A stretch of DNA of 62,976 nucleotides, the filler included, from Lenisia limosa (taxonomy: Eukaryota > Protista > Breviatea): the NCBI GenBank assembly GCA_001655205.1. It is 13 parts of 13 records of this genome, joined end to end, with 100 filler letters (N's around TTAATTAATTAA, not from the genome) between each part and the next. Parts side by side here need not be neighbours in the genome. Positions count along the whole stretch, not along the records: positions 10,158 to 29,089 come from LPNZ01009740.1; 12 more parts are not named here. One strand, given 5' to 3'. This document shows, piece by piece, positions 1-62,976 of this stretch. The position numbers were made by a program, and so were the translations under genes. How positions within the stretch are numbered: position 1 is the stretch's first letter; the number at the start of each line of letters is the position of its first letter. The notes under the pieces were generated by a model, which did no database searches, had not been told where the DNA came from, and saw nothing but the letters and a program-made list of their open reading frames with translations.

Positions 1-390
1 GATGAAATCGTAGTATAATGTTGTTCATTTTACTCATCTAAGGAAAAGTACCCAGCCGATCACGCTCTCCTGCCCCTTTCAGTCCAAAAACATAATCCAC
101 CCCCCCCCCTTCGAGCTGAAGTTTTAGTGGGCAAAGATGCTCCTGTAACGTTATGTCAAAAGCTGTTGTGTTTCCCTGTACGTTAATATTGTGTAATATA
201 TGTAGCTTGTACATTATGTTTCTAACCCAGGGAGTTTCTTCTTTTTATTTTCCCACGAAATTTGGATATCTTCTGCAAGACTTTTAAATACATCAGAATT
301 AAATGACAGGACAAAAAAGAGCTATTCAAAAGAAGGCAGAATTGTTGCCGCATATGGGTACCCAAACAACAAAAGGTTGGTAAAACTGCT

Positions 391-1220
391 TCAGACATGA
401 CTTGAAAAGGCTGGACCAGTACCAAAAATGGCAAAAAGAGCAAGCTGGGGGGGGGGGGTGACATCATCTTGTGAATACTATATTTCTTGAGAACTGTGTT
501 AAGAAAAGGCAAGACAGAGACTTTCTCGCATCGCCAACCTGAAACGAACCCAAGAGAAGGCCGATAAGATTAGGGAACCAAATAAAGACATCTTGCATGG
601 CAAAACCCAAAAGAGTCCATAGAAGGCCGCCAATTGCAAACATCAAACACACACCGAAAGGCACTCCGTCCATGCTAAATATATTGGTAACATAATTGCT
701 TTGAAAAGCAACGATTCATAATCTGAAAACGGAAGTATATAGTTGAACCACTACTGCAAATTGAAACCAAAATCCCCCNNNNNNNNNNNNNNNNNNNNNN
801 NNNNNNNNNNNNNNNNNNNNNNNNNNNNNNNNNNNNNNNNNNNNNNNNNNNNNNNNNNNNNNNNNNNNNNNNNNNNNNNNNNNNNNNNNNNNNNNNACCA
901 CTTTTGGAAATACATATCATATGTATAAAGAAAAATATTATGAAATACTTGGAAGAACAACAAGAGAGATGGATCGATAGCATTCCCCCCAACCAAGGGC
1001 ATCTGCCATTGCAGCTTCTACTGTTTTCCCGACTACTGAGGTGGGCGAAACTAAATTGCAGTGAAAAGGAACATTTAATCATTCTGTTGAGCATTTCAGG
1101 AAAGATAAGATAGACAGTTCTTTGCACCTCCCAACCTGTCATTGCTAGCATATGGGAGAAACGCGATAGTGTGAGAACAACCATAATAAACCCAACCACG
1201 CATGTTATTCGCATCCGCAA
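391..1220 (-). CDS. SWEET/MtN3-like sugar transporter, C-terminal exons (partial, spliced)
   Basis: Exon 674-539 reads MDGVPFGVCLMFAIGGLLWTLLGFAMQDVFIWFPNLIGLLLGSFQ, matching the second MtN3 repeat pattern (PF...LW..G...D.FI..PN..G..LG..Q). A GT-AG intron 538-445 joins it in phase to LALFAIFGTGPAFSSHV* (stop 391-393). Upstream hydrophobic exons near 1100-1220 and 720-777 are less certain. Confidence 0.7.
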
Positions 1221-3626
1221 GCGAATCTAAGGGGTGAGAGATAACTCTTCCCAAGCCAGTAATGAAAAAAATCTCATTTTAGTGTACACATTCTGTTGAG
1301 GAATCAAATAGGATTGAGAACTAAAAACTTACGAAACTGGTTTACAAGAAACATATTTCCCACCTGCGCTTGTAGGTCAGAATAAATGTACGTGATTGCT
1401 ACGTACACCACGTTTGTAGAAATTCCAAGAATGTTGAGGAGGATCAAAAAATGTGACGACTTCAGAATACCTGGGTTGTTATTATTCTGCTTTAATCCAC
1501 AGCCATTCACAAGGCAATACTACGAAGTGAATGAGATCAGTAATAAGGTTTATCCCCCAAAAAAAAAAACATGGTGTAATATATTAGGTGAAAAAAACTC
1601 AGGGTATAGTATACGAATGAAGAATATGCAGGATCAATTTGGAAACTCGAGTAACCACTGACAAAAAGGACAATATGGATTGCACTAAAAATTCTACGAA
1701 CAGCAAAGAATACAGCAGATCCCATGTTTTCAAAAACAAAACACAAATGGAAGGTGGGTGGCTTCCTACCATATACACAAACAAGACTGCTGTTTGTGAT
1801 TGTTGCAAGGAAAACATCTGGGTTGAGTGCACCTGCGGACCTTGCCTTTATTACCGACTGCATCATTGTTCTGGAGAAGACCAATCAACAACTGAGAGAG
1901 AAAAAGAGCATACTATGTCTGTATAAAATGTAATATACACTATTTCATAAAAATGATATATATAGCACATATTTCACTGTCGCACATCCGAAGGACATAA
2001 AACACAAATTATTTCCCTCTTACACTGCAGAGAAATACATGATAATATTGGCTATTGTACATAGCCCCTGTAGTAGAGCCACTGGTGTCATTATATTAGA
2101 AGGAATCAGAACGAGAAAGGTATCTCAGTTGGAATGGTGATTTAGGTTTTGTTACCAATGCTGTCCTGATTAGGTCCTGATCCACCAAAACCCCAAAACC
2201 ACCACAGAAGAGACTGCGTTTGTTGATGGTTGGATGGAGTGATGGAGTCAGGCAATCGGTTCAGATCGATGATCAAAGTAACTTGCCTCCTTTTTGCTTT
2301 TTGCAGGAGGTTAAGCGGAGAAGCGGTACAAGCGGAGGAAGTAATATTGAGATATTGATAGATAAAAATCAGGAGTTAGGTTGGAGAGCAGAGGACTGTA
2401 CGTCAGTTTTTTCTTGTGCTCTCAGCAATGAAGGGCAGAGACGCGACAGAGATAAATCTCTTTGCAAGTATGATATGCAAATATTTAAAAAATGGCATAA
2501 CATTCCAGATACAAGACTTGAGATTCCAAATGAAAACGAAACAACGCTCTGCGAGCTCTCTGGATCTCTTTGTAGGGATATTAGTCTCATATTTTAATAA
2601 ATGTTTATATATCTGGATATTAGCCGTGAAACGGTTCTCCTCACGCGTTCAGTAACTGTCACATCACCTGATGATTATTCTCTCACAGAATACCTTGCTG
2701 CTGAGGTTGGAGGACTCTCACTGCCACTGTGTTTTGTTTCTTCTAGTATTTCTGCCTGATAAAAATTATATGTTCCAGATGGAAAAATCTGCCTCATATC
2801 CATAACTGTTTAGGGAGAAGTTTTCCCCAACATCAGCGTCGATCAAGGCCATTCAAAAGACGAGTGAGGGTTTTACACCAAGCTCTGTTATCCTTTTTTT
2901 TAAGTGCTATCGTTTCCTATACATCTTTTTTAAAACCCTCTTCCTTTATTCAAGCAATGTCCCCCGAGTATGTTTCCTCATTAATGTCATTTCCCCAGAC
3001 ACCAAACAGCTGCGGACATTCATACTGTTATTGACGCGACGCCTGTTTGTGTACCGAAATATTTTGAAATCAATAAAAATGTAAGCCCTTTGAATTTAAA
3101 TTCTTGAATGTTAGGGTGGTCGCTTTGATATGTAAATATTATACATAGTACATAGTATAGTAGAATATGATATTGTCATTTTTGTTAGCAACAAGAGTGA
3201 CAATTCTCTGAGTTATAGTATGCCATATTCTTAGCAAAATTTTCCGTAAATTTCAAAAAAAATCACAGATAGAGGAAAATTCACAGATATATGGACGGTG
3301 TGATATATACTAATATTATATATTTCGATATAGTACAAGTTTTTCCATGTGGGAGGGGGGGGGGTCGCGCCAGCGACCGAAATATAGATACACAGTATCA
3401 TATCATATAATACACAAGATATATATAATATTTATACGTATATATTTAAGATTGTTTCTGATGTCACCGATTATGATTTTTAAACTATCAGAAGTTCGTG
3501 ATATTACTAATTTCTTATTGGTTATGGACAATTATTTCGAAAATACTATGAAACAAGTTTGAATACATAATAAGGCCTCTTCAGCTCTGCGAAGAAAACT
3601 ACTTGGGCTTCGCCCGCATGGGTATG

Positions 3627-3710
3627 GATTTTCCCACTTTTCCAGTAGTTTTCCTGGAAGGAAAATTCACTGTATATTCCCAGAAAAACTACTGGAAAAG
3701 TGGGAAAATC
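3627..3710. repeat. Inverted repeat / hairpin with 26-bp perfect arms
   Basis: gattttcccacttttccagtagtttt (3627-3652) is the exact reverse complement of aaaactactggaaaagtgggaaaatc (3685-3710); pairing extends a few bases inward with a mismatch. Confidence 0.85.
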
Positions 3711-4891
3711 CCGACTCAAGTGTTTTCCAATCGAATTCCCCCTCGTTTTTTTACTCGTGGTTGTCTTCCTTTTGTTACTCGGAGTTTTCTGTTGAGGAAA
3801 AATACAGTAATTTTCTGGGAAAAGCTTATTCAATTGTTACCGCTTCCCCCTCTCCCAGAATGTTTTCCTGGAAACAGGCGAGCAAACATCCCGTCAAAAG
3901 ATCTCAGAATTGCTGAATGAGTTTTGGAGTTCAGTGACATCGGCAACCGAATGGGCTGAACAATGCTACAGTTGTCTTGTAAGGGGGTGGGGGTGATGTT
4001 TTCACATGCAATATAAAGGTTGTATATGATATATAGTATATATTATTATTTTACTCTCTGTTTATCCGCCTCCTTTGCCCTTTTAATAGACGTGCGTTAA
4101 GTCCAAATAGTGGTTCTCATTTTTTTTTTAGTTTGGAGCCAAGCGTAACGTTGAGGACTTCTGTGATTCTATTGGCCCCATCAGAGCGATATCATGGCAT
4201 CCAGTTATCCCAAAGGTAATCACAAATTAGTCTTTACAATCTTTAGCAATGTTATGTTACAAGTTAGTTGTATTCACATCTGACTCTACAGATTTGTATT
4301 GCTACTCTTGACTCAGTGTTCATTTATGATGTTTTAGCTGCTGGTTTGTGGGATTTTATACTATTACCAGATATAGTATTCCTCATTCCTATTCAACCAT
4401 TTTTTGTTGAGGTTAACGCCAATGTTAAGCTGTGTTTTATTTTTTGACAGAACAATGATAATGCTCCCAAAATTATTCAGGCATGAACCCCATATATTAC
4501 AGCGAAATGTACACTGTTTGAGGATATTTTTCTCTTTTCTCTTTTCCCTTTTTCTTTTTTCTTTTCTCTTTTTTAATGATCATCCACTAAGGCAATGATC
4601 TCAATGGGGCTCAAGGAGTGTTGTGGTTGCAGGGGGGAAGGTAAACTGAGTTGCTATAATGATTAGAGGGGGACGGGTGAAAGAGTACTACTCACTTTGT
4701 GGGGGATGGAATTTAATTGTTATACATCAAATTGAAGGACAACGTTACTTCCGATCGGGGTAGAAGTGGAAAGTGGAGTTGATAAAGAAGTGGAGATTGA
4801 GGAAAATTGGAGGGGGNNNNNNNNNNNNNNNNNNNNNNNNNNNNNNNNNNNNNNNNNNNNNNNNNNNNNNNNNNNNNNNNNNNNNNNNNNN

Positions 4892-7800
4892 ATTGAGATA
4901 GTCCGCATAGAGCAGCAGACTGGACCGTGGAAGGTCATAGTAGGGGACTGAGTGAGGTGGTTGCCTGCGACGCCTCGGGCTATTCTGTAATCGCAAGTTA
5001 CAATAAAGTCTCTCTTGAAACTAGGATCATAAAGATCCAGCGGTTGACTACAAGCTATGTCGCCAAAACACTTTGTTTAACTCTTAAAGATGTACAAAAC
5101 ACAGTTAAGATCAACTTTTGAGGTGGCCTGAAAGATGAGTTCAGGAAAACAGAAAAACTCAACTTTTTTTTTGAGATCCTTCTGGAAGATTGAAGTTTTG
5201 TCCAAGAATGGACCGACGAACCTAGAACGTCCTCAATGAGAGCACATAATTGGCGATGGTGTTTAAAGTGAAACCCAGTAACGTGTTGAATGTCCAAAAT
5301 AAGAATCTAGTGTATAAAAAGAGGCGATCTTGGAGGCGGATATGAGGGTCTTATAGTAACGTATGAATATAATATGTAGCTAATTACAGTATATGTATTT
5401 ATGCACGTGTTATTGAGTTGAATCAATATTTCCTACTTAAGGCTGACAGAACCATCCACAACATGAAGTTNNNNNNNNNNATGCACACAGTTTTGCACCT
5501 CTATCGTATCCGTTGCATTCAGCCCATTATATTTCTCGTAATAATTCCAGTTTGCAGAGAGGGTGTATTACAACGCTATTGTTTTAAATACTAATTATAC
5601 AATATTTGAAGAAGAAATGAAGGCAGAAAATCAGCAGAGTATCGAGAAATTGCAGGATCACTCTTTGATCACTAAAATGGACCACTGTTAAATGACAGCA
5701 AGCCAGCTTTTTACCGGTAGAGCTGATTCTCTTTTAGACTGCGAATATTCATTTTTAGTGTTATTGACACAATCTGAGCCCAGAATATCTTATTTCCTAC
5801 CTTCAGTATACGGAAGAGTTTTCACTACTAGGTTACTAGACTTTTCTGAGCCTTTGTATACAGTGTATGTTGATATTAGGGTAAGCTTGGAGACGGATTC
5901 ACTGAAAAAGGGTTGTTTTTAAACTTCTTTCACGAGCTTGGTTCCCCCTTTTCCTTGACCCATACAACCTTATACAATAATTAGGGGTTTTGAGTTTGAT
6001 GACCCTTTAAAAATGTGACCAAAATCATTTTTGCAGTAAAGTCTATATTGAATCTAGGATCATAGAGACCCAGCGGTTGACTACAAAGAAACATCCACGA
6101 TCACCAGGTACCCCCAGTTTTCTAGTTAGCATTCCCGCCGCCGCCACCTAATCATGTTGTTCTCTTTTCCCTTTTTTTCTCTCTATATTTTTGCTCCATT
6201 TACTGGTAGTTTATGTGTTTGTGTAAAGGGAGCGGTAATTGGGGCTTGGCTCGCCTTCTGGTGACAGTGAAGGGCTAGATGACTGGATAATCGTCGATCC
6301 TTGAGCTAAGTCAAGCAGGTACATGAGGTAGGGTTCCCATTGGGGGTAACAGACATTTTTGAAAGGACAAGAAATGTATTTATCGAAAAAAACATTCAGA
6401 AACTTTTTGAAAAGACAAAAATAGAATATATCGAAGATGAAAAATCATAAACACATAAACTACCAGTAAATGAAGCAAGAAAAGAGAACAACATGGCTAG
6501 GTGGCGGCGACGGGAATGCTCGTTGAACTTGGCGGCCAAAACGGAAGCGGAAACAGCCTAAAACATAGACTGGTCGCGGCGGGCCAAGAGAACAACAGTG
6601 TTTACCAAGAACAGACTAACCCAGTGAAACACTCCGTAAGACATAAAGCACATTGAGAACCCGGATATCAAGTCAAGGCAGCGGTAGTTGCGGCGGCAGC
6701 GGAGAAGCTGAGAGACTTGAGACGGAGAAGCTGAGAGACTCGGGAGATTCAGGGGGGCCAGGACCCTCGGGAAGAAGGGCACAGTGGGCGTTCCAAACCG
6801 CGAGAGAGATGAGGGAGGTTCTTGAGCATCTTCTTGTCAAAAATGGGGGCAAGGGACTCAGTGTTCTGTGGGCAGATTCTGGCTGCCGACTTTAGGATCG
6901 CTCGGGGTATCACGAATAACCACCTCTCTCTCTCCCCGACCATGACCTTCTCTGGCCCGGTCTGCCCGTCTATGCGGGACTACTTGAGCTACCTCACGGA
7001 AAACAATCTCACTATTTACACTTTTATTTTCCTTCACCCTTAGCTACTGCAACTATCAGTAGCAACGGCACTTCCACCGCTCCCAGCTCCCTCCACCTCC
7101 CAATGTTCTCCCCGGGGACCTGTCTTCATCTAGGCAATGATTGGAGCTGTCGCCATACAGTTTCATGTCCGCCCGTCAAACGGCTACTGGAGTGGCTCCA
7201 CTCCATCCCGACCTTCCGTTCCTGGCAACATAGTTGACATTCGAACAGACTCTTTTTCGGATCAGAGTTATCTGTTTCTTAACCCCAAAGGNNNNNNNNN
7301 NNNNNNNNNNNNNNNNNNNNNNNNNNNNNNNNNNNNNNNNNNNNNNNNNNNNNNNNNNNNNNNNNNNNNNNNNNNNNNNNNNNNNNNNNNNNNNNNNNNN
7401 NNNNNNNNNNNNNNNNNNNNNNNNNNNNNNNTGTCTCTTCGTCCTCTGCCGCCGACAGACGTTGATTTTGTCACTTTTACCCCCGGATCCCCTACGCCGA
7501 TTACTCAACCCGAGTCTTACTCACTGTCGCCGTCATTATCACCTTCTATCTTGCCTTCTCCGCCCCCTCGCCGGAAGAGACCTAAGTCGCCAACAGCTGC
7601 CAGACCGTTAGCGTCGCGGAACAGAGGTGTACCAGGGCGACGAGAGCGAGTGTGGCCAGATTGTGGAGGCGATGATCTTGTTTATCTCAGCCGAGGGGAC
7701 CTGGTCATAGGAGAGACGAGCTAAGGAGGATGTCCTTGATCTCAGCAGCAATGGGGCCCCGGAGGTCAACAATTTTTGGGTGTTGGCACACGGACAAGAG

Positions 7801-8660
7801 GTGACGAAGAGATTCCGTATGAGGTGGATTATCTGGGGGGCAAAATAATTTTTCTTTTTGCAAGTGTAAACGTTTATTTATAAAGAAAGAGAGAGGAAAC
7901 GAAATAAACAAAAAATACAAGGGCAAACAATTTGAAAGGACAAAAAATGTATTAATCGTAAAAACATTCAGTAAAACAAAGATAAAAAAAGATACAGTGG
8001 ACGGGGACGGAATGGAGGGAGGGTGATCTCTTCTGGAGCGGGGCGGTGGGCGGTCTGGGCGGCGGGTAAACAGACNNNNNNNNNNNNNNNNNNNNNNNNN
8101 NNNNNNNNNNNNNNNNNNNNNNNNNNNNNNNNNNNNNNNNNNNNNNNNNNNNNNNNNNNNNNNNNNNNNNNNNNNNNNNNNNNNNNNNNNNNNNNNNNNN
8201 NNNNNNNNNNNNNNNNGTAGGTGGAGGTATGAGGGAAAGAAGGGGTAAAGTTGGTAGGGTGGTTAAGGGTGAGGTTGGAACAAAGGTGAGGTTAGTGAGG
8301 TGGTGGGATGTGAGCTACGTCAGGTACTCCCGGAACGACGGACATGTGGCCATGGAAGGTCATGATCGGGTGGGTGGTGAGGTTATATATTGTTTTTTGA
8401 AAGGACAAGAAATGTATTTATCGAAAAACATTCAGTAAACAAAAGATAATAAAGATGCATAGGAGAGTGGCGGCGGAGTNNNNNNNNNNNNNNNNNNNNN
8501 NNNNNNNNNNNNNNNNNNNNNNNNNNNNNNNNNNNNNNNNNNNNNNNNNNNNNNNNNNNNNNNNNNNNNNNNNNNNNNNNNNNNNNNNNNNNNNNNNNNN
8601 AAGAGCGAGGTGGCGGAATTACAATATACAATAAAAAAATAATAATAATAAAAAAAACTA
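4892..8660 (-). mobile_element. Cluster of decayed, truncated non-LTR retrotransposon-like fragments
   Basis: Minus strand 7842-7780 reads C....PHTESLRHLLSVC, resembling the ORF2 C-terminal E-x-x-x-H-L-L-x-x-C zinc motif. LAVWNAHCALL lies at ~6815-6770. A shared putative 3' end (ctgaatgtttttcgataaatacatttcttgtcctttcaaaa) occurs three times on the minus strand (6356-6399, 7931-7971, 8393-8435). A paralogous segment MTFxGPxCPSxRDYL occurs at 4893-4940(-), 6942-6990(+) and 8316-8364(-) with stops/frameshifts. No RT domain is visible. Confidence 0.6.
5001..6086 (+). repeat. Pair of ~53-bp imperfect direct repeats about 1 kb apart
   Basis: caataaagtctctcttgaaactaggatcataaagatccagcggttgactacaa (5001-5053) versus cagtaaagtctatattgaatctaggatcatagagacccagcggttgactacaa (~6034-6086). 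Confidence 0.75.
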
Positions 8661-8698
8661 GGAACGGCTTCCAATTTGCAAAGCGTAACTTTGTCTGT

Positions 8699-8770
8699 GA
8701 ATCCTTGGCGCAATGGTAACGCGTTCGACTCCAGATCGAAAGATTGGGGGTTCGATTCCCTCAGGGTTCA
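8699..8770 (+). tRNA. tRNA-Trp (anticodon CCA), eukaryotic type
   Basis: 72-nt cloverleaf: acceptor GAATCCT/AGGGTTC, D-arm TGGCGCAATGGTAACGCG, anticodon stem TTCGA-CT-CCA-GA-TCGAA, T-arm GGGGG-TTCGATT-CCCTC. No encoded CCA tail; followed by a TTTTT Pol III terminator. Confidence 0.97.
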
Positions 8771-8839
8771 CATTTTTGTCCTTCTCTTTTTTCTCTTTTC
8801 TCTTTTTTAATTTTTTTATTTGCATAACTTACATTGTAG

Positions 8840-10057
8840 AATGGTGGCCATCGCCACTCACAAACATCAGGATAAAGAACATCAGGGCGGTTGAGTGGTG
8901 CAAGTCAGGTTTCCACCACATTGCAGTTGGATGTAAGTGATGGTGTTCGCATGTAATACAGTAACATGAAATGGTCATTTGGCTTTTTTTTTTTTTTGAT
9001 ATATATATCATCATACCTTTTTAACATTTCTCTTGCAGGTTATGATACGAAATCCATTTTTGAAATCGATTATTCCTCCTCAGGTGACGCTGGAGTTGCT
9101 TTGTGGCGTATTGAAGGCCGCCCTGTACCTTCGACATTGCACTCAGGTCTGGGTGGCGAGAGGGGTATTCCCTAATGCTCTGTCTCTGCTATAGAGTTTT
9201 GAGTATTTTTTTTAGACAATCTACACAAAGGTATTGTTAAGGATCATTATTTGCAGGATCCCCAGCCCCCTCGAGTATACCTACCGTTGACAGCATTGCG
9301 GTTCATCTTTCTGTGTTTGCTGGAGCTTAAACATGTATTCATGGATACTGAAGGATCCGCTTATGTTCGGGAGTTTTAATATGATTCTTCTCACGGGTAT
9401 CAGGTTTGGTACCGATTTTGGATCAGTTACCAGTGTGTCGTGGAGTACGGATAGCCGGCACATTGCTGCCTCGTCACCACTGTTAGGAGGGGGGTTTAGT
9501 GGGGGAACCTTGGAGTTAAAACCTTGGAGTTTTGAGGTGGTTAGCCCCCAAAATGTTATCACCAACCCACTGCCTTATATTCAATTTTCCCTGCCTTAAA
9601 TGTAATTTCAACTTATCAGAAACAAATGAAGGGGGTAATGGGAGATTCTTTGTATATTTCTTTAACGTGATCTGACTGGTTATCACCGCACCAGTGATTA
9701 TTATTGCCTATACCCAAGCCAGACCACCCATTGCCTGCAAAATATTAATAATCATAATTATGTATATACATTTCCATTAGCCCTTTCCTTATACTAACTC
9801 TTACAGTTCAACTAAGCTCATGGTAGTGGATGTCAAGTCTGAAAAGGAGGTCTATTTACGGGTTAGTGGGTTCCATTTGTGAAAGGAGTTTTCTCGCCAT
9901 GTTATAACAGCAAGAATGCGTTGATGACATGGTTACTTTTGAAAGTAAAATTTCCTCTTTCATTCTTGGAAATGAAAAATGAAATATTTTCTGACCTGAC
10001 AATGACAGGCTACTTTCGGAGTCACTTCAGTTCACTGGTCCCCTGATGGACAGTTTG
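8840..10057 (+). CDS. WD40-repeat protein (partial, multi-exon, runs off contig end)
   Basis: Exons bounded by AG/GT encode IRAVEWCKSGFHHIAVG, GYDTKSIFEIDYSSSGDAGVALWRIEG, FGTDFGSVTSVSWSTDSRHIAASS, STKLMVVDVKSEKE and ATFGVTSVHWSPDGQF; these are typical WD40 strand patterns. Confidence 0.75.
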
Positions 10058-10157
10058 NNNNNNNNNNNNNNNNNNNNNNNNNNNNNNNNNNNNNNNNNNN
10101 NTTAATTAATTAANNNNNNNNNNNNNNNNNNNNNNNNNNNNNNNNNNNNNNNNNNNN
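10058..10157. other. Artificial contig spacer (44 N + TTAATTAATTAA + 44 N); first of 12
   Basis: Identical 100-bp structure with six-frame stops starts at 10058, 29090, 32960, 35332, 37141, 39827, 43630, 45689, 51275, 58359, 59668 and 61367; the sequence on either side is unrelated. Confidence 0.98.
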
Positions 10158-10159
10158 TC

Positions 10160-13100
10160 ACCAACACCAAGAAGGACGTCGCGACCGTTCTGACCTTTGC
10201 CGTCAACGAGGACCATGGTGCCATCCACCTCGCCGCCGACCTTGAAGTGCCCTTCCCTTGTACCGGCAACCATAAGGAAGCCTTCGGCAAGATCGACCTC
10301 TCAGCCGACCTCCCGAAGCACGACAAGCCCATGCACTTCACTGGAGACTTGGACTACCACTGTCTGCTCACTGACGACACTGCGCTTGTTGCCCATCTCT
10401 CTGCTGAGGACTTCAAGCTTGCCGGTCTCGACATCCACTCCATCACTGCCACAGCTGACGTGTCGCGCAAATGGCTCGAAGGACCCGCGCCGGCCAGTGA
10501 CAGCAACCGCCTCACCGGCAACTCCAACGCCAACGGTACCAAGCACGAGGCCTTTGTCTGGGACCTCGACGTTGCGGCCGAGGCTGTCGTTGACGCCGCT
10601 CATGTTGACGTTGATCTTAAGATCCACTCCGAGCCCGATATGCCTGCCACCTTCAAGGCCATGATCCACGCCGCCGGCTCCTGGAAGTGGGGCCCTGTCA
10701 CGCTCGACGCTGACGTGACGTTCCCCTGGCCTTGCGAGGATGGAGACGAGCAGCAGGTTGACGGAAGACTGACCCTTGTTCTGCCGTCGGATCACACCGC
10801 GACGGCCGATGCCAAGGCTACGCACACGTGCGGCGCCCACTCGAAATGGCGCGTCCAAGCCGTGTTCAACACCAACATCGTCATCCACAAGAGCATCCCG
10901 AACGTGGAGAAGGTCACCGTTGACATGGTCGGAAACATGCAGGACGACGGAACCATCATTTGGACCGGTAGCCTTGCTGGCAAGACCTACTGGCCCCTTG
11001 TCGGTCTCACCGTTACCGTGACGCAGGAGTTCCGCTGGACTGCTGCCACTGGCTACACCACCGTTGCCACCTTCGTTGACGGTGACGAGGCTGGACACTG
11101 GAGCGTTGCCGGACTCGACATCGGGCTGGACGGCCACTTCCACACCTCCATCCCTTGCACCGACAACGTCGACGTCAGCGCCAAGTTCAGCGCCACCCAC
11201 AAGGACTCCCTTGACGTTCACGGTGACGTCACGGCCCACCACCCCTGCATGGTCAGTCCCGCCAAGCCTCTGACCTGGATGATTGACGCCGACCTTGCAG
11301 CCAAGTTCCACATTGGCCCCATCAACATTGACTTGAAGGACCTCAGCATTCACGCCGAGGGCATCAAGGACTTCGCCGCCGTCGACCCCGACACGCATGT
11401 TGACGACGTGCCGCTTGTCTGGAACGGCAACGCCCACGTCCAGGAGCAATGGAGCTTTGTTGCTGGCGAGATTGACGCCTCTGTTGACCTCTCTTTCACT
11501 ACCAACACCTCTGCTGCCCACCCCGTGTCAGCAATGGTCCACCTCCACGACCATCTCAGCCTCAAGCCCATCGAGCTTGATGCTTCTCTTGACCTCTATC
11601 TGCCCTGCGAAGGCGACTCCAGCATCCAGCACGGCTCTCTGGACTTCACCCTGGTCCCGCCCGCCCACGCCGCGTCCCCTCTCGAAATCGACTGTGACGG
11701 TGAGTACCATTGCCTCGACAGCGACGCTAAGGAATGGCTCGCTACTGGCAAGCTTGCCCAGCCCTGGATTGTGCACAAGCTCAAGCTCAACGAGGTTGAG
11801 TTCCACGCCACCAAATGGCGCGTACCAGACCATTGGGACGGAGACGTCCGTGCCAAGGCCAACCTCTTCGGCATCACTCTTGACGCCACTATTTCATGGG
11901 ACACCGTCAATGCCGAGTCTGACACCGAGTGGCAGATCATCCTCGACGAGCATTCCCACAACGTATGGAAGGACGTCACTCTTGACACTGCTCTGCATTT
12001 CGCCTGGCCCTGCAAGTACGGCTGGAACCAGGCCGGTTCTGCTGATCTCTTCCTTCACGTCACCACCGCCACTCACACCGACTTCCACGCCTCCAGCACT
12101 GTGGAGCACTACTGCCAGGCCAAGGCTGGCGATGCCGCGTGGCGCGTCAACGCCACTCTTGCCGAGTTCAAGCCCGTCCCGATGCTCGATGCCTTCTCCG
12201 TAGACCTCTCCATGATCGGCAAGGCTGACGACCCCGAAGCCTCCATCTCGGATAACGCCCTGCACTGGTCCGGCACCATGGTCGGGAAGGCTTGGTGGAA
12301 CGCCGTCGGCCTTGAGGCCATTGTGACCTACTCCTTCGTTGTTCCCGACGGTCCGTCGTCCACTCACGCCGCCGTAGAGCTCCACAAGGAGTTTGGCAAC
12401 CCCGCCGCCACCGCTCTTCTTGTCGACTTCCATGCCGACACCGATCTGCCATGCAAGGACCACGTCAACTTCCGCGGCCATGTCGAGGTTGAGGTCCACA
12501 ACTCGGCCCGCATTGAGCTTGAAGCCGACGGCTGGTTCAACTGCAAGGCCCATGTTGGCGATACCAAGCTCATTTCAAGCACCAAGGTCGCCGACTCGCA
12601 ACAGGTCTGGAAGATTGACGGCCACTACGCCAACACCTGGAAGTACAAGGGCCTGGCCATCAACGACCGCGTCGACATCAAGGCCAATGGCTGGAGAGAC
12701 CTTCATGCTGCAGACCACCTTGTCTGGGACGGTGTCCTCGAGGGCCACGTCAACCTTGGCGGTGAATTCGGCGTCGTCACGGCCCGGGTTCCCTTCGACA
12801 CTCGTCCCAACGCCGTTGTTCCCCCCCTCATGATCGAGTGGGATCTCAGCTACAACTGGACCATTGGTCACGCCTGGGCCCAGGTCATCTTCGAGTACCC
12901 CTGCAAGGACCGCATGACCGGTAAGGGTGGCGTCGACATTGTCCTCGACCACACTGAGCTTGCCTTCGAAGCCTCCGTCGTGGACAGTTGCGACACCACC
13001 ACTAAGTACAGCGTTCAGTTCGGCGGCAAGCTCGTCAAGCCCGCCAAGATCTACGGCGTAACCATCACGGACGCACACGCCTCGCTGCTCAAGTTCAGAG

Positions 13101-16100
13101 ACCAGGACAAGTGGTCTGGTACCGTCGGCGGCGCCGTGAAGGTTTGCTAAGATCTGCATTATGCGTTTACTGTATTATTTTAATATGCAATGTAGGATAC
13201 ATATCATATAATACTACACCATCATCATGGCATTCTCCGGCCTGGGCTATGTTTTGTTATCAATCCTCAGCCAACNNNNNNNNNNNNNNNNNNNNNNNNN
13301 NNNNNNNNNNNNNNNNNNNNNNNNNNNNNNNNNNNNNNNNNNNNNNNNNNNNNNNNNNNNNNNTTGTGACCGCATTAGGTTGGCCACATTGCTTGTAGTG
13401 GAGAGGTCAGCTTCGACGCCGACCACATCACCCAGTTCATCATCGCCTTCGCCATCAAGAGCAAGCATCTCGACATGGACGTAAGCCTTCCCTAAACCTT
13501 GCTTCCTCCAGCCTGTCTACACTTAACTAAACACTTCAGGTCCGCTTCGAGCGCAACCCCAACCAGCCTGGCCGCAACAACAAGGGCACTGCTGACGTTG
13601 AGGTCCGCAAGCTCGGTCCCATTACCGACTTCAAGGGCCACTTTGAGTTCGAGACCAACGACGTGGGGGGGGGGTATGCTGTATTAAATACAGTTTAGGG
13701 TATTGGTTGGGTATGATATTTCGGGGATATGAAAATACTATTTATAAGCGGAAGGGGTGAACCGTTTGATACCGTATCGCAATCATAAAGCCTCCTTTTA
13801 ACGTTCTTAGAAAATGGACGATTGGATTGCTCGTGCTGAGATCCAGGACCTCCGCATTGGCCTTGGCAGACACTCACTCATCAAGCTCTCAAAATCATCG
13901 GTTTGCGCCCCCCCCCCCCCNNNNNNNNNNNNNNNNNNNNNNNNNNNNNNNNNNNNNNNNNNNNNNNNNNNNNNNNNNNNNNNNNNNNNNNNNNNNNNNN
14001 NNNNNNNNNNNNNNNNNNNNNNNNNNNNNNNNNNNNNNNNNNNNNNNNNNNNNTTGAGGATTTATCGAGAAATTCGGGGGGTTTTTTGAACCAAAGTAAA
14101 GCCATAATTATCACCAAAGATGATACATTCTTCGTTTCCTTTTCATTGTCAAGGTGACCATTGAGCATCACCCTGACGGCGTGGCCCTCATCACCATTGT
14201 CGATATGGTTGCTCCCCGTCTCCCCCTCACCTTCAAAATCCTCGTCATCGACCACGGCTTCCGTGACCTCTCCATCACCCTTGAGTACCAGGGTACTAGC
14301 CTCATGGACTGTCTCGACGGCATTGCCTCGGCCGCCACGCCCGGTGCCGGATCCAAGTCCCTCGACAAGCTTCCCGGCCTTCACTCGGCCATGACCAATA
14401 GCGTCAAGAAGATCGAGCTTGAGGACATGGGTATCATCATCGACATCGGCTACGACAACAGTGAAGATGCTGAGAAGCACGACATCAACAGCCTGCACCC
14501 GACTGTTGAGGCCTATATTGACGTCAAGGTGAGAACCTGCTCCCATTGATTGCTCATGCCTTTTGCTCTTATGTTTTCCATCCTTTTACGATGATCATTC
14601 ATTTTTGCTTTTGTTGATTGATTACCATGCTTGTGCTTTCTACCCCCTGGTGATTACGTTTTCTGACGTTCAGGTCTTCGGAATGGAAGCTTCTCTCGCT
14701 CTTAAGATCGCCAAGGTGAGGGGCTGCTTTGCTTGAAATGTCACCCTGTGTTTTGCAACAAATGCTGCCTTTTATTTTCACGAAATCTTTCCAAATATCT
14801 CAAACAAAACGAAATCCCACCCCCTCCCCAGGCTGGCGGCAGCACCACAGACTGGACTCTTGCCATTGCCTTCCGTCTCCATGGAGACATCAAAAACTCG
14901 TGGGTGTGGTCTGCTCTTTATGCCATGCGCTATTAACTTGATTCAAAGTTAAGACACTCAAGCAACTCTATTGACGTACCAGGTCTCACGGCGTGATGAA
15001 GATCTTCAGCAAGGTCGGTAACAGTCTTGACTTCTACGTCGCCTTTGCCACTGAGGACACGTACCTCCACATCGGCGGGCGCGACATCGAGGTTACCCAG
15101 GTATGCACGCAATGCCTTGAAAATCGGAAATTTCAGGCTACAGAAACTGGGGTACTATGTATTCGCTTCTTTTGGGCCTGTTGTGTTTTAAGCAGCAGTA
15201 TTTGGCGAATTGCGTTTCACCGTCCAGGGCTTCACGCTTGCCGCCTCCCTGACCAAGGACAACCACAACGTTGCCGACGGCTCCGACAGATTAACTGGCA
15301 ACGGCGGTGCTGACACCAACTCAATGAAGGGTATGATTGCTGGTCGCTAAGGACTAGATTATTACTTCCTTTTTTATGCCCTTTTTATGCCCTTTTTTCT
15401 ACTGCTTGGATGGAGGTCTCACACCCACAGTCAACTTGGACCACACCAACGAGCAGACCGGCCTTATGGCGGTCGTCAACATCGCCAGCCACACCGAGCT
15501 CAACATCTACTGCGAGCTCATCATGAAGGCCACGGACGCCAAGCACCCCGGCCTCAAGTTCATGTCAATGAGGTTCCTCCTCAACATCCACGAGACTTCC
15601 GTCGGAATTGGTAGGCTCGGTTTCTGTATCATAATTCCATTTGTCGAGGACTGATTTCGGACCAAATTGCAATACTTGTCACACATTTGCGTCTGTTGCC
15701 CTCACACCCCAGGACTTGCTACCGACATGATGGCGACCTTCAAGGGCGGCCCACAAGGCATCCAGTCCTTCAAGCTCATCATGGCTGTCATGTTTGACCT
15801 CTCTCCCCGCGGCATCATCTTGGACATGGGTGCTGAGCTCACCAAACTCCGTACGCTGCAGTGATTGAAATCTCCATTGCCTCTTCACATCTGTCATTAT
15901 GAGTCCGAAATCTTGATTTTCTCGGCATTTTCTTACTCCGCAGCTGGAGGATCAGAGTTCCTTGAGAACCCCCTTGGAATCTCCAAGCACATTGCCCTTC
16001 GCGTTCCTCTCCTCTTCGAGATCGGCCTGAACCTCGCTGGTATGTTTTGACCCTCATCATTTTCACTTAGGATGACTTTTTCTTCCTTCTTCCACCCAAT

Positions 16101-19100
16101 GGTAAAACAAACAGATTTTTTTTTAGCTCCTTATCCAGCATTTCTTCTCTGACCTTTCAGCTGAGGGATTCCCGGTCCGGTTCGGCTTCATTGCCGACTT
16201 TGTCATCTATGATGGTCACAGCGAAGACCTTCCCCTACCCACTGGTGAGCTTCAGGCCGGCTATGTTGTTCGCTGCGCACTGTATATAATATGCCGCTGG
16301 CTGACTCTCTTTGCCCTTTATTGCGTATCCATTTTGACCACAACCCTCTAACCCCCAGGCCCCCACACGCCCACCCTGGACGACATGGTTGATGGAACAA
16401 TGGAGGCCGGCGCGGCCGTATTTGCCGACTTCATCGATGACGTGTACGCTCTCGAGGCCTGGGTCCTCAAGTTCAACCTCAACGGTCTCATGCAGGCCTT
16501 CGGCTTCGACAAGTACTTCGGCAAGCTCGGCAAGGTCCTCTTCGACTGCAAACTTGACCTGCTCCACATCCGCATCAATCTTAGCACCACCACCGTCCGC
16601 ATCCGCAACCTTGACAACAGCGGAATTGCCCACGAGATCGCCCCCGGTCTTCTCTTCGACATGCGCGGCCTGGACCTTTGGGAGGTCATTCGCGCCGACC
16701 AGCTGACAATTGAAATGGTTCCCAACAAGGGCGTCACGGGCATTGCTGTCATGTACCCCTTCCACATTGGCAACGTGTTCTCCATCGGAGACTACCGCGG
16801 CGGCAAATGCTCACACGATCACGGCCCGGTCCTTGACATTGCCCTCACCACCAAGAGCCAGCACCTCATTGCCGAGGGCTGCACCAAGTTCCTCGGAGCC
16901 GAGCTTGACGCCTGGCTCCAGGTCGGCGTATCAGGCCTCAAGGCCAACTTCACCCTGGACCTGTGGCACAAGTTCAAGCTCGAGGCCGGTGTCACTATCG
17001 TCACCAAGCCTCCGTCAGCCGAAATCTACGCCGGATTCAAGGGCGACATTGTGCAGATGATCATCGACGCCATCAAGGATGCAATCAAGGCTATGGCCCA
17101 GGTCCTTCATAAGGAGTTCGAGACCCTCAAGGCAGCCGCTGATAAGGCCCGCCGCTTCCTTGCTGAGAAGCAGCATGCCATGGACATGGCTCGCAAGAAG
17201 TTCGACGACGGTGTCGGCAAAGTCATTCGTCGCGTCGAGAGTGCTCGGTCAAAGGTCGATCATTTGTCACACAAGTGTAGCTCTATCCACACTAGCGTAA
17301 GAGGGTTCTGGCTTAGCTATCTCATAAAAGGAGCTATAACGCCGTGTTCAACACACTCTGATATGTACCCACTCCCTGTTATCTGATAATACTAAAATAA
17401 TTTGTTTTCGTTGTATTCTTAAATAAAGTAGTAAAATTGTTTTTGCCATTACTTTTGTTGTTACTATATGTTGTTGGTATTTCTAACGCGGCACAGTGGC
17501 GCCATCCCGGTCGCTACATCAAGAAGGCTGCATGCAAGGTTGCCCTCTTCGCTGCCAAGGTCGCCCTCAAGGCTGTCGAGATTGTCCTCAAGGGTGTCAA
17601 GGGTGCCGGAGATGCTCTCCTGCGCACCGCGTCCGCCGCCCTGGGTGCGGCATCCTCCGCCTTCAAGCTGGCCGGCCAGGTCCTCAACGGCATCGAGAAG
17701 GTTGTCGACGCTCTGCCCGGACTCATTACATCCGTCTTGGAGTTCCTCAAGAACATCATCAGTATCGACGAGTTTTACATCAAGGACAAGCTCTCGGCCA
17801 ACGCCAACAAACTCTCGGCCCACATTGCTGGTAAGCTTTTCGGAAAGCACTTCAGCAAGACCTTCGGCTTCACGCTTGACTTCAAGAACTTCGTCAAGAG
17901 CATTGTCAACTGGGTTGTTGATGAGTTCAAACACATCGCCCACGGCCATCTCCGTCGTGACGATCTCATGATCGGCGACCATCTTGACATTGGAGGCTTC
18001 ATCATCCCCCGTGACGACCTTCCAACCGGTGCCCTCGACACCGAGCTTCTTTGTGATGAGATCTCCCGCTGTGTCTACCCCAAGGCCCAGATCATTGATG
18101 CCGGAAGCAACTTTGACGGCAACGACGTCTCCAACACCCCTGCCAAGCGCCTGGAGGGCCATTTGTGCCCCACTATCTTCACCGTGGCCAACGAGCACTT
18201 CTTCCTCGACAACAACAGCTTCAACGGATCGCTTCCGGTCGAAGTCGGCGAGGGCGCTCTTGGCGACATCATCAAGACGCTACACTTCGGAGGCAACAGC
18301 TTCCAAGGCGACATTCCTGTTGTCTGGGCCAAGAACCTGCCGAACGTTGAGTGGCTTGACATCTCGGGCAATGATATTGACGGCTCCCTCGAGCCCCTCA
18401 AGAACATGACCAACCTTGAGTACCTCAACGTTGCCTTCACCAACCTCAACCACAGTGAGACCATCCATGTTGCTGAGACCCTTGCTGAGCTGACCAAGCT
18501 CCGCGTCCTTGACCTTCGCGGCACGCCCATGCACACCGCCGACAACCTCCTTGTCGACTCACCTGCCGAAACCGCGTCGCTCCAGGCTGGTATCGCCATT
18601 GACCGCCACCTTGAGTTCTTCAGCGGCGCTTGTGACAACAGCGACCGTGTTGAAGGCTTCCTTGGCGCGCCGTGCTCCAACCAGCCTGCTGTTGAGGCCC
18701 TCGAAATGGGCCTCCGAGCCTTCGCCCTCAACTACATTGCCGGTGACATGGACGAGGCCGACAACGTCAACGCCACCGTCTTGCGCATGGCCGGCTACGA
18801 CAATGGAATCACCCTGGTGACAATGCGTGTTGACGCCCCCGCCGCCGCCCGCATCAACTTTGATCATCTTGCCGAAGACGTCCGTGCCATGCCCGGCCTG
18901 GTCGTTGCTAAGGTCCCCGAGTACCACGAAGATGACGATGATGACGAGGCGATTCTCAACCCCCCACTCACTGTTTTCGGCGAAACCACTCTGACCATGC
19001 CGGTGCACGACACCAACGTCCAGACTGCCACAGTGCTGGAGACCCTTAGTATTGTCCGGGCCGAGGCCGTCGGAGTTGTCTCACCCGGCCGCATGGGTGT

Positions 19101-22100
19101 CCGTGGTGAAGTCTTCTGCCCCCACGGATGGAGACGCTACGAGGTATCCGTTCCTCCCGCACACCAGGAGTTCGACTACGATCGCAACTATACCGACGCT
19201 GAGCTTGACGCCTATAACCCCACGGGCTACTCCATCGGGCCTCTTGACGACGCTGCCATGGCCCAGACCGTGCCAATGTGCTACATCTCTGTCGACTGCC
19301 GTGAGGAGTGCTACGATGCTGTCCACGAGGCCTCCACCGTCTGCACTGCCTGGCTCTACGACACCGCGTCCGCCCTGGACTGCGACCTGGCTATCCAGAA
19401 CACTCATGCCATCTGCCCGGCCGCCGGCACCGCCAACTGCACCCTTCCCAGTCTCGAGCCCTTCATGCGTCATCTTGAGAACAGCGTTGCCGCAATCAAG
19501 CCACGCATCAACAGCGGCTCGACTCGCGTCGCCATCGCCCGTGCCGACAACGTTGTGGGTCTCTACGACACTTCGACTGATCTTCATGATCTGTCGTCTC
19601 CCCCCGCCCACGTGACCAGTCGCGAGTGGCTCTGTATGCGCGGCGACGCCGATTGTGGCGCTCTCTTTGAGATCACTGTTNNNNNNNNNNNNNNNNNNNN
19701 NNNNNNNNNNNNNNNNNNNNNNNNNNNNNNNNNNNNNNNNNNGCCAAACACGCCGATAATGGCGTCTACGCCATCACGATGACCACCCATGTCGGCTCGC
19801 GCTCCGCCACCGCCGTCATGAACCTCGAGGTTGTCGGCGACTATGCTGTGGCCCTGGAGTGGACCAACAGAGGCCCGGCCCGTTTTGTCTCCGAGGGCGA
19901 AGGTATCGACCTTTCCGTCGACGGTCCTGCCGCCGTGAAGTGGACCAACCCCTCAGCTTCCGGCTTCAGCTGTGGCAGACTCAACCTTGACAGCGCCGAC
20001 GTCACGTCCACGTTCACCCTGGGCAGCGACCTCCTCCAGCTCTCCGTCCGGCCCGCCGCCCTCAAGCCGGGATGCTCCTACGTCTTCCGCGCCACTGCGC
20101 TTGACGCCCGTGGACTGGCCACCGCTCGCTTTGTCGAGACCGAAATCACGGTTGTTTCCAAGCCCATTGTCGGCACCGTCAAGGCCGACCCCGTCCGCAG
20201 CCCGGCCCGGCTTGGCGTCGCCGTGTCCGTACGTCTCACAGCTGAGGACTGGACCTGCACTGAGGCCGCACAGTGGACCGTCGGCTCGCCTCTGATGTAC
20301 AAGTTCGCTGTCCGCCATCCCGACGGCTCCGTGACGGCCATTTCCGCCGCCACCGCCCACAATGAGCTTGTCGTGGCCCTCCCCGCCACTCGTGTTGCCA
20401 CCACTTTCGTTGTCTCCGCAATCGACCGGGCCGGAAATGAGGTATCCAAGACCTTCACCCTCCGCCACCCTCTTGCCACTGCCGCCGCCGGCTCCTCAAA
20501 CCCTGCCGACTTCATTGCCTCGGCCATCAGCAACAACCGCGTCCTGACCTCTCCACGTGACTGGGAGCTTCCTGCCGCGCTTAGCGACGCTGCTATGGCC
20601 GTTGCCCTTCTGCAGAAGGAAGATTTCGTCAACTGCAACGCCATGATTGACTCCATTAATACCCTTGTTGAACGCACTATCACCCTCACCGGCCGCCTCC
20701 ACTCCCGCACCGCACCCCACGCCGGGTCTGCCATCGCCTCTATCGTTCAACGTGCTGCCCTCTGCTCGGAAGCCCCGCAGAGCCTCAGCGCCCTAGTCTA
20801 CGCTGCTGGGGCGGACAACTCCTACTCTCCATCCACGCTCAGCCACGCTGCTCAACTTGGCGCTGACGTGCTTGCGATGGCGGACGCTGTGGCCAACCTT
20901 GACACCACTCACGACGCGCGCGTAGCCCTTCCCACTGTTCTGCGCACGGTTGCAACACGCCATCTTGCCGCCACTGCCGCTGAGTCGCCTCTCAACCAGC
21001 TCAAGTCCTCCGTGACTGCCAGCAACGGTCAGGCATCGTACCAGGTTGCGCGTGGCTCCAAGGCCGCCTTCACCGATAAGTTTGAGGGGCTTGCGTTGAT
21101 AGCGTTGTAATCCTTTGTGAACATGATGGGGATGGCTTCGACCTTTGTTTTATTTTCTATCTTTGTCTTGGCTCTTTAATCTTTGTTCCCTAACCCCCCA
21201 GCACCGTGATCACCCTGGCCACCCACCCCGCCCTGTCCTCCTCCGAATGCATCNNNNNNNNNNNNNNNNNNNNNNNNNNNNNNNNNNNNNNNNNNNNNNN
21301 NNNNNNNNNNNNNNNNNNNNNNNNNNNNNNNNNNNNNNNNNNNNNNNNNNNNNNNNNNNNNNNNNNNNNNNNNNNACTCACAGCAACGTGACGTCGAAGT
21401 TCGTTACTGCACACGACACCTTCTGCCTCGGAGCGGTCAACTCCGAGCCCATCAAGGTGGAGACTGTCGATGACATCGTGGTCGCTGAAGTGACTTTTGC
21501 CGACGCGGACGACTGCATGTTCTGGGATATTGATATTGGTCACTGGAGCAGTGAAGGCCTCGTGTCAGCCGACGCTACTGAGAACAACGGCGTGACCTGC
21601 AGGTGGAGCCATTTGACNNNNNNNNNNNNNNNNNNNNNNNNNNNNNNNNNNNNNNNNNNNNNNNNNNNNNNNNNNNNNNNNNNNNNNNNNNNNNNNNNNN
21701 NNNNNNNNNNNNNNNNNNNNNNNNNNNNNNAAGCCATAATAAAGCTCTTTAATAACCCTTTGGCATAAAAAGGAGTAATGGCGGAAACTGTACTTTTTGT
21801 TGATATTCTTTTCTCCATTTCTAGACCGATCATTGCTGACCATCCTCAGAGCCCCCGCACTAACACATCATCGCTGTGGAGCATCATTGCCCTTGTTGCC
21901 GCCACCCTTCTCGGACTTGGCGTTGTTGGTGCCTCCGTGTTCTTCGCATTCAGAGTATGCCCGATCAAAGATCATTCTTTTGTAGTCTCTGAACATATTA
22001 GTTCTTTATCCAAGATTAGACTTTTACTTCTTGAACTTGAGCCGTGATTGTTTTCCCTCGTTACTGACCGTCTAGTTCAAGGGACCGGTTGCGTCGGAAG

Positions 22101-22230
22101 CTGATTCCCGTCAGGCTTACACCGAAATCACCGACGAAGTAAGCTTTGGACCTTTTCGTTGTGCCACGTTCTTGTCAGTTCACCTCTCACCCGACAGTCG
22201 CCCACCATGAGCCTTAACCAAGACTACTAA
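10160..22230 (+). CDS. Giant single-pass surface protein: tandem beta-rich repeats, helical hairpin, LRR, REJ, GAIN/GPS, one TM, short tail (5' truncated)
   Basis: About 21 visible exons (roughly 9.5 kb coding, >3,100 aa) with uniform C-ending codon bias; most junctions join in phase by GT-AG introns and a few fall in N gaps. The frame is open from the contig edge. LRRs at ~18190-18535 (LHFGGNSFQGDIP; WLDISGNDIDGSL). REJ-like region ~19490-20470 (REWLC...C; LSVRPAALKPGCSYVFRAT; LTAEDW...PLMYKF). GPS at 21514-21617 (CMFWD...WSSEGL...TCRWSHLT). TM LWSIIALVAATLLGLGVVGASVFFAF. Tail RFKGPVASEADSRQAYTEITDESPTMSLNQDY*. Confidence 0.85.
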
Positions 22231-22516
22231 TTGGACCGCCTTGGAGGTTGTTCCTTAATATATAGTATTTGCACAATGTATATCTCTCACTATTAGAACC
22301 AAATTAGAACAAGTTTTGTGACATGTGCGCAATATTATTATATACGATATGAGGAAAACTGGTCAGTGGTTTTTGAACTGAAAAAAAACAAAATAAATTC
22401 GTCTGGTGCCCCATACTCAGGTTTTGTGAAGAATGTATTTTTTGGTGGCGCAGGAGGATCAGGATTGAAGAGAAATATATTATATTTATTTATTTATTAA
22501 AAAAGAAGAGAGTAAT

Positions 22517-24617
22517 ATGGCACAGAACAGTGAAGCAAAGCGGCCAAGTTCCTCAGAAATCGCTCCTGGCAAGCGAACCAAGACCGTTGACCCAAGTTTA
22601 ATCGTTAAAAAGAAGGGTGCTAAGAAGAATGACCCTGTTCCTGTTCTGAAAACCGTGGTTCAGGAAGAAAAGCCGGAGGAGGAAGACTTCGAAATTGAGG
22701 TAGGCTCTGTACTAACCCCTCCCCCTTGACTTTCAATAGAATGATGTTGTCCCTGTTGATTTCCGTGTTCGGGATCTGGCAGAAGGAGATTACCATGTGA
22801 TCAAGAACCTTGTCATCAACCTTGCTGACGGCATTGAGTTTGACTCTGCCGAGCTTACTTCAAAGGTGTGTGGTTCGTAGATTATAAGAACTGTAATAAT
22901 TGGTGGTTTTTGACTTTTTCGGACAAAGGAAATCGCTCCAATAAGTATGGATAATTGACCGATTTGCTCAATGATTTCCCAAGGAAAATCGGTCAAGACT
23001 TATCCCGGTCAGTTTATATATATATCAACTACCACATGCTTTTGGGCTAATTTAATGTTATATATTGGTTTTAAATTGACACGGACAGGTTGTGGAACAA
23101 ATTGATGTTGGTGCGGCTCTGTCCGTTGGCGGGGACAATAGTGTGGAGGGAGAAGACACCTTCGGCTTCATCTCGGTTATGAGTCTCAAGGAGCACAAGG
23201 ATCTCGCGTCGATCCAGTTTTTGGTCCGCCATATCGCCGCGCGTACCAAACATTGCCCAAAGTTCTCCAAAGCCCTTCACAATGCTCTCCAAAAGGACAC
23301 TGGTGAGCGTGAAAAAGCAACAGTAGTGATTACAATAAAGCAGGCTCTCAAATACGAGGAAAATTTTCATAAATTGAACATGAAACACCATACTTTGTTC
23401 ACCCAAAATAGGTTTCCTTAAAAAAAAAAAACCTCACTTCATAGGTCTAGTTTTGAATGAGCGTGCTGTGAACACCCCATATCAAGTAAGCTGCATGGGC
23501 TAATTGAACACCCCATATCAAGTAAGCTGCATGGGCTAATTGCTCCCCAAATCCTTTAATTAACATGTTTAGGTTTCTTTGGTTTGTTGTTTTTCTGTTT
23601 CTTATGCACCCCTTTCTAATGTTGCTTATTTAAATTTATCACACAATAAATAGTTTTGTGATCTGTGTAGGTTGGTGCCATGCTTCAAGTTGCTCTGAGA
23701 GATGATATAAAGTGGATGCATGATAACGAGGTTTGCAAGAAGTGTGATATGTTGTCAGTATAGTATACATCTCCTCACATCTTAGCCCAATGACCCATGG
23801 CACTTCACCCACTACCTCGTGATTTCCAAGGGATTCACTGTGTCGGTATGTGGATTGTCTCCTCCTCCATCAAAATATAACCATTTAAAGAAGACTTCCG
23901 TTGATACTTTACATTCATCCCCACCCTGGTGCATATTGTGCAACACTTTGTTACCAGAGAGAGTATTTCAATATCATCTTATTATATTAGTGTACTCCCC
24001 CCTCCCCTTAACAGCAATATTCTTCATCGAACTTTCCTTGGTTTTNNNNNNNNNNNNNNNNNNNNNNNNNNNNNNNNNNNNNNNNNNNNNNNNNNNNNNN
24101 NNNNNNNNNNNNNNNNNNNNNNNNNNNNNCTTGGAAGTTTCGAGTTTTACAAGGGTGAAGACAAGGCTCTTTTAAGTGTACGCTGAAAATTACCCATGTC
24201 TTTATCACCCGTCTCTATCTCTTTATCACCCACCTTTATCACGTCTTGGTTCTCATGTTTGAAGGCGGCGTCAGCTTGGACCACTTACCCCGTTCCCAAT
24301 TCGGCACACTCTGTCCTTGTTGAGCCCGAAAATGGGGTAGGAAGAGAGGCTTGTCGAATTCTGAGGATGTCAATATACTATATAAATACTAGTGAACAGA
24401 AGCATGAAAAAGTTATTTTGTTTTATTTATTCAAATCCAAGAGAACAACAAGCTGTATCAAGTTCTTTGAGAGCTGACCTCCTAGGAGAAGCCTTCAAAA
24501 GACTCAAAAGACAATGAGGTGATTGTCTCCGAACACCGAATTGTTGCGTTGGTGAGTGCCAAGGCCTGGACTGACTCCCTGAAACAAATTTCTGAGGAGT
24601 GTCAATATGGTATTTAA
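22517..24617 (+). CDS. BCP1: BCP1/BCCIP family protein (multi-exon)
   Basis: Spliced exons give VPVDFRVRDLAEGDYHVIKNL...FDSAELTSKVVEQIDVGA, EDTFGFISVMSL, GLVLNERAVNTPYQVGAML, FYKGEDKALL and HRIVALVSAKAWTDSLKQI; these are the conserved blocks of BCCIP/Bcp1, in the expected order. Confidence 0.88.
23469..23540 (+). repeat. Exact 36-bp tandem duplication spanning an exon/intron junction of BCP1
   Basis: tgaacaccccatatcaagtaagctgcatgggctaat occurs twice (23469-23504, 23505-23540); each copy contains CAA|gtaagc. Confidence 0.95.
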
Positions 24618-24771
24618 TGTTTATTTTGTTATTATTTTTCTAATGGATTGATCCCCCCCCCCCCTCATTTTTTGATCACATTTCTTCGGAGAAAACATCT
24701 TGAAATGGACTATATCAGAAAACAAACGAATTAACATGCTAAAACCTAGACAAAAAGAACAAAATTGATAT

Positions 24772-27190
24772 CTAGCCCTCCTCCTCATCGTCTAAAACAT
24801 GCCGTCGGAGTGAGCGGTCGAAAGACGATGAATCCAACGCAACACTCTGCTCAATTACACCACTTAGGTTCAAAAGATCAAAAACAACCAGTTGTCTTCA
24901 GGTGTCCAATGACATAAAACAGTTCACCCCCCTCCCGAAATAAGACCTAATAAAGCAAACCGGGAAGGTAGGCGAGAGGTATGATGATGACGATGATTGA
25001 TGTAGTCGATTTTCTGGCAGGACTGCAGTTTCAACTACATTGTGTGAGTTTAGTTAGTGCTTATCATACGAATTTCAACAAAGTGGGCAACACTTTGCTG
25101 ACAAAAAGAGAACAGAAACAATCTAGGCTCCCAACGGCATCAGAGGCCTGTACAACTGTCTATTGGTCAATTCAACTCACTTGAGGTCATGCCAGCAAGA
25201 GGAAAGCGGGTAAGCGGGTCAGGGTCCTCCAAGCCAGATTCCGACATAGCTTCTGACATCGAGTCAACGGAATTGGCCACCACAGACTCGATGGTCAAGA
25301 CTTCAGCCTGAGAAAACGACGCGGGGTGGCGATCTTTTGGGAACCGACGGTGCTCGGAAGAGTCTGACGTCATGGACATTCGGCTATGTGTAGAGTGAGG
25401 GGAGTAGAGCGGGTGGCCATCGGTGATGTCAACAGGGGGGTTAGTGGAGGACGGTGAGAGTGGCGGAGACGGCGATGGTGGGGTAAACGTTTGAATCTCT
25501 AAACTCGAAATCATCTGAAACATAAGAGAAGTGCTGAAGATAACCAAGACACGAGCCGGGCTACCCTCATACATCAACAGGATCGAGCTCCTCCTGCTGG
25601 CTGGCTTCGGGGTTGCGAAGACAAGGCTTGAGGCCGCTGGCAGCGCTGTCTAGGCTGGAATGGCTCCATGCTCGTGCCACAGACCTGACGGGATCTTCCT
25701 CGCCACTACTGAAGTGAGCTGACTGCGTTCAAAGGCAGCGTGTGTGTGGGGGAGGGGGGGGATACGTTAACTGATTAAAAAGTTGTAACACGCCAAAATG
25801 TCATTTAAAAAATAAATTCACCCAATTTTTGCCTTATAGTATGGACACTCAAAAAGGAAATTCAATTTGAAACAATTGACCCAAAAGAGCCCAAAGTATT
25901 TAAAGGGATTCCCTTCGCACCAAAAGATTAAATTCCCCTATATTATTTTTTACTCATTATGACACGAGGGAAGCCCAACCAAACGCCGTACCTGCTTGCA
26001 GCGCTCAATGCCCCTGAGGACCGGCGAGGACGGGGAGAGGACAGGCCGCTGTATAATGATGCTGTTTCAGACATCGGCTCATCTTCAGAGATTGGGGAAC
26101 TCGTGTTTTCAGGCTATAAGGGTTAGAACACAAAAGGTCATTATTTCTTACGAAAATTTAAACCCAATTCAATAAGAACAAAGAGAACACATACAGGCAA
26201 TAAAGCAGCCAACCTTTAGAGTGAATGGGTTTGGCTGTTCAGAAGACGCGAAGGAAACGGGAAGTTGGAACTGTAACGGGGGGGTGGCAGTGAACGTGGT
26301 GACATTGGTGGCGAGTGACGGTTGAGGCATGGCTTCTTGCTGGGGTTGGAATGAAACGCTGGCCTCGCCTGAGTTGTGAGCAGGGAATCCCTTAAAAACT
26401 CCTTGTTTTGCAATGATGTGTGTGATACATTAACTCGTGTTCCGACAAAATAAACTGTCAAACCATGAGTAAGTTTGGGTGAAACACCAATCCAGAAGAA
26501 AAATAAATCAGAGATCTTAAGTAAATTCACAACACTCACCAAAAGATGGGAAGGAAGACGCAGAAACAGAATGTTGAGGAACATGTGTGGTCCAGGAATC
26601 AACGATTTCTTTTCTGTCATTTTGGACTGGTCCGGGCTCGAACATGAAATTCACATTACTTCGCTCATCAGACTGAATAGTAAGAAAAGTTACCAAAATT
26701 CCAAAAAAAAACAATCATAATGCCTTATTTATTTAAACTCATTGAAACCTCCATCTAGGCATACAGCTGGTAGAACAAATCGGGTTCTTGTGACGGACAC
26801 TCTTCTCCTAGTTCGCCTTGAATTTTCTGAAAGTATCAATTTGGCACTTGAAGAAGCAACCATTTGAAAACACTGGTTTTATTGATAACATTTACCCACA
26901 CCACCCCTTAATATGCACAAATATTCAGAAACCCACCAGGTAGGTGTTCGGAAGCTTGCTGTGCTCTTGTTTGGGCTGATGTTCGAGTAGCATTGAGCAC
27001 TGTGTTGATCTTCGTTTGTGCATCAATGAAATGATCTAAGATTCAATTAAAATACCCCTTAATGTGTGGGTAAAAATTAAAGGGAGGATCAACACAAGAT
27101 TCCAAGTAAAAACAGAAGAGAAACCCCTCCTTCACCTGCAGGTGAATCATCCTCAAAGCGCAGTCGCTTTTTGTTATTTCGCTGTGACAT
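24772..27190 (-). CDS. Hypothetical Ser/Pro-rich, probably disordered protein (multi-exon)
   Basis: ATG at 27190 (MSQRNNKKRLRFEDDSPA). Further AG/GT-bounded exons include DHFIDAQTKINTVLNATR, KIQGELGEECPSQEPDLFYQL, SPISEDEPMSETASLYSGLSSPR and TFTPPSPSPPLSPSS; possible last exon SFDRSLRRHVLDDEEEG*. No domain recognised and the 3' exons are uncertain. Confidence 0.5.
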
Positions 27191-27559
27191 TCGCGTTGTC
27201 AATGTCAATATAACAACTCAATTACATGATAGTTGGTTATGGGGGGCAATCTAGGACTGAGTTAGGTGGCGAACCCGATGAATGTAAGGTATTTTACCGC
27301 TTAAAAATACAATAACTTATAAAGTTCAGTACAATTTGAGATCCAAAGAGGTGTTTTGTCCAAAGTCCAAAAAAAACAAACCATTTCACCGCCGCCGTAC
27401 TTGAATTTGCTAGAACTACAATTTAAAAGAAGGCCTCTTTTGTCACAGATTAAAGGAATTGACTAATTTCTAGCATTATAACGGACTCTTTTCACTAGGT
27501 GGTGTTTGTGCTCCTAGGGATTTGATAATTATTGCGTTTCTAAACTCTCTGTTTCGATC

Positions 27560-28800
27560 ATGAGTCACCACTACGACGGCATGTACATGGGACAAGGAGG
27601 AAATCATCCAAACCAAGCTGCCCCGCAGTCTCACTCTTTTGCTCAAGGAGGCAATCCCTCATACCCTCACCATCAGCAGCATTCAAATGCTCCTCCCCAA
27701 ATTCATGGTAAGTGTTTTGATAAGATTTCAAGTAAACGTATCCCCAGTTATCTTCTGATGTTATAGGTAACTATCCTGGCCTACAGCCAGAACACATTTT
27801 TATCAAACCAAGAAGAAAGAATCTCACACAGGTAAGGGGAGAGATATTGCATCTTAATAGCGATTTCACCCTATTTGCACTCCACGAATATCTGAAGAAT
27901 GCTGACAATCAAGGGTCTCAATGTCGGAATGATCCGTGCCGACTCCCCCCCTCTTGAGGTTTGTCCACAGTAAACAATACTATCTGTTTCCTCTGAGAAC
28001 CGCATGAGTAAGAAATCCAATGATGTTTTCCTCTCGCACTCTTTATAAAATTCCTCTGAAATGGTTTAATTTTATTATGATAATTCTTTACTGCGCTTTC
28101 TGCACGTAAAAATGCCCAATGTTGGTATTCTTGTAAAGAATTAGAATCACTCACGAATAAGTACAAACAAGTTACACCCTAGGATATGTATACCCGCTTC
28201 CCGACCCCTGAGAGGCGCCTGGCACCAAGACAGTACTTTGATGAAGAGGCTGACGCAAGGCTTTATTCCCCTCCTCCCCCATCCCCACCGTCTCCTCCCG
28301 CTTCCCCTAAGAACTATCAGTACACTCCAAATGTGAGAGGGCGAAAGTAATACCCATCCACCGTGAACATTCTTTTTGTGTGGGGTTTTCATGCAAAACC
28401 AGTCAATTCATAATGTAAGGAAAGAGGAGGGAGAAACTGTTTTGTTTTTGTTTTTTTTGGTGGGGGTTTTAGTTTACATTTTTATCACTCTTTTCATTTT
28501 CAGACAATAATTAGAAACTTTTCAAATCCAAGATAAGCTTCTCCCCTAAATAAATTTAATTGAATAGCCCCAGCGTGCGAGCATGGAAAGTGAAAGGACA
28601 AGACCGCTCATGGCCTACGATTTCCTCAAGATGAACCCCTCAATGATGTCGTCGCTAGTGTCTCAAATGATGACCGGCCTCGGATTGGCAACCCAGCCGA
28701 ACGCCGTTTTTGGCATGCGTCTCATCGTCCAGCCAAATGGCAACGAGAAACTCTGTTTCGGAACTGGAATTAATGGTGAGGAGGTTTTATGTTCAACAAA
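27560..28800 (+). CDS. Hypothetical protein with Q/H/P-rich N-terminus (multi-exon)
   Basis: MSHHYDGMYMGQGGNHPNQAAPQSH...PPQIH|GNYPGLQPEHIFIKPRRKNLTQ joined by a canonical intron; later exons are plausible but their frames are ambiguous. Confidence 0.45.
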
Positions 28801-29771
28801 ATAGACTTGGTATATTACACCATGGGGTCTGGAGGGAAGGTATATGATATATAATTATTAAAAAAAATCTGTATTTTATTAAAATGGGGGTGATTTCAGA
28901 GAGGAAAAAATCCAAACAAAAAGCCTGTCATTTGCTGAAAATAGTAAAGTCTGAGCTATATCCGTGTTGTTCTTGAGAGGAACTTAGAGGCAAAGGATTA
29001 ACTGTTTTTTTTTGAGAAAAAACAATTGAAATATTATAAACTTAATGGGAAATGTTGATGTTGTGTTTTTCAAAAGTAGTATTTATTATNNNNNNNNNNN
29101 NNNNNNNNNNNNNNNNNNNNNNNNNNNNNNNNNTTAATTAATTAANNNNNNNNNNNNNNNNNNNNNNNNNNNNNNNNNNNNNNNNNNNNGCTGAGCGACG
29201 ACGAGCAGCGCGTCAAGAGCAAAACCATCCAAAAACCCGGGCCAGGCGAGGCCTGTTAGTGTGTTGTTTCCGTCATTTGTCTTATCATGTAATCCTCTGT
29301 ATCTGCCTTTCTGTCTTCATGTCATGGGTTTCTTGAAAAGGGTTAACATGATTTCTTTCCTAGTCCAAAAAAACAAAAACCCAAATGTACTTAAGATGAA
29401 GTGTTGAACATATTGGGAGTGCCCCCTCCTTGGCGTGATCAGAAGATGGGGACAACGTGACAACTGGTAAACAACTGGAGGCTGAAGCCTCTGGCTGATG
29501 TAATAACTGAATAACTAAATCATGCATTTCAGCTCTAGTTGAGGGAAGAGGTACCCCCAGGTATCAGCAATTATATATGAATTTCCCTCTCCCAGAGCAG
29601 TTGCCATTCATTGACAACAGACAACACGAGACAAAAGGTGCTTTTGCACAGATCAGACAACTATTTCAAATCCGAAGTAAAGCTGACAAAACTAAGAGAC
29701 GAAAGGCGACATTGCTGGCTACCAAGACACGTCTAGACTTCTTTACTGGTTCTACCGCGAGATAAGACACG

Positions 29772-32700
29772 ATGGCGGAACCTTCTCAGTTTGGCACCAA
29801 GATCTTCCACAAACAAAAAGGTTTGTGAGGCCCCTCCCGGCTTCTTTAACGGTTTTAGGATCAGCAGCATGGCCTTGTAAGGTAAACAGGCCAGAGTTCC
29901 CACAGTAACGCGCTAGTTGCCTTTCCCCTTTCTTCCCACTAACCTTTGCAGTACCTTGACCCAGCAAGCAAGCCTGAGGTGAAACTTGCCAAAAACGAAT
30001 CTCTGGTTCTTTACTATGGAGAAGAGCAGCTGTAGGCGAGATGCTAATGATCACTGAATCATCTTTTCAAAAGTCCCAAAAGATGTGTTTTTGTTGTGTT
30101 TTCGTTTTTGTTCATTTTTTTTTTAGCTCTTCCCTTGGCTAGCTTGCTCCCTTTACAATTATTTTGTTATGGAAAATATTGTTTTGTTTCAGGAAACAAT
30201 GTTGCTTTGAATGTGTCTTTGACGTCGAATGATAGTCCATTAGCAAGTGCTAGCTATACCTTACTATATAGTTGAAAGAACCATTATTACCATCCTTCCC
30301 CTAATACGATGATCCTTATACTGCATACTTACCATTATATCGATTTTCATTTTCATTTTGCTGTTTGCTTCATAATGCCAACAGATTTGATTTTGGGCCT
30401 TTTTTTTCCCCCATAAATTTTCCAATTTCACTTTCCCTCTCCCCGATATTTGTTCTTCCTATCCTTACGCATCACTTTACCATCATCTATCGCCCTCCTC
30501 GAACACACCCACAGCAGCAATTCCTCCCGCTTATCTAGGGCTTAGAAATTCAAGCTTTTTTCGAAACGAAGTGAAACCCTTCACTTATCTTACTAACATC
30601 CTCACAGCAGTCAGACCAAGCCCAGTGGCATTCTGGCCTTGGGAAGTGCACAAATCTCTTCTCTCACCCTCTCTCTCTCGCTCTCTTTTTGTTATTTCTA
30701 TACACATACTCCTTTTTTTGTCTCTTTCTACACCCCACCCCCCACCTTGTTTTTTTACCTCAGTGTATTCATCACTTAACTGCTAACCCCGTAGTGATTG
30801 ATTTTGAGCTTCTTTTTTTGTTTATTCCAATTTTACTCCCGACAGCGGAAAGGCCAAGCCCAACGACATTCTGGCCTGGGACGCGCACTACAACACGCTC
30901 GATATGGACACGATGAAGCAGAAGGCTCTGAAGAAGTGCATCATCATCGCAGAGTCCGACGACGCCGTACCGGGAACTACACCCGTGGGCGAGCTGGGCG
31001 GGGGGGGGGGNNNNNNNNNNNNNNNNNNNNNNNNNNNNNNNNNNNNNNNNNNNNNNNNNNNNNNNNNNNNNNNNNNNNNNNNNNNNNNNNNNNATAAATA
31101 TCGATATTTTGACTGTCTTTTTCGGACCGTAAGACTTTCCTTGGTCACTGAATATAATTATAAAGAGGTGCAGGTGGTCTGTTTCTCAAGAGAGACTACA
31201 TATTAATCCCCCAGTTATCAATGAAGAAGCAGGCACCAAAGACCCCCAAGAAGGCTGTTAAGGCCCCCAAGACCCCCGCCAAGGTATTTTGACGTTTATA
31301 ATGATACTTGGAGCTGCACATGTCTAGTCATTGTAGAACTATATTATGTTGTAAGGCAAATGATTGGGTGAATTAACATTAAACTATAATTCCATATCTC
31401 TTATAAGCATGATGGTGTGGACGACTTAGGCCAGATACAACTTTATTTTTTTATTTCTCATTGCTATCTCATATATAATCTGATGTTTCATAATGACTAT
31501 TGCTTCACTCCGTAAATGATGGGTATACTATCGAACTTTCACGAACATTTTCTAGCCCGGGGTGAAGCCCTACCTGTGGTGGTTCATAATGCTATCATAT
31601 TTATCAGAACTAGAGCTTTACTTATGTATATGCGTACAAAGGGGTATCTGGCCGAAGCCGTCCACATCACGCCTATAAGAGAAATTGGATTATAGTATAA
31701 TAAACTAGTGCTTTTGCTAGATATATGTTAGTATTTAGCCAACTGAGTTGAATTTTGGTTTTTGTTTTGTTGTGTAGTGTTTAATTTCATACATATTCCA
31801 TTTTGGCTCCCTTTATCTCGCAAGAAGGCAGCACCTAAGACCCCCGCCAAAAAGACCCCCAAAACACCGGCAAAGAAACCCGCAGCCAAAACCCCCGCAA
31901 AGAAAACGGCGAAGAAGCCATCAACTACACGTGCACGCAAAGGAGCTGAAGACGACGCTGCTGACATGTCCGAATTTAGCGACTCGAGTGACGATGATGA
32001 GTTTGACGCCGCCGCGGAAGCCACGGCTGCCCTCCTGGTGTCTTCAGTGGTCTCCGGACCGGACGAAACGGTTCTGTCCACCAACGTGACCAAGCACGAC
32101 ATGCCTGAGGATAGCGAGTCGGAAAGCGACGATGACTCGGCAGCGGAGAGGGAGTACGAATTGGCCCGTCAGAAGAAGATGAAGAGCCAGGCTGAGGGCG
32201 GAAACGATGACGTGTCATACGACGGAAGCGGAAGCGATTCTGATCGCGAAGTTGTTCCGAAGTCCCGCCGCCGCGCCAGCCAAGATGATCCTGAGTACTC
32301 TGAGAAGAAGGCTGCCAAGCCAAAGACCCCGAAAAAGCCCCGGGCGCCGCGCACCCCGGTTAAACCCCGGGCCCCTGCTGCAGTAAGCTGTTATGCGTAC
32401 ATTTATTGCATTTATTACACTCGTTTTTGCACCATTGTGCTTATATTGTCATTGTTTCAGCCCAAGACCCCACGCACAACTAAGACGCAAAGTAACAAGT
32501 TGAAGGTTTTTCGGGTGTTTATTTGGGCTTCACTTCGGTTTGCTGGATGTATTCTCTAATATTGTATTAGTTTTTTTTCTAACCGATGTGAAGCCCCAGG
32601 GTTTTTATCTTTTTTCTATGATATTCATCCCCCGTCCCATCCCATTTTGCTATTCTTACCCAGATCACCTCATATATTCGCTTTTGCTATTCTTACCCAG

Positions 32701-32939
32701 ATCACCTCATATATTCGCTTTCCAATTTTGCTGTACGCTGGAGATGGGATGCGTGATCTTCATTGTTTTGTTGTTATCCCTTCGTGTGTTGTTGTCAGCC
32801 AACAGAGTTGATTTTGGGCTCTTTTTGTTTCATAAATTTTCCAAATTCACCCCCCAGGTTGAGTTAGAAATGAAGCGATCGAAGGACAAGTCGAAGGTCA
32901 CCAAGTGCACAGTGTCTCTTCTGGAGGCTCTGAGATCCC
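29772..32939 (+). CDS. Divergent PWWP-domain chromatin protein with histone-H1-like K/P/T/A repeats and acidic tract (3' truncated)
   Basis: Exons 29772-29820, 29859-29881, 29952-30031 and 30846 onward splice in phase to FGTKIFHKQKGSAAWPCKYLDPASKPEVKLAKNESLVLYYGEEQLGKAKPNDILAWDAHY, the PWWP fold pattern. Then KKAAPKTPAKKTPKTPAKK repeats, D/E/S-rich tracts and a helical C-terminal exon. Confidence 0.75.
31383..31696. mobile_element. MITE-like element with ~55-bp imperfect terminal inverted repeats, inside a PWWP-gene intron
   Basis: actataattccatatctcttataagcatgatggtgtggacgacttaggccagatac (left) is the near reverse complement of gtatctggccgaagccgtccacatcacgcctataagagaaattggattatagt (right). 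Solo arms of the same family lie near 34660, 34705, 40445, 48970 and 59040. Confidence 0.65.
32741..32857 (+). repeat. Intron-3'-end repeat, copy in PWWP gene
   Basis: gagatgggatgcg...gttgtcagccaacagagttgattttgggctctttttgtttcataaattttccaaattcaccccccAG, ending exactly at acceptor 32856-32857. Confidence 0.85.
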
Positions 32940-33059
32940 GTGGGATGAGGGGGAGGGGGNNNNNNNNNNNNNNNNNNNNNNNNNNNNNNNNNNNNNNNNN
33001 NNNTTAATTAATTAANNNNNNNNNNNNNNNNNNNNNNNNNNNNNNNNNNNNNNNNNNNN

Positions 33060-35288
33060 GCAATTAACTTCACGACAAGGAGCGATAAGGCGCACACGGG
33101 ACGGGCGACCGTATCTGCCGTTGAAAATGCAGGCAGAAGCTTGATCAAACTGTCCACGTGTTTAGGCTCATTGAAGGCAACTAACACATCCACATCCGTG
33201 CTTCGGGCCTGGAGGAAATTGGCTGATTTGCCTGCTAACGCCCGCGTTGACACGTCATTTACAAGCGGAGTGTCGGGATAAAGCGCTGCTAGGACCGCGT
33301 ACTCCGAAGCTTGGGTGGCAATTTTGGCCATGACGTGCCAGTTTTCCTTGCGTGCCACGTGGTGCGCCACAATAAACGTCAATTCCCCAGTGTCAGTTTC
33401 AAGGTCCTTCTGATAACTAGCCAAAATGGCATCGAAATCCGTGAATTTGCTTGAAGTTCCCGCGGGATTGAGGCTGTAGACCTTACGGATGGCCAGGAAT
33501 ATAGCCGCAACTATCGGCATACTCTGGGGGGGGGGGGNNNNNNNNNNNNNNNNNNNNNNNNNNNNNNNNNNNNNNNNNNNNNNNNNNNNNNNNNNNNGGC
33601 AGACGACAACACACACGGGTTGATAACAACAAACAGGCCAGTCGCTTCTGCAGCACTGCATCTCATCACTCCAGCGAAACATTGATAAATTTATGAAACA
33701 AAAAAAAAGCCCAGATCAACTCGGTTGGAAATAATTGGAAATTTATGAAACAAAAAAAAAGAAGCCCAAATCAACTTTGTTAGCAGACAACACATGAGGG
33801 TCAACAACCAANNNNNNNNNNNNNNNNNNNNNNNNNNNNNNNNNNNNNNNNNNNNNNNNNNNNNNNNNNNNNNNNNNNNNNNNNNNNNNNNNNNNNNNNN
33901 NNCCAAGTACCTTGGCAGCATATAGCCGAGTTTTCCTCTCCAAGACGATTGTGAGAATATCAGTGAGATAGTCAGGGTTCTGGGGAGTAAAATTGGAAAA
34001 TTTATGAACAAAAAAGCCCAAAATCAACTCTGTTGGCAGATAACACAAAAGGGTTAAGAACATCAAAACAAACAAAGCNNNNNNNNNNNNNNNNNNNNNN
34101 NNNNNNNNNNNNNNNNNNNNNNNNNNNNNNNNNNNNNNNNNNNNNNNNNNNNNNNNNNNNNNNNNNNNNNNNNNNNNNNNNNNNNNNNNNNNNNNNNNNN
34201 NNNNNNNNNNNNNNNNNNNNNNNNNNNNNNNNNNNNNNNNNNNNNNNNNNNNNNNNNNNNNNNNNNNNNNNNNNNNNNNNNNNNNNNNNNNNNNNNNCCA
34301 GCCAGTCACTTCTGATAAATGGGAGAAAATATTCAGAGCCATTTGAGGAAAAAAGCTCTTTAACTTAAACAAGAAAACTATCATGACGTTAGCCCACCTT
34401 AAGCGGCCAGTCCAACAGGACGGTGACAAGGCCGGCGTGAGCCTCATCTCGAAGACTGCGGAGGAGGAGGTAGCGGGGAAGGGGGAACTTGTCAATATCC
34501 TCTATGTACACTGTTTTACGAGAAGCCTGGAGGAATGTGAGAAAGAAAAAAAAAATTCTCCAAAAAACAAGCTCAAAATGATTCAAACAATTTCAGTAAA
34601 ATATATGATAAATTCCATGGTAGTATAGGGCAATGAGAAAAAAATAACAGAAGGTTGTCTCTGGCCAAAGCCGTTCACACCATCAATCTTGAGAAATATT
34701 AAAATCTGGTATCTGGCTAAACCGTCTACATCACGATTATAAGAGATAGTAGAATACAATGTCACATACACATAGACACCCCTCCCCCACAGTCAAAACT
34801 TGGACTAAGAAGTCGGTGTTGATGGGATCGGAAAAGAGCAGGCAAGTTTCCTTATACTGCAGGGGTGAAAAATGAAATCGTGAGTGTTTGTATTTCCCTA
34901 GAGTTCTAATGTACTATCTCATATTATTTCACTTTAAAGAAAAATATCTTTCCCCTCCATTAATCTAACTCCAAAATTCCACACTTTACATACCATAAAA
35001 TCCCAAGTCAAAAAAACTGAATAATAAAACTGAGACGCTCCACCAGAAAATATCACGTAAAATTGTTTATAGTTAATGAATTGAGCTGACCAAAAAAGAA
35101 AATTTGGGTGAGCAATGTTGAAAATAATGAAAACAGTGATAAAGTGCCATTTTTGACCAATAACTGGGGTTTTAGGCCAATATTATCCACTAACCTTGAA
35201 AACGTCAACGCCTGTGTACGTCACGAAACACACCACGATTTTCAGGACAGCATCGCCAACATCCGAGACCATATGCTTGGAGGCCCAC
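33060..35288 (-). CDS. Hypothetical, probably alpha-helical-repeat protein (partial, multi-exon)
   Basis: Five exons join in phase 0: WASKHMVSDVGDAVLKIVVCFVTYTGVDVFK|YKETCLLFSDPINTDFLVQVLT|ASRKTVYIEDIDKFPLPRYLLLRSL...WPLK|NPDYLTDILTIVLERKTRLYAAK|SMPIVAAIFLAIRKVY.... Product not recognised. Confidence 0.7.
33524..33810 (-). repeat. Intron-3'-end repeat, tandem copies
   Basis: Two or more partial units (ctgctaacaaagttgatttgggc...tttcataaattt; ggagtgatgagatgcagtgctgcagaagcgactggcc) run through an N gap into a C-run and acceptor AG at 33525-33524. Confidence 0.8.
33980..34078 (-). repeat. Intron-3'-end repeat copy
   Basis: aacccttttgtgttatctgccaacagagttgattttgggcttttttgttcataaattttccaatttactccccAG, ending at acceptor 33981-33980. 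Confidence 0.85.
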
Positions 35289-35431
35289 TGGTGGGAAGAG
35301 TAAATAAAATTTATCATGGGGGGGGGGGGGGNNNNNNNNNNNNNNNNNNNNNNNNNNNNNNNNNNNNNNNNNNNNTTAATTAATTAANNNNNNNNNNNNN
35401 NNNNNNNNNNNNNNNNNNNNNNNNNNNNNNN

Positions 35432-37140
35432 TTCTATTAGGAGGGTTGTATCTTCAGAAATTTCAGTATTAATTGAAGAAACACTTACATCTCCAACTAT
35501 TGATAAATCATAATTCCCCGTACTATCTACAATTTTATTATCACTATTACTTTGCATCTCCCAGTGAGCTTTTTCTTCACCATTAACTGAAATAGATACA
35601 TCATGATATTCACCAGAAAATACTTGATTTGCATCTAAGCTTCCACCAGTACTATCTTGTTCCTGTCCTAACATTAGTACACCATCTTCACCTAAAGTAT
35701 GACCTTTGGCTAAAGTTACCGTTCTACCTTGTTGTTCACCATTTACAAAAACAGACGTTAATCCAGTTGCACTATCCCACGAAACCGAAATCTCTTTTTC
35801 TTCTCCATCATAAATTGAACCATCAATTCCAAAGTAGTGACTTGCTCCATCTACATAAATACCAATAGCCGTTCCCGCATCATTTGAGAAAACTAAAAAA
35901 TCATTATTATTTTCACTAGAGGCATAAGATAAAAGACTGTTTGAGTTATTTGACGTTGATGAAATAGTCATTGATACATCAACAGATGTTGCTCCACCTA
36001 ATAGCTCTGGATTATCACCCCTACTATCAAAAACTAAAGCTCCGTCTGTTCCATTTTCATTAATCATAACTGTACTTGTTCCTGAGTCATCAACAGCAAC
36101 AGGACCATCATTTACAGCTTCAACAAAAACTGCAATTGTCTCAGTAGTTATTCCTCCATCACTATCTGTTGCAGTAACAGTAATGGTATCTGTTCCATTA
36201 TAGTTAGCATCTGGTGTATAGACAATATTGCCATCAACTATTTCAACTGTTCCATTATCTGCACTTAATGTTGGGGCAACAATTCCATCTTCTACATCTG
36301 TAATAGAAAAACTATCTGAACTAATTGTTAATGTCCCATCTTCATTAACTGTTGCTGTTGATTGTACTGTTATTTCAGGTAAATCATTTACACTTGTAAC
36401 ATTTAGATTTACGGTAGCACTGCTTGTACCACCATTTCCATCAGAAATTGTATAAGTAAAGCTTGCTGCTCCATTATAATTTGCATCTGGCGTAAATACG
36501 ACTTTTCCATCTTCATTGATTGTTACTGTACCGTGAGTATTTTCAGTAGCATCAACTGAAATAATTGTTAAAGTATCACCATCAATATCTGAATCATTTT
36601 CTAATAAAGTAGAAGGTTCAATAGTAATAGAATTATCTTCATTCGTTTGTAAGCTTCCGTCAGCACTTTGTACATTAATAGTTGTACCAGTAATTCCAAA
36701 TTCACCTGCATTAGAACTTCCAGCCCATCGATTTGCTGTAATTGCTAAATCACCATCAACATACCCAGCATTAATTCCATTGATTTGATGAGAAGTATCA
36801 GTAATACCTGATAACATTGTTACTGTATCAGCAGAGAAATCTACTTCTGCTACTAATCTATCCCCATCTTGTGGAGTAAAAGCAACAAGTTTAGTATTTG
36901 TATCATAATACCACTGACCATCTATATTTTTAACAGCTACTAAATTTGTAGCATTACCACTATGAATTGCATTATCAGAAAATCTATCATGTACATTATC
37001 TGATGAATACATAATATATCCACTGCCAGATGCTCCATCCATACCAACAATACCATGACCTAATCCACCTAAAGAAACGGCTGTAATCGATTGAGAATTA
37101 TCTGGACTATCATCACTAGCAACAGGCCCATCATTAACAG
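35432..37140 (-). CDS. Bacterial-type giant adhesin fragment (cadherin/Ig-like tandem repeats plus LamG/pentraxin-like domain), open at both ends
   Basis: A single intronless frame spans the whole contig with A/T-ending codons. Repeated VNDGPVAxDD/VNDLP boundaries; LLENDSDIDGDTLTI...FTPDANYNGAASFTYTISDGNGG (Ig-like repeat of T1SS adhesins); LMLGQEQDSTGGSLDANQVFSGEYHDVSI (pentraxin/LamG signature). Confidence 0.88.
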
Positions 37141-37240
37141 NNNNNNNNNNNNNNNNNNNNNNNNNNNNNNNNNNNNNNNNNNNNTTAATTAATTAANNNN
37201 NNNNNNNNNNNNNNNNNNNNNNNNNNNNNNNNNNNNNNNN

Positions 37241-39700
37241 GATGTCGTCGGCTGGGGGATGAGGGGGGGGGGTAAAATTGGACTATTTATGAATAAGAAA
37301 AAGCCCAAAATCAACTATGTTGGCTGACAACACACAAGGGGTGATAAAAATAAAACTAACAAAGCCCGGGCCAGTCGCATCTGCAGCACCGCATCCCATC
37401 ACTCGGGGAGTAAAATTGGACAATTTTCAAAATAAAAAAGCACAAAATCAAAATGTCAAGGGCTTAATTAGTCAGAGTTTTGGCACCCAAACCCACCTGT
37501 AGGAGGGGTGAAGGACGTGGCCAAGTTGCCATCAAAGATGGCCGAAGTGTCGGTACTGCCTTCAACATAGGCATATTCCGGGTTATTTACCTGAACGTAG
37601 CGTCACATGGATTGCGAATAGAAATGCCAGGGACCAGGGGTGGTCAAATGTCTATGTTTAGAAACAGATCCAACCCATACCGTTCGATTCCGCTGCTCCA
37701 GCACAGTGAAACACGCGAAAGTGGCTGGCATTGCAATGACACTGCTTTCGTCGAGGTTTACAACGACATGGATCGGGTTGGTGGTGTAACAGGTCGGAAT
37801 GGAGAGGACGGTCACAGACTCATGGGTAGACGGGTGCTCTAGTGATATTGTAACGGTCTAGAGGGTCAATGGAGAAAGTATCCGGACAAAAAAGTAGGGC
37901 TCCGTGCAAATAATTTTTGAGGAAATTAATTGACAGAATTTAAAATTTAAGTTTCTGAAATGGTGTCCCCATGACAATAGGTCTCACCTGAAATTGTGCA
38001 ATTATTTTTTCGAATAATTGCACGGAGCCCTTCCCTGGAATGATACCCCATAACCATATTCCCCTCCCCCATTAGAGCTTCACTTCGGATCAAAAAGACA
38101 TAATTTCTCATAAATCCTCGAAAACTATCGATATTCTCCTGGTTTTTTCGAACCAAAGTGAAGCCTTACCAATCATAGCTATGAACCCCCCCTTCCCACG
38201 TAATCTGAGGCATTATACCCGGCGGCGGTGACGTTGGGAGCCGGAACTTCGAGAGATGTTGACGCGTTGAAGTAGCGCGTAACGTTGATTGGCGCGTTCG
38301 TGTAGCATGGTATGNNNNNNNNNNNNNNNNNNNNNNNNNNNNNNNNNNNNNNNNNNNNNNNNNNNNNNNNNNNNGCATATGTAGGGCAGACAGGTATGGT
38401 AGTACCAAACACCAACCTTGGTAGTATGATGTTGGTATCGGAGTTGAGTGCCACAGCTAGAGTACTGTTGACTGGCTGGTAGCAAATAACGTCCGTCTAG
38501 GGAGGGTGGTCAATCGGATAATGTATGAAACAAAAAAAAAATATGTGATAAACACGACAAATAAAATAAAAAAGTGGAGACATCAATACCCCTCCACCTG
38601 CGGAGGCAAGACGGGTTCATCTTCGGTCCCAGCAGCCACGTCATAAGTCTCAGTTGAGAACACATCGACAAGACTACGGAGCCAATGCAGAGCCACACCA
38701 GGCAGTTTGAAGTCAGTTTCGTCGTTACTGCATTCCGAGAGGGGGTCACATGTGTCGTTGGCACAAGCACGATTGATGAACTCACACTGGTTGATGACGG
38801 GCGCCTCGAATCCCTTTATGGTAAGTCGCGGTTTCCTTTCTTAGGAAGTGGTTTCCTTTTATGGCAAGTGGGTGGTATATTCACACGATTTCCCCCCAAA
38901 AAATGAATTCATTTGAGATTGATTCAATCTGCATTGATTGTTCAAAGCGAATGATGGAGCTTATGCCCTATAATATTCAGCGCTTTGAATGTAAAATAAA
39001 TAACAGAGTATAACCCCCCAGCCACCGCATAACATCCACACGAGTAGTCACCTGGAGTATTGGTACAGGCTTGGTGGCAATCGGCGAAGTTTACCAAACA
39101 CTCGTCAATGTCAACTGGTATTGTTAGGTAGGGAGTAAACTCTATCTGTTTCCCCCCGCAAATTTTTGATTGCTTTTTGGATTATTCGCTTCTTGAGTAG
39201 TACATTTAATCCAAATCTTTATCAAAGAGTGTCCATTTCTACCCCCCCCCCCNNNNNNNNNNNNNNNNNNNNNNNNNNNNNNNNNNNNNNNNNNNNNNNN
39301 NNNNNNNNNNNNNNNNNNNNNNNNNNNNNNNNNNNNNNNNNNNNNNNGCCCCAGGATGGTAATTTGTTAATGGTATCCCTATGTATTTATTTGTTTCCCT
39401 AGATTTTTAATTTATACAGTATGTTCAAAAAAAAAGAACAGCTTATGAGTTCAATCGTTGAGAATTTTTTTGTTCGCTTCTGTTCTGTGTTTCCTTTCTC
39501 TTTGTTCCACTTTCACCCCTGGATTTCTAATGTAGTATATGATATAATATTTCTCTTGTTCGAACAACTCCCCCCCTCCCCACTGCATTTACTCGGGTCG
39601 TCAGGATCAGTAACAAAGCCGTCCCTGCACTGGCACTCGTAGCTACCCATAGTGTTGTTGCAGATGTGCTGACAGAGGTCGCTCGATCCATAGAGACCGG
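37241..39700 (-). CDS. Extracellular protein with calcium-binding EGF-like domains (partial, multi-exon)
   Basis: Exons encode DLCQHICNNTMGSYECQCRDGFVTDPDDPSKC (~39700-39585), DIDECLVNFADCHQACTNTPGDYSCGC (~39110-39030), INQCEFINRACANDTCDPLSEC (~38800) and SAIFDGNLATSF (~37540). Confidence 0.8.
37252..37455 (-). repeat. Intron-3'-end repeat, one full unit plus tail of a preceding unit
   Basis: gagtgatgggatgcggtgctgcagatgcgactggcccgggctttg...tgtgttgtcagccaacatagttgattttgggc...ccaattttacccccccccctcatcccccAG, with acceptor at 37253-37252. Confidence 0.85.
38073..38168. mobile_element. Degenerate copy of the ~100-bp hAT-like MITE
   Basis: tagagcttcacttcggatc...ttcgaaccaaagtgaagcctta; same TIRs as 41554-41654, TSD not intact. 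Confidence 0.7.
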
Positions 39701-39960
39701 CTACGGCAGGTGTGATATTTATGAAACAAAAACGAGACCAAAATTGGGGGTGGAGGGCCCTATGCATGATGAAAACCTATCACTCTAGATGGCAGAGACT
39801 ACTATATCCTCACATCTTCAGAATAANNNNNNNNNNNNNNNNNNNNNNNNNNNNNNNNNNNNNNNNNNNNTTAATTAATTAANNNNNNNNNNNNNNNNNN
39901 NNNNNNNNNNNNNNNNNNNNNNNNNNCCCCCCCCCCCCCCCCCCAAACCGTGCGATACAG

Positions 39961-41532
39961 CCCGACAGATACGACGAACTATCTCGGGAGTTCGATGCAG
40001 CGTCCCAGCCTATTCCAAGTTAATTTGCTATTGAATGTAGAGGGTTCCCATTGAATGTTGAGGGTCAATGTAATGATAATTTGGGTGAGGGATAGTATAA
40101 GACACTTGTTCTATTTTCAAATACCCCCCCCCCCCCCCCCNNNNNNNNNNNNNNNNNNNNNNNNNNNNNNNNNNNNNNNNNNNNNNNNNNNNNNNNNGTT
40201 CACGTTTTGACGTAGTGTTGGCCCATTAAAAGTGCCTACCTCAGCGCGTGGGAATATTTCAAGACTGTAATGAATGATGAGATAAGAGCGTATAGTTTTG
40301 TAATAAATCGATATGCAAATGAAACAGTAAATTCTGCTTCAAAAAGTTAATTGTAGCAGTATATGGCTAGAATGATCCTGAATAAAAGAGGATTAAGCCT
40401 TGGGTATTCAACACTTTATATATAGTAATGAGAATAAAAAAAATCAAGGTTGTAAACAGCCGAAGCCATCCACACCATCACCCAATCATTTGCCAAACAA
40501 TTCTGTGCTCACTGTTTTCTGGGTGCCTCCCCAGGAATAATTAATACCGAAGGTATCTTTATTTGTTTCCCTAGATTTCTAATGTATATTATTTCTCTGG
40601 TTCAAAAAATATGGATATCTTGTTATACTTTCCTTTAGAACGAGTAATAAGATATTCAATTTCAAGTTCAAAAAACGTCTGTCAAGGGTTCCATTCTTCC
40701 TTTCTTTTCTCTGATGTTACGGAAAGAGCACAATAAATATAGGTATTAAAAGTAAAATCATAAATATGAGACTGTGCGAATTAAATAACGCTTGGAGCTG
40801 GGAAAGTATGTACATAAATGCCATCTAATGTAGATTGTGAATTCTTGATCGCTCTTGAAACTCATTGGCCTCTCTGTTGAAAACCTTGTGATAACGTAAT
40901 CAGCAATGCAACCTCCTACGATCGATCGCGAATTGCCTTGCTTGATGTGGCTAATGTAAGTGTGGGCAGGCCGAAATTACATGCGATGCTGCAATAAAGT
41001 AGGATTGTCAGTTCTGCCAGCTGTCTCCCCAGGTTTATCACAGAGTGCTAGAAAGTGAGAATGAGGGCTGTCATCTTGAGTTTCCTAAAAACAGCCAAAT
41101 GACTCTGAAATGAAACGAAGCGTAATCATTTGAGTGGTTGTGGAGAGGGTNNNNNNNNNNNNNNNNNNNNNNNNNNNNNNNNNNNNNNNNNNNNNNNNNN
41201 NNNNNNNNNNNNNNNNNNNNNNNNNNNNNNNNNNNNNNNNNNNNNNNNNNNNNNNNNNNNNNNNNNNNNNNNNNNNNNNNNNNNNNNNNNNNNNNNNNNN
41301 NNNNNNNNNNNNNNNNNNNNNNNNNNNNNNNNNNNNNNNNNNNNNNNNNNNNNNNNNNNNNNNNNNNNNNNNNNNNNGGTTAAAAACCGATTTAGCTGCA
41401 AAAGTGTATCGCTTTTATCCAAGATATGGAACAAGAAATATTGAACAACATACGCACGGGAAATACTACGGTCATGCTTGGGGTTATTTCTTTATAAGAT
41501 TGGTGGTTGTGGGAGTAGGGGATGCTCTTGAA
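39961..41532 (+). CDS. Hypothetical multi-microexon gene fragment
   Basis: AG/GT-bounded small exons: PDRYDELSREFDAASQPIP, CWPIKSAYLSAWEYFKT, NATSYDRSRIALLDVAN|VYHRVLE, LVVVGVGDALE. The last has a weak VWA-strand flavour only. Confidence 0.35.
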
Positions 41533-41553
41533 GTAAAAAGTGAAAGTGACACA

Positions 41554-41654
41554 TAGGGCTTCACTTCGGTTCGAGAAAAATACCGTGGAAATATCGATAG
41601 TTTTCCAGAATTTTCGAGAAATACAGTCATTTTTCGAACCGAAGTGAAGCTCTA
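41554..41654. mobile_element. 101-bp hAT-superfamily-like MITE with 8-bp target-site duplication
   Basis: TIRs tagggcttcacttcggttcga / tcgaaccgaagtgaagctcta (one mismatch in 21 bp), flanked on both sides by gtgacaca (41546-41553 and 41655-41662). An 8-bp TSD and TAG-starting TIRs are typical of hAT elements. Confidence 0.88.
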
Positions 41655-42774
41655 GTGACACATTGGATATCGAAAGTTGACATACTGGATTACCCCCCCC
41701 CCCCATACTGAAGAGTCAAGAAGAGGTGGCTCTATGTACATAACGCAGCGCACTCCTAAATTCGAGTTAACATAGCAAGAAAATTGGGATGCTAAATGGG
41801 AAGAAGAATAGCTCAGATATTTCGAAGTGACGAAGATCATGTTAAAACCAGAATAATATTTGGATGATCAAAGGGGAAAGTAAAACTGTTTTATGGTATG
41901 TGATATTTCTGTTTTCATAAGAATTTACAACTCTCCATTTTATTCTTACTCACCACGGGGTACAAAAGCCATAGCAGGAGTGTCGGTACTGGGTGGAGCG
42001 GCCATGTTCAAACTTGCGTAGGACGTTGGGGGGAGGGCAGGGACAGCTGTTGTAATGGCCAGGATTACTGCTGTGGGCTGGAGGGATAACATCAAAAACA
42101 AAAAAATAATGAAACAAAAAAAAAAAATCGGNNNNNNNNNNNNNNNNNNNNNNNNNNNNNNNNNNNNNNNNNNNNNNNNNNNNNNNNNNNNNNNNNNNNN
42201 NNNNNNNNNNNNNNNNNNNNNNNNNNNNNNNNNNNNNNNNNNNNNNNNNNNNTGCAATGGTAGTGAGGGGGAGGGGGGAGTAACACTTTTGCTTATACAT
42301 AATAAACTAGGGCTACGTGTAATTAATTGTAATTTTTTTTTTCAAAATTTGAAGAGGTATGGTAACGAAAACTCCATATCAGACACTTTATTTTCAATTT
42401 TGTCAATTATTATCTTCGAAAAATGAGTTCTTAAATTAACACATCTATACCCCCCCCCCCACANNNNNNNNNNNNNNNNNNNNNNNNNNNNNNNNNNNNN
42501 NNNNNNNNNNNNNNNNNNNNNNNNNNNNNNNNNNNNNNNNNNNNNNNNNNNNNNNNNNNNNNNNNNNNNNNNNNNNNNNNNNNNNNNNNNNNNNNNNNNN
42601 NNNNNNNNNNNNNNNNNNNNNNNNNNNNNNNNNNNNNNNNNNNNNNNTTGTTAAGTCTAAGGTAATGTGATTCTGGGGCAACATTGACACGGCAGACTGC
42701 ACTGAAGGGCTGGAAAGAGGGTTAATGATGATTGTGCTGCTGAGGTAGTCAATTGTTGTTGTTAGTGAGGATTG

Positions 42775-42778
<4 letters not shown>

Positions 42779-42809
<31 letters not shown>

Positions 42810-42890
42810 TTGTTGTTGTTGTGGTTTTAATGATGAGGTTGTTGTTGATAATGATGATGATGATGATGATAATGGTGATTATGGTGATAA
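42779..42890 (+). repeat. Compound (GAT)n/(GTT)n microsatellite
   Basis: About ten GAT units followed by GTT units and degenerate GAT/GGT triplets. Confidence 0.9.
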
Positions 42891-43136
42891 TAAAACGTTG
42901 TGGATGCAGAACAGTAACATTTATTAAAACAGTCCCCCCCCCCCCCNNNNNNNNNNNNNNNNNNNNNNNNNNNNNNNNNNNNNNNNNNNNNNNNNNNNNN
43001 NNNNNNNNNNNNNNNNNNNNNNNNNNNNNNNNGTCTTCTGAATTGTGAGTAAAAACCCTTAGAGGTTGCTGAATTGATTAATTCAACACTATAAAGACAA
43101 ACAGTGTGATCAAATTACGTACACCCCTCCTAGGAC

Positions 43137-43233
43137 TATGGGCTTCACTTCAGTTCAAATAAAGACTGAATTTCTCGAAAAATCTTCCAAACCTATCAAC
43201 TATTTTACAGGTCTTTTTCGGAACGAGTGAAAC
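43137..43233. mobile_element. Degenerate copy of the hAT-like MITE
   Basis: gggcttcacttcagttcaaataaagactgaatttctcg...ctttttcggaacgagtgaaactct. Confidence 0.6.
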
Positions 43234-43729
43234 TCTCTATTGGCCCTCTCCCCAACCTTTAAAATCAAGATCATGAGAAGCAGCGGAGGATTGAAGGGAA
43301 CTAAACTGCGTGGGTAGACCAGGAATTTCTGCGGGAAGGGGCCAGGTTAATTTATTAGATAATTTGAATTAATATAGTACATAATATATCAAAAATATAG
43401 AGATGAAAAATCCAACAAGGTTATATCACGAAGCATAAAAGAGATCTTTATAGTAATATTAATTTATCCAATTATTTTTCTTATAACATATATTTACATA
43501 TGGCGTTCTGTGTATCCTCAGCTATATCAATAAAGCGAATACCTTCGATTTTGCGAGAATTGACTGCAGATGCTATGTCGGATACTGTTGAGCTTGGTCC
43601 GAGCTGGAGTGTAAGCAATAATCTTCAGANNNNNNNNNNNNNNNNNNNNNNNNNNNNNNNNNNNNNNNNNNNNTTAATTAATTAANNNNNNNNNNNNNNN
43701 NNNNNNNNNNNNNNNNNNNNNNNNNNNNN

Positions 43730-45688
43730 TTGAGACTACGGCTGTGAAACTCTCCAAATCGGGTAACGCGGCAGGAGAGGCTTTCGATAAAGTGGGGGGA
43801 TATGATTAGCAAAACAAGACCTGAAGGATCGGGTTCACTTGAGACAAGACTAGATCTTAAAATACAGCAATATCGAAATTATTCTAGAAATTCCCAAATA
43901 ATCCGGTCTTTTTTTAGACCGTTTTGAAACTCTTGACAAATTCACCCCTCAGGTGTTCTACACCGACATTATGAACCTGCTTGAAGTGAGGGAGGAGGCC
44001 TTTTGGCATATGAGGTTGGCTAGAGGATTGTTTACGTTTTATCTTGGGGATCTACGCTTTTTCAAACTTAGCGCTGCTCGAATGCTCATTTGTTCATGCC
44101 TCTTCATTTACCTCCCCCCTTACTTCTATAGACATAAGCCCACTCCCATTCGCTTCAATGACTTGATCAAGGGCACCAACGGGATCCATGTAGAATGGGT
44201 TGGTTGGATGTGTTGATGAGCGTTGATGAGCGTTGATCACTATATACTCTATTGATCTCCTATATAATATGATATAGTACATATTATCAGAATATATTTT
44301 GATATGGTATGTGCAAGATAATAAGTTTCAATACTGCCGTTTTCTCGTTTCTGTATCTGGAGAGCAACCAGAAGGAGAAAAGAATTTTATTGAAAATCCA
44401 GTTTTTTATTGGAACGGAAATTAGACCTGTCCTATTTGGGTTCCTTCAAAGTCAAAGGGTGCAGGGAGGTCTAACATTTAATGTACAGAATTGACTCACT
44501 TCCTCCAAATTTTTCCAACGAGATTGAGAAAGCAGTGGTGGTGGCTATTGACTCAACACCACACAGCACACAGTTGAACCTCCACTATACGCCGATGCTG
44601 AACAGCGACTTTAAAGGTTCGAATCTAATATGATAAACGTTGGTGGTGGTAGTACTCTTCTTACTGGCAGAGCTGGTGATGAAGGTCAACAGGGGACCCA
44701 TACTCTGTGAGAGTGCCATAAAGGCAATGTTCCTTCCCGGTGCCAACCGTGCTCAACTCCGTTGGGATTGCCTTCATTTTCCAATTGAAGGACTTCATCG
44801 GTTGGCAACCAACTAATTTGAGGGACCCTCAAAAATCACCATTCATTGAACACTCCAAGAAAGGAAGACGAAGAGAAATAACAACACACGTGGATCAATT
44901 GCGCTTGGAATTGCTGTGATGTTTGGGTTGCGCCTATAAGCCCATAGTTTGGAGCTTTTTAGTAGTTAAACAACTTATCCCACTAGAAGCCCCGAATCTG
45001 TAGTACTTAAAAAGCGGGTTTGCCCCCCTGTTTATACACCATTGTCTGCCAAGTTGAGAACCACTTTGGAAAATGATTCATTCTGTAGTTTTACGTTGGA
45101 ACTTGGTAATGGAATGGAGGGCAAAAAATAGCGCGAAAACTGACGAGGGCCTTCTTTAGGTTTGGTAAAAAATCAGGGCTAGGACCTTGAAGAATGCCTC
45201 GACCTGTTGTGTTAGTTAGTTAAGGGGGGGGGGTCAAAAAAGTGTTTCAATTATGAAGTCTAAGAAAGGGAGGTGCTCTTCACGACCAAGTAAATGACCG
45301 TCTACGATCACATACCGGGCCAGAGGTCCGAGAAGAGGCCTTGTTGGAAATAGTTAACAACATTATCGATCTCCTCATCGGAAGCAGCCGTGTCGTGCTT
45401 CTGGCCTGTGTTGCGTACCTTCACAAGTCAGTAAAACATTCTTGGCCGCCACACGATACTACACTAATCATAAATGTATATCATATGATAATCTTCATTT
45501 TACGCAACGACCCATCCTGTTAGATGCTGCAGAAACAACCGGACAGGCCTTCGTTTGTTTTGCTGTTTTCAACCATTCGGGTGTTTCGTAAATGTTTAGC
45601 CAGCAGAGTTGATTTTGTACTGTTTGTCACCCACTACCAGGACAAAGAAGGTCATAGCAGGGACCTCAGGAGACTGTCCAATGAAGAA
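43730..45688 (+). CDS. Hypothetical multi-exon gene fragment
   Basis: AG/GT-bounded exons VFYTDIMNLLE, HKPTPIRFNDLIKGTNGIH, LNLHYTPMLNSDFK|ELVMKVNRGPILCESAIK and VNNIIDLLIGSSRVVLLACVAYLHK|TKKVIAGTSGDCPMK; product not recognised. Confidence 0.45.
45523..45640 (+). repeat. Intron-3'-end repeat, diverged copy
   Basis: gatgctgcagaaacaaccggacaggcc...ttagccagcagagttgattttgtactgtttgtcacccactaccAG, with acceptor at 45639-45640. Confidence 0.65.
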
Positions 45689-46206
45689 NNNNNNNNNNNN
45701 NNNNNNNNNNNNNNNNNNNNNNNNNNNNNNNNTTAATTAATTAANNNNNNNNNNNNNNNNNNNNNNNNNNNNNNNNNNNNNNNNNNNNCAAAAAAACAAT
45801 TTCAGTTAAAAAATCGGGTAAAATCGGGTTTAGTGTCGGTAGCATATGATTGGCTCTTATTGTCAGTTTTCACATTTTCACAGATTTGAAAGAGCATTAG
45901 TATGTCATCACGGAAAAGGCATTCATGCGATACATCTATAGTCATTATCAGCGTTTGTGTAAGAGAAGGTAACCATCGGCAGAGAGTTCTTCATTCCATC
46001 GTAAAAGGGACATATTAAAAAAAAAAAAAAAAANNNNNNNNNNNNNNNNNNNNNNNNNNNNNNNNNNNNNNNNNNNNNNNNNNNNNNNNNNNNNNNNNNN
46101 NNNNNNNNNNNNNNNNNNNNNNNNNNNNNNNNNNNNNNNNNNNNNNNNNNNNNNNNNGAGTCAAGAAGAAGAATTTTGGAAGAGTTAGTTTTGAAAGGAC
46201 AAAGGC

Positions 46207-49200
46207 ATGGGCTCTCGTGTTGCGGCATTTTTGCTGCTCATCATTGCTCTGGTCAACTTTACATTGAGTGCCACCTCCACCTCCGCTGACGCCCCTCATG
46301 TAAGAGTGGTGCTAAAGGAAGGTACAAGCGTATGGGTTGAGGGGTGAAAGGGTTAGTCTCCTTTCTTTCAAAAAGGAGTTTCCCACTGCTTAGTGATATT
46401 CCTCGACCCCCTTACCCCCTTAATCCTTCTTTTATGGGTCTCTTTACCGTTCTCCTCCTCTCAATTCACTTGTCTCATTATCATTACCCTCTTGTCTCAC
46501 CTGCTCCTCAGGTCACTGTGTCGGGGTTCAGTGCTGGAGGGTTTTTCAGCCAACAACTCCACATTGCATACTCCAGGTTAGCATGGTGCTCTTACCTGGC
46601 AGAAATGTGTCCGTTATTTGGCGAATTCTGTGATTGATTTTGTGATTTACCTTCCAAATGAAGGTTCCCTTACAAAAAACAAAACCATTTCAATAACTCA
46701 CCCACACCCACACACACACACACACACTTGTTTTTTTAAGTTGATCTTTGTTGCTCTCTTTCTTGCACTTAGTTCAACTCAAAAAAACTCCTTTATCACA
46801 CCAATCCTTGTTAGTTAGTGAACCAATACTAATATCATATGATACTGAAGTACCAATTTCTGACCGCTCTAGTGTCATCAAAGGCTCGGCGGTTCTTGCT
46901 GGTGGCCCCTATGGCTGCAGTCAAGGCGACTTCTCTATCAACGGTTTAATGAAGTAGGTAACTTCTTGGCTTGGGGGTGGGNNNNNNNNNNNNNNNNNNN
47001 NNNNNNNNNNNNNNNNNNNNGGTCTTGGATAAGCATTATGTTGCACTTTGATTAATATTGAACAATCCGGTTTCTGCCTTATTCAGGGGAATTCAAAAAA
47101 CACAGCGAAAGAAAAAGTAACCGAACAGATGCTCAGCAACCTTCAATGTTGATGTCGACTTACCCCACCTTGTCGACATTGTTCATGTAAATGAGAAAGC
47201 TGGTCTCATTGATGATCTCAAGAACCTTGACGTGAGAACTTGGGACAATTAAAAATTCATCAACCGAAGCCTTCTTACCATATTGTAGGGCAGTAAAGCT
47301 TTCTTCATGAGAGGAACCCTGGATGAAAAAGTGTTCTATAATAGCACCTTTGCTGTAAGAGGGAACTGTTCGGTCCTCTACACAAGCCGTATGTGAAACA
47401 GCTTTTTCCCTCCTGTGAATTACATGGAGAATGGAAGAGCGAAATACTCTATATAGCGACGATTTACAGATTAAATAATATTTGTAGGCCTCGGAGATGT
47501 TCAAACGACTGGGTGCACAAGTTGACACAAAGACCGTTTTTGACATAGGAGCAGCAGTGGGAGGATTGAAATTTGAGTGAACATCAAAAGAGGGGTACAC
47601 GACCTGTGTCGATGTTTGATATTTAGATATCTCCTTCCAGCGACTCTTTTTTTTTATGTATTTCTTCGTATTAAAGGGCAGCATGATTTAGGAAATGTTT
47701 TTATCCTTGAAATGAGAACCAACCCTCTCAGCATACTCTCTCCACCGATGACTTTGGGATCGAGTGTGGAGACTATGCTGCGCCTTGGATAGCAAACTGC
47801 CATTTTGATGCTCTTGGTGGGGGGGGGGGNNNNNNNNNNNNNNNNNNNNNNNNNNNNNNNNNNNNNNNNNNNNNNNNNNNNNNNNNNNNNNNNNNNNNNN
47901 NNNNNTATAATGAGCTAGAACGAGTAATCGCAACTATTGTTTTTTTATGGCTTCCTCATATTATGAAACAACAAAAATTGGGGAGGGGGCAAAGGTACAC
48001 ATCCATGCTGTTCTTCCAGCTTTTTGGTGACTATTCGGTTTACATAAACATGCTGAGTATATTTTTTATCTTAACCAACCCATTTGGCTTGTTATTTCCT
48101 TGTCACCATACATAGGGGAAGGATTAGCGCATCTGGGGCTCACCATCAATCCCAAGGTCCCTTATGTCAAGGAAAATGTTTGTTTGAATGAAGGGTAGCC
48201 CTCTTTAGTGTTGGATAAACTGCTGTGGTATTATTGAAGGTCTTCGTTTAAATGATTGGATCTATATGGCGAATGATTGAGTAACTGCTTTTTTAATTGT
48301 CCTGCTGGGGGTGAGGAGGCAAATGAAGGCAACATTAACATTGCAGCTTCAAGAATATAACCAGGAAGACTTTGGGCCGTCACCATTCAAAGAAGGAGAC
48401 TTAAACGGGGTTGCATACGCCTACATCCCTTCGCAGTGTCAGGACGACCCTTCTGGTGGGACTCTTGGCAATATACATAAATAGTATATGGATATATTTG
48501 GCATGCTCTGCCAGTATCTAAGATTTATCTTTTTGATTCCTTGGACCTCTTAGATCTGGACTTATTACTGTAGCTTGTCCGTTGCACTTCCATTTCCACG
48601 GATGTGGGCAGGACGTTGATGAACTCGGCGACGTATACGTTAAGCACAATGGTGGGGTATGACAGGTATATTTCGACACGACATTTTGCGTTTGTTTCTC
48701 ATATTAATTCTCTACCATGCTTCGTTTACCCCCGAAGGACTTCTTCAACATTCGGAGTCTTCAGGATTTGTTTTGATTCTGCCACAATCACGACCCACTC
48801 CTGTGCTGATGCACGGCAAAATTGGCTGCTTTGACTTGTTGGTGATATAATACATTACATGTAATATATACAGCACTATATGTATTGTCGTATATACATA
48901 TGATATACATTTATATATGATATAGTATATAATATATATATCATAGAGAGATGAGAAATGGAACAAGGTTGTATCTGGCTGAAGCCGTCCACACAATCAC
49001 GCTTATAAGAGAAATTGGATTATGAACAATACGATCTTAATCCACTCAATCATTTGCCTTACAACTCTGTGCATATAGCTTTCCGCGTGTCTCCCCAATA
49101 TGATATCATTTTGAACCTTTTAATGGAATACTATGGCAAACGGGCCTAATCTAAGTTCTTCCTTTTACTAACACCATTTTAATCTTACAGCTTGGGGTAT

Positions 49201-49287
49201 TCTGGCCAAGAATATTTGACACAATTTGGACGGCAAATGTCAAACATCATGGAAATCATCAAGTTCTTTTCGACATCCAAACTCTGA
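46207..49287 (+). CDS. Secreted poly(3-hydroxybutyrate) depolymerase-like alpha/beta hydrolase, complete, about 12 exons
   Basis: Signal peptide MGSRVAAFLLLIIALVNFTLSA. Lipase box VTVSGFSAGG (Ser 46530), AGGPYGCSQG, GTLDEKV (Asp 47322), GAA|HTLSTDDFGIEC (His 47732), YAYIPSQC, CPLHFHFHGC, LILPQ, GCFD, GYSGQEYLTQFGRQM. The junctions I checked splice in phase; stop at 49285-49287. Confidence 0.9.
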
Positions 49288-49547
49288 ACTATTTTGCCCA
49301 AGTATTAATGTATTCATTCAATCCTCAGTGGCTACTACAGGTCTTATCATGTGAATGTTACCACCAGCAAGGAGCGAGGTCATGAATGATGGATTATTTG
49401 ATAATGTTGCGTTGAAGGACCCAAAAACAAAATCAAAACTCTTGGCGTTGGTGTTATCCGGGTGATTTGATAGTGAATGAAGTGATTACAAATAAAAATA
49501 CATCATACAGCATGTACATCTAGTCTGGTTTTACAAAATCTCAGTTG

Positions 49548-51274
49548 CTAGTCACTAAAGTCAGCAAGCATATCGTCGATCTCCTCCACAGCTCCGTCAA
49601 CTTTGGGCTCTAAACGTATGAGATCACAATGCTGGAATTGGCAATAGAATTCCAAAAAAAAAGATACTTTTTGCGAATTACCAGCCACATGACATCCTCC
49701 TTTTCAAAAAACCCACTATTCACAGGCCTCATCCACATACTGCTTGCTTCAGTTTTAACAGGAGCCTCTGGCTCGGCCCTAGGTTGTGATTACAGTGTAG
49801 CAAACAAAATAAACGGACACAGCTGACCCCCCCCCCCTNNNNNNNNNNNNNNNNNNNNNNNNNNNNNNNNNNNNNNNNNNNNNNNNNNNNNNNNNNNNNN
49901 NNNNNNNNNNNNNNNNNNNNNNNNNNNNNNNNNNNNNNNNNNNNNNNNNNNNNNNNNNCACTGGGGAGATGAAGGCATATTCGGGTCTGTTAGGAACAAC
50001 GTGGATCCACTTTAAAAGTCTTTTCAGAACGAAGAAAATTGTACAGCTTGCCGCTTTTCAAATGACAAGGGGGACTGATTATTGGTATTGAAAAGCAAGC
50101 TATATGAAAGAAATACCCCCTTCACGCTAAAGACTTCTGCGAAACAGATGTGGCGAATTCTGAGATTTCCCCTTCCTCCTCGTAAACAAGATCAACAGGC
50201 TACAAGGTGAGATATGCTAAGTACACTTGTGTTATGGAATAAGGGACCTCCCTAAGCCCACCCTCCAATCTTACTGTCTCCCTAAGCCTACCCTCCAATC
50301 TTACTGTCTCCCTAAGCCCACCTTCCCAGTGACGCGATTGATTTTTTTTTAAAAAAAATAAGAATTTTAAGTGAGCGATTGATAAAATGAAATTTTAGCT
50401 ATTATATGCTTATTTTATCTACCTCCTTATGAGAAGGAAGATAAAAAAATAAAAAATTAAAAAAAATTACTTATTTTAACTAAAAAAAAAAAACAATCAA
50501 TCGTGCCCTTACCGTCTCCCTATTCATACCTCCCCAGTCTCCCAGTTCATGGCCCGGGCGTCATGCCACTTTTCGGTTCCCTGTGCTCTGACCCAACAAG
50601 GAGCGGAAGTGAAGTAGCCCTGAGGGGGGGGGGTCAGCATTATGAAAGAAAAAATAAACGACATTATACAATATTAAGCAGAAAGAAACTCGGTATATCT
50701 CCCAAACGCACTCCATCGGCCCATTTCTTCATATTGGGAGATGAGAAGGGTCCTTTGACATCCTTGTCGCCTGCATTGTCAGTGGTTTTGTTTCACTTCA
50801 AATGACGTGTTATGAAGTATTCGAAATATCGGAAATATGGTATTTTCGGACCAAGCTGCAAATAACCAAGATAAACACGACCTATGTTTTGGAGTTCACC
50901 CCCCCCCCCCNNNNNNNNNNNNNNNNNNNNNNNNNNNNNNNNNNNNNNNNNNNNNNNNNNNNNNNNNNNNNNNNNNNNNNNNNNNNNNNNNNNNNNNNNN
51001 NNNNNNNNNNNACCCTCATCTGAAATCATAAAGTTGAGCGATGGAAGAGGGGAGAAAAAACAGGCAAATAATAAGATATTAAATCTTGCTCAATTTTGCA
51101 GGTGGCTGTTTGTATGATTTATTTCTGATGGATTGGGTGAGAGTTATATTTGACAGGCCCTCTACCTTTAGTCAGGGGATGACCTTGATTTCTGAGGGTC
51201 ATGGCCAGACGCTCGCGTGTCTCAGAGTAAATGGCTACATTGGTCATGAAAGTGTGATAACGGTCCAACAAGTC
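49548..51274 (-). CDS. CD2BP2: CD2BP2 / U5-52K-like GYF-domain protein (5' truncated); exons below 50500 are tentative
   Basis: NVAIYSETRERLAMTLRNQG matches the CD2BP2 block I recall as NLGVYQETRERLAMRLKGLG. GDKDVKGPFSSPNMKKWADG|GYFTSAPCWVR is a canonical GYF domain split by an intron (acceptor at 50620). Confidence 0.82.
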
Positions 51275-53122
51275 NNNNNNNNNNNNNNNNNNNNNNNNNN
51301 NNNNNNNNNNNNNNNNNNTTAATTAATTAANNNNNNNNNNNNNNNNNNNNNNNNNNNNNNNNNNNNNNNNNNNNTTCTATCAAAAAAAAAATGAAACCTG
51401 GGTTACCTTGTAACTTGAGGCACTTTGTTAGCTCCTTCGGCTTACTTGCCTGATTTACTTGGCTACCCTAGACCAGTTAAGACAAGGCATATTCAGGGTA
51501 GCATATCATGAAGATAACAGATACAGTATGTGTACATGTTCATGATGATAGAAAAACTGTCACCAGGTGGTTAAGGTCTGGGCTACTCTTTCTTACCAAG
51601 TAAAAGGAGCCTGTCAGCTCCTTGACGGATATTTGGTGGNNNNNNNNNNNNNNNNNNNNNNNNNNNNNNNNNNNNNNNNNNNNNNNNNNNNNNNNNNNNN
51701 NNNNNNNNNNNNNNNNNNNNNNNNNNNNNNNNNNNNNNNNNNNNNNNNNNNNNNNNNNNNNNNNNNNNNNNNNNNNNNNNNNNNNNNNNNNNNNNNNNNN
51801 NNNNNNNNNNNNNNNNNNNNNNNNNNNNNNNNNNNNNNNNNACAATGGATAGAGAATCAGTGTCGTCCAAAATTTACATAATTATACATTATTATGCTAC
51901 AGCAATTAGAGTTACAGCTATTAGAGCAAAAATAATGGGAATAAAAAAAAAGACATTAATAGCCGCTCTGGAGGTTCTTTATGCTGCTATAAGGGTAGCT
52001 TACCATGCTGCTGTAGAGAAGGCTTGTGCAGAGATGCACCTGCGTTCATGGGATTGATTCAGAATTGTATTTTGGATCAATTTTTCGGTTAAAAAAAAGA
52101 AAAAAAATTAGTAGTATGCAGGAAATCTTCAAAAATATGACATGTACTAAAAAAGGCTTAACTTTGTAAAAGGCTAAAAATAAAATCTCACAAAAAGGGG
52201 AGTGAACTGGACGAACTGGACTTTTCGAAAATTTTCGACACTCGAAAATTTGCAATGATCAGAAAAAGTGCATTTGTAAGCGTTTTAAAAAACTGACCTA
52301 GATGATATCTAGTATCTTGGATTCTATCAAGATAACTCTTGAGGCTTTAACGCTGTAGCACTGTACCATTTTTAGCCGCATCTGTGGCTTGACTGTTATT
52401 GACGCCGAACCTGCCGCCATTGTACTGAGGGCCAAAAACCAGGACACTGTGTACCTTGTCTTCAAACTCTCATTCTTTCCAAACAAGTAGGAATGGTGTC
52501 TGGCATTTCTCGCGATAAATAACAGATGGATAAATGACACAGATGGATAACAGATGTATATAAATGATACAGATGGATATGGATCATTTTCATTCAGTCA
52601 AACGCGTATTTTGGAATATATTGCCAACTCTTTTGAAAGATGAGCCAGACCATTTATGCTTCACTTTTCAGTTACGTAGAATACTCAATAGTGGAGTGTT
52701 CTGATATTGACATTCTTCCTGACTACCTGAAAAGTGTAGGCCTGGGGGCTTCGTTTGAACCCAAATCTTCATCCTTTGACCACACTCGGAGTTTCATTTT
52801 GAGCTCACCTCATGTCTCCAGGATGTATTCTTCCCATCAAGTCAAATTGAGCTCTTTATGGGCCGTCTTTTGACCGTGATTAACAAGTCTGCTAAAACCA
52901 AAGAAGACTGAAAGGCTCAAAACGACCCCCCCTCCCCCCAGCATTGATCTTGCAATCTTTCGATGAAGGCTGTCCGTGTTTTTGTTATTCGTCCCTTTCT
53001 TTAATGTACACTAGCTATGTCCCCTTTACTTCTCATTTCTATCTCAAAGTCCACTGTGTGTGAGTCATACAAACAATAGCCTCTTGAAAAAGACCACAAT
53101 AAATACATTACAATACAAAACA

Positions 53123-56100
53123 TCACCATTCGAAGTCCGTTGAAATCTTATTAAAGACGTACTCTCTCGTCTGTGGGCCTTGCTGATGCTGCACAACACC
53201 TTCTCGGAAAAGAGCCTTGAATTTGTTCTTCTGTCTCACCACCTTCAAGGGTTAGACCTCTGACAACTCAGTATGATGAAATAATACAACTACACTACAT
53301 TATATCCTCAATAAACAACAATCCATCCCAATTTGCACAGTTTATCTCATCTTTTGGAGTAATATCATTTGGTGGCAGACAGACCTTCTCATAGAGGCAG
53401 ATGATATGACTGAAGTAGTTCTCCTCATCATCACTGTCACTTCCGCTGATGTCCGATAGTCCGTCATCATCCATGGAGGCAACCTGCAAATAATGCAAAT
53501 TAGCAGAGAAGAACGGAAACAGCCAAAGCACGCTCAATAGTCAGCTGTACCTACCGCTTTGGTTGGCGGGGGTGGTGTGACTGTGTTGATCTGGAAAGTG
53601 AACCATGAAGCGCTCAACAAAATTTTTTATCATATCTTTCCTCCAATTATTATTCAAATCTTCCTCTTTTTAAATTATTCAAATCTGTTGGATCTGATAA
53701 CTTCTGATGAAAAACTTCACTTCGTTCCAAAAAGGGACCTTCGATGCCCCCCTAACTTGTCCCGGGGTGACATGTCCTGCCGTTTGGGTCCTCATTGCTT
53801 GGAACGAACTGGGGTAGCCAAGATCTGCACAATCAGAAGGTAATCATTTCTTATCAACTTATCAGCCAAAAAACAAAAAAAAAAACTTAATACCAAAACA
53901 CCTCGCTTTTCAACGATAAAATCGAAGAAGAATCAATCATAAGAAACTGGAGGATAATACTAGAACTGCAGATAGCCTCGCACTTGTTGTTGGAGCAGTG
54001 TGGGGAGCGGTTGAAGAAGGGGTTGAAACTTGAGACGAAAGAGCCGTTCCATAGCCCTGGCCAAAGGCTGCCTGCTGCAAATGTCACCCAGGAATCGCTG
54101 CAATAGTAGAAAACTCAAGAGGAGAAATTAATTGTCAATAACTTATTACTGTTTAAACAGAAAAAAACGTGACTTAGTACATGTCGTGTTTTATATAATT
54201 CGCCCATCAAGACAGACCTGTGGGGTGACTGCAGTGAACGTTGTGCTCGTTGGGGGAGTGGCGGTGGTGATGGTTGGGGCTGTACTTGGAGTTGCAAAGG
54301 CCTCTTCAGTGGATTGGAAGTCCAGTTGCTCCTCATCAACAAAGCCGAAAAACTCTGCGATAGTGAGAAGTTATCCAGTTGAAGCATTCATAATATCGTA
54401 TGATACAATATGTTGTCTCTTCTTTCATGATTTTACTAGTCAGATAAAAGGAGCCCAGCTCAAAATCCCACACCCACCATCCCCAGCCTGTGGCGGATGT
54501 GTCCCTTCAGGTCCATCTGCTGGCCCGCCTAAACGGTTAACCCTTTCGTGAAACTTCTGAGTCTGTTGCTTGCTCTTATAAGCACTTGGGATTGTGTATT
54601 AATAGAAACCTTGAAAAGGGAAGCTCAACCACAAAAGAGTGTTCATCAATGAGGATTTGTCGATAAATATCTTCTGTTCAAACCAAAACTCCCTCCCAAG
54701 TCATATTTCAGCCATTTACATCAACCCCAATAACATACTAGGTACAGCATAGTCCTCAAGATGCGGGTCCTCTTCCAAACATAGTGCTGAAAGAATCGGA
54801 CCAACTTCCTAACATGGTAAGGGACCAATATGACGAGTCCTTTCCATAAAAACCTTCATTATAAGGATGATAGCTAGCCACCACCATATCTCATTTTGAA
54901 TACATAAACATGTTTTCAGACCGTAAACAAACAATGGATAGAATAGCCTGTAAGCTATGTGTTTCTACCATAAGTAGTAATTCTAACCTTTGATGCGGCG
55001 AGTCTGAAGGCTGAGAGCTTCTTTTTAGGTTTATCAACAATCTATGTGGGTTAGCTCAGCCTTATATCCTCATTACCAACAATAACTGCATCATCACACA
55101 ACCAATATCATGATCCCCCTCCCCTTATACCGGGGAAGATGGGCCGTCCAACTGAGTGATAGTTGCCGGCTGGACGCCTTGTCGGTGTTGCTGATAGGAA
55201 CTTGGCTCTGGGGGTGCGTAATAAAAACAAAGTGGCCCTTCTAATCAACACCACCTCTGGTTTGATACTGCCCCCAACACCCACTTATGACTTGAGCTTG
55301 GGGCTCCTGGACAGCGAAGCTGCTCTGGTACCTCATTTGCGCCTGACTGTGAGAAAGTGCAATGGGAGGGCCAGACGTGCGATTTTGAAAACACAAAACA
55401 AACGAAAAAAACAATCAATCAAGACAAACAATCAAGACAGACAACCAAGACAATCAAGACAGACAACCAAGACAGACAATCAAATAGAGGATCATTAAGT
55501 ACGTTGTCAGTAGTAAATATGATATACTATACATAGATCATAGTTTAAACGCCAAAGGAGAAAAAAAAACAGCCAATCCACTTCAACAAAAAAAGAATGA
55601 ATTCCTAAGTTCCGTTCCCATTCCTTTACTGATGTGAATCCTGTACTCCACCAAGGACAGAAACATGACCCTTATCTAGGGCTTCCCTACGGTCCCAAAA
55701 TATACTGAATTTCCCGATAAATCCTCGATAAATATCGATATTTTACCAGTCTTTTTCGGACCGGGTAATCCCTACCCTTATCCTTATCAAGAGATATCTT
55801 GACACCCCCCCCCCCCCCCCNNNNNNNNNNNNNNNNNNNNNNNNNNNNNNNNNNNNNNNNNNNNNNNNNNNNNNNNNNNNNNNNNNNNNNNNNNNNNNNN
55901 NNNNNNNNNNNGAAGTCCGTATGACAACCCCGTTGGTCCGTATAGGGAACAGTTTTCGGCTAATACGATAAAAATCGACAAAGCTGTCAACACCAAGAAC
56001 AAACAATAGCTGGTTGAGAAAGGATACAGTTTTTTGGAACAGCTTCTTAGTTTTGAGCTTCTCACCCTGTTATCAAAAACCCAATACCTTCCCCGCCCAC

Positions 56101-56992
56101 CATAGCTGGCTGTCTTGGCATTGTCACAGCTAGAAAATGAGAAGGGGGGTAAACACATAGCTGAACAAGAGATCATGATACCCCAAAAAATACATCAATC
56201 ATGGTGAAACCAAAAAACTTGAAAATGAATAAAAGTGTGAAACACACACCCACACACCCACAAACACACTTGGGTACAGAAAGTTTGACAGAAAGAGGTA
56301 TTACNNNNNNNNNNNNNNNNNNNNNNNNNNNNNNNNNNNNNNNNNNNNNAGCACAAGTAACCACTGACAACCCGCCAGCATACGTGGAGGGGCTGTGAGT
56401 TGTATTTGGGATGACAACATGTTCATTGGGGGCTGACTGGGTCTCTGAATATATGACGATGAAAGAGGGGTTAGGGAGATAGCGATGATAAGGATATAGG
56501 ATAGGAAGCTAAATTGATAAGATAGGATATAGGATAGGAAGCTAAATTGATAAGATAGGATATTAGAGCCCCCCCCCCCACATAGGCAGGCTTTCCTGTC
56601 CCGAAAGAGGCATTGATCATCTAAGATGTGGGAAAATAGGTTCAACCAAAAGACAGGTTACAAGAAAACGCCGCAGCAAACCGCTTTATCGGCATTCTCC
56701 AACGGAAGGGACACTGTACCCTGTCTCACGAGCTTTTCTCTCCATAACTAGAGAAAATAAAGGCAAGGCAGAGGGACGGGCTACCTCTTGAAGCTCTCGA
56801 CGAACACCATCTTTGACTCCATAGGATTGGAACTCAAGCTTGACATTTCGCATAAACTTTTCAATTACATTTCCATACACTTCCCCAGCCTCCTGGAACG
56901 TGGCGTGCAGGCCTCCAAAGTTCGAATACATTGGAACGTTGGGTTTAGTTCATCTAATTGCTACTTCTTTCTCTTAAATCTACCATTAACAT
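53123..56992 (-). CDS. TOA1: Transcription factor IIA large (alpha/beta) subunit, multi-exon
   Basis: N-terminus EAGEVYGNVIEKFMRNVKLEFQSYGVKDGVRRELQE|LWREKL; internal ITQLDG (55143-55154); C-terminus DDDGLSDISGSDSDDEENYFSHIICLYEK|VVRQKNKFKALFREGVVQ...EYVFNKISTDFEW*. All three are conserved TFIIA-L blocks. The start codon position is tentative. Confidence 0.9.
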
Positions 56993-57282
56993 TCAATTTT
57001 GTAATACAACGCCAACAGGTTTCACAACAAGAAATTTCGCTTTCCATTGTTTTTTTTCATAAACCATATTAAATGTGTACCCCACAGATTATACACTATT
57101 TATATGATATTTGTAGAAATGAAACAGACCTGTTCCCTTACCAATAGCTGCTTAGAATCATTTCTAACCCATTTACTACACCATACGAGGACTATAACGC
57201 GATAATACACTTTCCCAATGTTAGTCTAACTCTACCCTCACCCTTGCTGCCACCTGAGGCCATTCTATCTTTTTAGAAGAAG
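56993..57282. promoter_or_regulatory. Probable bidirectional promoter region between head-to-head TFIIA and ankyrin genes
   Basis: About 290 bp separate the two divergent starts; inferred from gene layout only, no motif identified. Confidence 0.4.
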
Positions 57283-58358
57283 ATGGCGGATAGTCCAAAC
57301 CGAGGCAGTACCTATTACATTGATCATAACACTCCACCCCCCTCAACATGGTCGTCCAAAGATCTTCAAAAGTACCTTACTCAGCGAGGCTTAACCCCGT
57401 CCTCAACTCTCCAACGGGAAGAAACTGTCACTCTTGTTGAGAAGGCACTTGCGGCTGAAAACCTACTTTTGAAGGTGGGGTTCAAGATTGCTTTGTTCAT
57501 TGGAATGCCGGATTGGCCAGGCAAGCTTTTTTGTTGCTGCTGTTGTTGTTTGTGATTAATCAAACACTGGCATATGCCACTGTTAAACCAATGTATTAAT
57601 ATTATTTTGGGAGTGATGTCTTGTTCCATAAATTAGCATTCCATTCGTTTTATTGTTATCAACCCTTGTGTGTTGTCAGCCAACAGAGTTGNNNNNNNNN
57701 NNNNNNNNNNNNNNNNNNNNNNNNNNNNNNNNNNNNNNNNNNNNNNNNNNNNNNNNNNNNNNNACCCTCGTGTGTTGTCAGCCAACAGAGTTTTTATTAT
57801 TATTATTATTTTTGTTTCATACATATATATTTTCCAATTTCCCCGTCTTTAATCAGCTTCAGCCCGCACTTGTTGGTCGACCGGAGATCCTAGCTGCCGC
57901 ATCTGTGGGTGACATCCGAGCAGTTAGCAGGATCCTGCACAACTCAACAACCATTGTCAACACCGTGGACAGCCGGAACAGGACGGCTCTACACGAAGGT
58001 GGGTTGAGCTTGGATAGATGCTGCAATGGGTTTCCTATGAAATACCGGTTTTACAATTAAATATCCTTTCAATTCTTCGAATGAGGGCAAGAGGGAGGAA
58101 AACCGGCAAGATGCGGCCTTTTGAATAATTTTCTGTATCTATTTACCAAATACCCTCATTTATTTGGAAAGGTGTTTCGTTTATAACAACTATGGGTGCC
58201 GCATTTGTCTCTTAAGCTTAACAGTATAGTATGTCTTATATTATTGAAGCGTGAAAAGGATTAATCTATTATTTCTGGGGTACCTGACCCAATCAGCGTG
58301 TCACGGCGGTCATCTCGACGTCGTTTATCTCCTTCTTGATGCTGGATGCAACAAGTGG
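57283..58358 (+). CDS. Ankyrin-repeat protein with N-terminal HeH/LEM/SAP-like helix pair (3' truncated)
   Basis: Exon 1 includes PSTWSSKDLQKYLTQRGLTPSSTLQREETVTLV; exons 2-3 give ILAAASVGDIRAVSRIL...VNTVDSRNRTALHE|ACHGGHLDVVYLLLDAGC (ankyrin consensus). Confidence 0.8.
57655..57847 (+). repeat. Intron-3'-end repeat, two copies around an N gap, in ankyrin gene
   Basis: aacccttgtgtgttgtcagccaacagagttg-gap-accctcgtgtgttgtcagccaacagag...tttcata...ttttccaatttcccc, ending ~15 nt before acceptor 57861-57862. Confidence 0.8.
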
Positions 58359-58762
58359 NNNNNNNNNNNNNNNNNNNNNNNNNNNNNNNNNNNNNNNNNN
58401 NNTTAATTAATTAANNNNNNNNNNNNNNNNNNNNNNNNNNNNNNNNNNNNNNNNNNNNACCTCCCAGGGCGACCGCCAGTGCATCGCCCCCCTGCAGCCC
58501 CCGGGTGCCCCACTGCCGCCGCCGCATCCAAAGACCTAGTTCACCAGGTCCTAGCCCTCGCTTATTCGTCATATATGGTGCGGGGCTTATTTGTTGTTCG
58601 TTATGTCTTGGAGGGGGGAGGGGTAATACAATATGATTTACTACGTCTGATGGGGTGTTTATACGATATGATTTACTACGTGTGATGGGGTGTTTATACG
58701 ATATGCTTTATGTGGCCCGCTTATCCTCCCCTACATTTATTATTACTCACCCCTCCCCCTAG

Positions 58763-59604
58763 ATCGAGGCTTTCAACCCCCTTGACGAAATTCTCTTTCG
58801 AGGCACTTTCAAAGATTATGGTAAGACATGGGACCTCTCTCTATGAGTCATTAATGTCGCTTTTTGGTTTACACGTGTGAACTATCATTTTCCACGCAGT
58901 GATATGATACCGCATATCTACTCGTATGATAATTGACTGACACGTCTCAATGATACTCTGATACACTCGGGATGAACCATCGTGTTATCTTCGTTCATAT
59001 AATATATAGCACCAGTGGACATGAGTGAAAATTCTACAGCGTGGTGGTGTTGGTGGCTTCGGCCAGATACAAACTTGTTTTTATTTCTAATTTCCATATA
59101 TTGTACAATGAATGATTAAATTTTCGCTTCGGTTCGAAAAAAGACTGAATTTCTCGATAAATCCTCGAGAACTATCGATATTTTTTTTGACTTTTTCAAT
59201 TCGAAGTGAAACTGTGCTTGTGATGTGGAAAAGGCTCGTTTTAAAACTACTTCCCCTTCAAGAATGCTTAAACTCACCACCCAGCGAAATACGGCAAAGT
59301 GAAGGAAATTGCGGTGTTGAAAGGAAAAGTGGGGAGGGGGGAGAATTGTGACGACTGTTGGGCAATTACTTCTTTTATCCCCCCTCCCCGATGGGATGCG
59401 GTGCTACAGAAGCGACTGGCCTGGGCCTTTTTTTTTTGTTTTGTTTTTCTCAACCCTCGTGTGCTGTCAGCCAACAGAGTTGATTTGTGCTTTTTGTTTA
59501 ACAAATTTTCTAAATTTACCCCCCCCCGCAGATAGTGACACGTCATGTTGCGAACAGAGGATTCCAGTCCACTCTCATGATCTGGGATATGTCTTTGAGC
59601 ACTG
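58763..59604 (+). CDS. Hypothetical gene fragment (three in-phase exons)
   Basis: IEAFNPLDEILFRGTFKDY|AKYGKVKEIAVLKGK|IVTRHVANRGFQSTLMIWDMSLST; phases agree across two GT-AG introns. Confidence 0.55.
59124..59214. mobile_element. Degenerate copy of the hAT-like MITE
   Basis: ttcgcttcggttcgaaaaaagactgaatttctcgataaatcctcgag...ttcaattcgaagtgaaac. Confidence 0.6.
59388..59531 (+). repeat. Intron-3'-end repeat, full unit
   Basis: gatgggatgcggtgctacagaagcgactggcctgggcc...aaccctcgtgtgctgtcagccaacagagttgatttgtgc...aaatttacccccccccgcAG, acceptor 59530-59531. A further 5'-truncated copy starts just after the next donor (59612-59667). Confidence 0.88.
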
Positions 59605-61177
59605 GTAGGGAGGTGCTAGCCAACAGAGTTGATTTTGGGCTTTTTTTTGTTTGTTTCATATCTCCAANNNNNNNNNNNNNNNNNNNNNNNNNNNNNNNNN
59701 NNNNNNNNNNNTTAATTAATTAANNNNNNNNNNNNNNNNNNNNNNNNNNNNNNNNNNNNNNNNNNNNTTCTGATAATATGAACGGGCCTAGTAATGCAGT
59801 ATGTTTGTTGTTTATTCCATTCATATTTCAAAAAAGCTCATACTATCTCACTTTTCAGGCAAGAACAACTCGACATTCAACTAAACCGTGGGAGGGGTTG
59901 TTCGTTAAAGCATACCCATACCGCTCAATGTTTATAGTGGGACCAGATCAGAATACTAAGTCGGAATTTCTGGTAGATCTGAAAGGCTTTTTTTTTTTGT
60001 GTGTTTTTGATGTGAAAAACACATAATTTTTTGAGATGGTCCTATTTACTATCATATTTTACCAATTTTAGTCNNNNNNNNNNTTTGTGTGTGTTTTTGA
60101 TGCGAAAAACACATAATTTTTTGAGATGGTCCTATTTACTATCATATTTTACCAATTTTAGTCCGAAGCTCTCAATTAACTTGAACACAACATTAAGCGC
60201 AGATACATACCAAGAGGTGGGGCTCTTTTGTTTATTTTAAAAAGTACATATGTATATATATATGGGATTATTATCAATATGTGTGATATTTGTATACATT
60301 TTTATTTTCCTTTTTATATGTAGAATATCACACATTAGCATAGAATATACATGTACATATGTGTATATACATGTATATTATATGTACATGTTGCTATATA
60401 TTCGAGGAACATGTCCGGTAGTTTTGACCTTCACAGAANNNNNNNNNNTTATATATATATATATATGTATAACCTAAACTCCGTATTTTATTCAAAACTC
60501 CGTATTCTATTATTTTTTAAAAAAAAACCCCAGGAAAACTCCATTTCTGTCAAATTATTAAAAATGAACTCTTTATTGATTCGCTATACGTAATTTTTTG
60601 ATAACTGTCAGTTTCATATTCCCAATCTAGCAGTTCAAAAAAAAATATATATATAACCGCACTCTAATGTGTATTCATTTAGAATGCGGTTATGTAGACA
60701 ACAAAGAAATAAAAACAACCACATTCCAAATAATCACAACCAGTTTGACAAAATCATATTCTAAATAGACAAGAAAACAGACAAAACAAAACCCTGATCA
60801 CACAAACACTACCTAAACAAGTGACATTTAGCTTTTTTTCTCTTAAAATTTTCAGCAAGCTTAGCCTCTCCTCCGACACGTAAACANNNNNNNNNNNNNN
60901 NNNNNNNNNNNNNNNNNNNNNNNNNNNNNNNNNNNNNNNNNNNNNNNNNNNNNNNNNNNNNNNNNNNNNNNNNNNNNNNNNNNNNNNNNNNNNNNNNNNN
61001 NNNNNNNNNNNNNNNNNNNNNNNNNNNNNNNNNNNNNNNNNNNNNNNNNNNNNNNNNNNNNNNNNNNNNNNNNNNNNNNNNNNNNNNNNNNNNNNNNNNN
61101 NNNNNNNNNNNNNNNNNNNNNNNNNNNNNNNNNNNNNNNNNNNNNNNNNNNNNNNNNNNNNNNNNNNNNNNNNNNNN

Positions 61178-61366
61178 GCCCATTATGTCGGTTACAGGCC
61201 CAACATCCACAGCAAAAGCAACGGACTTCTCAATAAACGGGGCAAACGTCTGAAGCTCTCTGACCGAAGCTGCAGCGGTGGTAATCTTTGAACAGTCAGG
61301 TCGAATGGGTGCAGCATTAGACCCGCAGCAAGTCCTGCAGCCACTCCTTGGCAGTAATCCAGATCT
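61178..61366 (-). CDS. Possible mitochondrial-carrier-like fragment
   Basis: GVAAGLAAGLMLHPFDLTVQRL resembles the carrier signature AG..a....P-x-D-x-x-K-x-R with the K position substituted; only one short motif supports it. Confidence 0.3.
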
Positions 61367-61669
61367 NNNNNNNNNNNNNNNNNNNNNNNNNNNNNNNNNN
61401 NNNNNNNNNNTTAATTAATTAANNNNNNNNNNNNNNNNNNNNNNNNNNNNNNNNNNNNNNNNNNNNTAACGACGAATCTGATTCATCAATTATGGCTATA
61501 GAGTTGGAATTCATAGATTTGATCTCCTTCCCCCAAAGGAAATGTGATACTTTTTTGGTCACCATATACATACATACATATATATATCGATATATGATAT
61601 ATTTTGTGTGTGCTGTTTTGATAGGGTTTTATTATGCCTCTAATATGTAGATATATTTTACAATTACAG

Positions 61670-62643
61670 GACTGCCATAAACTTGAAGCGCTTCGCGTTG
61701 AAATCCGACATAATGAGGGTTTCTATAAAAAGGCAATTGAAGAACAGATATGTTACCTCTTTCACTTGGCAAGAAGAGTGACTAACTCAGACCTTAGTCA
61801 AAGAACTGCCGCTTTTCTCCTCAAGGTACATTGTTATAGGATATAAGCTAACCCCAATCACAAAAACTGCCCACAACCGCTGCTGCGCCTTGAAGGCTTG
61901 CTTGAGAGCGTTTTACATCGCGACTCACCCAGACCACGTCAACAAAGCGTTCTCTGCTGCAGGAATTATTATTAGCCGCATTAATAACGAAGTCGTTATC
62001 GACCCCTCTCGTTGCTTCCCATTTGCCCAATCCCGAAGGTGCCTTCTCTTTACCCCTCTGCCCTCCATCCCGATCAGCCCTCTACTCCTGTGTGATCAAC
62101 ACTCTCACCATTATCCATCACCTTAAGGTTTGCAAGTTCCAAGATTCTTCAGTTTCTCGTCAAGGGTGGGAAGCTTTGGTTCGCGATGAGTTGACTGAGG
62201 CCGAAGTTGCTATCTATGATTCTCAGCCCGACGCTCTGCCCTGAGCTAACCGCAAGAATGTCAAGCAGACCGTAACAGTTGCTTATGAAGCAGAAACTAT
62301 TCGAGAAAAATAACACTGATTACGCCAGAAGCAAGAAGGAGGGAAATGGTTGAAGAAATCAAGGCTGAAGTAGCGGCAAAAAGAAGGAAGAGCAGCGTCT
62401 GAAGAGACAAGGTAGTCACATTGTGCTGAAAGTTAATATCTTATCAATTGTCGTTGTATCTGTTTCTTTAGCTCGGAAAGCGGAAATGGAAAAGGTTGCC
62501 GAAAAGAAAAGGAAGAACAGCGCCTCAAAGCTATTGGTTGGATTTTGATAATAATGTGAAAATAATAGTATTTGAGGGTGAGTCTAATTTATATTTAGCT
62601 CAGAAAGCTGCTAAGAAGGAAGAGGATAGTATCAAGAAGCTTG
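61670..62643 (+). pseudogene. Spliced, disrupted ORF resembling the C-terminal part of a pogo/Fot1-type DDE transposase
   Basis: AAFLLK|ACLRAFYIATHPDHVNKAFSAAGI fits the post-DDE pattern F..l..A...a.t...i..aF..aGi, followed by a K/E coiled coil. In-frame TGA at 62242-62244 and a frameshift near 62310; canonical introns are still visible. Confidence 0.4.
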
Positions 62644-62976
62644 GTACGCGCCTTTAATTCAGGTTTTTCTTATTTCACTTTGCTCGCAAAACAGAAATCC
62701 AATCAAAGCAATGCAAAAAGGTTTGCCGGAATATTATGGAAAAGTAGGATTATGTACAATTGTGATTATTGTAGGCCGTCGCTCCCGCAAATAGTTTATC
62801 TGTTGGCTGTATTTCCGCTGTTGTGTTTTAATATATACATATACTATATTGTTTACTTATCATTTATCGTATCTTATATTATATGCACAAATAGAAAATA
62901 AGAGTAAAAAAAAAAGACTTTCTCAGAAAACGCAATTTCAAAAAACTGGGCCCCTTCATATGCACTGGGCCCCTTT

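Follow-up and report, generated by a model that had tools for sequence, protein, structure and literature searches.

The window analysed here, a stretch of 62,976 nucleotides (filler included) from the protist Lenisia limosa, carries at 10160-22210 on the plus strand a long series of open frames which the sequence-only reading had taken for one giant surface protein with a polycystin-like stalk and a single transmembrane (TM) helix. The locus raises three questions: whether these frames belong to one gene, what its large extracellular part is, and what use is made of a stalk that is followed by neither a receptor nor a channel.

Gene structure and transcript evidence

The region 10160-22210 (+) of L. 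limosa is a single expressed multi-exon gene for a type-I surface protein. The gene model was obtained by dynamic programming on codon usage and GT..AG splice sites, and was corrected with DNA reads and poly(A) RNA contigs. GC-rich exons and open frames continue on the plus strand from 10160 to a stop codon at 22208-22210 and encode more than 3,180 residues, the N-terminus being cut by the edge of the piece shown (10160). The 5'-truncated first exon of the piece (10160..13141, +) is an open frame of seven repeats. It is followed by about 12 small predicted exons (13379..16244, +) for the middle, beta-rich part of an N-terminal module: 13379-13480, 13540-13662, 13811-13906, 14154-14528, 14674-14715, 14832-14899, 14983-15100, 15228-15330, 15431-15610, 15713-15850, 15956-16039 and 16161-16244. 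These small exons are based on dynamic programming, on the sequence read by eye and on collinear positions 904-1162 of the family profile A2; exon 14154-14528 also matched positions 9110-9382 of L001, a metagenomic orthologue, in a tblastn search. The next exon (16359..17296, +) encodes the C-terminal beta-rich part of the module and, from 17048, the first, charged helix of a hairpin, while the long exon 17497..21079 (+) runs from the second, Ala/Gly-rich helix (to 17763) and the module end (~17952) through the leucine-rich repeats (LRRs), a Cys-rich part and an Ig/REJ-like region to the position of GAIN subdomain A. A signal-peptide-like frame at 17401-17496 was rejected, since it is intronic polypyrimidine sequence read as protein and has no ATG. 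The remaining exons encode GAIN subdomain B with the GPS (21202..21617), the TM helix (21850..21954) and the tail (22076..22210), all on the plus strand.

Three assembly gaps were examined with DNA and poly(A) RNA contigs, and all of them were short and kept the frame. The gap at 19681-19742 has a true size of 18 nt and joins the two flanking frames, so that 17497-21079 is one exon; the intron placed at 19678-19829 by dynamic programming was thus false, the reads showing a continuous exon. The gap at 21254-21375 measures 27 nt in DNA and RNA alike. For the gap at 21618-21730, 44 nt were found in DNA, and in RNA 19 exonic nt which finish the GPS as ...SHL/TEFAAVK before a splice to 21850. No TM exon is therefore hidden in this gap, and the trimming of the GPS by dynamic programming was overruled by the reads. 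Two further gaps (13276-13363 and 13921-14053) lie inside predicted introns, and the frame of the model is intact without them.

A single RNA contig spans 20381-22126 across three GT..AG introns, and the introns 21080-21201, gap..21849 and 21955-22075 were confirmed by RNA, with junctions into 21850 and at 21954|22076. The GPS exon is covered by RNA contig 8 (depth 393), which ends at 22126, short of the stop codon. The order given by the RNA is GAIN/GPS, HL/TEFAAV, one TM helix and the tail exon. Upstream, the profile A2, made from Euglenozoan single-ORF proteins, was collinear with the X-bridged model (E 4e-59) over the small exons and across 17296|17497, its positions 1270-1695 aligning across exons 16359-17296 and 17497-21079. 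The match takes in the repeats, the beta-rich region, the hairpin and the strands and helix at the C-terminal end of the module. The tested gaps in frame, the RNA contig, the collinear A2 match and the order of parts in two homologues (L001 and P0004, described below) lead to one gene, and the single spliced frame proposed from the sequence was thus borne out.

The N-terminal module and its relatives

The module comprises ~1,950 residues in three parts: beta-meander repeats with disulfides (at least seven of them), more beta-rich sequence, and an antiparallel hairpin of two helices (~170 residues) whose tip is stapled by cysteines. The seven divergent repeats have a period of 135-158 aa (~147) and share an invariant P-C...C pair and a W-x-G motif (alignment A1). 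In a leave-one-out profile test they scored 17-67 bits each, against at most 20 bits for 200 shuffles, and the tandem beta repeats proposed at ~145 aa are accordingly real. Repeats 5-6 were modelled by AF2 as an all-beta meander (pLDDT 63), and the repeat exon is 30% identical to, and collinear with, P0001/L001. The hairpin had also been recognised beforehand, at a slightly shorter ~150 aa.

Out of 1.84 billion representatives, a search with the repeat profile A1 recovered no more than 22 proteins; the family members are P0001, P0003-P0005, P0007, P0009, P0012, P0013 and P0020. All parts of the L. limosa protein recur in unchanged order in the orthologue L001, where the hairpin, LRRs, Cys-rich part and REJ-like region lie in one 1,493-aa ORF and the end consists of a GPS, one TM helix, a basic stretch and a tail of ~45 aa. 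An unnamed protein of the amoebozoan Clastostelium recurvatum (P0004, from EukProt; profile E 1e-114, identity 22-25% over ~700 aa) is encoded by a single 3,043-aa ORF of a transcript. It agrees with the L. limosa protein in the succession of repeats, beta-rich region, hairpin, LRRs and Cys-rich part and likewise has one C-terminal TM helix and a short tail (28 aa); however, it carries a Ser/Thr-rich mucin-like stalk and no REJ-like or GPS region. A third group of stand-alone proteins of ~1,700 aa shares the repeats, the beta-rich region and the hairpin (collinear profile E 4e-59), but these proteins begin with a signal peptide, stop just after the hairpin and are without LRRs, stalk or TM helix. 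This form was found in the transcriptome of the diplonemid Rhynchopus euleeides (P0005) and in unannotated ENA assemblies (P0003, P0007, P0009, P0012, P0013 and P0020). Word-index protein searches with a 996-aa piece, the family alignment and the L001 ORF gave no useful match, a JGI metagenome scan with the A6 profile found no relative, and ESM Atlas feature searches yielded unnamed or weak clusters only.

The large ectodomain had been described as unrecognised. This stands insofar as it has no Pfam model, but by sequence comparison the module is a conserved family found in other eukaryotes. Because it is free, mucin-anchored or GPS-anchored in different relatives, the module, as cargo, is taken to be the conserved working unit and the tether to be lineage-specific.

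As to its fold, in the AF2 model of a homologue (pLDDT 76) a series of ~45 long strands in antiparallel arrangement leads to a pair of helices of ~80 residues each. Foldseek and Atlas matches included ApoB100, AsmA-like/TamB/YdbH/YhdP proteins, LptD and vitellogenin, as well as unnamed proteins that also carry ricin or fucolectin domains. The lipid-cradling proteins resemble the module in that many consecutive antiparallel strands of 10-14 residues build up extended sheets, but they show no sequence-family match to it, and their TM-scores were 0.1-0.47 at a Foldseek probability of 1.0, so that the matches may reflect a generic long beta meander. Bacterial AsmA-like and LptD-type proteins are periplasmic bridges or barrels. 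In Pfam searches of the window pieces and the homologues, no match was found to AsmA, TamB, YhdP, YdbH, Chorein_N and similar families at E values up to 10. The modelled fold is thus a long antiparallel beta meander which only weakly resembles lipid-cradling sheets of the AsmA/TamB or ApoB kind. Three roles had been suggested for the cargo, namely adhesin, lipid-handling protein and membrane-attack effector; what the comparisons yielded on this point is only the weak fold likeness to lipid-cradling sheets.

The stalk, the membrane anchor and predicted cleavage

Of the parts proposed between the module and the membrane, the plant-type LRRs and the GPS were confirmed. The LRRs (18133-18531, +) matched Pfam LRR_4 (8e-8) and, in PDB, the ectodomains of the plant receptor kinases GSO1, FLS2, MIK2, PEPR1 and TDR (5e-24 to 1e-16, exon residues ~213-345), which identifies them as the 24-residue plant-specific type. 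The Cys-rich region (19081-19476, +) is conserved in the alignments with L001 and P0004. For REJ the result was weaker: the Ig/REJ-like beta region gave a sub-threshold match to PF02010 at 19935-20567 (+) (22.5 bits, E 5e-5, cut-off 25; profile positions 243-444 only), but L001 had no Pfam match to REJ. The region from ~20496 (+), at the position of GAIN subdomain A, is predicted and presumably helical; the REJ/GAIN-A region had no match among PDB sequences. A GAIN fold is made up of a helical subdomain A and a beta-sandwich subdomain B (~320 aa together), and in the window this stretch is interrupted by one intron and two gaps. The GPS motif itself (from 21511, its H-L-T entering the next gap) is well supported, since it scored above the Pfam gathering cut-off of 22.5 for PF01825 in both orthologues (25.7 bits for the gap-truncated piece, 29.4 bits in L001). 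The cleavage triad is intact, reading S-H-L-T-E-F-A-A-V-K in the RNA and S-H-L-T-E-F-N-I in the orthologue; S-H-L-T-E-F is thus shared at ~36% overall identity.

The TM helix (21874-21951, +) is the single strong hydrophobic segment in the whole model (hydropathy 2.39) and begins 17 residues past H-L/T. It is followed by a tail of 21 aa (RNA-supported, to a possible GTAAGC donor at 22139) or of up to 44 aa by translation to the stop at 22208-22210, where ~30 aa had been given before; the tail contains a Y-x-x-I motif. No 7TM region, channel part, PLAT/LH2 domain or 11-TM region was found after the GPS; most members of the PKD1/REJ family have a PLAT/LH2 domain behind their first TM helix and 11 TM helices with a channel-like end.

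Based on the intact HL/T site, self-cleavage of the GAIN region is predicted at the Leu/Thr bond during passage through the secretory pathway. The ectodomain of ~3,100 residues would then remain on the cell by non-covalent contacts with the T-E-F-A-A-V strand, which belongs to a small stub that also includes the TM helix and the tail. From outside to inside the order is the module, the LRR and Cys-rich part, the Ig/REJ-like and GAIN/GPS part, the TM helix and the tail. The ligand of the module would probably be a surface, a membrane or a lipid, and the LRR/Cys-rich part would contribute to recognition. With no 7TM or channel to activate, the GPS would be a breakable link on which the ectodomain is displayed and from which it can be shed. 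The use of the stalk as a tether or display device for a cargo, suggested earlier, fits the comparisons, as the module is free in the diplonemid and mucin-stalked in Clastostelium; the release part of the suggestion depends on cleavage, which is predicted.

This explanation has to be weighed against others. It is very unlikely that two or more genes have been joined in this frame, or that more TM exons follow, as they do in polycystin-1. Although the exons at 13379-16244 are without RNA support and the RNA contig stops a little short of the possible donor, at 22126, single-ORF homologues are collinear over every junction, the orthologue ends alike, and RNA is absent at 22200-22399. Downstream lies a separate BCCIP-like gene (22517..23304, +; Pfam BCCIP 4.7e-7), which has its own RNA contig (depth 63) and its own ATG at 22517, after an in-frame stop and ~300 nt downstream of the tail stop; a 3' extension into it through the acceptor at 22806 was discarded, this acceptor not being used in RNA. 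A possible, though rather improbable, alternative is that the architecture is as described and the GAIN/GPS stays uncleaved, forming a rigid juxtamembrane stalk; the protein would then be an adhesin or a receptor-like coat protein that never leaves the membrane. Absence of cleavage is seen in many GAIN domains with H-L-T/S. Here the GPS keeps both Trp but only two of its four canonical Cys, the second Cys position being Leu and C-x-C being replaced by C-x-W in both orthologues, and the mucin-like stalk of Clastostelium does the same job, so a passive spacer would be sufficient. However, H-L-T-E-F is kept in orthologues whose neighbouring regions are only ~25-37% identical, a pattern suggestive of selection to maintain the cleavage site and the strand after it.

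Two more readings concern the module. That it is a membrane-attacking or pore-forming effector, whose Ala/Gly-rich helix and Cys/aromatic tip insert after shedding or engagement, appears quite improbable. The composition of the hairpin is suggestive, the second helix having 36% Ala/Gly/Ser and 38% hydrophobic residues and pairing with a helix of 36% charged residues, with the Cys and Trp of the tip conserved in homologues; the structural neighbours fused to ricin or fucolectin lectins have a layout frequent in targeting toxins, and the channel helices of TcdA4 appeared among the VIA matches with Z 10.8. This Z value, however, is within the stated noise range for long helices, the wide VIA search gave only generic coiled-coil hairpins at noise-level Z, Pfam searches of the window pieces and homologues gave no sequence match to toxin families, and the hairpin of the homologue was modelled at a pLDDT of 55-75 only. 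Somewhat less remote, yet still unlikely, is the broader idea that the module is an undescribed pan-eukaryotic extracellular lipid or membrane machine, here placed on a breakable GAIN/GPS tether and released on demand; if true, GAIN autoproteolysis would be used without a receptor attached. Taken as a whole, the locus is best explained, with fair probability, as encoding a GPS-tethered giant surface protein whose ectodomain would be displayed and, after the predicted GPS cleavage, could be shed.

Comparison with known systems

The GPS-tethered protein of L. limosa provides a clear non-animal case of a GAIN/GPS stalk without a 7TM or channel partner, which bears on the role of GAIN before its linkage to receptors. 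A second point of interest is the module itself, a large and conserved extracellular unit without a Pfam model, present in at least Amoebozoa, Euglenozoa and L. limosa, and the three forms of deployment (free, mucin-anchored and GPS-anchored) constitute a natural experiment on the role of this module.

With polycystin-1 and adhesion GPCRs (PMC3321182, PMC12716839) the protein shares the H-L/T GPS, followed by a hydrophobic strand (T-x-F-A-...) and ~17 residues before the TM helix. It differs from them in having no 7TM/11TM region or PLAT domain, so that the logic of the tethered agonist has no receptor to act on, and in keeping two of the four GPS cysteines.

The sequence-only reading had not recognised the domain combination and had proposed a candidate new system. 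The layout of a stalk followed by a single TM helix is not new, since REJ, GPS and one TM helix have already been described together in the sea-urchin proteins SpREJ1, SpREJ8 and SpREJ9 (PMC1934368), and GAIN domains are older than their linkage to 7TM regions (PMC12716839). The three sea-urchin members of the PKD1/REJ family share with the L. limosa protein an ectodomain that is large and modular, a GPS immediately before the only TM helix, the lack of a channel and a short cytoplasmic end. They differ in being animal proteins whose ectodomains contain an unambiguous REJ domain together with lectin, EGF and PKD repeats, whereas the L. limosa protein combines a sub-threshold REJ region with the ~1,950-aa module and plant-type LRRs in a protist.

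The spliced frame and its 3′ end

On the plus strand of the piece at 10158-29089, coding stretches are GC-rich (about 60%) and the introns between them, 60-240 nt long, are AT-richer. Long open frames were found at 10160-13147, 16352-17383, 17401-19779, 19671-21107 and 21127-21765, all on the plus strand, and a dynamic program using codon usage and GT..AG sites gave a single chained frame of about 3,150 codons, which passes via a dozen small predicted exons at 13379-16244. The N-terminus of the giant protein is absent because the frame is still open at the edge of the piece. The gaps at 13276-13363 and 13921-14053 lie inside predicted introns, and the frame is intact without them. Homopolymer runs (G10, C12) adjoin some gaps, for example at 13663-13674 and 13909-13920, and are the likely cause of the assembly breaks.

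For the 3′ part, contigs from two read runs of the same organism, X1 (DNA-like) and X2 (poly(A) RNA), were placed on 17400-23399. In all three gaps tested the true length was far below the N run: 18 nt against 62 N at 19681-19742 (read contigs), 27 nt against 122 N at 21254-21375 (DNA and RNA alike), and 44 nt in DNA against 113 N at 21618-21730, where the RNA has 19 exonic nt and then joins 21850. Since the 18-nt fill joins both frames exactly, 17497-21079 is a single exon. An RNA contig of depth 393 covered 20381-21079, 21202-21617, 21850-21954 and 22076-22126 with zero mismatches and GT..AG introns on the plus strand, and encodes ...C-R-W-S-H-L-T-E-F-A-A-V-K-S-P-R..., a hydrophobic helix and R-F-K-G-P.... 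Because it runs from the GPS through this helix to R-F-K-G-P, the gap at 21618-21730 conceals no TM exon, which the sequence-only reading had allowed for. The cytoplasmic tail has 21 residues with GTAAGC at 22139 used, and 44 residues when read to the stop at 22208-22210; no RNA was found at 22200-22399 among the X2 contigs.

A second RNA contig (depth 63) begins at 22437 and has its own introns (22698-22737, a very short one of 40 nt, and 22864-23086, 223 nt), an ATG of its own (22517, preceded by a stop in the same frame) and a Pfam BCCIP match. This BCCIP-like gene (22517-23304 and beyond, next exon near 23447, plus strand), some 300 nt past the stop of the giant gene, is therefore separate. 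A palindromic element in its intron (22955-23010; arms T-T-G-A-C-C-G-A-T-T-T ... A-A-A-T-C-G-G-T-C-A-A) has a DNA word depth of about 9,000 versus about 34 in the flanks, many contigs branch there, and the element resembles a MITE-type repeat in high copy number. On the minus strand at 25170-26650, another gene is suggested by a pair of open frames, of 160 and 144 aa, in a stretch where GC is raised and GC skew is positive; neither frame had a Pfam match.

Domains and relatives of the giant protein

The architecture of the giant protein was established from its N-terminal repeats to its single TM helix. The first 994 residues form seven repeats of 135-158 aa, each marked by an invariant P-C, another Cys about 30 residues on and a W-x-G motif; each repeat scored 17-67 bits against the profile of the other six, with a shuffle maximum of 20 bits (200 shuffles per repeat). 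The helical hairpin (about 172 residues) pairs a 36%-charged helix with a partner of 36% Ala/Gly/Ser and 38% hydrophobic residues, and is interrupted at its Cys-containing tip by the intron 17297-17496. The module, comprising the repeats, the beta-rich region and the hairpin, matched no Pfam family even at E 10. Pfam matched LRR_4 (8e-8), and the LRRs resemble plant LRR-receptor-kinase ectodomains (best 5e-24). Of the REJ and GPS domains proposed earlier, GPS was recovered at 25.7 bits on a gap-truncated piece (cut-off 22.5), but REJ reached 22.5 bits, under its cut-off of 25. The proposed single TM agrees with the one TM-like segment (hydropathy 2.39) in the X-bridged model and the one in the RNA contig.

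The seven-repeat profile retrieved only 22 hits from 1.84 billion representative proteins. One, P0001 (1,081 aa), is collinear with the entire repeat region at 30% identity and is encoded on a 20-kb metagenomic contig (L001, 41% GC) that holds every part of the window's protein in the same order: repeats, middle exon, hairpin/LRR/Cys-rich region (37% identity, E 1e-143), REJ-like region (25% identity) and a GPS piece reading T-C-I-W-S-H-L-T-E-F. A single 1,493-aa ORF there spans hairpin to GAIN-A, and by-eye reading after the GPS gave an intron, 28 residues, one intron-split TM helix, a basic stretch and a tail of about 45 aa. Both orthologues carry tail motifs of the Y-x-x-hydrophobic type, Y-T-E-I (window 22076-22138) and Y-T-Y-V (L001 16100-16200), which may be endocytic sorting signals. 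Upstream of the aligned part, at L001 3439-5231, more open frames with repeat-like W-x-G motifs occur, and the repeat profile hits the one at 4824-5231. At full length the protein probably exceeds the window's part by several hundred residues.

P0004, a 3,043-aa ORF in a transcript of Clastostelium recurvatum (Amoebozoa), gave E 1e-114 with the family profile and lines up with the window's hairpin/LRR/Cys-rich exon, sharing many invariant cysteines. Its C-terminal end consists of a Ser/Thr-rich stretch, a single TM helix and 28 tail residues, and it has no GPS. Seven stand-alone relatives of about 1,700 aa, one of them P0005 of the diplonemid Rhynchopus euleeides, carry a signal peptide and stop shortly past the hairpin; one ENA assembly supplies several paralogues. 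Their profile is collinear with the X-bridged model (E 4e-59), crossing the small exons and the 17296/17497 junction. The unannotated long-read ENA assembly ERZ25333236 (loci L002 and L003) holds at least two diverged stand-alone-module clusters, P0009 and P0020/P0029; several near-identical copies per cluster lie on different large contigs, which makes the module a multi-copy family there. The case for a single gene across the 5′ two-thirds of the window's frame is made mainly by the single-ORF relatives. Together with the in-frame gaps and the RNA contig, they confirm the earlier observation of one spliced frame ending in one TM.

Fold, anchoring and cleavage

The C-terminal 844 residues of P0009 were modelled with AlphaFold2 from a 12-row alignment including the window's exons (pLDDT 76, pTM 0.49). 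The model has roughly 45 antiparallel strands, each 10-14 residues long, a hairpin of two helices of about 80 residues, three strands and a final helix; window repeats 5-6 gave a similar beta meander (pLDDT 63). Foldseek/Atlas matches were ApoB100 (E 3e-6), AsmA-like, TamB, YdbH, YhdP, LptD and vitellogenin, together with unnamed proteins, some with fused ricin or fucolectin domains, all at TM-scores of 0.1-0.47. VIA-align yielded nothing beyond generic coiled-coil hairpins (Z ≤ 12, noise level for long helices by the tool's own rating). The resemblance to the Foldseek/Atlas matches is weak and hints at sheets that bind lipid or membrane; an adhesion or coat role is equally possible.

The module is free in some lineages and held by a mucin-like stalk or by a GPS stalk in others. 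It is therefore the module that is conserved and does the work, and one anchor can stand in for another. These three forms are the strongest support for the proposal that the stalk may display or release a giant cargo; display of the same module on different anchors fits, and for release we infer a mechanism of cleavage and shedding. The sequence-only interpretation as a whole is supported in part. Self-cleavage is plausible because H-L-T-E-F is intact and conserved, 17 residues ahead of the TM helix; with two of the four GPS cysteines lost, we rate it as roughly an even chance. After cleavage, an ectodomain of about 3,100 residues would be held non-covalently, and able to be shed, on a short remnant made up of the strand, the TM helix and the tail.

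Comparison with known systems

The stalk with a single TM, part of what the sequence-only reading put forward as a candidate new system, has a precedent in the sea-urchin PKD1/REJ members SpREJ1, 8 and 9, which combine REJ, GPS and one TM (PMC1934368) and share the GPS and single-TM layout with the giant protein. GAIN domains are also present in Dictyostelium and Tetrahymena (PMC3321182), the holozoan innovation being the GAIN-7TM linkage (PMC12716839), and an Ectocarpus REJ/GPS protein has 6-7 predicted TM helices (PMC4700764). In view of SpREJ1, 8 and 9 and these other described GAIN/REJ cases, the layout itself is not new. Relative to the libraries searched, what is new is the cargo and its pairing with plant-type LRRs.

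Follow-up and report, generated by a model that had tools for sequence, protein, structure and literature searches.

The window analyzed here, a 62,976-nucleotide stretch (filler included) joined from 13 parts of the genome of the breviate Lenisia limosa, carries in its part from record LPNZ01009740.1 (positions 10,158 to 29,089) a long single exon on the plus strand, read in frame 10160-13141. The exon is truncated by the contig edge, where its frame is still open, and encodes seven tandem units of 135 to 158 amino acids, all seven with a Pro-Cys ... Cys pair. These units are genuine copies of one rare, previously undescribed all-beta repeat of ~145 residues. The repeat exon is part of a multi-exon gene with, on predicted splicing, a conserved region (here X), leucine-rich repeats (LRRs), a REJ-like region, a GPS motif, and one transmembrane (TM) helix downstream. 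The features are listed below; Cys positions follow the 996-aa frame, and E values for units 1 to 6 are those of a profile built from a paralog only.

10160..10213, +, C-terminal end of one more unit, lying upstream; frame still open at the first base of the part; additional, weaker units present in upstream exons of the paralog
10214..10687, +, repeat unit 1; 158 aa; Cys 34/68; E 8e-7
10688..11110, +, repeat unit 2, the one modeled singly; 141 aa; Cys 192/224; E 2e-16
11111..11560, +, repeat unit 3, second half of the two-unit model; 150 aa; Cys 333/363; E 2e-12
11561..11965, +, repeat unit 4; 135 aa; Cys 483/518, extra Cys 512; E 7e-10
11966..12406, +, repeat unit 5; 147 aa; Cys 618/652; E 2e-8; z 20.7 against unit 2
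12407..12856, +, repeat unit 6; 150 aa; Cys 765/795; E 3e-5
12857..13141, +, initial two thirds of repeat unit 7; Cys 915/944; exon end after AAG at 13141; GT donor at 13142
13379..13480, +, next exon, 34 codons, which would complete unit 7; AG acceptor at 13377-13378; GTAAGC donor after 13480
13540..16246, +, about ten small predicted exons, assigned to the same gene and colinear with the paralog (fragment-wise BLASTP against L010 8753-10787, E to 8e-16)
16385..17990, +, conserved X region; beta-rich at its start, continuing as long helices of amphipathic or coiled-coil type
18280..18541, +, leucine-rich repeats; Pfam LRR_4, E 8.9e-8, 32.6 bits (cut-off 27)
19935..20568, +, REJ-like region; Pfam REJ (PF02010), E 7.9e-5, 21.9 bits (under the cut-off of 25)
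21514..21615, +, GPS motif ending ...TCRWSHL/T; Pfam GPS (PF01825), 26.1 bits (cut-off 22.5)
21874..21951, +, single predicted TM helix LWSIIALVAATLLGLGVVGASVFFAF, then R; read in frame 21769-22044

An earlier, sequence-only reading of this DNA had placed Pro-Cys motifs at 10256, 10730, 11153, 11603, 12008, 12449, and 12899, and inspection of the frame finds every one of them at exactly that base; an eighth such motif, at 11243, supplies unit 3 with its second Cys. The second Cys, described as lying ~30 residues after the first, follows at 29 to 35 residues in 7/7 units, and the W-x-hydrophobic and W-x-G strands are present in the units as described. His makes up 5.9% of the frame and accounts for 8 of its first 100 residues, but the richness in His to which that reading drew attention is not family-wide, the content being 2.7% in the paralog and 0.1% in the relative P0004. 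The repeat region is acidic, with a pI of 5.0 in the window and 4.5 in the paralog. The 18 residues upstream of unit 1 resemble the end of another unit, consistent with the expectation that the array continues beyond the contig edge.

The periodicity of the array is far above chance, and the count of seven tandem copies is confirmed. Pairwise Smith-Waterman comparison against shuffled sequences gave z scores up to 20.7 (units 2 and 5), followed by 12.4 (units 4 and 6) and 12.3 (units 3 and 5). The paralog-only profile, made from the seven units on contig C1690 and including none from the window, recovers 7/7 window units with the expected borders (per-unit E 2e-16 to 3e-5); its total on the window array is 175 bits, versus at most 5 bits across 200 shuffles. 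Because no repeat was found in the array at the DNA level, and self-comparison by plain BLASTP gave no match, the units appear to be old and diverged.

Unit 7 is split by an intron, to which the in-frame Val-Cys-stop at 13142-13150 belongs and which also contains a run of N's (13276-13363). The paralog, with seven units on its contig and weaker ones in upstream exons, has an intron that matches the one after 13141 in position and phase (L004 8054/8055), followed by a colinear 34-codon exon. Its repeat region carries 19 N-glycosylation sequons, and its GPS motif scores 30.2 bits in Pfam. The repeat profile finds no match on the small exons at 13540..16246. We regard the whole as one predicted gene because these small exons are colinear in the window and the paralog, the position of the intron in unit 7 is shared, and the domain order is common with proteins of the amoebozoan Clastostelium recurvatum. 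Since the gene runs on to a GPS motif and one predicted TM helix, the repeat would be extracellular. In the PDB, the X region finds only generic coiled-coil matches. Clear REJ loci occur elsewhere in the genome as well, at no fewer than a dozen sites, and matches to PKD_channel lie only on other contigs.

The earlier description of the repeat as unrecognised holds in the libraries searched. Pfam with the window protein at E up to 10 returned a single, nonsignificant match (DUF6299, E 0.14), and neither NCBIfam nor a PDB profile search returned any for the repeat. A profile search of 1.84 billion protein representatives yielded 49 relatives, with best non-self E values of 2.5e-33 (P0002, 5385 aa) and 1e-23 (Clastostelium); the named ones are few, all eukaryotic and annotated as hypothetical, and include Clastostelium recurvatum EP01113_P044984 and P011120 and KAK3278693.1 of the green alga Cymbomonas tetramitiformis. 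Identity is low, and BLASTP with the window repeat exon matches only P0001, P0040, P0023, and P0037. The relatives nevertheless keep the Cys pair ~30 residues apart, a period of 125 to 150 aa, and the W-x-G strands. In P0004 the period is 125 aa and the pairs are 200/230, 336/366, 590/618, 717/748, and 842/871, in a protein with 18.5% Ser and almost no basic residues; P0033 has ten pairs of this kind.

Two groups of relatives are informative for the gene as a whole. The Clastostelium proteins share with the window gene the repeat with its Cys pair and W-x-G strands, the X region, an LRR, and a single TM helix near the C terminus, and the order from repeats through X to LRR is the same in both. 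Relatives P0004 to P0019, secreted proteins of ~1700 aa, contain beside the repeat, with its Cys pair and W-x-G strands, a C-terminal region of ~430 aa homologous to X, which is also homologous to the Clastostelium proteins. Signal peptides are predicted in P0004 to P0008 and one C-terminal TM helix in P0003 and P0021. Pfam scans of the relatives detected neither REJ nor GPS, and the GPS motif pattern was found in 0 of the 10 relatives checked. As some relatives are standalone secreted proteins without LRR, REJ, GPS, or TM helix, the role of the repeat itself is not necessarily linked to receptors.

From shallow alignments (12 to 14 rows), AlphaFold2 produced a one-unit model (unit 2) with a pLDDT of 86.9, a pTM of 0.78, and eight strands by DSSP, and a two-unit model (units 2 and 3) with a pLDDT of 84.0, a pTM of 0.66, and sixteen strands. 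The predicted strands are 10 to 19 residues long, antiparallel, and in pure meander order; the eight long strands of each modeled unit bear out the all-beta character proposed earlier, while the beta-solenoid suggested with it is not supported, the predicted strands being antiparallel hairpins. In the two-unit model, a 19-residue strand (122-140) passes without a linker into strand 143-155, and strand 8 of one unit forms a hairpin directly with strand 1 of the next, which fits the continuous beta structure put forward in the sequence-only reading. The array is therefore predicted to be a continuous rod, the continuity of the sheet being read from strand assignment, pTM, and fold matches. Both modeled Cys lie at the same end of the hairpin of strands 2 and 3, where the pair is predicted to connect the end of strand 3 with the loop that leads into strand 2. 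Of the one disulfide per unit that had been proposed, the conserved pair stands, and its modeled geometry is compatible with the putative bond. Across 14 aligned units, positions with 0% polar residues alternate with polar ones in 8/8 strands, so that every strand has a nonpolar face, over which neither model predicts a helix or a second layer.

Structural matches of the models are generic (avidins, outer-membrane barrels, and the taco fold of TamB, at Z 7 to 9), Z 7 to 8 being the usual background for models that lack a clear match. The one-unit model aligns with avidins at Z 7.0 to 7.8 (rmsd 3.5 to 4.3, 95 to 104 of ~120 residues) and with DUF3224 barrels at Z 7.9 (117 of 134 residues). Wider barrels match equally well or better (OpcA, Z 9.1; KdgM, rmsd 2.5 over 101 residues in the two-unit model), and the good fit of ten- and twelve-stranded barrels suggests an open, less curved sheet. 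LptC is the top Foldseek match of one unit with a nonsignificant E of 0.11, and it is missing from the best 50 rows on realignment. The TamB fragment 5vtg scores Z 6.6 to 7.7, within the background, with 115 of its 131 residues aligned at Z 7.7. Antibody and ZP-N chains appear in the Foldseek list with nonsignificant E values only.

We favor, with a probability of roughly 0.6, the reading that an undescribed extracellular array of beta repeats (~125 to 160 residues per unit) forms the distal ectodomain of a large, receptor-like, multi-exon single-pass membrane protein and serves as a rod-like stalk or binding element. Each unit would fold as a simple up-and-down series of eight long, strictly amphipathic antiparallel strands, and the units would merge into a single, continuous, curved rod of beta-meander instead of being strung like beads along flexible linkers. 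The ectodomain would then run from the repeats (at least eight units) through the helical X region, the LRRs, and the REJ-like region to a GPS with an intact HL/T site and one TM helix. Such a rod, acidic and stapled by disulfides, may act as a long stalk or a surface for binding that holds the outer end of the protein tens of nanometers off the membrane, and ligand binding or pulling force might be passed along it to the GPS-containing juxtamembrane region.

This function is proposed purely by analogy with polycystin-1, the sea urchin REJ proteins, and adhesion GPCRs. In polycystin-1 and the REJ proteins, as in the window gene, a tandem all-beta extracellular array lies N-terminal to a REJ-like region and a GPS with an HL/T site; here the array also precedes an LRR, and the membrane-adjacent GPS typical of those receptors is present with its HLT end. 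Sea urchin REJ1 (suREJ1), like the window gene, has a single TM helix. The modules differ, however: a PKD/Ig domain of polycystin-1 and the REJ proteins has ~85 residues, whereas the window repeat has ~145 and combines a Cys pair with eight long strands in meander order, and the window gene has an extra conserved helical region between repeats and LRR. Unlike in polycystin-1, a PLAT domain and an 11-TM region were not found for the window gene, in which a single TM helix follows the GPS; the PLAT search gave no match genome-wide, was equally silent in control genomes, and N-runs interrupt the sequence.

Very diverged copies of a known extracellular repeat (Ig-like/PKD, cadherin, FN3, Calx-beta, or HYR) missed by the profile libraries are one alternative, as REJ/GPS receptors usually carry such repeats in their ectodomains and their length is within 1.5-fold of the unit length here. 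We consider it highly improbable, since Pfam detects none of them in the window protein (E up to 10) or in the paralog and twelve relatives (E up to 0.1 or 0.01), strands of 10 to 19 residues in pure meander order are unlike the two short-stranded sheets of an Ig-type sandwich, and no Ig-like chain is among the top VIA structural matches. A less unlikely alternative, though still clearly behind the continuous rod, makes each unit an independent, closed eight-stranded barrel of avidin/calycin type, perhaps binding a small ligand, with the modeled continuity an artifact. Avidin barrels share with the unit eight antiparallel strands in up-and-down meander order, strict amphipathicity suits a small barrel, and the one-unit model does align with avidins and DUF3224 barrels, so separate barrels on a long strand are conceivable. 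These Z scores are at background level, however, and OpcA and KdgM fit no worse; the two-unit model (pTM 0.66) has no linker and a common 19-residue strand, and neither Pfam nor the PDB profile search reveals sequence similarity to avidins or lipocalins, from which the window units also differ in being tandem.

The nonpolar face, present in 14 units and covered by no predicted helix or second layer, could alternatively line an open, taco-like channel or a sheet on a lipid surface that carries lipids or other hydrophobic compounds outside the cell. The long amphipathic helices that come after the repeats, the LptC match, and the 115 aligned residues of TamB would agree with this, and we view it as rather doubtful: alternating polarity is equally expected of any barrel or sandwich core, and the Lpt and TamB matches stay within background, that to LptC being lost on realignment. 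Any such groove would be an analog, not a relative, of the Lpt, TamB, and repeating-beta-groove (RBG) proteins. TamB/AsmA, LptC/LptA/LptD, VPS13, and ATG2 do likewise have amphipathic antiparallel strands in a long series uninterrupted by other domains, but their setting is periplasmic or cytosolic, whereas the window repeat is predicted to be extracellular and Cys-paired. In RBG proteins, five meander strands make up the unit, and the loop after them returns across the groove. The RBG unit plan was ruled against here, as the array has eight strands per unit, strand 8 leads straight into strand 1 of the next, and the models contain no cross-over element; the conserved Cys pairs, the downstream GPS and single TM helix, and the signal peptides or type I topology of relatives argue against a cytosolic bridge. 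In the window protein, Pfam at E up to 10 matches neither Chorein_N, VPS13, ATG2, and related profiles nor AsmA, TamB/DUF490, LptC, and OstA. The hypothesis of kinship with RBG lipid-transfer folds is thus not upheld, nor is that with AsmA/TamB, to whose folds the models gave no clear match. With similarly low probability, a secreted, disulfide-stapled, continuous amphipathic sheet with an exposed nonpolar face might, together with the helices, bind or move lipids or other hydrophobic compounds at the cell surface as an extracellular counterpart of the Lpt, TamB, and RBG bridges, having arisen independently of all known lipid-transfer folds. On that reading the array might also resemble the amphipathic beta belt described for apolipoprotein B.

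Large receptors of the polycystin/REJ/GPS type are usually assembled from a few well-known extracellular modules. The largest part of the predicted ectodomain in the window gene is a repeat absent from every library searched (Pfam, NCBIfam, and PDB), rare (some fifty proteins in 1.8 billion representatives) yet spread across distant eukaryotes, among them an amoebozoan and a green alga. It merits consideration as a new Pfam family and, given confident models of a long unbroken antiparallel meander, as a possible new structural class among cell-surface rods; should the nonpolar face prove open, the bridge-like lipid carriers would gain in it their first extracellular counterpart in eukaryotes. 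The profile and the hallmark C-x~30-C ... W ... W-x-G, with a period of 125 to 160, can be used in annotating giant "hypothetical" proteins.

The seven tandem beta-repeat units are encoded in a plus-strand frame of 996 residues (10160-13147), open from the first base of its piece, contig C9740 (window positions 10158-29089) of an assembly that totals 49 Mb over 11,727 contigs. The piece is eukaryotic in composition, with blocks of ~60% GC alternating with stretches of 37-41% GC and runs of N. The Pro-Cys motifs described by the sequence-only reading were all found where it had placed them (10256, 10730, 11153, 11603, 12008, 12449, and 12899), a second Cys follows in every unit 29-35 residues later, and the W-x-hydrophobic and W-x-G strands could likewise be confirmed. 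The high His content also noted in that reading amounts to 5.9% of the window repeat frame; His-richness is confined to the window copy of the gene.

Tandem Repeats Finder detected no relevant repeat in the DNA, and comparison of the repeat protein with itself by BLASTP returned no internal matches, which argues that the unit copies are old. Since the BLASTP self-comparison was empty, similarity between units was judged by shuffled Smith-Waterman scores and by profiles. With 100 shuffles each, unit-versus-unit z-scores were 20.7 (units 2/5), 12.4 (4/6), 12.3 (3/5), and 7.6 (2/7). A profile built from the units of the paralogue alone matched 7/7 window units at the expected borders, with per-unit E-values of 2e-16 to 3e-5. 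The total of 175 bits, compared with 5 bits for the best of 200 shuffles, makes the internal periodicity that had been proposed for these units significant.

This paralogue, the only one in the genome, lies on contig C1690 and carries all seven units in matching order, at 33% identity to the window copy in the genome search and 30% by BLASTP. Each window unit is closest to the paralogue unit of the same number, and the seven-unit array is therefore older than the duplication. Coding GC is ~60% in the window copy (10158-21157), whose introns and flanks are at 37-41%, versus ~40% in the paralogue (stretches L004/L005); this points to a strongly heterogeneous genome or, alternatively, to a 49-Mb bin in which two related organisms are mixed. 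Both cysteines have been lost in single units of otherwise regular arrays, namely, paralogue unit 5 (L004 6849-7331) and residues 463-587 of the related protein P0004, so the predicted disulfide appears helpful and is not needed by every unit.

The earlier description of the repeat as unrecognised stands: searches of Pfam (at E-values up to 10) and NCBIfam and a PDB profile search gave no match for it. A word-index protein search with the 996-residue frame was also without a match, and the best score in an ESM Atlas feature search (0.89, to bacterial clusters) was under the lead threshold. Relatives came from a search of 1.84 billion representative proteins with a profile of 14 units, seven from each copy (alignment A1): 49 proteins passed E ≤ 1e-3, 18 of them also E ≤ 1e-10. 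The top match, P0001, comes from an ENA assembly and is none other than the paralogue. Names were attached only to transcripts from Clastostelium recurvatum, a protosteloid amoeba, and to a “hypothetical protein” from Cymbomonas tetramitiformis, a green alga; the others are ENA and JGI proteins. The relatives have in common Cys pairs ~30 residues apart, a period of 125-150 residues, and W-x-G strands; five Cys pairs were counted in P0004 and about ten each in P0033 and P0021. One relative, P0002, is 5385 residues long. The bacterial proteins P0016 and P0045 were rejected as family members, as partial stretches of them were matched many times and they had odd Pfam matches.

The stop at 13148 is only apparent, and the protein continues beyond it. 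The repeat exon ends with AAG at 13141, followed by GTTTGC, and a GTATGT donor stands at the matching place and in the matching phase in the paralogue. The features downstream are as follows.

Features of the window gene downstream of the repeat exon (exons were searched one at a time)
13379-13480, plus strand: predicted 34-codon exon completing unit 7, present in both copies
Up to 16246, plus strand: ~10 more small exons, colinear between the window copy and the paralogue
16385-17990, plus strand: X region, a conserved region of no known family, with a beta-rich start and then long amphipathic helices
After the X region, plus strand: leucine-rich repeats (LRRs; Pfam LRR_4, 8.9e-8, above cut-off)
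After the LRRs, plus strand: REJ-like stretch (Pfam, 7.9e-5, 21.9 bits, below the cut-off of 25)
After the REJ-like stretch, plus strand: GPS motif ...TCRWSHL/T (26.1 bits, above cut-off; 30.2 bits in the paralogue)
~21874-21951, plus strand: one hydrophobic helix, then Arg; predicted transmembrane (TM) helix

A single uninterrupted frame of 1493 codons covers the X, LRR, and REJ-like parts of the paralogue; a search with its LRR/REJ part brought up nothing beyond generic LRR proteins. A PLAT domain was sought and not found, nor was a PKD channel found on the contigs of the window copy or the paralogue; the whole gene is closer to single-pass REJ/GPS proteins than to polycystin-1 proper. Six N-runs of 62-133 bases (13276-13363, 13921-14053, 19681-19742, 21254-21375, 21618-21730, and 24046-24129) interrupt the contig. 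Several lie inside or beside exons of the window gene, one of them immediately past the GPS cleavage motif, and parts of the protein are therefore unseen, including anything between that motif and the TM helix. Exon sequence near 13660 is followed by 10 consecutive G (13665-13674), and 13 consecutive C (13908-13920) adjoin the N-run from 13921; the two homopolymers flank ~230 bases, and another C-run is at 24653-24664. These runs resemble artefacts of sequencing or assembly, or else an inserted element.

The X region (window 16385-17990; L005 408-1700 in the paralogue; 9838-11115 on L006, the stretch carrying P0004) begins with a beta-rich part, …NLDNSG[IV]AH…LW…, followed by amphipathic or coiled-coil helices with much Ala, Lys, and Gly over ~250 residues. 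In the relatives, the region also contains a C-x6-C-x6/7-C-x5-C cluster. It had no match in Pfam, and the PDB profile search gave generic coiled-coil matches only. Proteins P0004-P0019 (~1700 aa) start with a signal peptide and end exactly at the end of the X region, while the Clastostelium proteins go further, with LRRs after X and one TM helix at the C-terminus. Thus, the repeats plus X are one conserved secreted module, to which a membrane anchor has been fused in some lineages, here together with a REJ-like region and GPS. P0004-P0019 (P0004 being L006 6001-11118) are standalone, secreted, extremely acidic, and Ser/Thr-rich, with almost no basic residues (in P0004, K 1.2%, R 0.2%, H 0.1%, and S 18.5%), a composition that recalls matrix or mineral-associated proteins.

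An AlphaFold2 model of unit 2 made with the 14-unit alignment (pLDDT 86.9, pTM 0.78) has eight strands, 6-13 residues long and arranged in sequence order, and has both Cys at one end of the strand 2/3 hairpin. The model of units 2-3 (12-row alignment A2; pLDDT 84.0, pTM 0.66) has sixteen strands and no linker, with a 19-residue strand (122-140) leading directly into the next (143-155). We read the predicted array as a curved, continuous antiparallel meander, in which each unit might stay open, close on itself as in avidin, or fold over like a taco. That the units would instead be separate small barrels seems unlikely; the likeness to avidin-type barrels is in strand order only. Fold matches are generic only. 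With one unit, Foldseek gave no match below an E-value of 0.1 (LptC and avidins were at the top), and the VIA-align matches to outer-membrane barrels, avidins, DUF3224, and the TamB taco had Z-scores of 7-9. With two units, Foldseek reached small, nominally significant E-values for TamA and further outer-membrane barrels, but with TM-scores of 0.22-0.27 and an rmsd of ~19 Å; identity or kinship with these barrels was rejected, as such values reflect a shared meander topology with a different overall shape. In the two-unit comparison, single units covered two thirds of barrels with 12 strands (KdgM, rmsd 2.5 Å over 101 residues; NalP, 4.2 Å over 156).

In all strands of the 14 units, positions without polar residues alternate with polar ones. 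A hydrophobic groove or belt formed by the array is nevertheless improbable, and the likeness to repeating-beta-groove (RBG) lipid-transfer folds raised by the sequence-only reading is not supported, in that the repeat lacks the defining features that were tested for RBG proteins and for AsmA/TamB/Lpt proteins. It also lacks those tested for Ig-type repeats, and an unrecognised Ig-type repeat is very improbable. We class the repeat as a family of its own, new among the tandem beta repeats of receptor ectodomains; there is a low probability that its nature is more unusual.

The setting of the repeats is extracellular, because relatives have signal peptides or type I topology, the Cys pairs are conserved, the pI is acidic in both copies, the paralogue has 19 glycosylation sequons, and a GPS motif and TM helix lie downstream. 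Polycystin-1, sea-urchin REJ proteins, and adhesion GPCRs carry long beta-repeat arrays distal to a GPS autoproteolysis site. By analogy, the array may be a stiff stalk or a binding surface. An array of eight or more units, each taking up ~3.5-4 nm, would be ~30 nm long, and such a stalk could pass binding or force on to the juxtamembrane region.

Elsewhere in the genome, at least 12 loci have clear REJ domains (E-values down to 1e-30), including ones on contigs C3687, C10849, C8721, C5267, C9984, and C2290, and there are several PKD_channel loci; the polycystin/REJ repertoire of this genome is expanded. The housekeeping genes for HSP90, HSP70, and tubulin are divided among exons shorter than the length window of the word search. 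On contig C8340 (9810-11840), HSP70 matches fall within a 684-codon open frame, and the matched stretches contain in-frame TGA codons, which could be a frame-reading quirk or mark a contig with another genetic code or a contaminant.
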